From: Marsupella aquatica
Lineage: Eukaryota > Plantae > Marchantiophyta
NCBI GenBank assembly: GCA_973895155.1
Contig: OZ316899.1
Span: forward strand, 5,645,241 to 5,709,240
Length of the DNA: 64,000 bases
Direction of reading: 5' to 3'
The position numbers were made by a program, and so were the translations under genes. Below the pieces are notes generated by a model. That model made no database searches. It worked only from the letters and a program-made list of their open reading frames with translations, and had not been told where the DNA came from. Below, one piece after another: positions 1-64,000 of this stretch (position 1 is its first letter; every line of letters starts with the position of its first letter).

Positions 1-242
1 ATAGTGCCACAGAGGTAGCAAAGTACCCTTTTGATTCCATTCCAGTGTCGAATGGTCGGCTGTGAGTTGTGCCTTGCTAGTAGGTTCACAGCGAAGGCAA
101 TGTCTGGCCTCGTTTGGGTGGCCAAGAACATAAGCACTCCTATTGCAGATAGGTAGGGCTTGTCTGAGCCAAGTAGTGGCTCATTTTCAGTACGCTTTCG
201 GAACATGTCTTTGTCCCTATCTAGGGATCTGATGTCCAGCAT
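1..242 (-). pseudogene. Ty1/Copia reverse transcriptase C-terminal fragment (inverted relative to the adjacent RNase H)
   Basis: Manual translation of the minus strand gives LDIRSLDRDKDMF...PYLSAIGVLMFLATQTRPDIAFAVNLLARHNSQPTIRHWNGIKRVLCYLCGT, the typical Copia RT end (TRPDI motif). Confidence 0.85.
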
Positions 243-388
243 TGTACAAAGCAAGTCGCGAATGCTTATGGCTGAGAAACGTAATTAATCATATCCTACA
301 TCACACAAGTATGAAAATACTCACCTCACCGACTGTCATCTTTGAAGACAACAGACCTTGCATAGAACAAATCGCAGCGGGCTTCATC
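239..388 (+). pseudogene. Ty1/Copia RNase H, part 5' of the CACTA-1 insertion
   Basis: ALYKASRECLWLR...PTVIFEDNRPCIEQIAAGFI carries the Copia RNase H EDN motif. It breaks exactly at CACTA (389). Confidence 0.85.
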
Positions 389-1162
389 CACTACTACATA
401 TTGGCCCCTTTTGCAAAGGTGTTCTTCGACATCGGGAAGGCCTTGTGATGTTAGCGCCTTCAGATATTTTGTGATGAAACACGCATCACAATATCCCATG
501 CTCTCAATGTCGCAAAATCATGTTGCAAAGCTAAATACATCGCACTTCATTTTGGATGTTATTGACTTCACAACAACTTGATATACTAGTTGTATCACAA
601 TGAGTCCGCGACCATTGCGACCGTATTCAGATACATTTTGGTTCATAATTTAGCGATTCTAATACGATCACGGGTGTTTTGTGAACCTATTATCTTCGAA
701 AAGTATTGTGAAGAACGTTGAGTCGCAAAGTACTGAATCCAGTTTGGTCGCAAAGTACTGAATCTAGTTTGGTCGCAAATTTGAGAACCAATTTGTATTA
801 GAAGGACCGATGGAATTTTATTCACAAGAGGTCCAAAAATTCCTTCCCGACTACTTCAAAAAATGTTTTGCAAAGAGAGTTGTTTGCAAAGTTTTCAGAA
901 TGGAAATGTTTGAGAGAATACTTTAGAAGATGGAGAATGCATGTGTTTAGGTTATAAGCTAGGGATTTCAAAAAGGTGGCATGCATATATGAGGATAACT
1001 TTTCTAGTGGCTAGGGTTGCATATATATATAGCGGTAAATTTCAAAGTCCAAGTGTTTGTAAGACAAAAGAAGAAAATAAATAGGTAAATATAAATTAAA
1101 CCATGATAGTTAATATAATCACAATTATACGCCCCACAACAAGTTTTACTACTAGTGATGCA

Positions 1163-4100
1163 TCAAACTTGGTCCTCATCCTCTCCTCTGTTTGACACAA
1201 TAATAACTTCAGGTTTTTCTGAGATAATGGAACGAGACCGTGGCACATACGGTATAACAACTGACCACTCCTCTGGGTCTGGTGGGTACGGAATATAGAA
1301 ACACTGCTCAAGGTGACTTGGGAATGTAAACGGTTCAGATGTTTGCCAATGAGATGGTTGAAAGCTAGTTGCTGATGTCTTCAGTCGAGTAAACCCACAA
1401 TCATCAAGAAGTACCGTGCAATTCTCACCAACCAAGTGAATTTTGAACCACTTACATTTGAAGACATACTCTTCAAATTTTGTATCCGCATCATAGGATA
1501 CAATCAAGATCTCCTCTATCTTCCCATAGTGAGGCACCACATCTCGGATGACATTGGTGTCATGGCGGCTACTTTGTGAATCCTGCATGAACTGCCCTTG
1601 AACTCCACAGTCAAAAGTTCTACCCCTCTTCTCATCAAGGTCAAAAATCCTGAAATGTCTCCCTTGTGTCCACATTGCTGTTCTGGTCTGAACAAGTCTC
1701 AAAGGGCCATGAACAATTGTTCGAACGTCATGAGTCATATCTGGAAAATGTGATACACTCTCACCTTGGGCCACCATAGCATCCAACTGAAGTACTTTCT
1801 CTCTCATATACTCAAGGAACTTTGGAAAAATCCTTGGGCAACGACTCTCCCTCTTTGCATCCTCGTAAAACTCTCTCCATTCTTCCATGACAGTGCTCTT
1901 ACTCAACATGAAAGTAGTCATCTATGTCAACTCAACTCTGGTCAGTAAGCGTGTTTTTTTGGCTCCTGTTAAACGATCCTCCTCCATTTCTCTCTCGTCC
2001 ATCCAATTGCGTGGACAACTAGGATCAATGGTAGCTAAGATGTTGCTGCAATAGAACATACTCTCAACTGCCAAGTATCCTGTTGCCATGCTCCCCTCCA
2101 CTCGTGCACGATTCCGTACATAAGCCTTTAACACAGCCATGTACCTTTCCAACCAATACATCCAACGACAATGCACTGGACCAGCAATGGCAACCTCCCT
2201 CACAAGATGAACAAGTAAATGCACTTGACAATCAAAGAAGGAAGGAGGGAGGGCCTTCTCTAACTTGCAAACTACCTCAGCTGCCAATACCTCCATACAT
2301 GGGATCTCTTCTTCATATATTTCCTTTGAGCATATCCATCTCAACAAAGTGCCCAATGACTAGAGGGCATCTTGCACTTCTTCACTGCCCAAGTCTATGA
2401 TTGCCACAGGAAGTATATGTTGTAGTAAACGGTGATAGTCATGTGTCTTTAGATACATTGGCCACTTATGACTGTCCTCCATCCCAAAAGCTTTCCAGAG
2501 ATTGGCACCATAGCCTGTAGGAAACCGCATCTGACCTATGCATTGTCGAAACTCTCTTCTTTCACCAACACTCAAAACCCAAGGAGCTGAAGGACGATGT
2601 TCCATCCCTGTTGATTCATCAACTGTTATCCATACATCTGGATGTCGTTCTAGATCTTGGCATGCCTCCCTAAAATTATGGTCCTTTTCTCCATAAAAAT
2701 GCTTGATCAAAGCCTTCCCAATGTTTCCCTCTATATGCATGGGGTCTAACAAGTGATGAATCTTCAACTCAGGCCAATACGGCAAAGTGGCTAGTATAGT
2801 CCACCGTGTCAACCCACTTCCATCAAATGCCACGGGGTCATCAGGGTTTGCCACCCTATCAGCTATGGATTTCCAATGTGCAAAGGATGTACGCTCAGGT
2901 ATGTCACGCTCATCACCATTGATCATGTCAAAGTCTGAAAATAGAAGGGGGTCAGACCTCATCTCATGTCCAAGTGGAAGAAACTTGGTATGCCCAAGGT
3001 AGATTATCTTGAGAAGCCATCTTGAGTACTTGGCCATATCTTCAAGGCTTGGACCACAAGTGGAGCATGCCTTATACCCTTGAGTTTGTAACCCTGAAAC
3101 AAACCCAAACCCTACAACAAACCCAAACCCAAACAACTTTCTCAATTAGAGTCAAAGGATTTAAAAAGTTCATGTACATACATAAATATGAGGGACTTCC
3201 TCTAAAACAAACTCTTTAATACATGAAAACCTTACCAGGATAGTCATGCATGGTCCACATATTGATTCCCTTTAATTTGAAGACACGCAATAATCCCCCT
3301 GTAGTTTTCCGACCATCATAGGCCCACACACCATCCCATAATTTTTGAAGTTCCCCAACCAATAGTGCCAAGTAGGTGTCCATGTTTTTTACCTTAGATG
3401 GACCTGGGATAATCAATGACAACAATAAGAAACCCTTTTTCATGGACAACCATGGTGGAAGGTTGTAATTCATAACAACCATCGGCCAAACTGATGTAGG
3501 GCGTCCTTTCCCACCAAGGGAATGGGGACTGACCCCATCTGATGCCAACCCCAACCTCACATGACGAGGGTCATTGGCAAACTCTGGCCATTGTGACTCC
3601 ACATGCTTGTGAGCAGGGGAGTCAACTGGCAACCGCATGACACCGGCCTTTGATCGATGTGTCTTATGCCATACCATCAATTCTGCCAAGTTAGAACATC
3701 GATACATGTGCAACAATCAAGGAATAATGGGAAACCAACGGACAGCTTTCCTAGGCACCTTTGAGGTCAACATGTTGGCCTCATATCGAGGCTCATGACA
3801 AATTGGACACTCAGTCCTGTTGGCATTGGTCTCATGATATAGGATGCAGTCATTCACACAAGCATGAATGATATGATATTCCATACCAATGGATGATAAA
3901 ACTCTCTTTGTCTCCTTCCAAGTTCCTGGCAATACATTGTCACTGGGTAACATGAGGTCATGACAAATTGCAAACAAATCCGATAGTAGGGCATTGCTTG
4001 CCTTGTGTTTTGCCTGAAGGTTCATCAATGCCAAGATGGCAGAGAGTCTATTCAAGCGAGCACCCCCATAAATAGGTGTTCTAGCATGTGCCTCCGCTTC

Positions 4101-5737
4101 TTCCCATTGTTGTTGACCTTCTGGTGTATGTTGAGGTCGGGGGTCATGTGCAGCATTTGGTGGGGGAGCTCCTTCATTGGGTGGTCCACGTCCTTCACCA
4201 TCAACGTCCACACCAAACCAATCTGTCATGAAGTCATCCATGGCTGTCTCCTGGTCCTGCATGACCTCATAATCTGTCCTAGGTGCCCCTTCATTCGACC
4301 TTCAATGTCATTGTCACTGGATGAGGAATCAAATGATGATGTTTCTCCGTCTCGTGGCATGCCCATTTCATCATATGTAGCTCTCAACCTCCTTGGCAAC
4401 ATATCTTGACTAGGTCGCACATTCTATGCACAACACAATAAAGCATTTGCAATCAAACTCCAAATAATAGTGAGACAAATATGTTATTAATAATATGAAA
4501 AGGACATGGGTAGCTTACAAAAATATGTTCACACGCAATGAATGAACATGTAATACATGAGTGTCCCTAAAATAACTAAGCCTAATCCCACTCATAATGA
4601 GTAAACAACTCCTCTCCAGCCTTAATGGTCCTTGTAGCCACAACCAGACAATGGTCATGATGATATCTCTGTCCATATGGTGCTGGAGGGGACCATCAAC
4701 AAAAACCCACTCACAATTTTGCCTACGCTTGGGCCAGGACCCCACAGTACTGTTTATGAAACCGGCTATATTCCCACTACGGATGGGATCTCCATCAATT
4801 ATACGTTGTTCACTATACTTTCTAGTGCAGCCATCAAAAGTATCCATGTCCAATGCATAAGTCTTCCACTCAGGGTGTTGTACAAGGATCATGTTCCAAT
4901 GTATCCTCTTGTAAATGGGTCCACCATATGGGAACAACGTTGGTTCATCTGGAGACCTCCCTTTTCCACCCATATCATCCACAATGATGTCCTCACAAGA
5001 AAAAACTTCATACCCATGTCTCTCCCCTAGTGTAGAACTTTTGACAACCCAACGCCTTCCCCAAACCTCTATCTCCTCACCATAGGTTATATCACATGGC
5101 AAACCAAGGCAATCAGGATTCCAATCCTTTATGATAGGCACACATTTCCCTGTGAACGTACAAGGTCCCCACCTACCATCAACCCTACAGGTATACTGAT
5201 CAACTTCCCCTCTCGGCTTCCTTTTAGATCATTTTTTCCCTCTTGTAACAATACCAACACCCTCAGCTGTCCCAACACTTCCTTGCCCTGTTGCAACTAG
5301 ACAAAAAGCTTGTGAAAGGGCCAAGCCTATAGCATCTAGAACTCCTTGTGAGGGAACATAGGGTGTTGGTGCCGTGGGTGTAGGCCTAGTGGATACCTAT
5401 ATGAAAAAATCCAACAAAGTAAATGTGAACAACTTCCCAAAACCTAAGTCATGCTAGGTAGATTTATAAAATTAGAAACAAACAAGGTAACTTTACAACT
5501 CACCATATGGGATGAAGAGGCTCTCAGTGTAAGACCTCGATGTTGTCCATATCTTACAATGTGGTCCGCACATACATATGACTTCTGGACAATCATCCCC
5601 ACACATTTTTTACAACCACAAAGTTGACGTGGCGGACCACTAGGTTGATGTACACTTGGTTCAGGCTCAGGAGGAGGAGGAATGTCTTCATCGGAGGAGG
5701 AGTCCGACGTGGTGGAAGTTGTAGAGGATGAAGACAT
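1163..5737 (-). pseudogene. CACTA-1 TnpD-type transposase (transposase-associated zinc exon, Transposase_21, DUF4218 and DUF4216-like regions)
   Basis: Predicted exons 5737-5504, 4423-3236 and 3111-1163. Motifs include CGCKKC..H..H, IHACVNDCILY, RHVRLGLASDG, YNLPPW, TMHDYPG, LDPMHIEGN, LKTHDYH and HCRWMYWLERYM. There are in-frame stops at ~3717, ~2360 and ~1922 and a frameshift near 4280. Confidence 0.9.
4582..5396 (-). pseudogene. SET/PR-like domain exon nested in CACTA-1 transposase intron 1
   Basis: HGYEVF..LFPYGG..IDGDPIRSGNIAGFINST..NCEW, then after a 1-nt frameshift at ~4690 CLVVATRTIKAGEELFTHYEWD*. AG acceptor at 5398-5397 and one in-frame TGA at 5231-5229. Clearly homologous to 49244-50062. 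Confidence 0.85.
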
Positions 5738-6169
5738 CTGGCAAATGCAACAAATGTTTGGAGTCTGGAGTTAGTAAAAAAATTCCCAAAACCATCCTTT
5801 CTAAACCCTAAGTACACTTTAAACTGAAGTGAAATGAATATTACCGTTTTTGAGACCCGGGCTCAGCAATGCCTATAGGTCTTCAAGCTCAAACTTGATG
5901 AACCCAATCTGGAAGTAGGAGGGAAAAATCTGCAAATATATAATACATTATAAGCCATGACTCATGATCAAGTAGAGAAAGGGATGATAGACTATAACCC
6001 TCAATAGTTCCAATATAAACCAAAAGGCCTTAAAACGAGTTGTACCTTTCAGATGCCCGGGCTCTCGCAATGCATATGCATTAGCCAAAACTTTGAAAAA
6101 GATGCGGAAGTGTCGTGCAAGTAGTCCTAGAGTGTTCCAACCCTTTATGTTAATGGAAAAATGAAAGCA

Positions 6170-6610
6170 TACCCTAAATGAAAACCTAACCCAAACCCCT
6201 ACCATGGACCCTAACCCTAAACCCTTAGTGAACCCTAACCCAAAGTAAACCCTCAATTAGAAAATAAACAAAACCTCTATTAAAACCTAACTCAAACCCC
6301 TACCCTAGACCCTAACACAGCTTCAAAGGTAAAACCTAAGTAATAGGAACCCCTACCTTAAACCCACACCCAAACTTCAAAGGTAAAACCTTACTAACCA
6401 AAACCCTTACCTTAAACCCTAACCCAAAGCATTTCCCATGAAACCCTAACCCAAAGCCCTCAATTAAATAGACCATGACCCTAAACTTCAATATAGTGCA
6501 AAAACCCTGAGTTAGAAGTCAAAGCCAACCCTTACATTAAAACCTAACCCCTACATTAAACCCCTACATTGGACAAAATAAAATTAAGTCCCTCAATTAA
6601 ACACAAAACA
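6170..6610 (+). repeat. Degenerate telomere-like (AAACCCTA/CCCTAA) array between the divergent CACTA-1 genes
   Basis: Many copies of aaccctaaccc, aaaccctaa and aaacctaa, e.g. 6208-6243 and 6414-6425. Confidence 0.7.
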
Positions 6611-7096
6611 CCTTAACTCAAAACCCAATTATATTTTCCTAACTTGGCAAATCACAAGAGTTGTGGGTTTAAGCAACTTACCCTTCTAAATCCGTTTAAT
6701 GTACTCAGGATCGTTTCCCACCCTAAACCAATATCACTTGCCTTGCAAATTAGTTCACAACTTAGAGAGAAATTTTGCGAACCTCTACGCTTCGCAACGG
6801 CTTGCAAAAACAGAGGCCGAGAGCAAATTTTGGTCCCTTCTGCAGGTTGCGATTGCCTTGCAATGACTAAACCTTCACAACAAGGTCGCAATTTGCAAAA
6901 TGGTTTGCGAAGCGCATAGGATGGGAGTTTCCCATGCGAATCTGATCGCAACACCCTTTTTTTTGAATGCCGTAAGTATCGGCGAGAGCTTGCGTTGAGC
7001 TCATTCCTATGTTTTGTCAAGAGAACGAGCGGAGAAGGCGAGAGGGTAGTGTAGCTGCACGCAAGGAGAAGAAAGAGACTTGAGAGGCGGAAGGCT

Positions 7097-9120
7097 ATGG
7101 CTGGTGGTGTGGGAAGTGGACAACATGGTGCTAGTGGTGCTAGTGGTAGTGGCAATGGGACAAATCAAGAGAAGGAGGGGAATGCATTCGCGGATTTAGT
7201 GGCCCAACATCTCAATGCTGCACAGTTGGGCAAAGTGAATTTGAATACTCCATCAGGGCTTGCCTCGTTGAGTGGCATTCTAGGGCAGATTTTGCAGACA
7301 GGAATTCTAGCAGGGCAGGCTACTAGAGGGGAGGAGGAAAGGGCCGCAGCTGAGGAGAAAGCTAGAGAGAAAAAAAGGAAGAGAGAGGAGAGGGATAAAT
7401 CGGGAGTTGCTTCTCCTCAAGCCCTTGAAAAAAAAAAAAAAGAGGAGAGGGATGCAATTCAAAAACAGAGGGATGAGCAACGTCAAAAAGAGGAAGCAAG
7501 GAAAAAGTTGCCATTCATTGCCTTGGACGCGAGTGGAACTCCAACAGAGCTAGCCTATGCAGGGGCTAAGAGCACAATCAAGCAGATCATCACAAGCAAT
7601 TTCTCACGAGGCATGCAGTGGGGAAAGGTTGAGAAGGCAGAACGAAAGAGGATGATCAATCAGATCAAGGATGCATTTTGCAACGGACCTGACATAGATG
7701 AGCAATGGCTGGGAGACAAGATTTCAAATTCTATGTCTCAAATGAGATACCATGACAGGATGAAGATCAGAGCCCACCTGAAAGACTTGAGATCATACAG
7801 GAATTTGCGTAGACCCCTCCATTTCACCGGGGACATTTGGAATGCATTTTACAAGATTGAGGTGCAGATCAAAGCAGCTGGTGAGTTAGATCAGTGGAAG
7901 GATGCATTGGCTCGAGCCTTGAAGGCAAAGGAGGCCGGGAAGCTCTCCCCTGACCACGACCTGAAGGGACTCGAACAGAAGGTGGTTGATCAAGAAGGAA
8001 GACCACCCAAGCGATTCACTGATGCAGCCAAGCGAGTAAAGGCCACCCCCAATCCAATCCACAGGTTGGGTCAAGGCGGGCTCCCCGGCCTCAAGGCTCA
8101 CTTCGTGAGTGCCTCCTCCCCTTCGTACTCTCTTTCCAACTTAGTTTCCCAGTGGGGCAATGCAAGTGAATGGAATCCCATGAATGGTGAAGCTCTCATG
8201 TGCTTTGCTTGTGTAGTGTTTTAGGTCATGTCTGACACTTAGAATTTTGGGCACCTTTTTAAAAACTCTCGGGAAAACAGTTTGCGAACCCGTTGCGATG
8301 CGTATCCCTTTGCAACCTGTTCGCAAACTCTATTATGGACTTTTGTTTTTCCCCAGTTGCGAACCCGTTGCGAAGGAACGCGCATCGCAACGGACATTGC
8401 AATGAGTTCGCAAAATATTGGCCTTCGCATGTTGTCAACCTATTAGCTTTGCAAAGTTTATGAATTCCCTTGGAATGAGGTTTGCTTTTGTGGGGTTTAA
8501 TTAGGGTGAGTTTTAGGTTATAAGCTAGGTTTTATTTTTTTGTGTTTAATTTTTGGTGGCATGCATGATAGTACCGGAAATACAAGAGAAAGATATCAGA
8601 GAAACATATTGAGACAACAATGGAGCACGGACGAAAGTACCTCTTTGCGATGGTAGATGCCGAGTTGGCTACTGTGAGTATCTTAGTTTTGACAATTTTT
8701 TAGTTGTCATGCAAACATTGTTGGGGACCCTTTAATTTTGCATAAACTCATTGAGTATATGGATGCAGGATTCGGTTGAGCCTGAGAGGTCGGGTGCTGA
8801 TGTGAGCAGTAGTGATGATGAGGATCAGCCCCTTACTAGTGGTGCTCAGGGGGGAGACAGTAGCCATGAGGGCGGTTCATCCCATCGTGGCAGTCGCACT
8901 AGTCTTGCGTCAGCAAGACAGGTCGATGATGAGGGGGAGCAGGAGGCAGGTGACAATGATGAGGATGAGCAGGAGGGGCAGGAGAGCAGGAGCAGGAGGA
9001 CGAGCAGGAGCACCCACGGGCCCTGCGCACCCGTCAGCAATAGGATATATGTTCCCGAAGGATAAGGGCAAGAAGCCGGCCAAGAAGCCGGTCAAGAGGG
9101 GTAGAAAGATCCCATTTTAG
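7097..9120 (+). CDS. CACTA-1 second gene, TnpA/Transposase_24-like, divergent from TnpD
   Basis: Predicted exons 7097-8104, 8572-8673 and 8769-~9065/9120 with phase-0 GT/AG sites. It has an HRLGQGG motif and is homologous to the 45903-48112 gene, including the first intron position. Confidence 0.7.
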
Positions 9121-9921
9121 TAAGTTTGAGGGACTAGCCATGTAAGAGCTTAGGATAGGAAGAGGTAGGATATGGTTAGTAGGGTCCACTTGGCATCACA
9201 TATGCCACCCTTCTTATGAATAGGGTTCCTTGAACTCCTACATTTTGTACATGCACCTATTTCTCATCTAATAAACACCAATTTTGCCTTACAATACATT
9301 GGGTCCATACCCAAGAGGAATACCTCGCAAAATGTTTATTGAAGCTTGTGCTTTCAAACAATTGCAAACCGGTTGAGAATTCCTAAACTTCAAAACTAAC
9401 CAGCTCATTTACCTTGCAACTTGTGAGCAACATTTCATCACACTTTTACATTCAATCTAGTTCACAACTATCCCATTCTTCTCTCTTTGCTAATTGCGAA
9501 CGCAATTGATTCGTTCTATTTGAAGCAAAACACTCCAGTATTTGCGATACAAATGAAACGGCAACTTATGAACCTAAAAGTATCTCAGATTCCGAGTCAA
9601 CTAATACCGCAAACCATCTACGAAGCAAAAGCGTTTGCAAATTTGAACAACCGCAACGGCGTTGGTGTGGTGCTTTGCGAACTGCATGCGATACGCAAAA
9701 CATCGCACAGGTACGGAAAATTGCAAGGCTATGTGGTTGGGTAATTGTGAAGTCGTTGCGATGGTGTTGCAATGGTCCAATTGTGAAGCATTTAGGTTTG
9801 CAAGTGGCAAAGGTGTTGCGATGCGCGTTTAATCGCAACACGTAGAATTCTTGATGTAAAGTTCTTTGTTAGTTGCGATATTTTTGGGTTTGCAAAAATG
9901 GATGATAGTGTAGTAGTGATC

Positions 9922-10113
9922 AAGGGAGAACGCACTAAACATATCGCCCCCAAATTCTTCTTTGCAAGAGAACAGCATGGCAACACCATCGACGTGAAAT
10001 AGATCCCAAGCACATTGAACAATGCAGACCTGCTAACCAAATCGTTACCACCTGCCATACACAAAACACTAACACAATCAATCGGCATGCGTTGTTTGTC
10101 CACCCTCTTATAG
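9922..10113 (+). pseudogene. Ty1/Copia RNase H C-terminus, part 3' of the CACTA-1 insertion
   Basis: KGERTKHIAPKFFFARE...NNADLLTKSL shows the Copia RTKHI and ADxLTK motifs, with one internal stop. Confidence 0.9.
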
Positions 10114-10805
10114 GAATCGAATTGAAATCCAAAAGACACACCGGACACAATAGTCAGGGGAGAATGCAACGGACCAAGGGCATTGAAGAACATATACCTT
10201 AATCAAATCCACAACAACGACACACAGAAAACTCTGAACATCAACCATTCACAAAAGCGACGAGGACAACCTCCAAATGGAGATGGGGCGATCAATCACC
10301 AGAAAAAAGGAACTGACAACCAAAGCGCAACCCACGACCACCAAGAACACAAGCTCCAACCAAGACTAGGGCACAACGCCACCAACTACAAATCCGCGAA
10401 ACCACTCGGGAAAACACCACAACACCAAACCCGACTACAGGACCCCCGCACATTAGTAATGATACCCCATAGTAGAGAATACACCGCATAAACTACAAAT
10501 ACCAAGAACCCACAATACATGGATTCTTCCCCCACTAAAGACCATAACAACCGACACCAATTTTAACCCAACCTCTACTTAGTAAATTACAATATGACAC
10601 TCTATTCATTTTTCATCCAAAGATGGTAGCACTCTTTCCTCCAACAAGAAAGGAGAGGAGGTTTTAATGAGGCTACATCAACACCACCTTCTCATTATTT
10701 TACTAGAACTACATTACACAATCAAATAGTTAACACCCTCACAGTAGACTCAATATGGTTGCATCACCTTAACCAAACCTATGATGCGATGCACCCAAGG
10801 GGGAG

Positions 10806-10948
10806 TGTTAGAACCCATAGGTTAAGTCTACTCTAGGGTAAGGTTTAACACCAAACCTTAGGTAGTTACTATTAAAGTAACCACCTCGATGTATAAAGAC
10901 CTCACACATGAATGAGAAGAACAACATTATTCTGGTGGTGTTTCAACA
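10806..10948 (+). repeat. Copia 3' LTR (143 bp) preceded by a polypurine tract
   Basis: PPT AAGGGGGAG lies directly before TGTTAGAA and the repeat ends TTTCAACA. The partner LTR is outside the window. Confidence 0.7.
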
Positions 10949-11862
10949 GAAGGTATAATCAATACATTGATTAAGCTTCCATCCAGCTTTTGAATTTCTC
11001 ATCCCAGCAAACATTGGATTGGACAGAGCACTCTTTCCAGATTGCAACCCACAGCCTTTGGAGGGACAACTAAAAGCGTCGAAAACAAACTCTAAGTCCC
11101 ACTTCTCCGGATCCGCCCTTACAGTATCCTGAATTTCTTCTGGTATCTACAATCCATCGGCAAACTTGCGCAAGTAGGTAGAGCATACAGAAGCCCACAA
11201 AATAGATAGAAGTTTTTTCAGGTGCATAACTTCCAAGGCGTCAGCTAGTAACATTGAATCTCTCTCAAGGGCAGGGTATATTATAGGGACAACCCGAGGG
11301 ACGGGTGAGTCGCAACTCATCTCATCTACGTCTGCCATAACAAATTGTAGCTATAGTTCTTGAAGTTTGGCTCACTATCGCCTCAGAAATCTAAGTCGCA
11401 AATTGTCGCAACGCATTGGCGTAATCACGGATCAGCATATAAGCTCCACAACGTATGGCCGTACTAGCGCCTCTACAGTTAAGTATTTAGTATCAAAATA
11501 TGGGAATGGAAGTGTTCATTGCAAGCAGGCGGGTGAGTAAGTTGCTCTCTCCCTCTCCTTGTTGTCAACGGCTACTTTTAGTTACCGATAGGGTGGGCTG
11601 CTCATAAGCACATGAGCGCATAGGCGTATAAGTGTCTAATCGCTTTAGCGCATTAGCACATGTGCTAATGTTGCGATTCTCCAATTTGACATGACATTAG
11701 AAGTAACTAGTTTTAGTATAACTACAAGAATGTACTTGAGGATGGCTTAGCTACTCTACAGTTCCTAATTAATGTAAACAACCTAAGTTGAATCACTACT
11801 TATCTCAAAAAGTTGAAAATTTTCAAGTTTTCTCAGTAAGTTTGAATAACTACTGTATTACA
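10949..11862 (-). mobile_element. Truncated Gypsy-type LTR containing an ORF remnant (11147-11338)
   Basis: It starts TGTAATA on the minus strand at 11862, like the solo LTR at 19311. The ORF (YPALERD..ALEVMHLKKLLSILW) aligns with 18364-18807 (YPTMERN..ALAVMHLSKLLTLPW). Confidence 0.6.
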
Positions 11863-13871
11863 ATCATGAAGGCTTAGAAGTCAGTAAGTCAGGGTCGATC
11901 AAGCTATTGACTTAAGGTACGCTCTGGTGGCAAAACACAAAGTATACCTATGGTAAGTATGTATATATAGTTGGGCGCACTTAGCGCTCGTTTATGGGAA
12001 TAAGTACAAATAGGACAATACGCATAGCAGTTTTAACAATTATGATTAGGCTAGGAATAGGTTAGTCAACATAATGAGTGTCAATTACAATGCACACTAT
12101 TACGACTATTTGTTGTACTATGACGGCGGTAGAGTAAAAGTTCATTATGGCAATTCACGCTTGGACCGAGGCAATCACGTTCAACTAGGAGATGGCGGCT
12201 GTAGGTACTCAACGTTTGCATGCCTAGACTCCCTTAAAGACCCCATAAGAACCCTTTTGGTGGCTTGACAACTCATTTTCTACCTCACAGTTTGCCATTG
12301 TCGTTGCTTGATCCCTGTCAGTTTGCACTTACGCTTCGTATTTGCTCTTGATCAAACTAGTTTTATCAACGAAAACCAAAGGATAAGCACGCATTGTAGT
12401 GGGATTTAGTTGGAGTAGTGCAAGGAGACAATTGGGAGTTCCCCATGGGAGATTGTGGACCTGCCTTGCTGCAATAGCAAATGTGGCGTGGGAGACAGAC
12501 TCTATCAACAAACAACAAAGGTTAGCATGACCCTTATTGCTCTCGGATTCTAGACCCTATTTGGGGAGGTAGGAGCCAAGCTATTTGAGACTTATTGGTA
12601 CTCTTGCCCCGAGAAGCCCACATACAAGCAAAGGTACCCTAAATTTGTGATTAAGGTAAGTGGTGGACCCGACCACCCAACGCCTTTACCAATCCTAGCA
12701 CCCACGCCTAAGTGCCCCTGGTGCCTGAACGTCTCCATGGAATACCTTGACCTGGTGCCCCTTGCACCGCCTATGGCCCCTCCCATATGAAGCCGCACTT
12801 GCTCTCCAACACAACCACTACTCAACATTCCTCACTGCCTGGACAAGCAACGAAGCGTCTTGGTAAGTAACCCCTCAGGATCTAGATCTCCCAAGTCTAG
12901 CATCTTAACTCAAGCTCAATAGACATTGGTAAGTAGGGTTGGCGATAGGTCCGATGCCATAAACCGGGACCAGAACTGACACCCATTGTTTGTCTAGAAC
13001 AGCTCCGACCTTCCTTGGGTGCAGCCCGGGTTCCCCCTCGTAACTATCCATCACTGACTGACCGCCCTGCCCGCAAGACATGCTCATGGCCCAAATAGCG
13101 TAGCTTGTCCTAAAGCTTGTCCCAATAGGCTAGGACTAGAATGGCCCCGACTCTAGCAACCAACTCCCAGTTCTTGCCCCACTATTGGTCTAGGGGCCAA
13201 GTGTCCTTGGAACTAAACCTCCACACCTACTTGGCCTTGCCTCCCCAAAGCAAGCTCCCTTGAGAGACTAAACGCGGCTTGGCTGCTGTTTTGGTAGGAT
13301 GTGGCAAGCGGGCAAGATAGCCCCCACAAACCTCAAGAACCTATGGCACTCCTACCCCTAGATGAGCTCAAGAGGATGTACCCCTCCTCAAGATATTTCT
13401 AACGCACCCAAGAAGTCCTCCAATGGACTTCCCGTTGGAAGTTATCACCGTTTCCATTTGGTGTTTTCTCTAAGTGGGGTGACTGCCACGGGTCACAACT
13501 TTGGCTCGCCATTAGCCCCCAGGGAGACACCACTCCCCTCATATATGCTTTTGGAGACCTGCCACCCCCGGACCAACTTTTGGCCCCACACGTAGACCCC
13601 AACCCGCATGTTTGGGCCCGGCACCAACTAACAATGCCCATAACTTTCTAAATAGGCATATGCAAGCGGAGTGCCTTAGCCCGTTGTGATCAAGCCAACC
13701 CGATGCTCATGCCTAGGCCCTTAGATCCCATTGTTGCTTGGGATCCCCGATAGGCCAAACCCAGATCGGGCCATAACTCATGCCCCAAGCATCCGTTGCC
13801 CATGGAGTCAACTCCATTGGCCTTGGGCCCAAGAGGAGCTCTCACTCAAGCCCTCATAGCTCAAAGTCCAT

Positions 13872-14625
13872 TGTCGTGCCAAAATATTTTGGCTCAGGAA
13901 TGGCTTTTATAGGGAATGATGGGCAAGGCCTCTCGGTTGGGTTGCGTGCATGCTGACTTGGAGAGGCTGCTTGGTTGGATGGATTGAGGTTTGGTGATTG
14001 GGTGACTCGTTGTCACCAGGTTTGGTGTTTGGGTGAGTCACCGGGCTTGGAGTTTGGATGAGCCTCGCTGATGGCAACTGGCTCAGGCTGGATGGTTGGG
14101 TTTTTGATGCTACTTAAGACTTGAGCCTCGGCTCATTGAGGTTGGCGGTTGTCTATTGAGATTTGTTGAGTTTCATTCTGTGAGTTTCGCTCCGTTCTGC
14201 GGAACTCAACTATTGTGCGGCGGTTTTGGAGTTATGTGTGAGTGTTTGATCCAGGTGTGGATTTTCCCGAGTTTGGAACCTCGTTGGTCCAGGCCTGAGT
14301 TTCGTGTGAGCTATTTTTGACTAGTTGAGTAGCTAGTCAAGTTTTGGTTTTGTGAGCTAAGGAGGAGAGTTTTTCTGCAAATTTTGAGTAGATAGTCACT
14401 CGAGGAGTTTAGCTCAAGAAGTTAGAGGTAGCGGCCCGCCGTAGGGCCAGCTACCAGACTCTTGCGAGCAAGCTTACTCAAGGGCACCCATTGTAACCTT
14501 TGTGAGAAAAGTAAAAAAAATAAAGGAGTGAGAGTTCGCTCCAAAAAGTGCTTGTCGCCCGTCCCGGTCGCAGCCAAAAATGCGCAGTTTACCCGAGGAG
14601 CCCCTAACTTTAAGTCCTCGCAACA
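13872..14625 (+). repeat. 5' LTR (754 bp)
   Basis: TGTCGTGCC...CGCAACA, a direct repeat of 19787-20536 differing mostly by transitions. Confidence 0.95.
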
Positions 14626-14666
14626 TTGGCAACCATACAAGGGATTCCTTGGGGCGATTGGATGAG

Positions 14667-17450
14667 ATGGGTGACTATGATGAAGTTGATCGGATCTCAA
14701 GCATCGTCATGTCGATGATGAGAACCATAAGGAAGGAAGAGCTTGAGGCGGAAAGGGCAAACAGGGAAGCGAATAGAACTACTTGGTGTCTCCAAGAGAT
14801 TCTGAAGGAGAATGGGCAGTTTGATGGGAGAAATGTGACAAGCTACCTTAAGTCTTACTTGACAGAAGTAGTTGTCTACAAGTTGGACGAAGGGATGGCG
14901 GTGAAAGAGTTCATGGTGCTGGTTGAGAAGGAGTTGAGTTCGATGGTGCGGACCATCGTTGAGTCAGCTGAGGGCTGGGATGACTTCGCCCAGAAGATGA
15001 AAGAGGAGTTCCAAGCGGAGGATGTTGATTGGGTCATGCAGGCTACCTTCTTGGATTGGGTGAATGACAGGAACAAGAAGCTGAAGGGGCCGCAAGAGCT
15101 CCTAAGGGAGTTCAAGAGAAGGGTGTCTTAGTTACCAAAGCGGGATGTGGGGATCATCGAGTTGCAGCGCTTGACGCTCTTCTTGAGGGCAACCGATGAG
15201 GACCTTTGAGAGGAGCTTGAGAACGCGATGGAGCTGCTGGAACCTTCGCCTTGTCTAACGAATGGAACCAAGTTGAGAAAGCAGTGTCAAAAGTGAGCAA
15301 TTGACACCGGCGGCAAGAGCTGGACAAGGAGGCTACCACTCTTGACTTAAGGCCGTTGGAACCAACATTGAGGAAAGGGAAGCAAGAACCAATGAAGGAT
15401 GAGATTAAACCATTGGTGGATGATCTCACGGAAATGATGCAGAACCTGAAGATCTTGGCGACACATGCGATCAAGAATCCGAAACCAAGGGTTGTGAGTG
15501 CTCCCGAGCGGAAGCGAGAGTTGCAGAGTTGGCCATGCATGTGGTGCGACAGCAAAGAGCATGACAAACGGGAGTGCCTGGACCTGAGGGAAGCTGCAGA
15601 TAAAGGGCTGATCAAGTTCATCGATGAAGTGGGTCAGAAAAAGTTATCGTTTGCGGATATTGAGGAGCCAATTCCATTCAACTCCAACAAGGGAGGCATG
15701 AAGGCTTTGGCTGAGAAGCGAGCTGGGAAGCGAGTCAAAGAGGCATCCTCTTTGCACCTGGAAGTGAATGTTTACAATGTGGAGTTGGATGGCCACATGA
15801 CGGAAATGGACAAGGTTTACAAGCGCTTGGCGGATCTGGTGCAAGAGAGATCCGGATGGAGTGACCCGGTGCTGATCAATGCGATAACGGTTGAGGTTGG
15901 GGCTAGTTGGGATGCCTCGGTCAAGTTGAAAAGGAAGAAAACCGACGAGAATGACACCCCGTCTCAATCAGGGGAACGAGAGAGGCGGGATACTCGAGAC
16001 AAGGAAAGAACGGTTAGGTTTGAAGAAGAGGAAATGAGTGAGAAAGAACCGGAGAAAGGGAAACCGATTAGGAAGGATCCAGGCTGGGTTCTTGGCAGGG
16101 ATGTTGACCAGGCTATGTACCCAAAGGTTGTAGCTGAGAAGTTTTGGAGCCAATAGGCTCAAGGGTTTACCAATGCCAAGTTCTTTGGCAGCATGAGGCG
16201 GGAGATCCAGGAGGTGATCTTGGAGAGATCCAAGAGGAAACAGATTTACAAAGAGGGCCCTCACACCTTGATGGGGGAGGCTGGTGAGACGGAAATAGGG
16301 AGTTTCCAAACTTACACTGTTGGGGTGTCCATGGGTTCAGGAAGAAAGTTTGCTGGCCCCGAAGAGTCAGGCTTGGGGATGCCAAAGAGGATCAAGTCCC
16401 TTGGAGGGGAGCTCATGGACGATGAGTTCTTCGATGCGGAAGAGGAGCTCATGGACTTGGACGATGAATTCTTTGATGCGGATGAGGAGCTCATGGGAAC
16501 CGGAAGCAAAGCTGAGTCTGTGGCAAACAGGGACCCGACTAAAGGGAAAGAGCGAGAAGACATTACTGTGCAATCGAGGACCATTCATGTCATAGGCTCG
16601 ATGAAGGGAAACGGTTATGCTTACCAAGATGGATACTGGGCTCGAGCAAGTCCGGAGAGCGAGTGCCAATTGGAAGGAATGGAAGGCAAGGTGCGGGCGC
16701 TCATTGATACTGGCTCGGAGATCAACTTGATGGAACCAAAGGTGTTTCAAAAGGGGAATTGGCCAGTGGATAATGAGTTGCTTTGGAGTGTGAACTCGGT
16801 GAGTTTGATGAAGGACTATCTTTGGGGCGGATGTCCGAATGGGATGGTGAAGTTCGGGAATGTCAAGCAGGCTTGTAATATTTTTGTTCATGAGCCCTTG
16901 TCATTTCCAGTGATACTGGGCATGCCATTCATCACTGAATGGAGGATGGAGACAAAGGTTCTGGACGATACTACCTTCATGGTGAAGGTTCAAGGCAAGA
17001 TAAGGAGGTGGTTCAATTTCTGGCGGTTCTACCTAGAAATAAGAGGAACCGAAAGCAGCTACGAGATCCAACAACAGCAGAAGTTGGCATTGCTATGGGG
17101 GAGAACCAAGATGCTAAGATGGATCTAAGTGCAAAGTTCAAAGGGGAGCCAATTGCGGACCAAAAGATGGGGAGTCTAGTGTTCAAGGAAGAGTGTTACT
17201 CAGGAGAGCTACTGGACATTGGGAAGTATCTGAGTGACTTTGGGAAGCGGCTGAAACAGGATGGTGGAGAGTTCAAAGACATTCAAGTGAATTATGATAA
17301 GTTCATTCTTAGAGAGGGCTACCTTTGGCAGAAACCTAACGGCCCCATGCTAGTACCGAGGAGAGTTGTCAATTCTAAGGATGAGCAAAAGCGGATTTTG
17401 GAGGAAGTCTATGATGCTGAGGTCAAAGGTGGTTTGAAAGGAATAAGGGC
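14667..17450 (+). pseudogene. Degraded gag, aspartic protease and integrase N-terminal stub
   Basis: Gag FDGRNVTSYL, zinc knuckle CMWCDSKEHDKREC and protease ALIDTGSEINLM...PVILGMPF, followed by an integrase-linker-like FILREGYLW..PRRVV..ILEEVYD. Several stops and frameshifts. Confidence 0.8.
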
Positions 17451-19311
17451 TGTAGTATCACACTAGGGACATAAATAAACATTTAAGATTCAAAACTCGG
17501 TATTCATTCCCATGGAAGAACATGTCAGGAATGATTTTCTATGATTTAGCACTTATGAATGAATAAGGTGACAAAAACACAAAGGTTGAACATTTTACTA
17601 TGGTTGCTCAGCAAGGCATAGTTTTGAATGTTTTCTTAACATTGTAAATAAAATTAACAAATGGAAACAATTAATAAAACACAATGAAAATCTTGAGGTA
17701 TGGTGAGGAAGTTAGGAAACAACCAAGGTGACTCCTCAACATAACTTCATTTGATATGATTTAGGTGGTATATTCGCAAGAACATTTCTGGAAAGGATTA
17801 CGGTACTAGGATGATTACTAAAATGCCGTTAACATGTCTCAACTTTTCCTTCCAAGGTATTGAGTGGAGAATAGTAATCAATCACTTCTGTATCCAATCG
17901 GTACTTTGTGTCACAAATAAGAGACACCATCATGATCAAATTTGAAGCCATAAGTAATTAGTAAGTAACAATCTTTGCATCCCGTGCACAAGCAATGTCA
18001 AGTCAAAAACTATGCATCAAGAACTAAGGAATATCCTGATTGAGATCTTCAAAAGGGGATAGAGGGTTATCAGGAATTGGTGAAGAGGTACTTCTGGGTT
18101 CCACAAGTGGTTCTCCCTGGGTAAGAGGGGTAACCTCTGGTTCAACTTCATCAGCATCTTCTCCTTCAGTATCCTCGTGTCCTGATTCACTAAGATCAAA
18201 TTCATCAAGCAGTCTGATCCGCTCCTCTTGTTTGCCTGGAAGTAAGCAATTCCCATGAAAGTATAACTGGCAAAGATAAGCAGGGAGAGTAGTGAACTCA
18301 TCCATTTTCACCTTCTTTACTTGAGATAAAAAAAACCTGTCTTAGCAACAAGGCCCAATTTATCTAAGCAACTCCCTTCCAACTTGCCACAATAGTATTG
18401 GCAAATGACACAGGTATCATATGTGGCCGAATGGGATGGAGAATTGGAATCAAAAACTCTAAAATGATTTTAAGAGTATAATCGGTGCACTGGTCCATTT
18501 TCCATCCATGGCGAACGTTTTGAGTTCCAGAAAAATAAGGCCTCGCAGTCTCTCCTTGTCGTGAGTGAAGGTTGTCACCTTTGGTGGGACAGCCGAAAGC
18601 ATAAGCAACAAATTGCAGAGTCCAGAATTCTGGATTCGCCCGAGCAATTCCCACCATACCAACTTTGATTCGTGCCCCATCACTGAAATCCTTCAGGAAA
18701 CTTAATGAAGTTACAGACCAAGGCAGAGTGAGCAATTTACTCAGGTGCATGACCGCCAGTGCTTCCTTCAAAACGTGCAAGTTTCTTTCCATCGTAGGGT
18801 ATGTCATAGGGACGGCCTTAGGTAAGGGAACTAGCTCTTCTCGCAGTCATCTCTCCCCCTTCGTCTACCATAGTAACAAGGAACAAGGCGTTGTCACCAA
18901 CTATCGATCCGAAGAGATCAATGCCAAGTGATCCACCATTGCGCTTTTGCTCTGTTGCGCCCTTACGCCTTTGCTCCGAAATGCTGTTGCGCTTTTCCCC
19001 CGAAACGCCGTTGCACTTTTGCTCCAAAGCGCCATTGCGCTTTTACGCCAAAACATTCTTTGTAACGCACGGTCAAACTTGGCAGCACCAATCTCCCTTT
19101 CGTGCTTTGAAAACATTGATAGTAGTTTCTTCTGGCTTGTCTCACCTCTACTTAATTACTCAGGGTATTATCCACTAATCTGCCTAACTTAAGTCTTAAT
19201 CTTACTTATATCTAAAAGTAGATTAATTGGCTATGTTTAATCTATTTCTAACTACAAAAATTTTAATTTTTTTTCATTATTTCTAAGTTTCTAATTTAGA
19301 CAGCTATTACA
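17451..19311 (-). mobile_element. Solo LTR (1861 bp) containing a coding remnant
   Basis: TGTA...TACA termini with TSD AGGGC at 17446-17450 and 19312-19316. It holds ORF pieces at 18364-18807 and 18024-18311 and ~22-bp tandem repeats at 18935-19050. Confidence 0.85.
18024..18880 (-). pseudogene. LTR-internal ORF of unknown function (LL.LPW family, acidic tail)
   Basis: LLTLPW..RANPEFWT..AFGCP..GWKMDQC..LEFLIPILHPIRP..FANTIVA, then an acidic segment. Homologs at 11147, 33350, 43814 and 61600. Confidence 0.6.
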
Positions 19312-19786
19312 AGGGCGAAGGTCTGTGAGCAGATCCGAAAGGAGTATTGGTGGCCAGATTTGTATTGGGATGTTCAGGAGTATGCTGACAATCAAGGGAT
19401 CCATCACAACTTGAAGAGGCAGATTCAAGAGCTTGATCGGATTGACTATTGAGTCGTTGACATACAGGAGAGAGTGAAGGTTTGCAAGGCGCAAACTAGA
19501 GATGAAATGGACTCAAGTTCCGACTTGAGTGAGTTTGAAGTCAAGGCATTGGTCCAGGCGCATCCGTTGGACTTGAGTTTCGAAAGTGGCTTGACTGGTT
19601 CTGATTCGGATGAGTTGGACTTTGAGTTTTTGGAAAGTGGAGTGCTAAGGCCGAGTCTGAAGGCTTTGGGTTTGAGTTTCTTGAGGAGGAAGTGATCCAA
19701 GCGCATGGCTCGAGTTTGGACTCAGACTTAGAGGAAATCTGATGGATTGGAGCAGACCGGAGGCTGCTCAGGTTACTGGGGGAGGA

Positions 19787-20536
19787 TGTCGTGCCAAAAG
19801 ATTTTGGCTCAAGAATGGCTTTTATAGGGAATGATGGGCGAGGCCTCCCGGTTGGGTTGCGTGCATGCTGACTTGGAGGGGCTGCTTGGTTGGATGGATT
19901 GAGGTTTGGTGATTGGGTGACTCGTCGTCACCAGGTTTGGTGTTTGGGTGAGTCACCAGGCTTGGAGTTTGGATGAGCCTCGCTGATGGCAGTTGGCTCA
20001 AGCTGGATGGTTGGGTTTCCGATGCTACTTAAGACTTGAACCTCGGCTCATTGAGGTTGGCCGTTGTCTATTAAGATTTGTTGAGTGTCATTCTGTGAGT
20101 TCCGCTTTGTTCTACGGAACTCGACTGTTGTGTGGCGGTTTTGGAGTTATGTGCGAGTGTTCGATCCAGGTGTGGATTTTCCCAAGTTTGGAACCTCGTT
20201 GGTCCAGGCCCGAGTTTTGCGTGAGCTATTTTTGACTAGTTGAGTAGCTAGTCAAGTTTTGGTTTTGTGAGCTAAGGAGGAGAGTTTTTCCGCAAATTTT
20301 GAGTAGATAGTCACTTGAGGAGTTCAGCTTGACAAGTTAGAGGTAGCGGCCCGCCGTAGGGCCAGCTACCAAACTCTTGCAAACAAGCTTACTCGAGGAC
20401 ACCCATTGTAACCTTTGTGAGAAAAGTAAAAAAAATAAAGGAGTGAGAGTTCGCTCCAAAAAGTGCTTGTCGCCCGTCCCGGTCACAGCCATAAACGCGT
20501 AGTTTACCCGAGTCCTAACTTTAAGTCCTCGCTACA
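19787..20536 (+). repeat. 3' LTR (750 bp)
   Basis: TGTCGTGCC...CGCTACA, a direct repeat of 13872-14625. Confidence 0.95.
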
Positions 20537-23500
20537 CCATTTGGGGGTCCGGACGGTCAACCTTGAGCCTGGCCCTTTCCCCTTGACCCAACCAACTCTC
20601 ACCTAGTCCAAGTCCTTAGTGTGTGTCACCAACTTGGCTCCTTGCCTTCGCTAGCGCCCTCGGCTAGTCTAAGCCCTTAGTGTGTCCCACCAACTCATCG
20701 CCTTTGCCAGTGTCATGCCCCATTGCACACAAGTCTCCCCATGTTAAGTCCTCCCCGAATGGCCTTTCCGGGCCTGGACCATAAGGGAGCTCGACGTCGG
20801 AGTAAGCAATGCGGGAGCTAAGTGTTAAGGTAGTTGAGTTCCGCGACTAGGTAGCACAATTCAATTGTGGTAAGGGTACCCTCACCAAGGATTTGGGCTA
20901 CAACAACATCCGGGATTACATTGTCGAGCTGTTCATCAACAACAAAGGCTTTTGGTCTGTAGTTGAGGCAATTTTAGTGGTACCAGTGGAGTATTTCAAG
21001 CTAAAAGATGGCCTAAAGCTTACTTAGGCGGAGTTTGACAAGCTCCTAGACTACCTTGAGCAGCAGCTTGCAGCTGAGCGGAGGGGATCAATTGTCAACG
21101 GGAGGCAGCGCAGAAACTCACCTACCTCGGGAAAAGCTCTAATACATTCAACTAGGATATGGCTACTCTGCCAAAACCTGCCACCAACCGGCCTACTGTC
21201 CCGGCCAAAAGGCTAGGGTTCTGCCTAGCCAGGCCCAAGTATGTGTGTGGACAATGCAAAGTGTTCTTTGGGATCGGCCAGCGAAGGTAGTTTGCACCTG
21301 ACATGACGGGCTCAAAAGAGGACAAGCTTGCGCAGACTATCCTTGGCCCCATACCAGCTTTTGCCCCTTCAACCCCCCAACCAATTCCCAATCTAGGAAG
21401 AGACCCACCCCCTTGGAGGGGGTATTTACATAAGACAGGAAACAGGAAAACAGGAAACCCAAAACAGGAACCGATGACAGGAAACAGTAAACCGAATACA
21501 CCAAACTTAAACAAAAAATACCGGAAACTTTTCTGTTGTTAAGCAAGAACTTGACACCCAAAACAGGGTGTTTAGAAGATTGTAGGCAAGTCCAAAAAAA
21601 ATGATGTAGAATAGCAACAGGCGCTCAAATACTAAGCCGAGGGGAACGGTACATTTGAACCTGGGTTATACTAAAAAGCACAGGCACGCACCAGGCGCTG
21701 CCATTGTAATTGTACCAAATGGAGCTCTAAACAAGAAACTCTGGCGCCTCCGTCGGACCGGTGAAGATACTAGCGCCAGATGCTAGTTCTATCGCTCAGT
21801 CAGACGGAGGCCGACGTGATAAATACGACAAAACCACCGGGACCATCGGACCAACGTTTAGGGTTTTACATCCAAAAGAGCCAACTCCAACCAATTCGCA
21901 TAATTGAACGCCACCCCAAAATCCACAAAGTCTTGCGATACAATTTTTTTTAGTAAGATGGTAGCACCAAGCGCTTACAAAAGATCAAAGTGATCTGCAT
22001 AACCACACCGTAAACGGAAGGTATGAAAGTTTCAAAAAGCTACGCGCATCCGACGCCTCTCGCTTAAAACGGCCTAACAGTAAACTAGTGCTAGGCACTT
22101 CACCGAACTCCACACAATCGATAACCAAAATGGCTACATCTAACGACAAGATTTCTAAATTCCGGTCGAGTCCTGACAAAGGCTTCATCACATTCAAAAA
22201 AACTTGAGCGCTATGGGCACCATAGTCTTAGAGACCAACGCTAGCGCCGGGCGCTAGTCCGCTCATTGGTCGATGAGCCACATTCATCGTTCACTCCAGC
22301 ATTAGATCGGGCTCTATCTGGAACGAAACCGTGCTCATGGTTCCTCACAAATGCCATCGACGGAACTCGCTCATCACCGGTTCGGGGAAACACGCCAGGA
22401 ATGGTCGTGTTTTGGAAATCAGCACGGCCAAGTTCTTCCTATTTCCTCATCTCATCCTCCCGAGTTGGACTGTAAGGAGGAGGTGGCCAATGAATCGTAA
22501 ACCGCTCTGCAAATCTCCTAGGCGGAGAATCCCTCAGCCATGGGATCAAATTGTCACCAGGACTAATGGCTTTGTCTTGGGGGAGATTAAAACGGTTGCG
22601 GAAAGCACTTGTCTCCGACCATTCAGGCTGTTCAGTTTCTGGAACCGATCCCTCCTCCAAAATGATTGTGGTGTGTCTTTGAAAAGAGGCAACGAAGATT
22701 CTTCTCGGGTTATTCATGGTAAGACACCTCTAGGCAGCGGATGGCAGATTCAAAGATATAGTTGACAATACGACCCCGGTCAGCGAAAGAGCTCGAAGAT
22801 TATCGAAAGTGGGAACATAAACCACTAAAGCAGTAGCAAAACTAGGCAGTCAGGATTTAATCTCCCAAGTATTATAAGCAAACCCGGACGACCTGGATAC
22901 GCCCATCGTAATGAGGGAGGGGGTGGACGTTGCATCCTCAAAGTCCCCAAACTACCGGTTCAACATGGAATGGTCACTCCCATCTCACATGATAGTTGCG
23001 ACGTTTACCTTCATCTCCATTCAGAAATGGTCGACCAAAACCAGTATTGGAATCCCGAAATGTTTCTGGCATCCAAAGTCCCGTTGTGACGTGAAGTGGC
23101 CGTTTGGATGAGAAAAATCCGGTACCAGCTCACATGCGAGTCGCGACAGGCCAAACGAACTTAGAACGGGACAAAAGATTACCTCAAAACTTCCACTGAC
23201 GTCATCCAGAGCGTACGGGAGAATCATTGTAAGATTGCCTTGACCGTCATACAGTTATAGTAGCGCCCGACGTTAATATTACAGTATTAAAATGTTTACG
23301 TTAATAACAGAAGGAACAAACAAAACAGTTGTCGCTGACATGTGGAAAACACTTAACGGAAAATGTTTCCAAAATATGTTTTAGTAGCGCCAGGCGCTAG
23401 CATAATTCAATTGAGAAATAGACCCAACATAAACGGAGTTGCAGGTCACTTGTTTCCGACCACTCGGAATGTCCAGTCTTAGGAAGTAAACTGATCCTCA

Positions 23501-24181
23501 AAAATGGACAAAAACGAAATTGAAAAATATGCGAGTATATGATCATGGACATTAAATTATGGTAGCACCAGGCGCTACCATAAAAACATTGCAATATAGA
23601 GAACATAATAGAATAAAGATACACCACAAAAGTATCCAATGTATCGAATACATTTGAATAAACGATGTTTCCAGGTTACATAACAGTAGCGCCCGGCGCT
23701 AGTATAACTTCCGTGTATATAAATCCCAAAATACCCTTTCGAGGCAAATCAATCTGAGAATTCTGATTCACTTGACTCGGACCTGTCGGTGGATTTTGCC
23801 TCCATGTCTAAAAATTTGTTCTCGGCCATATCATCAACATATCGACTACGAATAAATTTTCTATTAGACCCTCTCCTTAATCTCAAACCTTTATGCTCCC
23901 AATGGAGGGTCCGCACACTATCAGCTCATCTAGCAATATTCTCAGCATAGGAAGGTAGTACAAATGGTTTCTTGGGAGTTTTAATATATCACCTAGCTAC
24001 TTTCCTTCTGAGTTGGAAATGCCGGCAAAGATTCCAGTCTGACCTGAGGACGAGAAGTTTAGGGTTTTATGTCAACGCCAAGAATATTTTTTAAAATGAA
24101 GAAAAAAAACGAGAAATCGAAGAGAGAATAAGGTAACCTACTAAAAAACCGGGTTTGCTTAAGAGCTTACTCGGAAGCTTC

Positions 24182-27100
24182 TTACTCAGAAGAGTCTCCG
24201 TTGTCACTCCCTCCATTAGATCCTAGATCTTCTCCGATAAGAGACACTTTGGGAATGTTAGGATCCTCCTCTTCTTCCCCCTCTTCTATCTCATCCTCAT
24301 CTTCAGAATCAAAATTTAAGACAGACTTCAGTTTGTCTCTCTTTCATTTTGAAATTGAAGACTTTGGAGGGGCTTTGGGCTCAGACTCTTTTGGAGTAAG
24401 AAGATCCAGAAATACCTTAGAAGCAGTTTCAACAAACTCCTTCCTATTCTTGAGTCAAATTACAAATCGACCACAATTATCACCTGCAACAAATGTACTC
24501 CCCGAACCTACAGCCCAATCCATAACAATATCTCCTGGACACGTAATTAGTTCCAACACAGACTACATGAACCCTGGATGTAGTCTGGCATTCCCTGCAA
24601 ATTCAAGCTCTGGAGTTGTATCAACCTTCGTGAAGGGAAGTCCAATCAGATTTGTAATGGAAGGATCCTCTATTTTTGAAAGGGGTTTGAACTTAGGATC
24701 TTTTGGGACTTTCACCTTGGATGATATCCGCGAAAATACATCCAAACGTAAAATGAATACCTGAAAAGGGAACAAAATAGAGGAAGGACCCTTAGATTAC
24801 AACAGCGTCGGGCGCTAGCAAATAATCCACAAAATCACGTTGAATAGTTTACCTAAAATAAGGTCAAATAAAAAAAGAAAGTAATAGATAATATGAATAG
24901 CGCCTAGCGCTAGCAAAAGGATCAACAAAATTACCTGCAAATCAGACTTCGCTTTGTACATTGGGAACCCATGACGACATTATGTGTACATAGACACTGG
25001 AATTTCTTGGACTCTTGACAAGCGGAGATGACCTGCAAAATTTGATCAAACTCCCCCGTATGGAGTATCGCAATAATTCCGTCATCTGACAAAAAAGGAT
25101 CCATTGCCCGGAAAAAGGATTGGGCTAGGGTACAATCGGGGACGTTCCATTTAGGGACCTTTCTATCAAACAAAGTCGGTTTTAGCCCAGTTGGCAAGTA
25201 AATAAAACCAGCGTCAACACCAAAAGGTCTTTGCTTCCCACCCCTCACCACTCCTTTCAGCCGGCATCCAGATTTGATCAGGTCTTTCCCCCACTTTTCA
25301 GCATCATTTACCCATTCCGGCTTCTCCTCCTTATTAAACACACTGTCCACAAGTTCACTGACATTGGTCTCAACGAAACAATGACAAGACGACTTGGCTT
25401 TAAAATCCCCAACATCACGTTGGAGCCCAGTGGCAGCCTGAGAATCCTGTTCTGATTGTCCAGCATCTCAAGTCCTTCTGCTTTTCTTTTTTGTACTCGT
25501 CGCATCGATTGGGACAATTGATTTCCCAAAATTAACTGGTGTAAGTGGATCTGGTAAAGCGCCAGTATTTGCTTCTGAAGCTTTTGGAGTAACCTTCGTA
25601 TCATCTGTGCTATCTGCATCTGACTTCTTTTGACCTATGAACATATTGCAAAGAATGTGGGATTAGGGCCTTCAAGCAAACACTGATGAAGATTGAATCA
25701 CAAGAATGGCAGCGACGGGCACTAGCAAACATTTGAAAAAAAGATTGAAAACTTACGTTTCTTTCCGGATCGCGTGGAGGCACTTGGCACTGCAGTGTCT
25801 ATTTTAACTTTCCCTCATGGCTTGCGGCTCCTATCGACATGGACAACTACTGTCTCACAGTTTGTCTGTAACTCCGTAGAAGATTTATCGACGTCGCTAA
25901 GGAGACCTTGCTTCATCTCAGAAACAATGTTGGGAAGGATCTGCGACTTTGCAAGTTTCAGAAACCAATCCTTCTCCACTTCATCAAAGGGTGAATCCCA
26001 CTTGTCTGTGTCAAGGTACCATGGGCAGTGAATTCTTTCCCACTCGGACATTTCCCTTGGGGGTAGTTTACCCTCGGCAGGATACATCGAGTATAAGTCA
26101 CAAACAATATCTCCCTCCTTTACAGTAATCCACTTGTGAAATGCGGCTGGATACGCCCAAAGAGCATCCGGGGAATGAATTTCCATCCAAATGTAGAAAT
26201 GATACAAATACCTCTTGGCCCTCTTCTGATTTTTCTCGGTATATACCTCTTTATCAGGGTATTTTGATGGCCACATGGTGTTGAAGAACTTTGCCTTCAC
26301 AAGATCCCCATACCTTCGGAATTCACTTGAAATTACTTCAATCAGATTTTCTACCAAGTCACACCCTGACTGGGCAAGCCTATCAACCGGTAGCGTTTCA
26401 ATCGCTGTGGAAATTGCCGAGTGTAGCATCCCAATTGCAATTCCCTCGACGGTATTCCATGTTTGCCATGTGTGGCACCACTGCTTCACTGGATCATCGT
26501 TCACACTCGAAGGGTGGAAGAATTGTTTTCTCAACTCTGGAGTACAGTGAGCAACGAGCAATGTACACCTCAATTTTGGATCAAGCGTCGAAACTGCAGT
26601 GAAGAGTCTGGCACGGTCCATAGTGCAAACAACCGATTCTGGTTTTTTCTCTCGCTTGTTTTTTCTGTCAAAACATACATCTTTGCACAGGTACCTAGAA
26701 AATCTTCAAACTCAGGACTAAGAAGAGGAGTGATTTTGGACGTTTTTGTGGACCAATCTTTAGTAGACTCTTTCAACATGAGCAATTGCCGCTTTGTTAT
26801 GTCATCAGCCGACCAAGGATTGCCTTGACTTGCTGCCAGTGCCATGTCCATCTTGAACTGGTTAGTGTAAGCTTTAATTTTTTTTTCGCATAAAATATAG
26901 ACTAGAGCTTCCAGAGGCATTTTTCTTGTGTACCAAGAATGTTTTCGAGTCTTCTATTTGATATACTCAAACTTTGCATAATTGGCGCTGTCAATGATAG
27001 ACTTGTAGTGCTCTAGATCGTGAGAAAGAATCCTCCGGATTCTGTTTGCATCAAGGATCCACGACGGTTCAACAACGGCCTGCCCTAACCTGCAATAGGC

Positions 27101-27830
27101 CAGGTTTTCAATTATTAGCGTCGGGCGCTAGCTTAACTTAAACACTCAATTAGCCTATAAACACTGTATTATTCTATAAACACTCCATAAACATTGTATT
27201 TATGTAATAACCAAGTATTGCGGAAATCGTTAATTACAAGCTAGGGCAAAAAACGTACTGGTTCACAGTGTGCATAGCCGCCTCAATCTGAATTTGCGAA
27301 GCTTTGTCACCCTTGAAAATTGTGCAGAGAACTTTGGGATGATACTTGACGTTGTCAAGATTTTCCTTTGTGACCATCGTCCACGAGTAAAGTTGATGAT
27401 TCCCGTCAAAAACTGAGAACATTTTGTCTTTCAAGATCATAAAGGCAGGATCTGCCTCGCACTTCAGCTCAAACTTCTCGTTCTCAGCAACCCAAATTGC
27501 ATCCCAACTCTCCCTGATCTCTTCAGTGTAGATTTTCTCCACACCATCCGAATCGGTCGGCTATACAAAAAACTGCATTCCTATCCTGGGATTGTATCCA
27601 CTACTTCGGAATGAGTCTTTCAATTTCTCAATTGATGCATTCTCCTTCTGTAACGTCCAAACAACCTCCATGTGGACCAGGCGACAAAGCGGAATCCGTG
27701 GAGGTTCCTTCTCATTCCCCCGAAAATCTTTCCCAAACGACATAATGTGTTTCGAGATGACTTCATCGATTCCAAGTCCTACCTCGTTGCCCTCTCCCAA
27801 AGCGTAATCGATCATGCCATCAGTCTCCAT
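24182..27830 (-). pseudogene. Spliced gene for a ParB-like domain fused to a beta-class DNA amino-methyltransferase-like domain
   Basis: N-terminal RIPLCRL..GY..FSVFDGNH(Q). C-terminal VDAGFIYLPTG..W..FLSDDG (motif IV region), then LITCPGDIVMDWAVGSGSTFVAGDNCGRFVI*LK (motif X/I). Introns at about 27257-27090, 25757-25637 and 24933-24763. Several stops and frameshifts. Confidence 0.65.
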
Positions 27831-28917
27831 TCTGCCCCTTCTTGACTTCTGGCTCGGGAGTGTTGTGTTCGACAAAGGAATTGCTCCGCTCAATCTTGTA
27901 ACACAACGCGAATAGAATGCCCCAGAGAATGAAGATTGTGTACTCTTGCAATGACCGTGATCTCCCTCCGGAACCGTGGTATACCCTCTTGGAGAGCTTG
28001 GAGCGCTTGAAGGTTGCATCGTGGAGCCCCAAAGTTTGCGAAGGTGCTTGTACGACACAGAGCCAATGTCTATTCTCACGCTTTGAACAAATTACTGTAC
28101 AAAAAGAACAAGCAGGAAACCTTTAAAAATTGGGCGGTTGACATCATGGGAGGTAGATCGATGCGGAAGAAAAGGATCTCACTCACCAATCATGACAAGG
28201 ACAAGTGGCCGATACTATTTAGAATGAGTATATGTAACGCCTCTTTTTAACTGGGGTAAGGGAGGAGCGATGATCCGTAGGCTATTGTTAAGGAAGTCAA
28301 CTGCAAAAAGCGTGAAACAATGAGTACGTTCATGCACTTTACCATTAGATATAACCGTTGGGATAATACAAGTCATTCCTTTTGATACTAGCGCCAAGCG
28401 CTAGCATTCAAAAACCACTAAAATAACATCATTAACACTGATGTCAGCCATGAAATTATGTCAGCGCCGGACGCTAACTATATTTGATACATGTATATTT
28501 CCTATAAACAACAATTATATCAAACAAACTCAATGTCTTTTGACATTTTTGTTATTCCAATAAAATTAATAGAGTTTTTCACCTTTAAATGGAAGTGGAT
28601 TAATGATAGCGCCTGGCGCTAGCATATGAAGTTTGGTTTTTAGGTTTTAATTCCATGACTTATTTATGGTAGCGTCGGGCGCTAGTAAATATCTGATCAT
28701 GTTTCTCAAACTATATTATTGATGTTACCAGTACGTAGTGACGTTGGCAAAATGACAAACGACATTTATGTTTCTACATTTTACGACTAGTACCCGTTTT
28801 GTCATTCACAAACGATAATCTTCTGGAGTTTGTTACGAATTCACTTAACTTAAGTCGGGTTATGTTCTCCTATTCTCTCATTTTCTCTGTTTGTCAATTC
28901 AGGATTATTGTTCCGCA

Positions 28918-31900
28918 ATGTCTAATTCAGTTGTGCTTATGCGTTCTGGAACTGGAGAGATTGTACGCATTCCTTTAGGTTCTTCCGATACGTACAAACA
29001 GGTTAGTGAGAACTATCTTTGTGGAAGATTTGACATTGGCATCAATGACATTCTTTCCATCAAACTTGTTGATGCTTCTGGAGATGAGGCTGGTGACGCA
29101 TTGTTTGATATCGACGATGGAGTCAGATTTTGGCAACTGAACGCTGGGAAGAGATACTATATCAATCTTCGAGATAATTCCGTTAGGAATGAAATTCATC
29201 CGGTTCCAGTCATTCACCTTTCCGATAGTGATGAGGAGGATGTTGCCGTTCATTCGCAAAAATCGCCCAATCCGGGAACTTTGGTCAAGATGGAAGGTCA
29301 GTTTCCTTCCGAGACACACGTTGCGGGGGGTGTTGCGGGAGGTATTGTCTACCGTCGAAGCGCGATGGATGCTATTCTCAAATCAACTGGCCATAGTGAA
29401 CTGTCGTGATTCATCCAAACATGTGATTTTAGGCATGAGCAGGTGAATTGCCTCCCAAGCAAATACAATGGAAATGTTGTATTTGAATTGCCTCCCGCAA
29501 AAGGTCTTCTTTCAAAAGGTTCAAGACTCCGTGACATGGATCGGCTGAAAGACTGCTACTTCTGGACACAAATATTTCCAACCTCTGCGAATGTACAACC
29601 GAAAAAGTTCTGGGAATTTGGTAAAGTGATGTGTACAGGAGCACTAGAATGTCAGAATCAGAAGTGTGATTATCTTTTGCGGAAGAAACAAAGAAATTGT
29701 AAAGCTTGGGATGGGACACCCAAACTCGCGGGGCCACATACCGTAGGAAAGATGATTGACGAGGGTGGCGTAGTTTGTCACTATTGCCAACAATTACCCT
29801 TTTGTACTGAAGCATGTCCTGCAATGCTTTTTTATATGTACCCTCAACTACTTCTAGACGCGGATACTTGTAAGCATATGTCCCGTCTTGCTGTGCATGT
29901 CGGAACTCATGCTCATCCCAGTCAAAAAGTTTTTTCTCGTGGTGCTGAAAAGATTGCTCACAACTTCATAAAGAAACAACATGAAGCTACGCCGTGTGCC
30001 ACACCATCGGGTCTGAAGAACGCTATAACTGGATCTTTAAGGAAGGCTCTTTGTGTGTCCAACAATGACATTGGTGAATTGGAGGAAAGAGAAATTTGGG
30101 AGTCGTTAATGGTAGTTTTGACACCTCAAAAGTTCGCATCTCTTTTTCGAAGCGTTCGGCAAGACCAAAAAGGCAAAGGTGAGTTGGAGTTTCTTGTTGA
30201 AATGCAGAAATGCATAATCTTTCCCTTTCTACAACGTTACATGCTCCCAGGTCAAGGCTGTAAAGAGGATAGGCCACATATTTTCAAAATGACTATAAAA
30301 GGGCACGGATCTGGAGTTGATTTGTTGCGCCAAATGCAGCCTGGAGGTCCATTGGAAGGGGCATGGGTCAGTTTTGATGTGATGAGGAGGATGACAAAAG
30401 ATTGGATAACTTTTAGCGCACATGTTTATGATCACAATTATCGTGCTCTTTGCACAATTTTCACATGTGAGTTGAAAGCAGAAGATTCAGAGTCTTAAGA
30501 GAAAGCCTGGAAATTGATGATTGAGGTTTGCCATGAAAATGGGTTGGATAATGTTGTGATCCATGGATTCATGGTTGACAATGCCCAAGCTGGATGGAAT
30601 GTTGTTTGGAATGTGTTTTTCGAAGGACATCCTAACCCAGAAAAGGAGCGATCGGATGCGTTTCACTTCTATCAATTGTTTCATCGTCACTCGATTGAAG
30701 GTGTATTGGAAGAAAAACGAGATGAGCATCGGAAGATGTGGGACTCTTTAAGGAACGTGTCCACATTTCTTGGAGCATACAGAATTTCAAGGGATATCGA
30801 TGTATGGTGGAGATCTGGGAATTGTGTTCCAGGGAAGCTTCAAATGCTCCAAGGTTGGTTGGCGTGGTGGGTGGTCCGATGGCGTCAATGGGGAAATTTC
30901 ATTCATTTGGTGAGTTTCAACATCCAGTAACCACTCGAACTCATACTAGCGCTTGGCGCTACCATTATTTTCAGTTAGTGTGGTCTCGTAGGTTTCGTTC
31001 ATCATTATCTGGTTTTTGATACTAGCGCCCGGTGCTAGTATTAATGGACCACTTGTTTCTTAAATTTACAAAAATTTAGTTTGAATGTTGCTAGCGCCAG
31101 GCGCTGTCATTGATTTTATGTACATGTGGCTTAGTCATATTTCCTAAACTCTGCTCCTATGGTGGATGCAGAACAAAAGCGTGGAGGAAAGCGCTATGAT
31201 TCCTAACTGTACTACTTCAGAGGCGGCGCATTCCATAATGAAGGCTTGGCAAACTAAGAAAAAGGCTGGCCTATTCGAAGCATGTGAGATGGACCAAAAC
31301 AAGGGTGTCTCACAAGTTGCAGCATACACGGCGTATAAGAGAGATCTTCACCGAGGAACCGGACCTACAATTTGGGAATTGGCATTCCGTTCGACGGACC
31401 AGGCAGGTTCTTCAAAACTTTTCCAAGATGCTTCCAATATGCTTCTTTCCGGTGCGGCTGAATTCGACCTGGAAAGGAGTGGTCCACTCAATGGGGATGT
31501 TACAACAAAGTCTATGAAGAGGAAAGGTCAGGCCTCTGGGAACATCTCGGCACAAGACTCCCATCGGCATGACACTATTCTTGTAACATCACCAAATACT
31601 CGAGGCATGAAGAGGAAAAACTTAAACAAGACCAAATTCTCCCCGAATGCAGAGGGACCTGTTCACGATAACATTGGCATTGTGGATCTGTCGGAAAGTG
31701 AAATCGAAGAAGGATGTCATTGGAGTACTCCGCCGTGGAGGAGGGTGACAAGGTCTTCTGTAGCACCGCAAAGTGCACCTCCGAACCTCCAAAGGGTTGT
31801 CCATGACTCATCTATGTTGGAGACAGATGTGCGACCAGGTGCTTGGCACCTGCGAAGAGTGACAAAACATGGTGCAGGGCCTCAATGTAATGGATCTCTT

Positions 31901-32689
31901 GGTGGTAAATCGGATCGAGATGACTGTCAAAATCGTCTGAAAAAGGTTGGTTACCCGTCAACGGATGGTGTAGTTGGCATTGTTGTCAAAGGATACCGCA
32001 TGTTCATGGGAGAACCACATCCTGAGATGATTTGGTTCTGTCCCAATAATGCATGCTATAAGAGTCGGCCCCGTCGTAATGTGGTGAATCTTCCCCCGTT
32101 TCCTCATACCTTGCCCGTTTTGAAGGGCACGAATCTTTTGGAAGCTGAGATCCAATTCCTATCTCAGCAAGGGATTGCAATCAATCTAGAGGCCGGACGT
32201 CAGGCTCCTCCATCTCCATTTGACTTGCAAATCAATGTGAATGTTTTCCTTGAGAAAATCAATCTCCTGGAGCCAAATATCCGCCTTTGGAGTAGGAATG
32301 GTAAAAATACAGTCCCACGTTCAAATCTTTCACAAGGACACAACAAAAGAATTGAATCTGCAAACAAGGAGCCGATGACACTGATTCAACAGTTTGATGT
32401 TTCAATCGGAAACTCTTGGGGCAAACAATTTCATATCCAGACCCAAGAGAAACTTCGTATGGCAAACACTTACTGGGTGCAGATTTGTATTTTCCCCTGC
32501 TGTTCTTGTGAGGAATTCTATCGTCGCCATTCTCATGGATGGCCATTCATGCCTTGCAAGCATCTATATTGGGTTTATACCAACGTCCTCAAACTAGATG
32601 TCGTGGATTCAACTTTGGCTAGTCAGCCAATTTTGACCGTAGGTGAGGTGAGGCTCATTCTAGCTAGGCAGAATTCTCTAATCTTATAG
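28918..32689 (+). pseudogene. MULE-type transposase with GCM/WRKY-like zinc domain, DDE core and C-terminal SWIM finger
   Basis: One frame from 28918 to 30909 with stops at 29407 and 30496, a phase-0 intron at 30910-31171, then an exon to 32689. Motifs are CTGALEC..C..C..HAH, SFDV (D1), FMVDN (D2), DAFH, TTSEAAHS (E) and CSC..CKH (SWIM). Confidence 0.8.
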
Positions 32690-33477
32690 ACTAGAGATTT
32701 AGTAACGTTGAACGGCTCCAACCTCATTTGTCACATGTGCAACGTTTCATTTCTTTTCAACGATCACATTTGGTTAATATATATGGCTAGCACCCGGCGC
32801 TAGCATAAGTTTATCCCGTTCTGAGTGAATCTCTTTCATTTCATGGGCCGGATGGATGCTTTAAAGTACTTGTGTTTGCAACCAAAATTTCCGTTTCTTA
32901 ACATTCTGGGAATGGAATTCTTCTCATCTAAACTCTTACACTAGTAAGTATTTTTGCAAGAAGTTTATTTAAATGGGCTAGAAATCTTGGTTTGTTTTTT
33001 GTTAGCGCCTAGCGATATTATAGAATACAGTTCCGATTCTGATGATATTTTTAAGATAAGTAATATTTCGAGTGTGTTTTGTATCAGCAGCCAGTGTATG
33101 GTGGGACCCACTCGATGGTTTATGTATATTTGGTGGAGAAGTGACTGCATTTAGTTGTTGTAAGGAACCCAATCAAGTGTTACCTTTCGCTAAAATGTGG
33201 GCTCAAAACTTCAAAACATTCATGGTACAGGTTCCTGTTTTCCTCTTAACAGGAATTCTGTTTTCTTGTTTCCTGTCTCGGTGGTGATGCCCCCTTGGAG
33301 CAACCGTTGCTCGAGATAATCCGCTTTCTAGAGGTATTGTGGCAAGCAATCATGTCCCCAGCCCATGTGGACTATCTCAAGGAGCACCAACCGGACAAAT
33401 TTGCTCAACTAACTTGGCAGCCTATTGCCTTTGGAGTGAGGGAAATGTGAGAGTTCATTGAGAACTTTGACATTGTA

Positions 33478-34030
33478 GGTCCATGATTATCCCTGGTCCT
33501 AAGCAAGTGAAGAAGATTGATGTATACTTGCAACCATCGATTGAGGAGCTAAAAGAGCTATAGCAAGGAGTGGATTGCTACGATGGCCAAGTGCATCCGG
33601 GGGCCTTATCTCGTGAGTTTAAGCTGAAGGCCCATTCTTTTGTGGACCATGCATGAACTTTCAGGTATGAATATGAATTTTGGGTACTTTCCTTTAAATT
33701 ATAATTACATATGGCTTTGCATGGTCTGGCTGTAACTATATACCCATTTTTAAATAGGATTTGTCCCTTAGGTTGGTTCTTAAAATGAACTTACTTTGAA
33801 ACATTTGTGGTGTTTTGTTACCATTCTTGTTCAAGGGTTTGGGTATGTTTCTGGCTTGCAAACTTTTGGATACCGAGCTTGCCCAACTTGTGGTCCAATT
33901 TTGAGGGAGTGGTTTGCCCAAATTCTACCGCCCTACGGAAGATAGTTTACATTGGTCACACAAAGTATCTTCCAGAAGAGCATGAATAGAGGTATGATCC
34001 ATTTTTGTACAACGTAGAGTTGGGCATGAC
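33478..34030 (+). pseudogene. Isolated fragment of a third CACTA TnpD transposase
   Basis: SMIIPGPKQVKKIDVYLQP..EELKEL..WTMH, an intron at the same position as in CACTA-1, then GYVSGLQT.GYRACPTCGP..KIVYIGHTKYLP. Confidence 0.8.
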
Positions 34031-35802
34031 ATGGGCAATGTATCACTTACCATGAGGCAAGTAGCAGATTAGGACGTATATGCTCATTAGGACCGTATCC
34101 GTATAGATAGGACAATACAAGTTGTGGGAAGGCATTTTTGTTGAATATTATGAATAAGAGCTTAATCGGGATTTTTTCAAACTTTTTGGAGCTAAGGATG
34201 ACGCTTTCGGAAGTGTCCGCATTCTTTTGACACTTTCTGAAGAGTCCGCCCTCACTACTCTGTTTCAAGCAGCCCAACTCCGGACGCTTTCTGAAGCGTC
34301 CACCTGAGAAGTTAGTATACGTTCAACCGCGGCACCAATCCAACGTCTGTGACCGGCACCAAGTACTGGACGCCTCGTGAAGCGTCCATTGGAGCAGTCC
34401 AGAACTTGATGCTACTTGGAAGCGTCCGTTATCAAGTCCTGACCGCCGCGACGCTCTTAAAAGCGTCCCCATAAGACCCGACGCTTTCTGAAGCGTCCGC
34501 CACTCCAAGGCGATCTCGACACTGACGCTGACTGAAGCGTCGCACCCGGAGCCCAGAAGCCAGACGCTGCGACCAAGACCTCAAAATTCACCCGACGCTT
34601 TCTGAAGCGTCCACAAAAGTCCTTTGTAGTTTTGGACGCTTTCTGAAGCGTCCACTATGTTCCCGACACTTAGAAATATTTTCATTGTTTGCACTTTTAT
34701 AACACCGCGCCACTTTTACCGATTTATTTGAGGCACTTATAGATCTCAGAAAAGTCTGAAACTTTGCCAGCATATAGACTATATGTAGTAGAGTACCCTT
34801 GAAAAGTTTCAACTCCTTCCGACTTTTAGTTTAGAAGTTAAAATTAGATTAAGATCACTGTTTATTAGTTTTACCGGAAAACACCGACGTTTTGCAAAAC
34901 TTTCACTCAAACATTGACGCTTCGTGAAGCGTCCACTGCATTTTAAGATTACCTTTTAGATATTGAAGTTTGAAAGGTCATGACTCTTCAGTTGACATAC
35001 TACACCTATAAGACCCCTTTCCTTACCAGTCCTATTGGGGGGACAAAATGTTATTCAGATGTTAGAATTCTGAATAGTTTTCCACCTTCCATTTTAACAA
35101 GGGAGACTTGTATGGAAGTAAAATATATGTTATGATTTGTGAATGAATTCAGGAGATACTTTGTGTGACTGAATTACAATCACACCCTTTTGAGATTCAT
35201 ATCAAATTCACTGCTAGACTTACTCAAATGAGATTTGCTAGCCAATTTGAGAATTAATGTTTGATTGAGAGAAGCAAAATTCCATTTTCACAGTAGTTAG
35301 TACCATTACTATACTCTGGTATATTCAATAGTGATTGATTGAAAGTGCGCATCACTGATAATCAATCCATGTTGACGGCATTTTATTGAATATCTTAGTA
35401 TTTGTAATCAGAAATCTACCTTTGGGTTTGGTGAGTAGAAATCTCTCAATCAGTATCCTTATGGATTTAAGGAGAGTTTAGATGAGTTAAGAGAAATTTT
35501 GTTTGCATATAATAAGACCATAGTCCTTTTTGAAGGAGTGGCAATATCAAACTGATAATGATCTCACTCAATTGAAGCTTATCTTTATTCATAACTCAAA
35601 AGTCTATTTTGTTTGTGTTTTGTTAGTTTTCTTATTTTTCCTGTAAGGAAAATTTGAGCTGTATAGAGTAAGAGACTCTAAACCTCTCAAAATTACTATA
35701 TCATTCAATCTATTCCAATTTTGTTCCTAAAGGGATCGAATTCCGAGTTTATAAAGATATTTTGTTACTTTTGTGTTCTTACGGCTTACGACATACGATA
35801 TT

Positions 35803-35820
35803 TGGCGCCGCTGCCGGGGA
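35803..35820 (+). promoter_or_regulatory. Primer-binding site TGGCGCCGCTGCCGGGGA (tRNA-Asp type, Athila-like)
   Basis: It matches the TGGCGCCGTTGCCGGGGA PBS typical of Athila-group elements and follows the LTR end directly. Confidence 0.85.
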
Positions 35821-36897
35821 ACGGTATGGAATGGATTGATACCGAGGCAGTGAATGCCAACTGAGGAAGTTGAATTGGTCGAAAGGAGTTACTTAATGGA
35901 AGATTCAGGAGAATGGCCAATTTAGGTGTTGGAGGTTCGACCTTTCACCATAGCAGATGCCCCGGAAATCTTCCGAGAGATGATAAGGGAGGGAGTCCTC
36001 CTTAATAGGAGAAGGAGAAGGAAGGAAATTAAGGCCAAGAAAGACAGCCTCAAGGGTGCTTGATTTTCAATTAAAGAAAGAGTTTCCTGTGTGTAGGAAT
36101 GGAGAGCAAGATTAAGATAATCAGTTGATTATAAGGTGAAGTTTGGAAGGGAATTTTACCTTTTCAGTGAAGGGATCTATATGAGTAGAATAAGTGTTAG
36201 AGCCATTGTTAAAATTAATGAGATAATTAGGCTGTAAGCCATCCTTAGGTGTGGAGGATTTTTGTAGAATGCCCCCACCCATTAGATCATTAGGTTCCTT
36301 ACGAGTTAGGAATTTGCACAATCAATATGTGCAGACATGGGTGTTAAGTGTGAGGGGTAGACGAGGAGTTCATTGGCTGTCCATAATGTGGTGGGAAGGC
36401 TTGAATTTGCATCTAGTAATGTTGAGATTAAATGGTAGGATTACCCAGGAGAGATATATTGTAATTTCCATTTCAGAATTGGCTAGCACAATGCTTCAGA
36501 GTGAAATGGAGGGCAATAGGAGGATGAGATAGGAACTGCTGCGGTATACATACCTAATAATACGTATGTATTACCAAATAAGGATATGGAGAGTTGTCAT
36601 GAGGGAGCTCCAAGGCATTGGATTGATGCCTAGACACTTCGGGTTCCCAAGATTTGAACCGACGTGCCCGTTCATATCCCTCGACACAAATGTGCAAAAG
36701 GCATACCCCTTGAGGATCTAAGCTACCAGGAGTCTGCATATCTGAGGATCCTCAAGTATGACCATTTGTAGGAGATACGAGAGAGGTCAGATTCAAAAAG
36801 GGGATCCCACTATAGAAAGGCATATCCCGTGGAGAAGCCAAGGTGACCGCTTCCATCTGTAGGGGATGTCTTCTCAAAATCTGAGTGGCGGTGAGAG

Positions 36898-37251
36898 ATG
36901 CTTATAATTAAAGCTACAATGCACCCCTCCAATGTGTTCACGAGGGCCATCCAAAGTTCTTTTGAATCTCAGGTTAGACTTGCGGGTTACTTGATTAAGG
37001 AAGTTTCAATAGACAGGGGATCGAGAATTAATTTTCTTTCGACTCGTTTGGCTCAGAACTTGGATCTTGCACCAATTTTACCGACTTACACACAGTTCTG
37101 GATCAATGGTCAATTGATTAAACCTGTGGGGGAAATAAAGGCGGTACCTATTCAAATTGGTGATGGTCTGTATCATTTGGATTTCTTTATAATTGGACCT
37201 CATGAATCACATATTCCTTCAATCCTTTTGAGTACGTCTTGGATTCAGTAA
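36898..37251 (+). pseudogene. Extra retropepsin-like domain upstream of gag
   Basis: VSIDRGSRINFL..GQLIKPVGEIKAVPIQIG..LDFFII..ILLSTSWI parallels the element's own protease (VPVDGGSSVNLM..VLLGRPWL). Confidence 0.65.
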
Positions 37252-37805
37252 TGCAGCAAGATAATTAACCAGGGAGAGAGGTTTTATCATTGTTGAGAAT
37301 GAGGTATGTCAGAGAAAGTTCGCCAAATAGAAAAGAAGTGGAAGAAAGCTTCTCATAGACCAGAATCCTTGAGTAAGGCCAGCCTCGAGACCTCCTGTCT
37401 GATTTTCAATCATCAGAATTTCCTCCACCTGGAAGTGTGACAAGGAAGGTAACCTCCATTCAGGAAGGGGTAACCCAAGGGACTCTGGAAAATCCTACAG
37501 CCAGCAGACCCTTATATGTGAACCTGAGATCCGGACCCAAGTTGATTGTACCACCACATCGTCCAATGAAGCCATCAGATGTTGAAGAGACCTTACAACA
37601 AAATCCAATTTTAGAAGAACTTGAAGGCTTAACAACATTTAATTCGTCGGAAGGTTCGTCTTCCAGCGAGAAGAGCTCAGGAAGTGGTGCGGAATCTAGT
37701 AGCCCTAATGTATTAAGTCCTCAAACTTGGATTAATCCGTTTGCCACTCAATCAGCCTTCCACAGGGTATCAGCCTTACCAACTTCTAATTTTAGTGCTA
37801 CTGTA

Positions 37806-40800
37806 ATGGCTCGAAACAATGTGAGATATGATAGATTCTTTGGATCATCTAAAGAGGATGCAGAAGTCTATTTGAAGGAATTTGAAGCTGCCGCAGCTTC
37901 AAATGGACAGAGTCAAGATGCGGAAAAGGCCAATTTATTCGGCGGACTGATGAAGAAGAGAGCTCAAAAGTGGTATGATCGCTTTCCAGATAAACATGAT
38001 TGGGGAAAGTTGAAGGCTGCCTTTTTGGCTAAGTACAAAGAGGAGGGGTCTGTCGCTCGAGCTTTTGCTCGGATCTCTCATTTACACATGAAGAAGCATG
38101 GGTCTGTGAGGAAATATGCGGATAAATTGTTGGATTTGGTGGACCAGTATAACCCAGCCACATCTAAGTCTACTGTGAAGGACTGGTTTATCAACGGATT
38201 GCCATCACGAATTGCTCGGTATGTCAGGCGTGAAGGTGGTACTACTTTGGAGGAAGTTCAGGAAGCAGCCCAGAAGTATGTGGATTCAGAAATTTCAGAA
38301 AAGAAGCGTGTAAAGAAAGATTTAAAGAAAGATAAAAAGAAAAGAAAGAAAAAGTCTAAGTCTAAATCTGATTCCGAGGAGGATGATACTGATACCACCA
38401 CGAGTGAAGAGGAAGAGAGCACAGATTCGAGTACTAGCGAGAGCTCGAGTACAAGTTCAGATTCTGAGAAGACTACCTCGAGGAAGAAGAAGGCACTGCC
38501 TAAGGTAACACCTAAGAACCCCAACCAGAAGAAAATGGATCGTATGATGGAAGAGATCACTGGGCAGTTGACTAAATTAAATGTTAACATTGCTGGAGTT
38601 AAACCTGTACGGCGATTACCACCCCCTCTGAGGATGAATGTCTGGTGTACTCGCTGCAACCAACAAGGCCACTACCCCCATGAATGTCCAACGTGGCGGA
38701 TGCCAGTAAATTATTTGGAAGGACAAGAGGAGGTAGAAGAGTATGAGTATGAGCCTACTTATGCAATACAGGCTGCATCAGGAAGTCAGTATTTCCCACA
38801 TGCCCCTGCACCTATGACTACTTGGGCACCACCAAAACCTGCCTTTAGTAGACCCGTACCAAGGCCACCTATGGGACCCCCGGGAGGCTATCCCCCTAGA
38901 GGAGCTCCACGACAGAAGGGTTCCTGTTGGAATTGTGGCCAACCAGATCATTATTCATCGCAATGTCCATACCCCAAGAGAGAGGAGGGGTATACACCTG
39001 TCTGTGGGAATTGTGGGAAGGAAGGTCACTTACCAATTGAATGTCCTAGCCCTCCAAAGCCGAAGATGATGGTACGTTTTGCGCAAGAGCCTGTGAAGGA
39101 TGTGATTAGACCAGAAGCTAAAGTGCGGATGGTGTATTTAGAAGAAACAGAGCATTGTGGAATGGTCCAACATACAGATCCTGTGTATAAGGTGGAGCTG
39201 AGGGATGACTCAATTTACAGTCAACCACTTGCGGGAGTTGTACCTGATGTTTTGGTGAATCATTTGGTGAAACCAGGAGTGGTAGGCATGCCAAATGCCA
39301 GAGTTCAGGACCGTGACAAAGTTCTGACCAACATATATGCCACCACTCGATCCAAGCGGAAGGAGGAGAGAAAGTTAGAGGAAAGGAGAACCAGGAAAGG
39401 AGTTAAGTCAAAAGAAAGAACCCCTTTTGATGAGGGCCTTCCCAAAGATCAGGATCCAGCCTATGACCGCTATGATTCCAAATATTTTATACCAGATATT
39501 TCAGTTGAAGTAAAAGCCCACTTGGAAGAATTAGTCAAGACTCATAAACCAAACTCTGTACAAAAGCCTGTTGAGAAGGAGGCTGATCAACCCGTTTCTA
39601 AACCACAGGGGTATGATATTGTGGAGGATGTGAGAAATCATCCAGCTCAGATTACCATTGGCGAATTATTGCAAGACAACCCGGTGTATAGGAGACAATT
39701 GAGAGGGTTGTTGGCAGGGAAGAGAAGGCGGCGAAAGTTGCCAGAGGTGGATGTATTACGTTTGGAATGGGAGGATAAGGGACCACCAGAACTTGATGTG
39801 CAGATTCAAGGATGTGTGGTGAGGAAAGTACCAGTGGATGGTGGGTCCAGCGTCAACCTCATGACTCAGCAAACCGCATTCAATCTTGGGTTTACTAAGT
39901 TTGAACCGACACCAAAGATCCTACGCATGGCGGATCAATCTCGAGTTGTTCCAGCGGGAAAGTTAAGTAAGGTTGATACCCTGATTGCTGGTGTTTCATT
40001 TACTTTGGAATATGTGATAATAAGTCCAGAGGTACCTTCAAGCTTCCCAGTTTTGTTAGGGCGGCCGTGGTTGTATAAAGCCCAGATGCAGGTGAACTGG
40101 AGGAATCAAGAGATGTCATTTGGTAAGCCCAAAGTAGTGGTGAGCTGGGCTTCAGACATGCATAAGGGTGAGACTCAGACTGATGACGGTTATACATCAG
40201 ACTTTTCTGACTCTCACTTGATTTTAGAGCCACTGGAGTTTGAATTGGAAGAGGTACGCTACCTGGAGGTTTATTTGTTCGATACCAAGAAAGAAACGGA
40301 AATTGAACCAGTAGCTACCTCTTGACAATTAAGTCGGGGGATGAAGCCGTCCATCCTACAAGGAGTGCCTTTGGTTGACGAGAGGCGCTCGAAGGAGCCA
40401 GTCCAACCAACACCCGTTGTAGGAGGGCAGCCCCCAGATATCCAGGATGAAACAGAGTCTGATTTGGGTAAATTAGAGCTTACACCATCCAATCTAACTG
40501 ATGGTATAGTAGACCCCAAAGCATGTCAGCAGATCGAGATTGAGCCCGGCAAATTTCTCAACATAGGTAAGCATATCCAGGGGGAGTTAAGGGAATTGTA
40601 TGTGAACTTATTGACTCAGTATAAGGATGTATTTGCCTGGACCCACTCGGATCTGAAGGGCATTCACCCCCATTTGGGCGAACATCGGATTGATTTGATG
40701 GAAGGGGCAGTACCCGTCAAGCAAAGGCAATATCGCTTGAACCCAAAGTATTCTGTACTTGTCAAGGAGGAATTAGACAAGTTGATAGCTGCTGGGTTCA

Positions 40801-43329
40801 TCTATCCAGTACTGAGCAGCGAGTGGGTTTCACCAATTGTGATCGTTCCTAAGAAGGCAGGACCTGATGGGAAGACTAAAATCAGAGTTTGTCAGGACTT
40901 TCGGAAACTAAATGCAGCCACCAAGAAGGACCACTATCCCTTACCTTTCATTGATCTAGTGCTCGATCTTGTTGCATTGCATGAATTATATAGTTTCCTG
41001 GATGGCTACTCCGGTTATAATCAGGTTTCTATTCGTAAAGAGGATCGTGAAAAAACTACCTTCACCACTGATTGGGGCACTTATGCATTCACTATGATGC
41101 CGTTTGGCCTATGTAATGCACCCGGAACTTTCCAAAGGATTATGATGATCATTTTTCAGGAGTATTTGAGGCATTTCATGGAGATTTTTATCGATGATTT
41201 TTGCGTGTTTGGATCAGCCGCTGACCATTTGATGCACCTAGAGAAGACTTTTCAGAAGTGTAGAGAGGCTCAGTTGTGTTTACATCCAGAGAAGTGCTTT
41301 ATTGGTATGAAGGAGGGTATCCTACTCGGGCATGTCATTTCCCAGCGTGGAATTGAGGTAGATAAGGAGAAGGTTCGGGTGATTGTGGAACTTCAACCCC
41401 CTGCAGATTTAAAGCAACTTTGTGCTTTCTTGGGGCATGTTGGGTATTATCGTCGATTCATTTACAAACATGCCGATGTTGCTTTGCCTTTGACCAAACT
41501 GCTGAAACAGGATGAACCCTATGTTTGGAATGAAGAAAGACAGCAAGCTTTTCAAACACTTAAAGATTGCCTTGTGATTGCGCCCATTCTCTCACCACCA
41601 GATTGGAGTAGGAAGTTTCATGTTTTCATTGATTCCTCTGCCTTCTGCATTGGAGCTAATTTGAGTCAAAAGGATGATGACAATCGGGACCATCCCATTT
41701 ATTATGCCAGTAGGCAGATGAGTGCTGCTGAGAAAAATTATACAGTTACCGAAAGGGAGGCCTTAGCCATTGTTTTTGCCTGCAAGAAATTTCGTCATTA
41801 TCTTCTTGGATATCAAATTATCTTTCACACGGACCATCACTCTTTGAAATACCTGGTTAATCAAGTGGACCTGTCAGGAAGGGTAGCCAGGTGGGTACTC
41901 CTGCTTCAAGAATTTGATTATGAGGTGCATGTCCGACCTGGCAAGCACCATGAGAACGCTAATTTCTTGTCAAGATTACCAGGTTTGGAGAATCAACAGA
42001 GCCTGTCTGATGAGTTTCCGGATGAGCATCTTTGGCATATTGAAGGGGAATCATCCCGGTATTTTGAGATTGTGCGGATGTTACTTCATGGGGTGTTCCC
42101 ACAAGGACTTAGTGCTGAGGAGCGAGCGGTTTTTGCTCATAAGGTTGGTCCTTACACTATTGTGAGGGGTACTCTGTTTAAGGAAGGACCAGATCAGAAG
42201 TTGCGACGTTGCCTTGAGGAGAGGGAGGTACCCCAAGTTATTGAGGCTTTACACTCAGGCGAGACGGGAGGCCATTATGCGGTCAATACCACAGTTAAGA
42301 AAATTCAGGATGCAGGATATTGGTGGCCCACTATGCACAAGGATACATATGCTTTTATTAAATCTTGTGACCCATGCCAGAGGATTGGCAAACCAACTGC
42401 ATCTTCCAAATGGCCACTTACCCCCATTTTACCTTTAGCCCCTTTTGAAAAGTGGGGAATTGATTTTATTGGCCCCATCTCTCTAGTTGCTCGTCAAAGT
42501 CAAAGTAAGTATATTATTCTTGCAACAGATTATGCCACCAAATGGGTGGAGGCTAAAGCCACACGGAAAAATGATGCCAACACTGCTGCTGCATTTTTAT
42601 TCGAACATATCATTACTCGCTTTGCCTGCCCTTTAGAACTGGTGAGTGACAGGGGCCTGCATTTCTTAAATTCCACTATTGAGTTGATTACAAATTTCTA
42701 TCTCATTAAACACCGCAAGACTACCCTTATAATCCAAGAGCAAATGGCTTGACTGAGCGAGCTAATGGAATTATGGGGAAAATCTTAAATAAGCTAGTAG
42801 AATCTCATAAGACTGGTTGGGATTTAAAACTGTATTCTGCACTTTGGGCCTACCGTACTGCGGAGAAGATCACAACTCTACGAACACCTTTTTATTTAAC
42901 TTATGGGTTAGATAGTGTTATCCCTATCGAATTTTCAGTTCCTACTAAGCGGTTACTTGTTTCTGCCCGACTGCCTCCTGATGAAAGTCTAGCTTCTAGA
43001 TTAGTTGACATTAACCAATTAGAAGAGCATCGCTTCCTCGCTTTAGAACACACAGTTTTCGTTCAAGGAAAACAAAAACAAGCTTATGATCAGAAGCTTA
43101 AACCCATTAAATTAGTAGAGGGAGACTTAGCATTAGTATTTGATTCTCGTTATATGTTATTTCCGGGAAAGTTACATACTCATTGGATAGGACCTTATAG
43201 AGTAGCGAAGATTTGGGCTAATGGCTCTGTTCTTTAACCACTCTCGAGGGCCACCCCTTAGATACTAGAATTAATGGCTTTAGATTAAAACAATATCATT
43301 TGTCTTCCACTCCTGAGGACATGTCGTAG
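37806..43329 (+). pseudogene. Gypsy gag-pol (gag with three CCHC knuckles, PR, RT, RNase H, integrase)
   Basis: CTRC..H..C, CWNC..H..C, CGNC..H..C; DGGS; LDGYSGYNQ; FIDDF; TDH; H..GGH..C..C; WGIDF, SDRG and GPY. One in-frame TGA at 40323 and a frameshift at ~42727. Confidence 0.95.
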
Positions 43330-43813
43330 TTTGAGTGGAGGGCTAGGTATACTTCATACCTGTGAGGTAGATTAGTAAGGAATAGCTTAGAATAGTAAAT
43401 TATGCTCGTAAAATTTTTAAAATTTTGGACGCTTTCTATGAGATTTACCAGACGCTTACTGAAGCGTCCTCGCCAAGTTGACAAGTCGACTGGACGCCTC
43501 ATTCCAAGACCAAAGAGTTATAGGACGCTTTGCGAAGCGTCCTCCACGACAGGACACTTTTGGAAAGCGTCCGCTTGCTGACACGAGAATTGCATCCGGA
43601 TATAGGACGCGTTTCGAAGCGTCCAGCATAAGAAGTTTCCGAACATTCCTGAGTACGGCGATGGATTGTGGCGTCCAACGGGTCGAAGTAGAGAAGCGAC
43701 GAGTGAATCAAGAAGCCAATTTCAGTAGCGCCACTACTGATGGTGGATATAGACATAAAGGAGCCCTGATCGAAGAAATTGGAGCTGCGAATGCGAAGAT
43801 TGCAGATTGAGCG

Positions 43814-44041
43814 ATGGCGGAAACAGAGCTGAATGTCACCGCGCGTCCGATAGCTATTGCGATACCATTAAGTATAACTGATCGAAGACGATTGAGAGAA
43901 GATTTGGCGACTATGGGTTTGAAGCGTCTCTTGAAGTTCCCTTGGAACATTTGCGAATTTAGTTTGATAGATAGAGGCGAATGGATGGAGAGGAAGGACC
44001 GAAGATACGCGCAAGGCCAAGTAATTGGAACGAAGAGCTAA
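43814..44041 (+). pseudogene. Truncated LTR-internal ORF (LL.FPW family)
   Basis: PIAIAIP..LREDLATMGLKRLLKFPW resembles 18364-18807 and 11147-11338. Confidence 0.55.
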
Positions 44042-45902
44042 TCTCGACAGTCTATTCGACTCCAAGTATAGGAGAAGGTCTATAGAAAGTGGAAGGTGAA
44101 CCCAGGGCGAAGCAGTTTTTGCAATTATGATTAGGCTAGGAATAGGTTAGTCAACTCAATGAGTGTTGATTAGATGCGCACTTTACAATTGTTTGTTGTA
44201 CTATGGCAACAACGGAGTAAAAGTTAATTTGTTATCATAACAATTCACACTTGGACCAAGGCAATTGCGTTCAATCAGGCGATGGCGGTTGACGATACTC
44301 AACCTTCTCACATCCAAGCTCACCCAGGAACCCCTGTAAAAATCCATTCAGTGGCACAGAGGCTCATTTGCTACCTTGCGCGTGGCCATTATTGTTGCCT
44401 GGTCCTTGTTAGTTTGCTCTTACGCTCCAATTCCACTCTTGATCGAACTCACTTTTATCAAAGAAAACCAAAGGAGAAGCGCGTAGTGTAGCAATATTTA
44501 GTCAGAGTGATCGGCAAAGGTGATTAGGAGTTCTTTGCAAGCGATTGTAGACCTGCGGGACTGCAACAATGAAGTGGCATGGGAGATGGACTCAATCAAT
44601 GGACTGAGAAGGTTAATTAGTATGACCCTTACCACTCTCAGATTCTGGATTGGTTGAAGAGGTAGGCGCCAAGCCCTTTGAGACTTATTGGTATTTTTCC
44701 CTAAGAAAGCTGCATACGGCAAAGGTACACAAATTGGTGGTTAAAGTAGCACAAATCAATTGCAAGAAGGTTGCACTCACCAAGGACGCAAACTACAATG
44801 AGGTGCGGGATTACATTACCAAGCTGTATATCAACAAAGAAGGCTTCCAGTCCATAGCTAAGATAATTTTAGTGGTGCCAACAAAGTATTTTAAGCTGAA
44901 GGGCTGTCGGCCGGAAGCTAACTCAAACGGAGTTTGAAGAGATCCCAGACTACATTGAGCAATACCTTGTGGCCAAGCAAAGGGAGGAAGAAATCAACTA
45001 GCAGTGGGAGGCAGTACAGAATCTCACCTTCCTCAGCAAAACCTCTAATGCATTCAATTGGGAATGGCAACTCTACCAAAACCGACCACCAATCGGCCTA
45101 TCATCTTGGCCAAGTGGGTGCCACCCAGTCAGGCCTAGGTATGCACGGTGAACAATGCAGAGTGTTCTTTGGACTTAGCTAGACAAGGTAGTCCATACCT
45201 AACGCAACGCTCAAGGAAACAGGCTAGGACAATGCAGGGTCCTGAACTTGGTCTTGGCTGAGGTCGACCCCGCCCCCAATAGTCACAACTACATTATCAG
45301 GACTTTTTACGTGTTACATGAAGACGTTAAGCCCGACGTCTCCTTGCTGCTAAAGAAAGGCGACATACTCAACGTGAATGAGGGCACGTTTTGTATGAAG
45401 TAACAAAGGTTACAGTTTACATCATCCAAAACGACGTTACATACGTCGGTCCATACTACGTTACATATTAACGTCGTAAATAAAGACGTTATTCTGGACG
45501 CAGATTGAACAAGGAAATCAGCTGATAACATTGTTTAAAATGACGTTAATGTCAGATTACGTAGTTTGTGACTTTGTTAATGATGAGTCTGTCCAGGACG
45601 TATGAGTAGTAAGTCGTGTGAGGCTTGGTAAAAATGGTGTTAACAAGAACGTTTGAAAATAGTACCAAGAATGGAGAGACGTGAATGGAGTGCCGTTTGT
45701 GGTAAACATTAATCTTGTATGGAACATCCTTCCAGGCTACCTTAGTTGGGTGGGCTTTAGGTTTAGGTTCATATACACACGGAATACACATAAAATAGAC
45801 ATATAAAGTCCGGAATGCCACTATAAATGGGTGGCGTCAAAAGTTTTTGCCAAAAATGTACAAAATGCAGGTGGATGTCCACCTAGTCATGCATGGTATA
45901 CC

Positions 45903-48112
45903 CTAATGCCGCTGAGAGCGGCTCCTATCACATCCAGACCTGCGAACAAAAATACGTGGCGGTGCCTCCGACTGTTTGCCTCGGGGCTGCAACTCGTACC
46001 GAAGTGGATCCTCGTCTGAACTACTGCTACCAAACACCAACTCCGCAGCTCCCTTGCCTCTACTCCTAGGGACTACATCTCTAGTGCCATTGTGTCCCCT
46101 AGTGGTATCCCTCTCGACACGGCTCCTCTTCCTCTCTCTATGTCTCTCCCTCCCTCCCCCTCTCTCTCTCCCTCTCTCTTCTCTCTCTCTCTCTCTCCGT
46201 CGTCTATGGCTGGTATGACCCCTATCAGTCTCCACTGGAGGGGAGAGGTTAGAAGATGACCGGCCCTGTGTACCTAAACTGCCCTCCTGCCCACAATCTA
46301 CTAAGGCCTCCTCCTGTGTATCAGGCTCCTCCCCTCCATGATCTGCCTCCTCATCTTCCGCAATGGGCCGTGCCACTAACCCCTCTGGAGGACTCCAATC
46401 CTCTTGGACATGACATAAGGGATCAGTTTACCTCCTGCAAATAGTGGATGCAAAACCTAGTATAGAAGGAACCTAACCTGACTATGTAACTTACCACTGG
46501 GTGGTCCTTGGGGATAGAGTCCAGCTTAGCCCATAGGGCCGCCGAGCCATAGCATTTTGAATAGAGCCGCTCCTGCTCATTTGGCTCGGCGTTGGCTCCA
46601 AACTTGCATTTCTGCAGGAAATTGGAGAACGTCGTCACCATCATCGTTAATTACAATGTACCTAACGATGTTTTCTAATTAACGTCGTCCAAGACAAGGT
46701 ATATAGTGGAACTGCCATATTAACAATGCAGAAATGACGTTAATTAAATGTAATGTTGCGAGAGACGACGTTAGGTAGGATGAACGTAGGGGGTTTAGAT
46801 GTAAAATTGAGAACTTGCGACGTTAGAGGAGAAAAACGACGTTAATTCAATGTTCTCACCACAGCGGCCGAAGCATGAACAAGCTGTGCTTTGAAGAGGG
46901 TGGGGGACTTACATAGGTTGCAAGGAAGCCTCGCCATCCTCCCTGGCCCAAGAAATTGGTCACACGCAGGCGGCCATTTGATTTGCGGGCTGCAGCAGCT
47001 TTGTCCCCCATGTGCACTCGCTTGCCTACTGGGGTGTCAGGTGCTGCTTCCAACTCAGCCACGATCAACTTGAAGTCGGCGTCGCTCATTCCTTCTGGTT
47101 TCAGGTATTGCTCTGTCCTTGGGCATCTCATTTTTTGAACCTTGTTTCTCCATCTAAACCTCCGATCTGCAAGGTAGCCTACGATCTTATGTCTGATGTG
47201 CCTGTAGTCTATTTCACGGCCGTTCCTAAACCCAGCTTGCACATCGTTCAGGAGGAGCTAAAACTTCTTTGCATTCTGCGTGAGATCCTTCCAAGTTGTC
47301 CAACCAGGACAGTGCTTGGCACAACACGTCTGCACTCGATTTGTGAGGGCCTCCTCATCCAGAACATCCGGCCTAGCATCAAACGCATCCAAGGTGATGG
47401 TTGGGAGTTTGTCTCGACTCACAGCAGTAGTTACAGGTCACACAGGAGAAGGTTGTCGCTTCTTGTGGGAGTGACATTCACGCTAAGGTGAGTACCTCTC
47501 TCTTCTGTCTGCCCTTGCATCTCCCTCTGTTCTTCTTCTTTTGTATGTACCTCTACTAATATGTGGATCTGCATCTCTATACTCCTTCCCTTTCCCCTTC
47601 CGTCTTCTCTCATCAAGGCTGCTATTGCTGTTGTGTGTTCTATCACGATGCCTTCTCCGCCCGTGAGAGTCCCGATCCTAATCAGGCTGGAATCTGTCAT
47701 GTGCTACCCTGACCACGCTCTTGATTGGGGTCCCACTAGGTGCGTGAGAATCAGGCTGCATTCCATTGAAGGCAGGATCGTCCCACCCATCATCTAGTAG
47801 GGACGGGAAGGAGTTGAGAGCATCGATCGAAGGCCCCCCATCCTCCCCCAAGAGCATTGCATTCTTAGTTTCCACATAATCATCAAGGGTAGGAGCATTG
47901 GCCCCTATATTTTCCAGGTACTCCAGAAACTGAGACTCCTTGCTTCCTTTTCCTCCCAAGAACTTCCAACTCTGGTTGAAAGCATGTATCAGCGAATGTG
48001 TCAATTGCATAGCTTTACGCACCTTTTCTAACTCCCCTGGATCATCCATAGCCACCAAGTCTGCATCAAAATCTCCACTGGAAGGGAGATAGCCTGGATG
48101 AGCCATAGTCAT
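45903..48112 (-). pseudogene. CACTA-2 second gene, TnpA/Transposase_24-like, divergent from TnpD
   Basis: LPTITLDA..W..GFRNGREID..KI..NFLGQGGWRGFLATY followed by gtaagt. Three exons as in 7097-9120, with several stops. Confidence 0.7.
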
Positions 48113-48527
48113 TCACTATTAAGATAGGAGGTCGAGAGGGGGAGAGGGGAAGTGTTGAATGTTGAATGTGAGTCACATTCGAGTCACTTCTCAATGTTTT
48201 GTTAAAGGAAAACAGTCGTAGCCCATGAACCTTGGAGACCCGGCGTTACCCTAATTTAACGTCATTAATCACAACGTTAACCAGGGGTGTAGGGTTTAGT
48301 GGCGACGTTACACATAATTACATCATACCAAACGACGTTAACTTATTAAGTACGTCGTACATTATGACGTAAACTAAATTCAGCAACCTCCCCACAACCT
48401 AAAAAATGACGTTAATTTTAGAAGAACGTCGTGTGGATGGACGTTATTTTGGTTAACGTAGCGGGATACGTTTATGCTTGGGGTTTAATATGTTGTGGGG
48501 GCCTTTGTAAATTTGATCACAGGGGAC

Positions 48528-51500
48528 ATGGCAACCTATGCATCGGACCATGATGGGGGTAGGCATCATCGGCACAGATACCATCATCATCATAGGGGGA
48601 CGTATGATGAGTCGGATAGGCAAAGGGATGACTCGTGTGATGATGACGATGAGCATGGCGGTAGTTCTCACCAACATAGACACCATCATCGGCATAGGGG
48701 GAGTTCAACTTCATTGGGCTATAGGAGCAATGACGAGCGGCGGAGGAGGAGGGATGACGAGGGAGGGAGGAGGAGGGATGACTCATCCTATGAGGACCAT
48801 GGTGGGGGTACTTACACCCGACACAGAGATGACCATCATCATAGGGGGAGGGACGACCTGTCGGACCAGGAGAGAGATTACTCACCAGACATGTATGATC
48901 GATCTAGGCGTCACCGATCCAGGCGTCGTCGACGTAGACATCATTCCAAGGGTAGGAGAGGCCGGAGCCCCCATCATGCTGATGGATTTGGAGAGGCCAT
49001 GGCTGCTCTTCAGGGGATTGGGCCAGTTCGCAAGATGCCTTGCCCTTGCAGACGATGCAAGGGTGTTGTCTTACACGAGAGGACCACTGTCCTTAGCCAT
49101 TTAGGGTTCCATGGTCGTTACACCCCCCCGACCCGAGAGGTAATACAATTTTGTTGGGTATTGCAATTATGATAACATCTCCTTCCTTGAATTGTTTTTT
49201 GATTATCATATTCTGAACTTGTTTTGGTGAAAATGTGGAACAGATTCCTGTTGTAGTGCGATCTTCGCCTGTGGACCGCTTGAGAGACATTGCATATCGT
49301 GCACTCGCACCACTCGTCCATCCATCCGATTTGCCAGCCACATTGAGGGAGATAGACCGTGTATTGAGGAGGAGGAGGAGAGTGTTTAGGATGCACCCTA
49401 TTGAGAGGGGAGTAGTGGTGACCACTAGACCCCGATCGATTGAGTCCCGTCCACCTAGGATTGTTCCGCCCCAATGCCCTTTTCTTGATGCATCGGTGTC
49501 CCGGGCACCAAGACAGTTGCGAGGGAGAGCCTTGGACATCTTAAAGGACTCCTTCCCAGCCCAGTTTGGACTCCCTATGGACCTCCCGCTACGGGAGCCT
49601 ATTATAGTTTGGGACCGCCCATGGGTCATCCTCCCCTCCACATTGGGGACTCATGTAGGACTTGGAGTATTTGCTCTTGTGGATATCGTGGTCCCTACCG
49701 GTTGTGCACCCGATGATTTGCCTCAGTTGTTTCCATTCTATGGGCCCAAGTATTCGGCGGCGAGATGGCACATCTTGTCCCGACAGTGCCCAACCTTTAG
49801 TCGATATGGCATGTCACTAAAGTTGGACCCTAGGTATGCTCAAATTGATGGTTACCCACCTCGCACGGGGAACTTGGCGGGTTACATCAACAACACTATT
49901 GGTTCTCGGCGTTCAGGGTTTAGGCCAAACGCTGAGTGGCACGAGTTCCATGACCAGAGTCACCCTCGTTTGCCTGTAGCATGCACGCATTACATCTTGA
50001 CACATGCTACCCGCACCATTAGAGCAGGGGAAGAGATTCTCGTAGATTATGATTGGCATTGATGTTTACATGTGTACATGACATATTCATTATGGGGTGA
50101 CCCTTGCATTTTTCATTATTGATGTTTCACTGTAAGCTTTATCACGGAAACCCTTTCTCTAATTGTGATTTGTCATTGCATATTGAAAACTCTAGGATGG
50201 TGTACATATTACTCCCACACCTCACCCATCAATGATGACTACATCAGCCCGTGCCTTTCACGTACGTGCCACCTTACATTTCTCAGACGAGGAGGATGCT
50301 GAGGGTCAGCCCCTTGACCATGATGAGATGGACGATGAGGATGAGGAGTACCATGATGCATATGATGGAGAGTTGGATGACGATGGAGAGTTGGATGATG
50401 ATGTTGACGATGAGGGAGATGAGGGAGATGACCCTATCCTTGAAGAAGATGCCTTTGCCCACCTTGTTGACATTCACTTTGGACCTCATGCACCTGACGC
50501 CGAGCACCCTATCATGGAAGTGGATCAAGAAGATTGGGATCACTTGGAGACTGAAGCCAGAACACCACTATTTGAGGGATCTCCATCCTCACGGAAAGCT
50601 TGTCCTAAAATTATCACAACTCTGGAATTTCATCTAGTGAATATTGGGCAGTCTAAGTTGTAGTGCCAGGCATGCCATCTAGCTACTTGGACTAACTGCA
50701 AAAAGTCTGGTGTTTGTGGTTTTGCAAATCCAGGTTGGGTGCAACTTTGTTGATGTTGAATTTGCAAGGAGTTTTCAATGGTTCGGATGTCCATACAGAT
50801 GCACTCTTCCAATTGTTCCACGGAAAACTCTTGCCCCAACCAAACACTCTCCCTGGATGTATGAGGGAGGCTAAGAAGTTGTTAGCCTCAATTGGATTGG
50901 CTTTAGAGACTATCCACATGTGCCCAGGTGGGTGCATCTTGTATAGAGGGGTGTACAAGGATCACACTCACTGCCCAGAGGAGCACTGTAGGCTTCCACG
51001 GTATCGACCAGACACCATTGGAGACAAGATTGCAGAAAAGGTAATGTTTTCCTCAACGCAATGTGAGAACAAGAAAGTCCAACTTTTAACGTTGCATTCT
51101 TTCAAACAACGTCGTACATGACTATGTAATTGATTACTTTACGTCATCCATCTCACTTTATGTCTTTCCACCTGACGTTTTTTTGTTTTTACGTCGTATG
51201 GGATGCAATAACTAACGGTGCATGGTACATCGTATGTAAGAAACGTCGTCCTCCACGATGTTAGTTTTAATAATACGTAGTGTGGAAGGACGTTTAGTGT
51301 GATTGTCGTCAAATTGACGACGTTACATTGGATCTGGCAGGTTTTTTGTTATTTCCCAATCACTCCCCGACTTCAGCATCTCTACCGACGAAAGCACTTA
51401 TCCACACTACAGACTTGGCATGTGGAGAACAAATCCCCACCAGGGATAATGCAATACCACCAAGATAGTCCAGCGTGGAAGCACATTGATGCCACTTGGC

Positions 51501-54186
51501 CAAATTTTGCCCAGGAGCCAAGAAATGTTCGTTTGGGGTTGGCAGTCGATGGAGTGAACCCATATAAACAACGACGGAAGCCTAAGTCCATCTGGCTTGT
51601 TCTTTTGATAAATCAAAACATCCCTCCATGGTTGGCAATGAAGAAGGGTCATGTGCTTCTATTAGCTATAATTCCTGGACCCAAGGCCTGTAAGAATCCT
51701 GATATCTGTTTGGCTCAAGCTTATGAAGAGCTACATAATCTATGGGAGGTTGGAGCAGTGACAACAGATGTCACTCGTGAAGCAGGCAATGGCAGGACCT
51801 TCAATACGAGGGTGATGATCACTCATTGCACCACAGATGGTCCAGGTAATTCATTGGGCAACCCAATGACTATTGTTTGTACAATGTCATGTACAATGCA
51901 AGTGTTGGGGTCATTTGTGGTCTGAACATGGTTCAATGAAATGGCAGGTATGGGGACAATATCTTGCCTGAAGGTGGCAGGTTTTTCAGCTTGCCCTTCA
52001 TGTGGCCCAGAGTTGCGTGGGAGGTACTCAAGACTACTGCACAAAACCACATATGAGGGCAGTAGGGTCCGGTTGGCAATGGATGACCACTTGCGCGACA
52101 AAACACAACACATTGGGCAGAGACTGAAGTGCGACCATGTCCTAAAGGCCCTTCAGCTGAAGGACAAATTCAAATGGCAGAGAAGGTGGAAGCAAAGTTA
52201 CTGAAACCCAAGGATTGTGGAGTAAACCAACGCTCAGCTATGTGGGACTTGCCTTATTGGAGGGTAAGTGATAGAAGTGCATGGTTCCTTTACAGAAAAT
52301 TAGACCAATAAAATGCTTAATTTAGAGATTGCAACTGATTCAATATGTTATTTCAATTTCCAGAGACTCCAGGTTCGATGGTTGTTGGACCCCATGCACA
52401 TTGAAGTGAATGTTGCTAAGAACTTGGTGAAGCACATTTATGGGACGAATGACACTCGTGGAGTCCGAGAGGATGCTGAGAGGGTTGGAGTAGTGAAGAG
52501 TTGTTGGATAACACGTACTGGGGAGAAATCTCCTGGTCCTTGGATTTTGCCAAGAGAGGTTTTGAAGGACATGAATGGGATGATAAGCAAGATGAAGTTC
52601 CCTAGCCATTACGGAGCTGGTTTTCGTGGGTGCACTACAAGGAATGATCACATACCCCCAATAGGGTTGAAGTCTCATGATTATCACAAGTTGATACAAC
52701 ATGTGCTACCAGCAGTCTTGCGTTGTTGTGATGATTCCCGGGAGCGTTGTTTACGCCGTCTGACTCTACATGAGATGTGCTCCATTTTTAGGTATGATAA
52801 CGTACCCTCTCTTCCATTGCTCTCTTGCAAGTTCTTGTTACCGCTGGAGGAGCCATGTAATTCAACAAGTATTTCAAACTCATTTTTCTATGGCCCTATG
52901 TGGATCTGATATACAAAATCTTTGATGGTTTTGAAGAGGAACATAGGTGGGTATGCGCTAAGGAGATAAAGGAGTCTGAGATTCCTTTGATGAGGGAGAG
53001 GTCAGCTCGCGTGATGTGCAATATGGAGAAGGTGTTTCCCCCATGCATATTTGACATGCAATTGCATTTACTATGTCACTTGGTGGATGAGGTCGCGATT
53101 GCTGGTCCTGTCCATGCACGTTGGATGTATTGGGTAGAGCGCTTCATGAAAGTGCTCAAGTCCATGGTGCATCAACCAGCTCGACCAGAGGGAAGTATGG
53201 CAACGGGGTATATCATGTCGGAGTGCATCTTTTATTCCGGAGGGATGATAGGGAGTTTGGACACAGAAGCTCCCACAGCTTGGGAAGAGGCACAAGATGA
53301 TGACAATGGTGGGTTGCGTTTGATGGGTGCATCAAAAAAGCATTCACTACATGACGACATACTTCGCCTACAGATCCACAATTATGTGTTGGGAAATCGC
53401 CCAGAGATGTCTCAGTGGAGGGAGTTGCATAGGTACATATATGCAACTCTGTATATATGTTAATCTAACAGTAGACGTTGTTCTACATTCTATGTGTGTA
53501 GAAGTTAGAGTGGGTTCAAGGAGCACTTCTGTGGATGAGGTCGCAATATTCTCATGGATTCATACATTTTTTGCAGTGCATTCTTGGAGCAGCAACCGAT
53601 AGTTGCATGACGGTATGCATTATTTCGCGTATGGGCATTGGAGCGTATGGATAGGCTCCTTGCAGAGCATGGACCCTTATCCATTCCCATTGATGTACAG
53701 AACATCATTAGGGGACCAGGGTTGTGGGCAACGACCCATACACACATGTATGAGTCAGGGCACCACTTTCGCACTTGGAGGACAGATCACATGAAGAAGA
53801 GTACATGTAACTCAGGAGTGTTCATGTTGACAGACCCAGGTGATGTTGAGATTCCCTATTGTGGCACTATATTGGATATTTTAGACGTTCACTTTGGGTC
53901 ATTTACTACTATTGTGTTAGAGGTGCTGTGGCACAAATCCATCATGTCACCTCCACATAGAGCCACCATGGTGAAAGATGAGTGTGGGTTCTATCGGGTA
54001 GACACGACTCGTGTAGCACCATCCGGGATTGAGGTTAGTGACACTATAGTATTTCCTAGCCAGGTGGATCAGTGTATTATGGTTCCGATGCACACTATGA
54101 GAGGATGGTCCATCGTCATTCCCATCTTCCTACGATGGAGGAAGGGTTTGATGGCTTCAGTAATTGTAGATGATATGGATCCATGA
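48528..54186 (+). pseudogene. CACTA-2 TnpD-type transposase, multi-exon
   Basis: Exon 1 at 48528-49139 (H/R/D-rich plus CPCRRC..H..H) and exon 2 from 50196. Motifs IHMCPGGCILY, RNVRLGLAVDG, NIPPW, LDPMHIEVN, LKSHDYH, HARWMYWVERFM and KDECGF. Confidence 0.9.
49244..50062 (+). CDS. Intact SET/PR-like domain exon nested in CACTA-2 transposase intron 1
   Basis: GLGVFA..LFPFYG..IDGYPPRTGNLAGYINNT..PNAEW..ATRTIRAGEEILVDYDWH* covers SET motifs I-IV. CAG acceptor at 49241-49243 in phase 0, with no internal stop. Confidence 0.9.
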   Translation: MPVVVRSSPVDRLRDIAYRALAPLVHPSDLPATLREIDRVLRRRRRVFRMHPIERGVVVTTRPRSIESRPPRIVPPQCPFLDASVSRAPRQLRGRALDILKDSFPAQFGLPMDLPLREPIIVWDRPWVILPSTLGTHVGLGVFALVDIVVPTGCAPDDLPQLFPFYGPKYSAARWHILSRQCPTFSRYGMSLKLDPRYAQIDGYPPRTGNLAGYINNTIGSRRSGFRPNAEWHEFHDQSHPRLPVACTHYILTHATRTIRAGEEILVDYDWH

Positions 54187-54701
54187 CCATAAATGTATTC
54201 AGTGCATGTATATATTCGTTATGGCCACCTTCATGTGGGTTTGTAGCATCTGTGGGTAACGTCGTTGTATGACTATTACGTTCGGTAGACCAATGTATCT
54301 TCAAACTACGTCGTACCAGCCATACGTTAATTCCAATTAACGTCGTTTTATTGAGCCTTCAACGACGTTAATTTAGCCACGACCCAGTTTACGTTACTCC
54401 ACACGACGTTGATTCTCCACTTAAAATGACGTTAAACTAACTTACGTCGTTTTAGGGTACGTATTAAACCAAAGACGTCGTGTATTGCAACGTTACTATA
54501 TCCGCGCGACGTTAATGACAGTGGTGACATTAATTGGCACATGCATTCAAAATGAAAAACATGAGGGAGTCTTTATTCAGATTCAGTATGATATAGAGAT
54601 ACAAAGGTCCTACAAAGCACATTGCATGTCCACCACAAAGCGACTATAACCTAGCCGAATCACTAAATTGCCTCATCCATTGACATCCAGATTGTTGCTA
54701 C

Positions 54702-55412
54702 TTAAGGCGTTCCTTCACCAGACCAGTAGTACTCCTCATCTGCCTTCCTTCTTTTGTAAGAATCACGCCTCTGCCTCTGGTTCCATTTCTTTCGGATGAC
54801 CTCTTCCCCAGCCTTTAGCCTTTCAGCCTCAACCTCAGCTGCACAACTTTCCTTGTAATCATACAAGACAATGTGAAGCTCAGTCGGAGACAACTCACAT
54901 TTGGGCAATGTAGGTGGATATGCCTCCCCATCATCTGGGTTGGGCGCCTCATCCAACATTTGATCATCACCTGGATGCAGCAGGAAGTCTCCTGGATCCA
55001 ACTATTTGTTGGCCAGAATTGAGCACTCTACCCAACAGATAGAAATGAAATGAACTGTCTCTGCAAAGTGCTCAATAAATCCATGGTAGTCACTGAAGTG
55101 CTCAACAATTCTTTCCACATATAGGCCAGCAAGTAGTCTGTTTTTGAGGTACACAACTTCTCAATAACGCCTCCCCGACAAAAGAACCCACGGATAGTCT
55201 TGTCCTCTTCACCAAGTGGAAGGAAGCAACAATGCACATCCTTGAAGAACTTGCACACCATGATTGAATACTGAGTCTATCCCACACTGCAATTTCTCTG
55301 TACTCAGGAAGAGTGCATTCTCCAAAAATCACAAACGCAAGCCTACTTTGGTCTCAGCACTCTTAAACCAAAATCCTCCCGTAGAAAACCCAAGCTATAC
55401 TCGAGTCAACAT
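54702..55412 (-). pseudogene. Additional frameshifted ORF of unknown function in CACTA-2, convergent with TnpD
   Basis: Adjacent coding-like pieces at 55102-55332, 55028-55261 and 54702-55001 lie between two motif clusters. No domain recognised. Confidence 0.4.
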
Positions 55413-57843
55413 GGACTACTCCTCATTCAAGTCGTCCACACCAATGTACTTAACGTCTAACATGGCTTGATTCAATTGGAACATCCTACAGAGCAACGTT
55501 ACCACTTTAACGGCTCCCTCCACGACGTAAACATTGACGTCGTTATACCCTAAACACATTATGTCCTCTAATACAACGTTAATATTGAACGACGACCAAA
55601 GCGACATTTAGGACAGCTCATCCAGAGACGTTAATTTTAAACGTGTTTCCAGCGACGTTAAAATGGGGGCAATCGGCGCTTAGATTTCTCCGACGTTGCC
55701 GTTACATCGGACGTAGTTATAAACGTAGTCATGGAAGTCGTTAATTATATTAACGACGATTATGAGGAGGTATTGTTAGCATCCGACGCAACAAAATCTA
55801 GTTGTGAGTAGCACGCCAAGCACCCCGACCACCGCAACTCAGGTAAACCCCAACCCTGCTCCATCATAACCTACTCCCCTGCCTACTTTGTTTGGGACCA
55901 TTGTGAACAATGGGCCCCAACCACCCCCTCTTGTCGTAGAACCCCCGCTACCTCCAACGTAGCCACCACCAATTCCGCCACCTCCCATGTATACCATTCC
56001 TTCCCCTATACGGACTATGGAGGAAGCCGTAGCCCCAACCATGGAGGCACCTTGCCAAAGACTGTGGAGGAGTACTGAGTGCTTCCCAATACTTTAGCCA
56101 GCAGGTTGCGCATTACTTCCAACCGGCCTTCTTCATGTTAGATCACCACCCTAAACTTATGACCTGCTTGGAGGATGAACTCATGGCCAAGGGGAATGAG
56201 ATCGGGGGCCTCCAAATGACCATGGAGGTCTTGGAGACAACAACCACCACCCACCAAGGGGATTTAGTCTGCATCTTAGACCAGCGAGACAACTAAACCA
56301 AGAACTACTTAAGGTTCAAGCAAACCTTAAGGGAGTAGAGGCTATTGTAGCTCAGCTTGAGGAGGAGTTTGTGGCTCAAGTTAAGAGCCTGGCCGATCTA
56401 AATAACCAGTTTGTGCAGCCTGCTCAACAGGTGAATAACATCACTTCCAATCGGAATAAGTGGTTGGCATAGCATCAGGCCAACCTCAAAATGATCAGTC
56501 TCCTCAACATGGAGATGATGCACTTGCAGGCTGAGGTGTACAAAGTCTCCAACAAGGTAGGGGAGGCAGTTGGGGATAACCAAACCTTGCAAGATTGGGT
56601 TACTCTCTTGGTGAGCCAATGGGATGGGGCGGGAAACGCCTCTGACCAAGTTGGCTCGAGGTCCCGACCGGGGTCCCAATCTGACAAGGGGACAAACCTA
56701 GGGCCGGCAGCATAGCACGCGCAAGCGGTGGGTGGAGAAAGGGGTGGTGAGGCAGCCATGCAGTACAACATGGAGGCAGTGGCATCTTTTGGGCTAACTT
56801 TAGTGGCAGATTAGTTGTCATTAGGTGCTGGTTAGTAGTGCAATAGATAGGATTAGGACAACTCAGTTAGGACCCTTGGGCGTAGGATAGAAGTCAATCA
56901 ACATGTTGCAAGTGATTGACAATAAGACCTAGGGATTAGTATCATAGTCAACCGCCTCAGCCTGCTGATAGTCAACTGAGTCAGTAAGCTCATGGTCAAC
57001 TGCGTCTATTTTTGGAGGTTGCAACTAGTTAGGTATTTAGTCAGGGATTTCCGGGGGAAGTGGCATCTCATCCAACCCTTCGACAAGTAGTATTTAAGAC
57101 CCCCCTTCCAGTTGGAGGGGGGGCTATTGGTTTATTTTGGTAAAGCAAGCTTACATGGTGCATGGGGAGTCCCGGCCTAATTAGGATTAGAGAGCACTAT
57201 AAGGAGTGAGAACCAGAGTTGAGTTTGTTGGGCAAGCGCGAGATAGGGTCTTGTAGAGACTGGGGATCAACTGCCGTTAGGTCTGCTAGTCGCTTAGAAG
57301 TCAAGTCGACCATGTATATGTCACTTCTTTATCAGAGTAAACTTGGCCTTTCCCCCTGATCTTTGCAAGTAATTTGTGTATTGAGCATAACTTGTCTTTG
57401 ACAAAGGCGCCATTTCAAGGGATGTACCGAGTGTGGACTAATGGTTGGGATTGTGATAGCATGTATGCTAAGTACGTCGCAAGTTCTTGTTGTTGGCAAT
57501 GGCTTGAAAGTCCCCAAGCCGGGAGTTAGTCTGCGTCACTAAGTGTGGGTATGTTCTAGCGGTGGAATGCAAACATACCTATGATGTCCCTAGATACGTA
57601 AATGTATACATATATAGTCCAACTTGGACTAACCCGGGCCACTACTCCTCTCCTTGCCCAAAACCTCACCTTTATTGGTGGTCAATTGAGCCCTAGAGCG
57701 TTAACCCGGATTTATGGCCTGGGTTGTTGGCGCAACATTGAGTCAACCAAAAACACAACCTCAACCTCAACGAAAAGACCCAACATATTGGAAGGAGGTA
57801 TTGTGACGCCGCCAGCACGGCGGTTAATGAGTGATCCGGTCTA

Positions 57844-60493
57844 TCCGAGGTACTCCATTTTAGTGAAGGAGGAGATTGATCATCTCCTAGCCGCAAATTA
57901 ACATCATCTACCCAGTAATGGCCAGTGATTGGGTGTCCCCCATCATCATCGTGCCAAAGAAGGGTGGTATGGACGGGAAGCCCACAATTTGCATTTGCCA
58001 AGACTATCATAAACTCAATGACGCCACCCGAAAGGATCACTACCCGTTACCATTCACGGATATGGTTCTAGATATGGTAGCCCGTAATGAAATATATACA
58101 TTCCTTGATGGGTATTCAGGCTACAATCGAATCTGGATCCAACTTGCGGATCAGCTTAAAACAACCTTTACCACGGAGTGGGGGACGTTCGCATTTTGCA
58201 AAATGCCATTTGGTCTGTGTAACGCTCCGGCCATGTTCCAAAGACTCATGATGAATATCTTCTTCCATGATTTCCTACGGGAATTCCTGGAAATATTTAT
58301 AGATGACTTTGCCATCTTTGGAACCATCGCCATGCACCCAAACATCTACGCCGTACGCTCCAACGATGCAGAGAGGTAAATTTAAAGCTACATCCGACAA
58401 AAAGTTTTTTCGGAGTAGAGGAAGGGGTGTTACTCAAGCATCGTGTGTCTAAATGGGGTATCGAGGTAGACCAGGAGAGGGTTGCGGCATGGATGGCCGT
58501 TGTGTTCCCCGTGGATCAAAAAGCCGTACGATCGTTCTTGGGTTGCGTAGGGTACTATCGCCAATTCATCAAAGATTTTGCTAAAATTGCATTACCCCTA
58601 ACGGAGATGATGAAGAAGGATGCAGTGATCGAAGAGACACCCTGGAGACGTGTAGCTTTTGAAGAACTCTGGCGCCGACTCATCACGGCACCCATCATGG
58701 TAACCCCAGACTGGAATAAGGAATTCCATGTGTACGTCGATGTTTCAGGGTTTTGCATTGGGTTTGCATGAGGATGGTTGTGACCACCCCATATATTTTG
58801 CTAGTCGTCAGCTATTCACGGTTGAGAAAAATTATTCCCCCACCGATTGAGAAGCTCTAGGCATTATCTACTTGTGTAAGAAGTTCCAGCACTACCTGCT
58901 TGGATATAAAGTCATCTTTCATATGGATCATGATAGCTTGAAATATATGGTGAACAAAGCAGACGTCACAGGGCGGATAGCCAGGTGGGTATTGCTCTAT
59001 AGGAGTTTAACTACGAGGTGCAAGTTTGGCCATGGAAGGCACATCTCAACGTCGATTTCTTTTCAAGACTGGATGACGTACCCGTAGATCAGCCTATTAG
59101 TGATACTTTTCCAGATGAAGAATTATTCCACGTAGGGGCAGGTACGCCCATGTGGTATAGACCGCTTATTACCTTCCTCTTAACAGGCCGCATACCCGAT
59201 GGAATCAATCAGGAGGCCGTCGCCGTATTCTTACAAAAGGCCGGGTCGTATGTGATGATACGGGGCCACTTACACAAAGAGGGAGTTAATGAGAAGCTAC
59301 AACGTTGCCTTGAATACAAGGAAATGCTCATCATTATGCGGGCCCTGCACGAAGAAGAAGTTGGGGGTCATTTTGCGGCCATCACTACTGCTCATAAGAT
59401 CTTGGATTTGGGGTATTGGTGGCCGACATTACATCGGGATGTGCAACACTTTATTAAAGGGTGCGATTTATGTCAATGGGCTGGCGCCCTAAGAAAAGCC
59501 CACAATCAACCACTCACCTCCGTACTTCCACTTGCACCATTCGAGAAGTGGGGCATTGATTACATCGGGCCTTTCACTCCGGTTACCCAAAGACGCAGGT
59601 GCAGGTACACCCTACTAGCCATAGACTACTCCACCAAATGGGTGGAAGCACGGGCAACGATGAAGGATGATGCCGCTACCAGTGCCAAGTTCTTGTATGA
59701 GCAGATCTTCACTCGCTTCGGGCCCCCCTTGGAGTTAGTCAGCGATCGGGGAACGCATTTCATCAATGAGACCGTAGAATGCCTTACGGAGCAATACTTG
59801 GTCAAGCATTGCAAGACCACCCCGTACCATCCGAAGGCCAACGGACTGACGGAGAGGGAAAATGGCATCATTGGAAAGATCCTCAACAAAATAGTAGCAG
59901 CGCACAAAACAGATTGGGATGACAAATTATACGCCGCTGTGTACTCATCCAACTTGGCCTACAAGACTACTACCAGTCATAGTCCGTACTTTCTCGTGTT
60001 TGGACAACACTCATTGGTGCCGGTCAAGTTTGAAATTCACACACCACGGGTAAGTATTTGGGATCGCTTACCCGAGCCTGAAATTTCTTTGGACAGAGCT
60101 TACCAGATCAAAGCATTAGAGGAAGCCAGGGTACTAGCTGCCCGACATGCAGTGAAGCAACAAGCAGTTTCCAAGAAGTAGCACGATAAAAGACTACGGA
60201 AGATCGACGTCGTAATAGGCAACCTTGTCCTTCTGTACAATAGCAGGTACATGCAATTTATTGGGAAGCTGCATACTTGCTAGTTGGGACCTTTCCTTGT
60301 CAGTCAAATTTACCCAAATGGCTCCGTTGAGCTCGCAACGTACGTCGACAATTTACTTCCCATGCAAGTTAGTTACGATTGTGTGAAGAAGTACCATCAT
60401 CAAGATGATACCACCGATGGCGATGTTTGCGATGACGCTTCACAATTAAGTAGGGAGCTATGTGACGCCGCCAGCATGGCGGTTAATGAGTGA
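57844..60493 (+). pseudogene. Gypsy pol (RT, RNase H, integrase), degraded
   Basis: WVSPIIIVPKK, LDGYSGYN, FIDDF, GGHF..C..C, WGIDY, SDRGTHF, YHPKANG and GPF. Related to 40341-43329, with many frameshifts. Confidence 0.93.
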
Positions 60494-60918
60494 TCCGGTC
60501 TAACCTGTGCTTAGCACGCGCGCTAGGGACATAGTAGTCCGTAATAATTAGCATAACAACACTAAATAAGGTAGTAACCACAACTAGGACATTATTAGTC
60601 AATAAGGAGCATTTATGCTTGGGTTGGCGGCAGAGCACCATTCGTACTTCGGGTCACAAGCATGCACCCTCGGGTCCGTCTAACAAATTAAGGGGACGGC
60701 TCGCTGACACGCTCTGACCCGGACCTACAGAGTGGTTGGTACATTGCAAGCGTGAAAGGATCGGCCTATCAAAAGGAGGAAGGGACTGTTTGGCCAACAA
60801 GCCCTTAGGGTATAAAAGGTGGGCCATCCTCTTGTGAAGCACCACCACTTCACCCTTCACGCCAGCTTCGATCCCAACTTACTCGTTTGCTCCTCAGTCA
60901 CCCACCGCCGTTCCCTAG

Positions 60919-63218
60919 ATGTCTGTCATGATTATGTCTAGTTCTGCCCTTTGGTTTTGGCTTCAATTTCTATCCATTGGAAATCATTTAGCAAAGTCAC
61001 TGGCCAAGGTCAACCCGCGCCGGTATGAAACCGAAAGGCAGTATGAACGACTTATCCGCCTAGCCGGGCGCTATCACTATAACGGAGATTTCAACCTCCC
61101 ATTCGAGAGCAAGCTCTGCCGTGCCGATGAGATCTCCGAATACTTCTTTGACGGCCCAAAGTACGTCGGTTTCCAGGAAGCACTCCTTCGGCTTCCGTAT
61201 AAGGTCTTCACACTCCTGGGCACGATCGACTTACAATGACACCACTTCAATCATATCCCTGCCAAAGTCCAGGCTTCCATACACTACCAGTTTGGTACCG
61301 CAGCTTCAGGCAAGACATCCATCCTAACCTCACTCGGCTTCCCCTTAGACTTGCTAAATCATATGGCGCCTCCTCCAGCTACAACCGTCGCCGACTCATT
61401 GGTGCCCGTGCCAACACCACCTTGGCCTCCGCCAAGCCAATCTCCACCACCAGTCGCACCACCCCTCCGGGTGAAATCCATGGTAAATGCAGTGAACATC
61501 AGTTCTGAAGACAAGGAAGCTCACCCTCCCCTGAACTGACGACCTTGAGGTGCAAATCAACATGCGCCGGGCAACCCAACACTACTCACACAAGCCCGGG
61601 TGGATAACACGGTGGCAGTAGCAGCCCCAGCACCAGTGCTAATGGCGGTAGTGTTGCCGCCGCCCGATAGAGAGGATGGGGAGATGTCCCCTTCTTCAAG
61701 TCACCCCGAGAACCAATCTTGGGGTAGGAAGAGAAAGGAACCCGCAGCTGTATCCGGGCTGCCTTTGGCCATAGTTGTGGTGGCCAAGCTGACCATGCAT
61801 TGCATGGGGGAGAATGTCCACAAAAACATCCTCCACCCCAAGCATGCATGCTACCTGAAGACCCAAGGGTTTGAGCACCTCGCCTCTCTCCCTTGGAATG
61901 GAAGCAGGTACTATGGGCAAGATATGACGGAGTTCATCCAGAACTTTGACGAAGCCCGCCAACAAACCCGAGTGCACGGGAGGGTGATGTCCCTCAACAA
62001 GGCACGCCTCAAGATGATCTTTGGCCTACCCAAAGGAATAAATCAGGTAGAATCATAGGCTCCCGGGGGCAAAGGAGCCAAGTATCAATCCTCTAGCTTT
62101 GCGGCCGAGGGAGCAATGGACAATGGATTCTTGATGAGGACATGCCCCATCCCAAAGGTAGCAGAACGGCTGGAGTCCAAGTGGTACGCCCTCCACATGA
62201 TGAAACCGAGGGGCAAAATATCCGCCACCCAGGTCATCCAGGTTGAGAACTACCACCCTAGGAAGTGGGCGTCCTTCTTCTCCAAGAAGTTCCACGAGGA
62301 GATGGAGTGGAGAAGAAAGGCTTTGCACCTCAGTGGGAAGGTGTATTTTGCTAGCCACATCAAAATCATCATTGAGTGGTACGCCCATTTTGACCGCCAA
62401 AGCCTCCCTCTATTGCCATACTTCAAGGGCTGGATGTCACCACTCCAACTCCCGCGCGAGCTGAGGTTTGTCCTTGCCCAAACCCGGAGGGGCATAGTCT
62501 GGAAAGTCCAAAACTCTTTGCACCGGGCACGTTTTTGAATGGGTTGCTAGGAGACTTCTCTCAACAAATTGCCCCAGATACCAAGGAGTACATGGCACGG
62601 AAGGTGGCCTACTTCTTCAACCAAGAGTTGGTTGCAGCCATGCGGGCAGGACATGCACAAGCCGAGGCTACGTAGAGAATAGAGCGGTATCGGATTGAGT
62701 TTGCCCACTTGAAAGACAAAGTTGCAGCCCGGGAGACCGAACTCCAATTGCTACAGCCTCAGGTAGCAGCCACTGAAGATCAGGTGGCTGAAGCTAGGGC
62801 CCGGGCATCCTTGGCAGAGCACGCCGGAGTCAGGAAGGACGCCGACATCGCACGGCTCCAAACCCAGATTGACGATTTGAAGGGACAAGCCGTCATCTGG
62901 CAAAAGGATGTGGAGGAGGCCAACGCTCGGTCCCAACGGGACACAGCCAAGATAGACTTCCTAATGGCGAAAGTGGCACGGCTTCAAGGAGAAGCCACGA
63001 AGCAGGCCCAGTTGGTGGACAAGCTGACGAGCAACATCCAGCAACTGGAAGAGGTATGTCAGGAAGCCGCAGAGGAGACAGATGCAGCAAAGCAAGAGAA
63101 TGAATCTCTGCTGGACCAGGTCCAGCTCCTCAAGCAGGACGCCAACCGGCTCAGGAGGCAGTGGGATGGCCACTCCAAGTCCAACTATGGCAGGTCTGGC
63201 AAGCGTGCCAAACATTAG
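60919..63218 (+). pseudogene. ORF cluster downstream of pol: unknown ORF, LASLPW-family ORF and coiled-coil ORF
   Basis: ORFs at 60919-61239, 61600-62058, 62116-62538 and 62709-63218 (heptad-rich). All lie 3' of the LTR start at 60461. Confidence 0.55.
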
Positions 63219-64000
63219 CAGCGGGATAGGTTTAGGATAGAGTTAGGAATAGGATAGTCAGGCGATAAGGACAAGCGCCAAAACTAGTTAGCGACGTTGT
63301 CCTATCCAACCAACCTTCATAGTTAGAATCTTAGAATAAGACACGTCATTTTACGGCCTGACAATTAGTAGAGTTTAGAATCTGGGATAGCTTAGATTCA
63401 AGCACGTGGTCGGTTCAAACCCCGACTCTTAGTATTTTGTGCACCCCTCGGTAGAGGCAGGGGGATTTTAGTTTCAGAATTGACTATCCGCAGGATGTGC
63501 GGGGAGTCCCGGCCCCATCATGCTTTTGAGAAACATGAATGGGTCAAGAGGACCTTTGTGAGTAAAAGATACCAAGGAGGGAGGGTACGACTAAGCTCAT
63601 TGGGCGAGTGCGGAGCCGGGCTTCATTGTAGTGTACAACGCTCTGCCGTTGGGCCTGTTTACTCAAGAGATGTCGTGTCAACCGGGTATATGTGTATAAC
63701 GGTTTCTGAAGTAAAGTCTTTTCCCACCATTTCTTTTGTGTAAACCGAGATTGTATGTGAGTGAGTTCCTTTGCATGTATGAATCTTGTATATGGGTAGA
63801 GAATGTCTGGCCGACATCATCCAAGCCGTGCACGGGGTGTAGGCTACGGATGGTGGTTGCAAGCCCGGGTTGGATACCCGTATCATTGGATCCGGATCGG
63901 AGGCGGACATTACAAAGGCTTAGAAGCCCTTAAGCTGGGGTCAATCTAGCTATCGACTTAAGGTACATTCCAGTGGCGGAACACAAACTATACCCATGAC

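Follow-up and report, generated by a model that had tools for sequence, protein, structure and literature searches.

A SET exon in liverwort CACTA transposons and its probable alternative splicing from a first exon shared with the transposase

En/Spm and the Arabidopsis elements ENSPM3/7 provide the closest described precedent for a transposon that encodes two proteins in a single unit by alternative splicing (PMC2613891; PMC13547354), in agreement with the premise of the sequence-only reading that En/Spm makes several proteins in this way. A second precedent concerns the enzyme rather than the splicing: SET genes are described from HarbingerS and from Phytophthora MuDR elements (Kojima & Jurka 2014, Repbase Reports, cited in PMC12730594), and other transposon-borne modifiers of epigenetic marks include VANC in VANDAL/MuDR elements and TET/JBP in fungal Kyakuja-Dileera-Zisupton, Plavaka and EnSpm elements (PMC12730594). 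Transposons that, like these carriers of VANC and TET/JBP, bring enzymes against their own silencing marks are rare and informative. A SET domain and a transposase also meet in SETMAR, a domesticated primate host gene that captured a dead mariner transposon and now encodes a SET-mariner fusion. Full-text literature searches turned up no earlier account of a SET exon, either for CACTA elements or for the transposons of bryophytes.

Two complete elements are present in the window, that is, the whole 64-kb stretch of DNA analysed here, and both belong to the CACTA, or En/Spm, superfamily. As in En/Spm, Tam1 and ENSPM3/7, they possess CACTA-type TIRs, a 3-bp TSD and a TNP2/TnpD-type transposase, together with subterminal repeats. 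Specifically, the CACTA-1 TIR CACTACTACA.. occurs at 389 and 9918 (11 of 14 positions match) with the TSD ATC/ATC, while CACTA-2 has the ends CACAACTAC.. / ..CTAGTTGTG and the TSD AGT/AGT, its terminal repeat CACAACTA.. being present at 45284 and 55806. The hexamer AACGTC/GACGTT occurs 34 times in CACTA-2 (background 0.37 per kb) and TTGCGA/TCGCAA 28 times in CACTA-1; each is clustered at the element ends and is also found internally. A Pfam search identified Transposase_21 (123.7 bits) and DUF4218 (102.9 bits) in CACTA-2, both downstream of the SET exon, and DUF4216 (31.6 bits) in CACTA-1. The open reading frames in the 5′ regions of the two elements had no Pfam match, and neither element showed a recognisable TnpA-like gene. 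The conserved protein blocks are 32–47% identical between CACTA-1 and CACTA-2 (36% for SET), and the two elements are old relatives rather than recent copies. Their features are as follows, with a caret marking each exon edge.

389 to 9918, minus strand: CACTA-1, a complete but decayed element (TIR, TSD, TNP2 blocks, DUF4216)
5504 to 5737, minus strand: CACTA-1 exon 1, 78 codons and no stop, Ser/acid-rich (MSSSS..) followed by the motif CxCx2Cx13H (CGCKKC..H); donor ATG^GTGAGT, phase 0
5397 to 5503, minus strand: CACTA-1 intron between exon 1 and SET, 107 nt
4582 to 5396, minus strand: CACTA-1 SET exon, broken; acceptor ATATAG^GTA, phase 0
1163 to 4423, minus strand: CACTA-1 transposase exons, TNP2 type, with exon 2 starting at 4423; acceptor GCATAG^AAT, phase 0, its TAG being a stop
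45284 to 55806, plus strand: CACTA-2, a complete element (termini and TSD)
48528 to 49139, plus strand: CACTA-2 exon 1, ATG at 48528, 204 codons, His/Arg/Asp-rich followed by CPCRRCKG..H; donor GAG^GTAATA, phase 0
49140 to 49243, plus strand: CACTA-2 intron between exon 1 and SET, 104 nt, with stops in all frames
49244 to 50062, plus strand: CACTA-2 SET exon, intact, 272 codons plus TGA; acceptor AACAG^ATT; first Met at codon 50
50063 to 50195, plus strand: CACTA-2 spacer from the SET stop to exon 2, 133 nt; tail of transposase intron 1, or 3′UTR
50196 to 50660, plus strand: CACTA-2 transposase exon 2, acidic, with the motif DPILEEDAFAHL; acceptor CTCTAG^GAT, followed by 155 open codons
50696 to 54186, plus strand: remaining CACTA-2 transposase exons (Transposase_21, DUF4218)

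Exon-by-exon translation and splice-site reading bore out all the coordinates previously given for both elements, as well as the phase-0 donor of exon 1 and the phase-0 AG acceptors for SET and for the transposase. The layout common to the two elements thus consists of a zinc-motif exon 1, a phase-0 GT, an intron of 104–107 nt and the SET exon, followed by a spacer of 133–158 nt and a phase-0 AG at which transposase exon 2 opens; in CACTA-2, the transposase intron 1 that contains the SET exon measures 1056 nt. From this arrangement, we consider it probable that exon 1 is shared, being spliced alternatively to SET or to transposase exon 2 within one transcription unit. The single unit would begin with a coding first exon, specifying a basic or Ser/acid-rich head and the Transpos_assoc-like zinc motif CxCx2Cx13H, and the SET exon, with its own stop, would sit in the first intron of the transposase gene. 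Splicing from the phase-0 donor of exon 1 to the SET acceptor would yield a ZnF-SET protein of about 350–480 aa, while splicing from the same donor to the exon-2 acceptor, skipping SET, would yield a canonical ZnF-Transposase_21-DUF4218-DUF4216 transposase. The choice between the products could be made by acceptor choice, by exon skipping, or by polyadenylation after 50062; past the SET stop, neither a clear poly(A) signal nor a conserved donor was recognised in the sequence.

As in En/Spm, a single promoter would serve for two proteins by way of intron-1 splicing, the second product here being the SET protein. As for TnpA and TnpD, there would be one 5′ promoter and one first exon, and the handling of intron 1 would decide which protein is made (PMC2613891; PMC13547354). 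The nesting differs, insofar as the transposase ORF of En/Spm lies within tnpA intron 1, whereas here the SET exon lies within transposase intron 1. In addition, the shared exon 1 is here coding and would give its zinc motif to both products, and the second protein would be a SET enzyme rather than a TnpA-like DNA binder. HarbingerS and the Phytophthora MuDR elements, compared by description only, resemble the present elements in being autonomous DNA transposons with their own SET lysine-methyltransferase-like protein, but they differ in transposon superfamily and in host kingdom, and the citing paper states no shared transposase exon (PMC12730594). With the carriers of VANC and TET/JBP they share an accessory gene whose predicted targets are the chromatin or DNA marks controlling the transposon (PMC12730594), although the enzyme class is here SET.

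The relatives of the SET exon provide an opportunity to compare this layout among copies. A word search with the SET exon recovered 16 homologous proteins of 170–290 aa (43–63% identity) with a common end point, and an HMM search of 1.84 billion representatives recovered 129 proteins with E ≤ 1e-3, 32 of them with E ≤ 1e-30. Among the relatives traced to their source, none had another domain architecture or the name of a known cellular SET family, suggesting a narrow, divergent SET clade. Two liverworts, Riccia sorocarpa and Calypogeia fissa, are the sources identified by name; the other relatives come from Logan, ENA and JGI contigs, and a metagenome scan contributed a single extra locus (L007). 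Eleven fetched loci (L001–L011) were therefore compared together with CACTA-1 (C1) and CACTA-2 (C2), thirteen loci in all. The full layout recurs in L001/L002/L007, L003, L004, L005, L009 (from Riccia sorocarpa) and L011, the last of which has an exon 1 of 78 codons, like that of CACTA-1, with 42% identity over 45 alignable residues. Both elements appear to belong to an old TNP2-type CACTA family found in liverworts, in which a SET enzyme has long been conserved within mobile elements, and this in both classes of liverworts, Marchantiopsida and Jungermanniopsida.

At a single locus the splice layout is no more than would be expected by chance; phase-0 GTs are common, and so are phase-0 AGs close to where an ORF begins. 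The thirteen loci, however, come from at least seven subfamilies that have diverged, and in them the donor and each of the two acceptors occur at homologous places. This recurrence, taken with the steps in conservation at exon edges described below, appears to be more than chance. The comparison of splice sites among copies that the sequence-only reading had proposed thus came out in its favour, except that in the decayed copy L006 (Calypogeia fissa) the SET acceptor is out of phase, although donor and exon-2 acceptor are retained, and that L008 and L010 are without the small intron. For exon 1, the donor was compared in C1, C2, L001/L007, L003, L004, L005, L006, L009 and L011: it is always in phase 0 and 9–19 residues past the invariant His of CxCx2Cx13H, beyond which the frame meets stops. 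The donors found are ATG^GTGAGT, GAG^GTAATA, GAG^GTATGA, CAG^GTTAGC, CAG^GTATAT, GAG^GTGAGA, GAG^GTATGT, ACG^GTAAGT and CAG^GTACAA, and the motif CxCx2Cx13H is invariant across the compared exon-1 peptides. Canonical TNP2 transposases have Transpos_assoc at their N-terminus in the Pfam architecture. Eight of nine exon-1 peptides match one and the same segment of Transpos_assoc (PF13963; approximately positions 31–62 of 74), all at 13.8–21.2 bits against a cut-off of 27.7; the scores for exon 1 of CACTA-2 (20.1 bits) and CACTA-1 (17.5 bits) are likewise below that cut-off, and in both elements the match is confined to exon 1.

A ZnF-SET protein made from exon 1 and the SET exon is well supported by several features of the loci. 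Outside L006, the first AG within the open SET frame serves as its acceptor, a phase-0 YAG located 0–39 nt past the last in-frame stop (in CACTA-1, the acceptor TAG is itself that stop), and the intron that separates it from exon 1 is 101–147 nt long and stop-rich at the loci that possess it. Between L001 and L002, this intron is only 49% identical, but its last 30 nt are 90% identical, as expected of an acceptor, and the SET exon is 82% identical. A stand-alone SET protein, with its start inside or at the head of the SET exon and exon 1 left to the transposase, would be consistent with the separate ORFs of 260–290 aa given by prokaryote-style gene callers, and in the L001/L002/L007 subfamily, where the SET exon opens with ATG (CAG^ATG GGT), an independent start is therefore possible. 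This opening is limited to that subfamily, and the SET exon has no conserved Met across loci: the intact exon of L005 (286 codons) has its first ATG at codon 257, the first ATG of CACTA-2 (codon 50) is past two conserved, confidently modelled helices, and the 'M' called in L011 is a GTG directly behind a TAG acceptor. Two lineages argue further against a stand-alone SET protein, in that zinc motif and SET are encoded without interruption by a single ORF, both at L010 in the Riccia chromosome assembly (7368–8837, corresponding to residues 12–501 of P0031) and at L008 (433–1704; 423 codons). Taking both sides together, we regard a stand-alone SET protein as very improbable.

The intron-less lineages nevertheless retain a phase-0 GT near the homologous place (GGA^GTACCA in L008, GAG^GTACAG in L010), and L008 has a phase-0 acceptor ahead of exon 2 (CTCAG^GAA). 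The possibility that L008 is a spliced cDNA was rejected, as its SET stop and exon 2 are still separated by the unspliced spacer; it is best read as genomic DNA of a lineage without the small intron. The joining of exon 1 to SET is also found in a Riccia gene model, KAL3688689.1 (P0038), with the junction ACG^GTAAGT..TTCCAG^TGT. As the Riccia annotation combines models from ONT cDNA and PASA with those of BRAKER, GeneMark and AUGUSTUS (PMC11735767), P0038 offers support for the junction but not RNA proof. Word searches with the SET exon, P0038 and the zinc-motif region of P0067 recovered no spliced-junction contig of Logan or TSA type, and evidence from transcripts, cDNA contigs or proteomics was found for neither of the two exon-1 junctions.

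The identity of the SET domain was evaluated against both sequence and structure collections. The CACTA-2 SET exon matches Pfam SET (PF00856) at 24.5 bits (cut-off 22.4), and the same profile is matched by 30 of 36 family members, with a best E-value of 1.3e-8. The SET motifs GxG, YxG, (Y)INS..PNAEW and GEExxxxY are kept, the invariant or nearly invariant positions being GxG (G139/G141), Y-G167-P, N216, N229-A-E-W232 and G262-E264-Y269, and the family shares with LegAS4 the replacement of the His in NHS, reading YINS/YINN instead. When the 36-sequence profile was compared with the PDB, only SET enzymes were matched: the top matches were of the active LegAS4/RomA type and covered the whole core (E 0.007–0.008), and were followed by EZH, MLL, SET8 and ATXR5/6. 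A PDB sequence search with a smaller first alignment gave nothing useful, while an Atlas search with P0038 gave only SET clusters, with LegAS4 in the Atlas structure list. Legionella LegAS4/RomA (PDB 5czy, 8sr6) is therefore the best solved-structure match and shares YINxS...NAE(F/W)VE in place of NHS; it differs in its ankyrin repeats, which are absent here, and at an E-value of 0.007–0.008 the match is one of likeness and no evidence of descent. The AlphaFold model of SET has a mean pLDDT of 59.8, with core blocks mostly at 62–92, which corresponds to moderate confidence. The dN/dS ratio of SET was 0.37 at dS 0.33 for L001 versus L002 and 0.13 for C2 versus L004, deeper pairs being saturated, and the domain is under purifying selection. 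By inference, SET would be a working methyltransferase whose substrate is chromatin at the element.

The transposase product depends on exon 2, whose frame opens exactly at a phase-0 YAG; the place of this YAG is homologous wherever a locus extends to exon 2, and in C1, C2, L006 and L011 the TAG of the acceptor is an in-frame stop. Exon 2 is coding directly from the acceptor and has no conserved Met. The transposase requires, further upstream, a coding exon whose end is in phase 0. Two separate genes, in which the upstream promoter yields ZnF-SET only and the transposase is expressed from a promoter in the spacer and an internal Met, with no exon shared, would fit the Met-Met found 12 codons into exon 2 of C2, L004 and L006. 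However, these are the sole Met candidates, and the residues ahead of them (T-P-x-P-H-x-S) stay the same while their codons change synonymously at third positions; at this place Val-Leu is encoded in L001, L002 and L005, with no Met in the next ~30 codons. The spacer that would have to hold the promoter is just 133–189 nt in C1, C2, L001 and L005, and between L001 and L002 it is 33% identical, compared to 87–93% for the first 60 nt of exon 2. Together with the values for the intron and the SET exon, these identities place steps in conservation at the predicted exon edges.

Three further points favour two separate genes: the Riccia annotation has the transposase as its own model downstream of ZnF-SET, a word search of the protein database found no protein joining the zinc motif straight to transposase exon 2, and some Arabidopsis EN/SPM families comprise two tandem genes (PMC13547354). 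A transposase expressed in this manner would, on the other hand, be without the N-terminal Transpos_assoc segment, which is found in exon 1 alone. On balance, two separate genes seem unlikely, though by no means negligibly so. The junction of exon 1 to exon 2 is the most economical reading, because a stop closes the SET exon and only exon 1 is Transpos_assoc-like. The earlier claim that one unit yields two isoforms therefore fared unevenly, in that the ZnF-SET product gains strong comparative support from the conserved splice sites, the lack of a Met, the fused ORFs and P0038, and the ZnF-transposase product is reached by exclusion. Its further suggestions, that the shared domain could direct both proteins to the element and that splicing or polyadenylation could switch between chromatin modification and transposition, are speculative.

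A third possibility is a SETMAR-like ZnF-SET-transposase fusion, in which a donor just before the SET stop would join SET to exon 2. Six Riccia models (P0090, P0109, P0147, P0149, P0040 and P0067) do join SET, or part of it, to the transposase, but their junctions differ and are non-homologous, several drop part of the SET core or the catalytic Tyr, and the source annotation is the same mixture of cDNA-based and ab initio models. A phase-0 GT near the SET end is always present; it encodes the Val of the (I/L)LVxY motif, a conserved SET residue, and therefore carries no extra signal. In every lineage, moreover, the SET frame stops within 2–15 codons of the domain end. Such a fusion is thus quite improbable. 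The present elements resemble SETMAR in having SET and a DDE transposase in one transcription unit, joined by splicing; unlike in SETMAR, the SET exon resides in mobile elements with intact TIRs and TSDs, has its own stop, and is most likely unfused.

Returning to the shared exon 1, we infer that both of its junctions would be used in vivo. The arrangement is real and conserved, and we regard it as a new variant with respect both to the alternative splicing of CACTA elements and to the chromatin enzymes that transposons carry. The present analysis contributes a side-by-side comparison of two elements that are each complete and have diverged deeply, the ZnF-SET lineages lacking the small intron, two tests of exon 2 (by synonymous changes and by identity steps), and the lesion map of CACTA-1. 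If alternative splicing from exon 1 is true, the classic En/Spm scheme would be extended to a different second product, and with SET wired into the transposase gene, both proteins would inherit one N-terminal zinc motif. More tentatively, and with rather low probability, ZnF-SET may be an accessory factor that replaces TnpA: the shared zinc motif would find the element or transpososome, a histone mark on the element's own copies would counter or steer silencing, and splicing from the exon-1 donor would set the ratio of 'mark' to 'move', the donor inside the single ORF of L008 and L010 being either used or ignored. If SET is active, this would be a plant transposon that writes protein, probably histone, methylation. 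In bryophytes, many transposons carry H3K27me3 and H3K9 methylation, and an active SET enzyme would therefore provide a simple, testable genetic switch.

The two elements differ in their present state. The lesions of CACTA-1 were mapped against L011, an intact-looking member of the same subfamily (55% identity between the transposases). The SET exon of CACTA-1 contains an in-frame premature TGA at 5231–5229 and a frameshift near 4690–4650, such that its terminal stop at 4584–4582 belongs to the shifted frame, and the transposase has a frame change in exon 2 near 4290–4268 and an in-frame stop at 3719–3717. CACTA-1 is a dead copy, a relic. Hence, the SET exon with its own stop that was originally described for both elements holds for CACTA-2, with its TGA, whereas in CACTA-1 the premature TGA and the frameshift precede the terminal stop; likewise, because CACTA-1 is dead, 'in both elements' is true of the layout alone and not of working copies. 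Intactness across exon 1, SET and exon 2 together is found in CACTA-2 alone, and CACTA-2 is the sole element within the window that could still express ZnF-SET.

Motifs of the subterminal type also lie inside these elements. In CACTA-2, AACGTC/GACGTT is clustered internally as well as at the element ends, with clusters directly 5′ of the exon-1 ATG, within a transposase intron, and directly 3′ of the transposase.

AACGTC/GACGTT clusters of CACTA-2 (window coordinates)
45323-45542, cluster
46628-46838, cluster
48258-48440, cluster
51108-51319, cluster
54258-54508, cluster
55452-55692, cluster

The gene is further bracketed by an inverted repeat (48425-48453 and 54382-54410), and the spacer between the CACTA-2 SET exon and exon 2 holds none of the AACGTC/GACGTT motifs. 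The corresponding spacer of the Riccia sorocarpa locus L009 (CM100797.1, 9255-9577), which runs from the SET stop to transposase exon 2, contains approximately eight TCGGAA(A/T) motifs. L008, a locus with zinc motif and SET in one ORF, has a 5′ region (1-430) filled with this motif as well. As putative subterminal-type binding motifs directly 3′ of the SET exon, those of L009 could bear on isoform choice.

The first exons themselves vary. That of CACTA-2 opens with a 125-codon low-complexity head rich in His, Arg and Asp (48528-48905), whose Arg runs resemble a nuclear localisation signal, whereas first exons in the other subfamilies span 78-132 codons and carry Ser/acid-rich heads in its place. 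In the Calypogeia fissa copy L006 (9303-9700), a tandem repeat of ~30 nt enlarges the intron 3′ of the zinc-motif exon; with an out-of-phase acceptor for SET, this copy is decayed.

In CACTA-1, an antisense reading frame lies within the 4.2-kb 5′ region, flanked by two clusters of the CACTA-1 motif TTGCGA/TCGCAA:

7097-8224, + strand, ATG ORF of 375 aa, Lys/Glu/Arg-rich and coiled-coil-like

The ORF has no match in Pfam and no counterpart in CACTA-2. It could represent a second CACTA-1 gene, or else a sequence that was captured or is nested there.

P0104 (Ginkgo biloba Gb_21150; E = 7e-8) and P0054/P0166 (Calypogeia fissa; 4e-24) belong to this SET clade as distant members, and their N-terminal regions are different and Cys-rich. 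These proteins may be host genes or come from other families of elements, and could be informative about where the captured SET originated. Outside both elements, a short TNP2-transposase-like fragment (33480-33983, + strand) matches Riccia CACTA proteins in two frames by tblastn.

Follow-up and report, generated by a model that had tools for sequence, protein, structure and literature searches.

A SET-domain exon carried within the transposase gene of liverwort EnSpm/CACTA transposons

Plants silence transposons by histone and DNA methylation, and the countermeasures of land-plant transposons known to us (VANC of VANDAL) work through DNA methylation; none of them is a histone-code enzyme. Maize En/Spm produces TnpA and TnpD from one transcript by alternative splicing, and the liverwort elements described here resemble it in that a single CACTA transcription unit would give rise to a transposase and a second protein with a common 5' sequence, by splicing that is predicted in the liverwort case; TnpA, however, is a DNA-binding protein with no SET domain, whereas the second liverwort product has an enzyme fold. 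Minimal viral SET proteins, known examples of which keep the NHS histidine, are likewise small, have no pre- or post-SET zinc clusters and are carried by a genomic parasite, though in a viral context, and SET proteins of giant viruses and phycodnaviruses are among the fold matches of the liverwort domain (14-24% identity).

Transposons with SET genes have been described outside the land plants. In red algae, Plavaka transposons (CACTA/EnSpm superfamily) carry a conserved SET accessory gene, Plavaka accessory gene 2 (PAG2), whose product is a proposed modifier of element chromatin (Bostrychia moritziana preprint, 10.1101/2025.02.11.637652); the statement of the first-pass annotation that no SET-bearing CACTA clade is known must therefore be softened, and literature searches on SET in land-plant CACTA elements found no paper. 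The likeness is one of description: PAG2 is a separate gene that combines an N6-adenine DNA methylase with SET, within a three-gene cassette of Plavaka, Mutator or Zisupton elements in red algae, whereas the liverwort SET stands alone behind a zinc-finger exon, inside a Transposase_21-type transposase gene of a land-plant host. HarbingerS, MuDR and Helitron elements also encode SET genes (PMC12730594), and HarbingerS and MuDR families of Phytophthora encode SET methyltransferases (Kojima and Jurka 2014, Repbase Reports, via PMC12730594). These elements, including Helitrons with a captured SET, are likewise DNA transposons with a SET lysine methyltransferase of their own (the liverwort enzyme being a predicted one), but HarbingerS and MuDR belong to other superfamilies and to oomycete hosts, and the accessible part of the account reports no first exon held in common with the transposase. 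VANC of VANDAL (MuDR) in Arabidopsis, an anti-silencing factor that causes DNA hypomethylation (PMC12730594; 10.1101/2025.02.11.637652), is comparable as an element-encoded factor thought to affect the epigenetic state of its own copies, but it has no SET fold, and an anti-silencing role for the liverwort SET is speculation. SETMAR, a primate SET-mariner fusion (10.1101/2021.11.30.470311), also has SET and transposase sequences in one locus; it is, however, a host gene that arose by domestication and encodes one protein in which SET precedes a captured transposase, whereas the liverwort locus lies in a mobile element and its SET ends in its own stop.

The window (the whole stretch of DNA analyzed, 64,000 nucleotides from Marsupella aquatica) contains two elements, of which CACTA-2 is complete (10.5 kb, 45284-55806, with a 3-bp duplication, AGT) and CACTA-1 is a decayed copy; their features are collected in Table 1. 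A 3-bp target-site duplication is typical of CACTA/EnSpm transposons. The terminal inverted repeats of CACTA-2 pair at 11 of 12 bases, and its termini start with CAC, the literal CACTA pentamer being absent (CACAA instead). The heptamer AACGTCG is found 26 times where 2.5 occurrences are expected; 20 of the 26 lie within CACTA-2, clustered near both ends and internally, including 48303-48431 just 5' of exon 1. Pfam searches across both elements matched PF02992 (E 7.8e-36 and 5.8e-39), PF13960 (E 1.2e-29) and PF13952 (E 2.5e-7), and matched nothing in the upstream ORFs and the acidic exon. Exon 1, whose listed position begins provisionally at the first in-frame ATG (48528), matches Transpos_assoc (PF13963) below the cutoff (19.9-22.9 bits, E 1e-4 to 8e-4); the same family ranks first for seven independent exon-1 sequences (16.6-23.5 bits, cutoff 27.7), always aligned at profile positions ~30-65, and was not detected by Pfam search in Riccia proteins, in the L010 protein or in L023. 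The conserved gene upstream, divergently oriented, has homologs at the same opposite-strand site in L019, L021 and L012, and no Pfam family matched it. The SET exon sits between the zinc-finger exon and the Transposase_21 and DUF4218 exons, on the same strand.

Table 1. Coordinates of features of CACTA-2 and CACTA-1 in the window.
Feature	Position	Strand	Remarks
CACTA-2, left terminal inverted repeat (CACAACTACATT)	45284..45295	+	AGT duplication before it, 45281-45283; read directly
CACTA-2, second conserved element gene, divergent from transposase gene	46907..48112	-	tblastn with 387-aa ORF of L018, E 2e-24
CACTA-2, exon 1: His/Arg-rich stretch and CxCxxC...H zinc motif (Transpos_assoc-like)	48528..49139	+	ORF; Pfam below cutoff
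CACTA-2, predicted intron between zinc-finger and SET exons	49140..49243	+	104 nt, GT..AG; contains in-frame stop
CACTA-2, SET exon	49244..50062	+	272 codons and TGA; predicted alternative terminal exon
CACTA-2, acidic exon opening the transposase part	50196..50663	+	in-phase AG acceptor 50194-50195
CACTA-2, transposase exon, Cys/His motif before Transposase_21	50714..51121	+	conserved by tblastn in all related loci
CACTA-2, Transposase_21 (tnp2) catalytic-core exon	51299..51925	+	Pfam PF02992, E 7.8e-36
CACTA-2, two extra bases shifting the transposase frame	52093..52094	+	coding match passes from frame 2 to frame 1
CACTA-2, further transposase exons	52313..54186	+	tblastn; include region homologous to CACTA-1 DUF4216 ORF
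CACTA-2, DUF4218	52900-53463	+	Pfam PF13960, E 1.2e-29
CACTA-2, right terminal inverted repeat (CACAACTAGATT on minus strand)	55795..55806	-	AGT after it, 55807-55809
CACTA-1, transposase ORFs	1163..4262	-	Transposase_21 at 3216-3716 and 2360-3145; DUF4216 at 1163-1921
CACTA-1, SET homolog, pseudogene	4582..5396	-	stop 5229-5231, frameshift near 4690, GxG changed to GYE
CACTA-1, zinc-finger ORF (Transpos_assoc-like)	5444..5737	-	17.1 bits, E 0.006

An intact 272-codon SET exon with its motifs in order had been claimed for CACTA-2, and both points were verified: the open reading frame 49235-50062 (+) is uninterrupted, the AG acceptor at 49242-49243 leaves 272 codons at 49244-50059 followed by TGA at 50060-50062, and GLGVFA, FPFYG, IDG..GNLAGYINN..PN and ATRTIRAGEEILVDY are all found in the order given. 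The SET identity of the exon exceeds chance. Pfam SET (PF00856) scores 24.5 bits with the CACTA-2 ORF (E 3.8e-5; cutoff 22.4) and 19-25 bits with its relatives, some slightly under the cutoff, and a PDB sequence search with the family profile gave marginal matches (E 0.6-0.9), all of them SET proteins. Structure carries the assignment further: the AF2 model of the ORF has a pLDDT of 85.9 (above 90 over residues 90-275), and the SET fold occupies residues ~104-275 of ORF 49235-50062. Foldseek returned 277 PDB matches at E<=1e-3 (among the matches listed, the top-ranked are all SET methyltransferases), and VIA structure comparison matched solved SET lysine methyltransferases at Z 12-13 (rmsd 2.2-2.9 A over 120-130 residues), the matches of the two methods including SET8, Set1, MLL1, EZH2, SET7/9 and LegAS4; in the ESM Atlas the Riccia homolog has SET clusters as its neighbours. 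The exon encodes a SET-fold domain of ~170 residues, preceded by a linker of ~100 residues.

The SET exon is an accessory coding exon of a liverwort EnSpm/CACTA lineage. The order SET then transposase on one strand is found in CACTA-1 and CACTA-2, in L001 and L021 of Calypogeia fissa, in L012 of Riccia sorocarpa and in further loci (L002-5, L017-L020, L023), the linked loci coming from these two species and from environmental contigs; the linkage holds in at least 11 independent loci. Transposase_21 accompanies SET in every locus with enough downstream sequence, with two exceptions: a solitary SET gene of C. fissa and a short contig whose order is odd. Nesting within a host SET family, the other outcome considered at the outset, was not found. 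The family is restricted, with 161 representatives in a set of 1.84 billion proteins; SET is C-terminal in most of the longer full-length matches, and a metagenome locus scan with a narrower alignment gave five short loci. Relatives are also present in Ginkgo and Adiantum. When P0061, the solitary SET gene of C. fissa, was searched for relatives, the search gave P0061 alone, with no relative in its length range.

A single explanation that combines an accessory SET exon, two-way splicing and a methyltransferase tuning chromatin or activity accounts best for these observations and is considered probable. A single pre-mRNA would have two splice forms. In one, exon 1 would run into the SET exon, with a Zn-finger-SET protein of roughly 420-500 aa as the product; in the other, exon 1 would be joined to the acidic exon, the SET exon would be skipped, and the transposase would be made. 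The N-terminal module held in common with the transposase would recruit the Zn-finger-SET protein to DNA of the element itself or to the transposition complex, and methylation of histones or of the transposase would then adjust the chromatin state or activity of the element. Because a conserved SET exon lies inside the transposase gene, the element appears to supply a chromatin or protein modifier of its own. Against the explanation, the separate conserved upstream gene might itself be the DNA-binding partner of the element.

From its conserved residues the Zn-finger-SET protein is predicted to be a SAM-dependent lysine methyltransferase. In 40 sequences the GxG cofactor motif has an invariant G144 and a G142 conserved at 90% or more, the motif being lost (to GYE) only in the decayed CACTA-1 copy; the family also conserves N219 (Asn of the N-H pair) and the PN that follows later; and in the E-x-x-x-D-Y motif, which aligns with the EELTYDY stretch of MLL1, E267 is invariant and Y272 at least 90% conserved. 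However, the NHS histidine is missing from all family members, which read GYINS (GYINN in CACTA-2), and there is no post-SET region, the protein ending 3-12 residues past the DY motif. Because of the Ser or Asn in place of this histidine and the missing post-SET region, activity is uncertain. The same features, together with the absence of pre-SET zinc clusters and the marginal sequence-level matches to solved SET enzymes, would also fit a SET fold retained as a non-catalytic module, either a binder of histone tails or proteins or, in the manner of TnpA of En/Spm, an architectural partner of the transposase. Such a module is judged unlikely, though it deserves some weight: the residues tied to cofactor and catalysis (GxG, Asn of the N-H pair, Glu and Tyr of E..DY) are nearly invariant, and the separate conserved upstream gene could take a TnpA-like role. 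Also against it, PR/SET enzymes such as PRDM9 are active without the NHS histidine, and minimal viral SET proteins function without post-SET regions.

As to the form in which the enzyme would be made, the SET exon is probably spliced onto the zinc-finger exon of the transposase. The exon 1 donor (GTAATA) follows a full codon, and the acceptors of the SET exon and of the acidic exon are both in phase 0; the donor context (codon, then GTA) recurs in L018, L019, L014, L002 and L022, and the acidic-exon acceptor and its peptide have homologs in nine of nine loci compared. Coding conservation extends 5' of the first ATG on both sides: in the N-terminal SET helices of CACTA-2 and L022, in the transposase-side peptide of L018, L019, L020 and L002 (5' of any ATG), and in the acidic exon itself (first ATG at 50232). 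A common first exon joined to either SET or transposase is drawn from these splice phases and this conservation. Natural proteins with zinc finger and SET are annotated in Riccia (KAL3682317.1, KAL3688689.1), and L010 has a continuous 430-aa ORF with both. Four sequencing runs from two studies contain the sequence, none of them recorded as RNA; their contigs are high-depth, many-variant and DNA-like, without GT..AG joints, and the Logan contigs (L002-L009, L010, L022) all retain introns.

A free-standing SET protein is conceivable because an ATG directly opens the exon in L018 and L019 and because the C. fissa annotation is a 294-aa single-exon product; many database matches of 230-300 aa also begin inside the linker. 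The SET ORF would then be an independent accessory gene that lies in intron 1 of the transposase gene, has a start and perhaps a promoter to itself, and is unjoined to the zinc-finger exon. This is improbable, since two conserved and confidently modelled helices precede the first ATG of the CACTA-2 exon (codon 53 of ORF 49235-50062), L022 likewise has conserved coding 5' of its ATG, every lineage keeps donor and acceptor in phase, and in the lineages of Riccia and L010 a single open reading frame spans zinc finger and SET. More improbable still is a long SETMAR-like protein with SET internal to a SET-transposase fusion: some Riccia gene models join SET to Transposase_21 (P0090, P0086, P0120), but they shorten SET or read through degenerate copies, CACTA-2 lacks a GT that could serve as donor between its catalytic Tyr and the stop, and the fusion is rejected on the conserved position of that stop, 3-12 codons past the DY motif in every lineage.

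The SET exon has evolved under purifying selection jointly with the transposase. Its dN/dS is 0.22-0.37, well under 1 (Fisher p 1e-6 to 3e-8), and that of the transposase exons is 0.22-0.49. The SET and transposase trees largely agree, with three well-supported clades in common (CACTA-1 with Riccia, CACTA-2 with C. fissa, and L018-20), and an AU test on the SET data failed to reject the topology of the transposase tree (p 0.095); L002 is placed differently in the two trees. The earlier proposal of an old, selected module of the element is supported because the SET fold is confirmed, the exon is linked to the transposase, dN/dS is well under 1 and the trees largely agree; the accompanying idea of a histone writer that counters silencing is speculative. 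CACTA elements do capture host fragments and a solitary C. fissa relative exists (L011), but a recently captured, non-functional host SET fragment (Pack-CACTA type transduplication) is scarcely credible and is rejected on dN/dS and co-descent, the exon being present in two deeply diverged element clades and in both liverwort classes sampled (Riccia, Calypogeia), with no close host family, a total of 161 representatives, and a solitary gene that has no relatives in its length range.

The preferred reading, a SET exon alternatively spliced to the transposase's first exon, admits a more specific form that is possible but doubtful: the choice of 3' exon would toggle between transposase and an active Zn-finger-SET histone writer that deposits marks on the chromatin of its element, at the AACGTCG clusters. 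Such marking, at the element ends and promoter, might serve to resist host silencing or to limit the element itself, which is speculation. If this histone-writer form were true, land plants would have their first example of a histone writer that is encoded by a transposon and targeted to itself. More generally, retention of the SET exon under selection in both sampled liverwort classes, with an N-terminus common to the transposase, suggests that certain transposons of land plants come equipped with a lysine methyltransferase. An active protein would offer a direct handle on a mobile element that writes or rewrites its own chromatin, a counterpart to the SET accessory genes lately described in red-algal Plavaka elements and, as an object of study, a compact SET enzyme with natural targeting; with the intact CACTA-2 exon and the annotated Riccia proteins, the idea is testable by ordinary expression and assay work.

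The second copy, CACTA-1, probably extends beyond the window start. The first-pass annotation had placed a SET homolog there, and its homology to the CACTA-2 exon (39% identity over 158 aa, E 3e-29) and its equivalent place relative to the zinc-finger ORF and Transposase_21 both hold; its intactness does not, owing to the internal stop and to the frameshift, which moves the C-terminus (to TAG 4582-4584) into another frame. The C. fissa relative L021:4723-5229 keeps this C-terminal stretch in one frame, and the different intron pattern ascribed to CACTA-1 is at least partly the product of the same decay. In CACTA-2 the SET exon is intact and the transposase is frameshifted; at the site equivalent to the two extra bases reading is continuous in L021, and the extra bases are missing from nearly all contigs in three of the four sequencing runs and from about half in run X4.

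The SET exon of CACTA-2, the complete 10.5-kb element of the window, is intact. It lies in an ORF (49235-50062, plus strand) that is open over 275 codons, of which 272 (49244-50059) are counted from the AG at 49242-49243 and are followed by a TGA stop at 50060-50062; this length and stop are those of the first-pass annotation, and the SET motifs quoted there are found, in order. No indel variants within the exon are listed among the many genomic copies aligned. The ORF matches Pfam SET (PF00856) with E 3.8e-5 and 24.5 bits, above the curated cutoff of 22.4, and the family profile gives a marginal sequence-level match to solved SET proteins. An AlphaFold2 model prepared from a 40-sequence family alignment has a mean pLDDT of 85.9, with values >90 from residue 90 onward, and a Foldseek search of the PDB with this model gave 277 matches at E<=1e-3; the best-ranked of those listed are all SET lysine methyltransferases (LegAS4, SUV39H2, SETD2, G9a, EZH2, NSD1, MLL1, SET8 and PRDM2), with viral SET proteins as further structural matches. 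Re-alignment to SET structures by VIA gave Z 12-13 and rmsd 2.2-2.9 Å over 120-130 residues (model residues 104-275), and the ESM Atlas neighbours of a Riccia homolog are SET clusters. In the predicted structure the exon product thus shows a SET fold, as had been proposed from its motifs.

The SET family is small: a profile search of 1.84 billion representative sequences yielded only 161 at E<=1e-3. Its named sources are two liverworts, Calypogeia fissa and Riccia sorocarpa, with distant relatives in Ginkgo and the fern Adiantum nelumboides; where the longer matches are full-length, the SET match mostly ends at the protein C-terminus. The first-pass annotation had regarded the exon as an old, selected module of the element rather than a recently captured host fragment, and had proposed linkage to Transposase_21 as a check. 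In every locus with enough downstream DNA, bar two, SET, acidic exon, Transposase_21 and DUF4218 follow in this order on one strand: CACTA-1 and CACTA-2 in the window, L001 and L021 in C. fissa, L012 in Riccia, L002-L005 among Logan contigs, and the environmental contigs L017, L018, L019, L020 and L023. One exception is L016, a short contig on which the order is unusual; the other is P0061, a solitary and divergent gene of C. fissa: no transposase lies within 8 kb of it, and a search within its length range found no relatives. It is a domesticated copy or else what remains of the donor gene. The P0061 protein (503 aa) combines a Cys-rich N-terminus with a SET domain of this family (35% identity), and runs past the usual stop. 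At L021 a CACTA-1-type element is interrupted, between its SET exon and its transposase, by a CACTA-2-type element that has a SET exon of its own; both element lineages therefore coexist in C. fissa. The outer transposase is 86% identical in protein to that of CACTA-1 in the window, which points to a close relative of C. fissa as the source of the window.

Nei-Gojobori dN/dS for the SET exon is 0.27-0.37 among L018, L019 and L020 (Fisher p 1e-6 to 3e-8) and 0.22 between two C. fissa copies (Fisher p 2e-6), rather than near 1, in keeping with a selected module; the transposase exons of the same loci give 0.22-0.49. Maximum likelihood trees built from SET and from the concatenated transposase segments have in common the clades (CACTA-1, Riccia L012), (CACTA-2, C. 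fissa L001) and (L018-L020), with support of 92-100, and differ solely in the placement of the Logan contig L002; the transposase topology is not rejected by the SET data (AU p 0.095). In a 36-sequence SET tree the transposon-linked sequences form two large groups, only one of them well supported, and P0061, the Ginkgo and Adiantum sequences and P0065 are basal on long branches. The SET exon was therefore in place before the two element lineages parted.

In CACTA-2 the last codon of the zinc-finger exon (exon 1) is complete and is followed by GTAATA (between 49139 and 49140), the SET exon starts in phase after AG (between 49243 and 49244), and the 104-nt gap between them holds a stop. The same codon-then-GTA donor is present in L018, L019, L014, L002 and L022. 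Within the CACTA-2 SET exon no ATG occurs before codon 53 of the ORF, past two conserved, confidently modelled helices, and conserved coding likewise lies ahead of the ATG in the SET exon of L022; translation of the SET exon must therefore start in an exon upstream of it. Members of the other clade (Riccia P0037 and P0046; L010) have zinc finger and SET in one open reading frame. Downstream of the SET stop an in-phase AG acceptor occurs at the homologous point in all nine loci compared, and the peptide that follows this transposase-side acceptor is conserved well ahead of any ATG (e.g. GDPHxPHWSVLP in L018, L019 and L020), so that the transposase part must also be translated from an upstream exon, which is not the SET exon because the latter ends in a stop. 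The simplest reading of these sequences would be one first exon with two alternative continuations, SET or transposase.

The GxG motif, Asn219, Glu267 and Tyr272 show little or no variation across the 40-sequence family alignment. Only 3-12 residues follow the DY motif, and the protein thus has no post-SET region. Judged on the model, catalysis by the transposon SET protein is plausible; the main rival, a SET fold that is kept but non-catalytic, draws on the absence of the canonical NHS histidine throughout the family (GYINS in the family, GYINN in the CACTA-2 copy), but PR/SET enzymes likewise lack this histidine and are active. The best structural matches cover H3K4, H3K9, H3K27, H3K36 and H4K20 enzymes, and neither the target lysine nor an anti-silencing as opposed to a self-restraining effect can be read from the modelled fold alone. 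P0139, a non-transposon protein of 1024 aa from an ENA metagenome contig, pairs a SET domain of canonical score (67 bits) with a GNAT acetyltransferase domain and has the His-less DGDPxRSxNLAGYxN motif in common with the transposon SET family; it may be a member of a broader subfamily that gave rise to the transposon SET.

The N-terminal module that both products would share has Transpos_assoc as its top, though sub-threshold, Pfam match in seven independent sequences. This module would bring both products to one target, element DNA or the transposition complex, where the SET domain would then methylate a lysine on histones or on the transposase.

SET genes carried by transposons are reported for Phytophthora elements of the HarbingerS and MuDR families (Kojima and Jurka 2014, as cited in PMC12730594) and likewise for Helitrons, and SET figures among the domains found fused to transposon domains when eukaryotic chromatin genes were surveyed (10.1101/2021.11.30.470311). 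A further case is the PAG2 gene of Plavaka elements (CACTA/EnSpm superfamily) in red algae, in which SET is joined to an N6-adenine methylase (10.1101/2025.02.11.637652). The earlier statement that no SET-bearing CACTA clade was known is therefore too strong in view of Plavaka; for Transposase_21-type CACTA elements of land plants a literature search found no paper describing SET. Both systems belong to the same superfamily, but the hosts are red algae in one case and a land plant in the other, and unlike PAG2 the liverwort SET would be an alternative terminal exon that has the first exon of the transposase in common. The land-plant host, this exon arrangement and the His-less SET subtype look new.

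The window holds copies of two deeply diverged element lineages side by side, and these copies differ in state. The CACTA-2 transposase has two extra bases at 52093-52094, which move the coding match to another frame, and C. fissa L021 is continuous at that point; nearly all contigs in three of four sequencing runs, and about half in the fourth, are without these bases. Because of this frameshift the CACTA-2 copy, with an intact SET exon beside a broken transposase, is probably unable to move on its own. The SET homolog attributed to CACTA-1 is confirmed by homology (39% identity with CACTA-2 over 158 residues, E 3e-29, minus strand) and by ORF order, but it is decayed by a stop, a frameshift and loss of GxG. 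These defects are copy-specific, since in a C. fissa relative of the CACTA-1 lineage (L021:4723-5229) this C-terminal stretch lies in a single frame.

Features of the two elements and of homologous loci (window positions unless a locus is named)
Feature	Position	Strand	Remark
CACTA-2 element	45284-55806		12-bp inverted termini CACAACTACATT and CACAACTAGATT; AGT duplicated on both flanks
AACGTCG internal cluster (subterminal-type)	46628-46843
AACGTCG internal cluster (subterminal-type)	48303-48431		directly upstream of exon 1, in gap between two divergent genes
AACGTCG internal cluster (subterminal-type)	51108-51324
AACGTCG internal cluster (subterminal-type)	54258-54513
Conserved upstream gene	46907-48112	-	head-to-head with zinc-finger/SET/transposase gene
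Counterpart, L018	753-1913	-
Counterpart, L021	7149-8393	-
Counterpart, Riccia L012	7725-7934	-
Counterpart, L019
CACTA-1 SET, in-frame stop	5229-5231	-	inside conserved basic stretch
CACTA-1 SET, frameshift	near 4690	-	true C-terminus, ending TAG 4582-4584, in another frame
CACTA-1 SET, GxG			second Gly replaced by Glu
Nested elements, C. fissa L021	4597-5260, 9683-14937, 17124-19610
P0061, C. fissa L011	8001-9512

The plus-strand ORFs of CACTA-2 begin with a His/Arg-rich ORF that has a CxCxxC...H motif at its end (Transpos_assoc-like, below the Pfam cutoff), followed by the SET exon and then by an acidic ORF, a Cys/His ORF, Transposase_21 (E 7.8e-36), DUF4218 (E 1.2e-29) and one more conserved ORF; the order in CACTA-1, on the minus strand, is identical. 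Exon 1 has a long His/Arg/Asp-rich low-complexity start ahead of the zinc motif (48528-48950), with several overlapping spurious ORFs on the opposite strand and in other frames. Elsewhere in the window, none of the six longest ORFs of 24201-32689 matched a Pfam family at E<=0.01 in a quick scan. Over the whole window the heptamer AACGTCG is present 26 times versus 2.5 expected, 20 of them within CACTA-2, in clusters near both ends and at internal sites. The conserved upstream gene (window and L018 versions 26% identical over 399 aa, E 2e-24) has no Pfam family; its product has a Lys/Ser-rich middle, and it may be a TnpA-like partner of the element.
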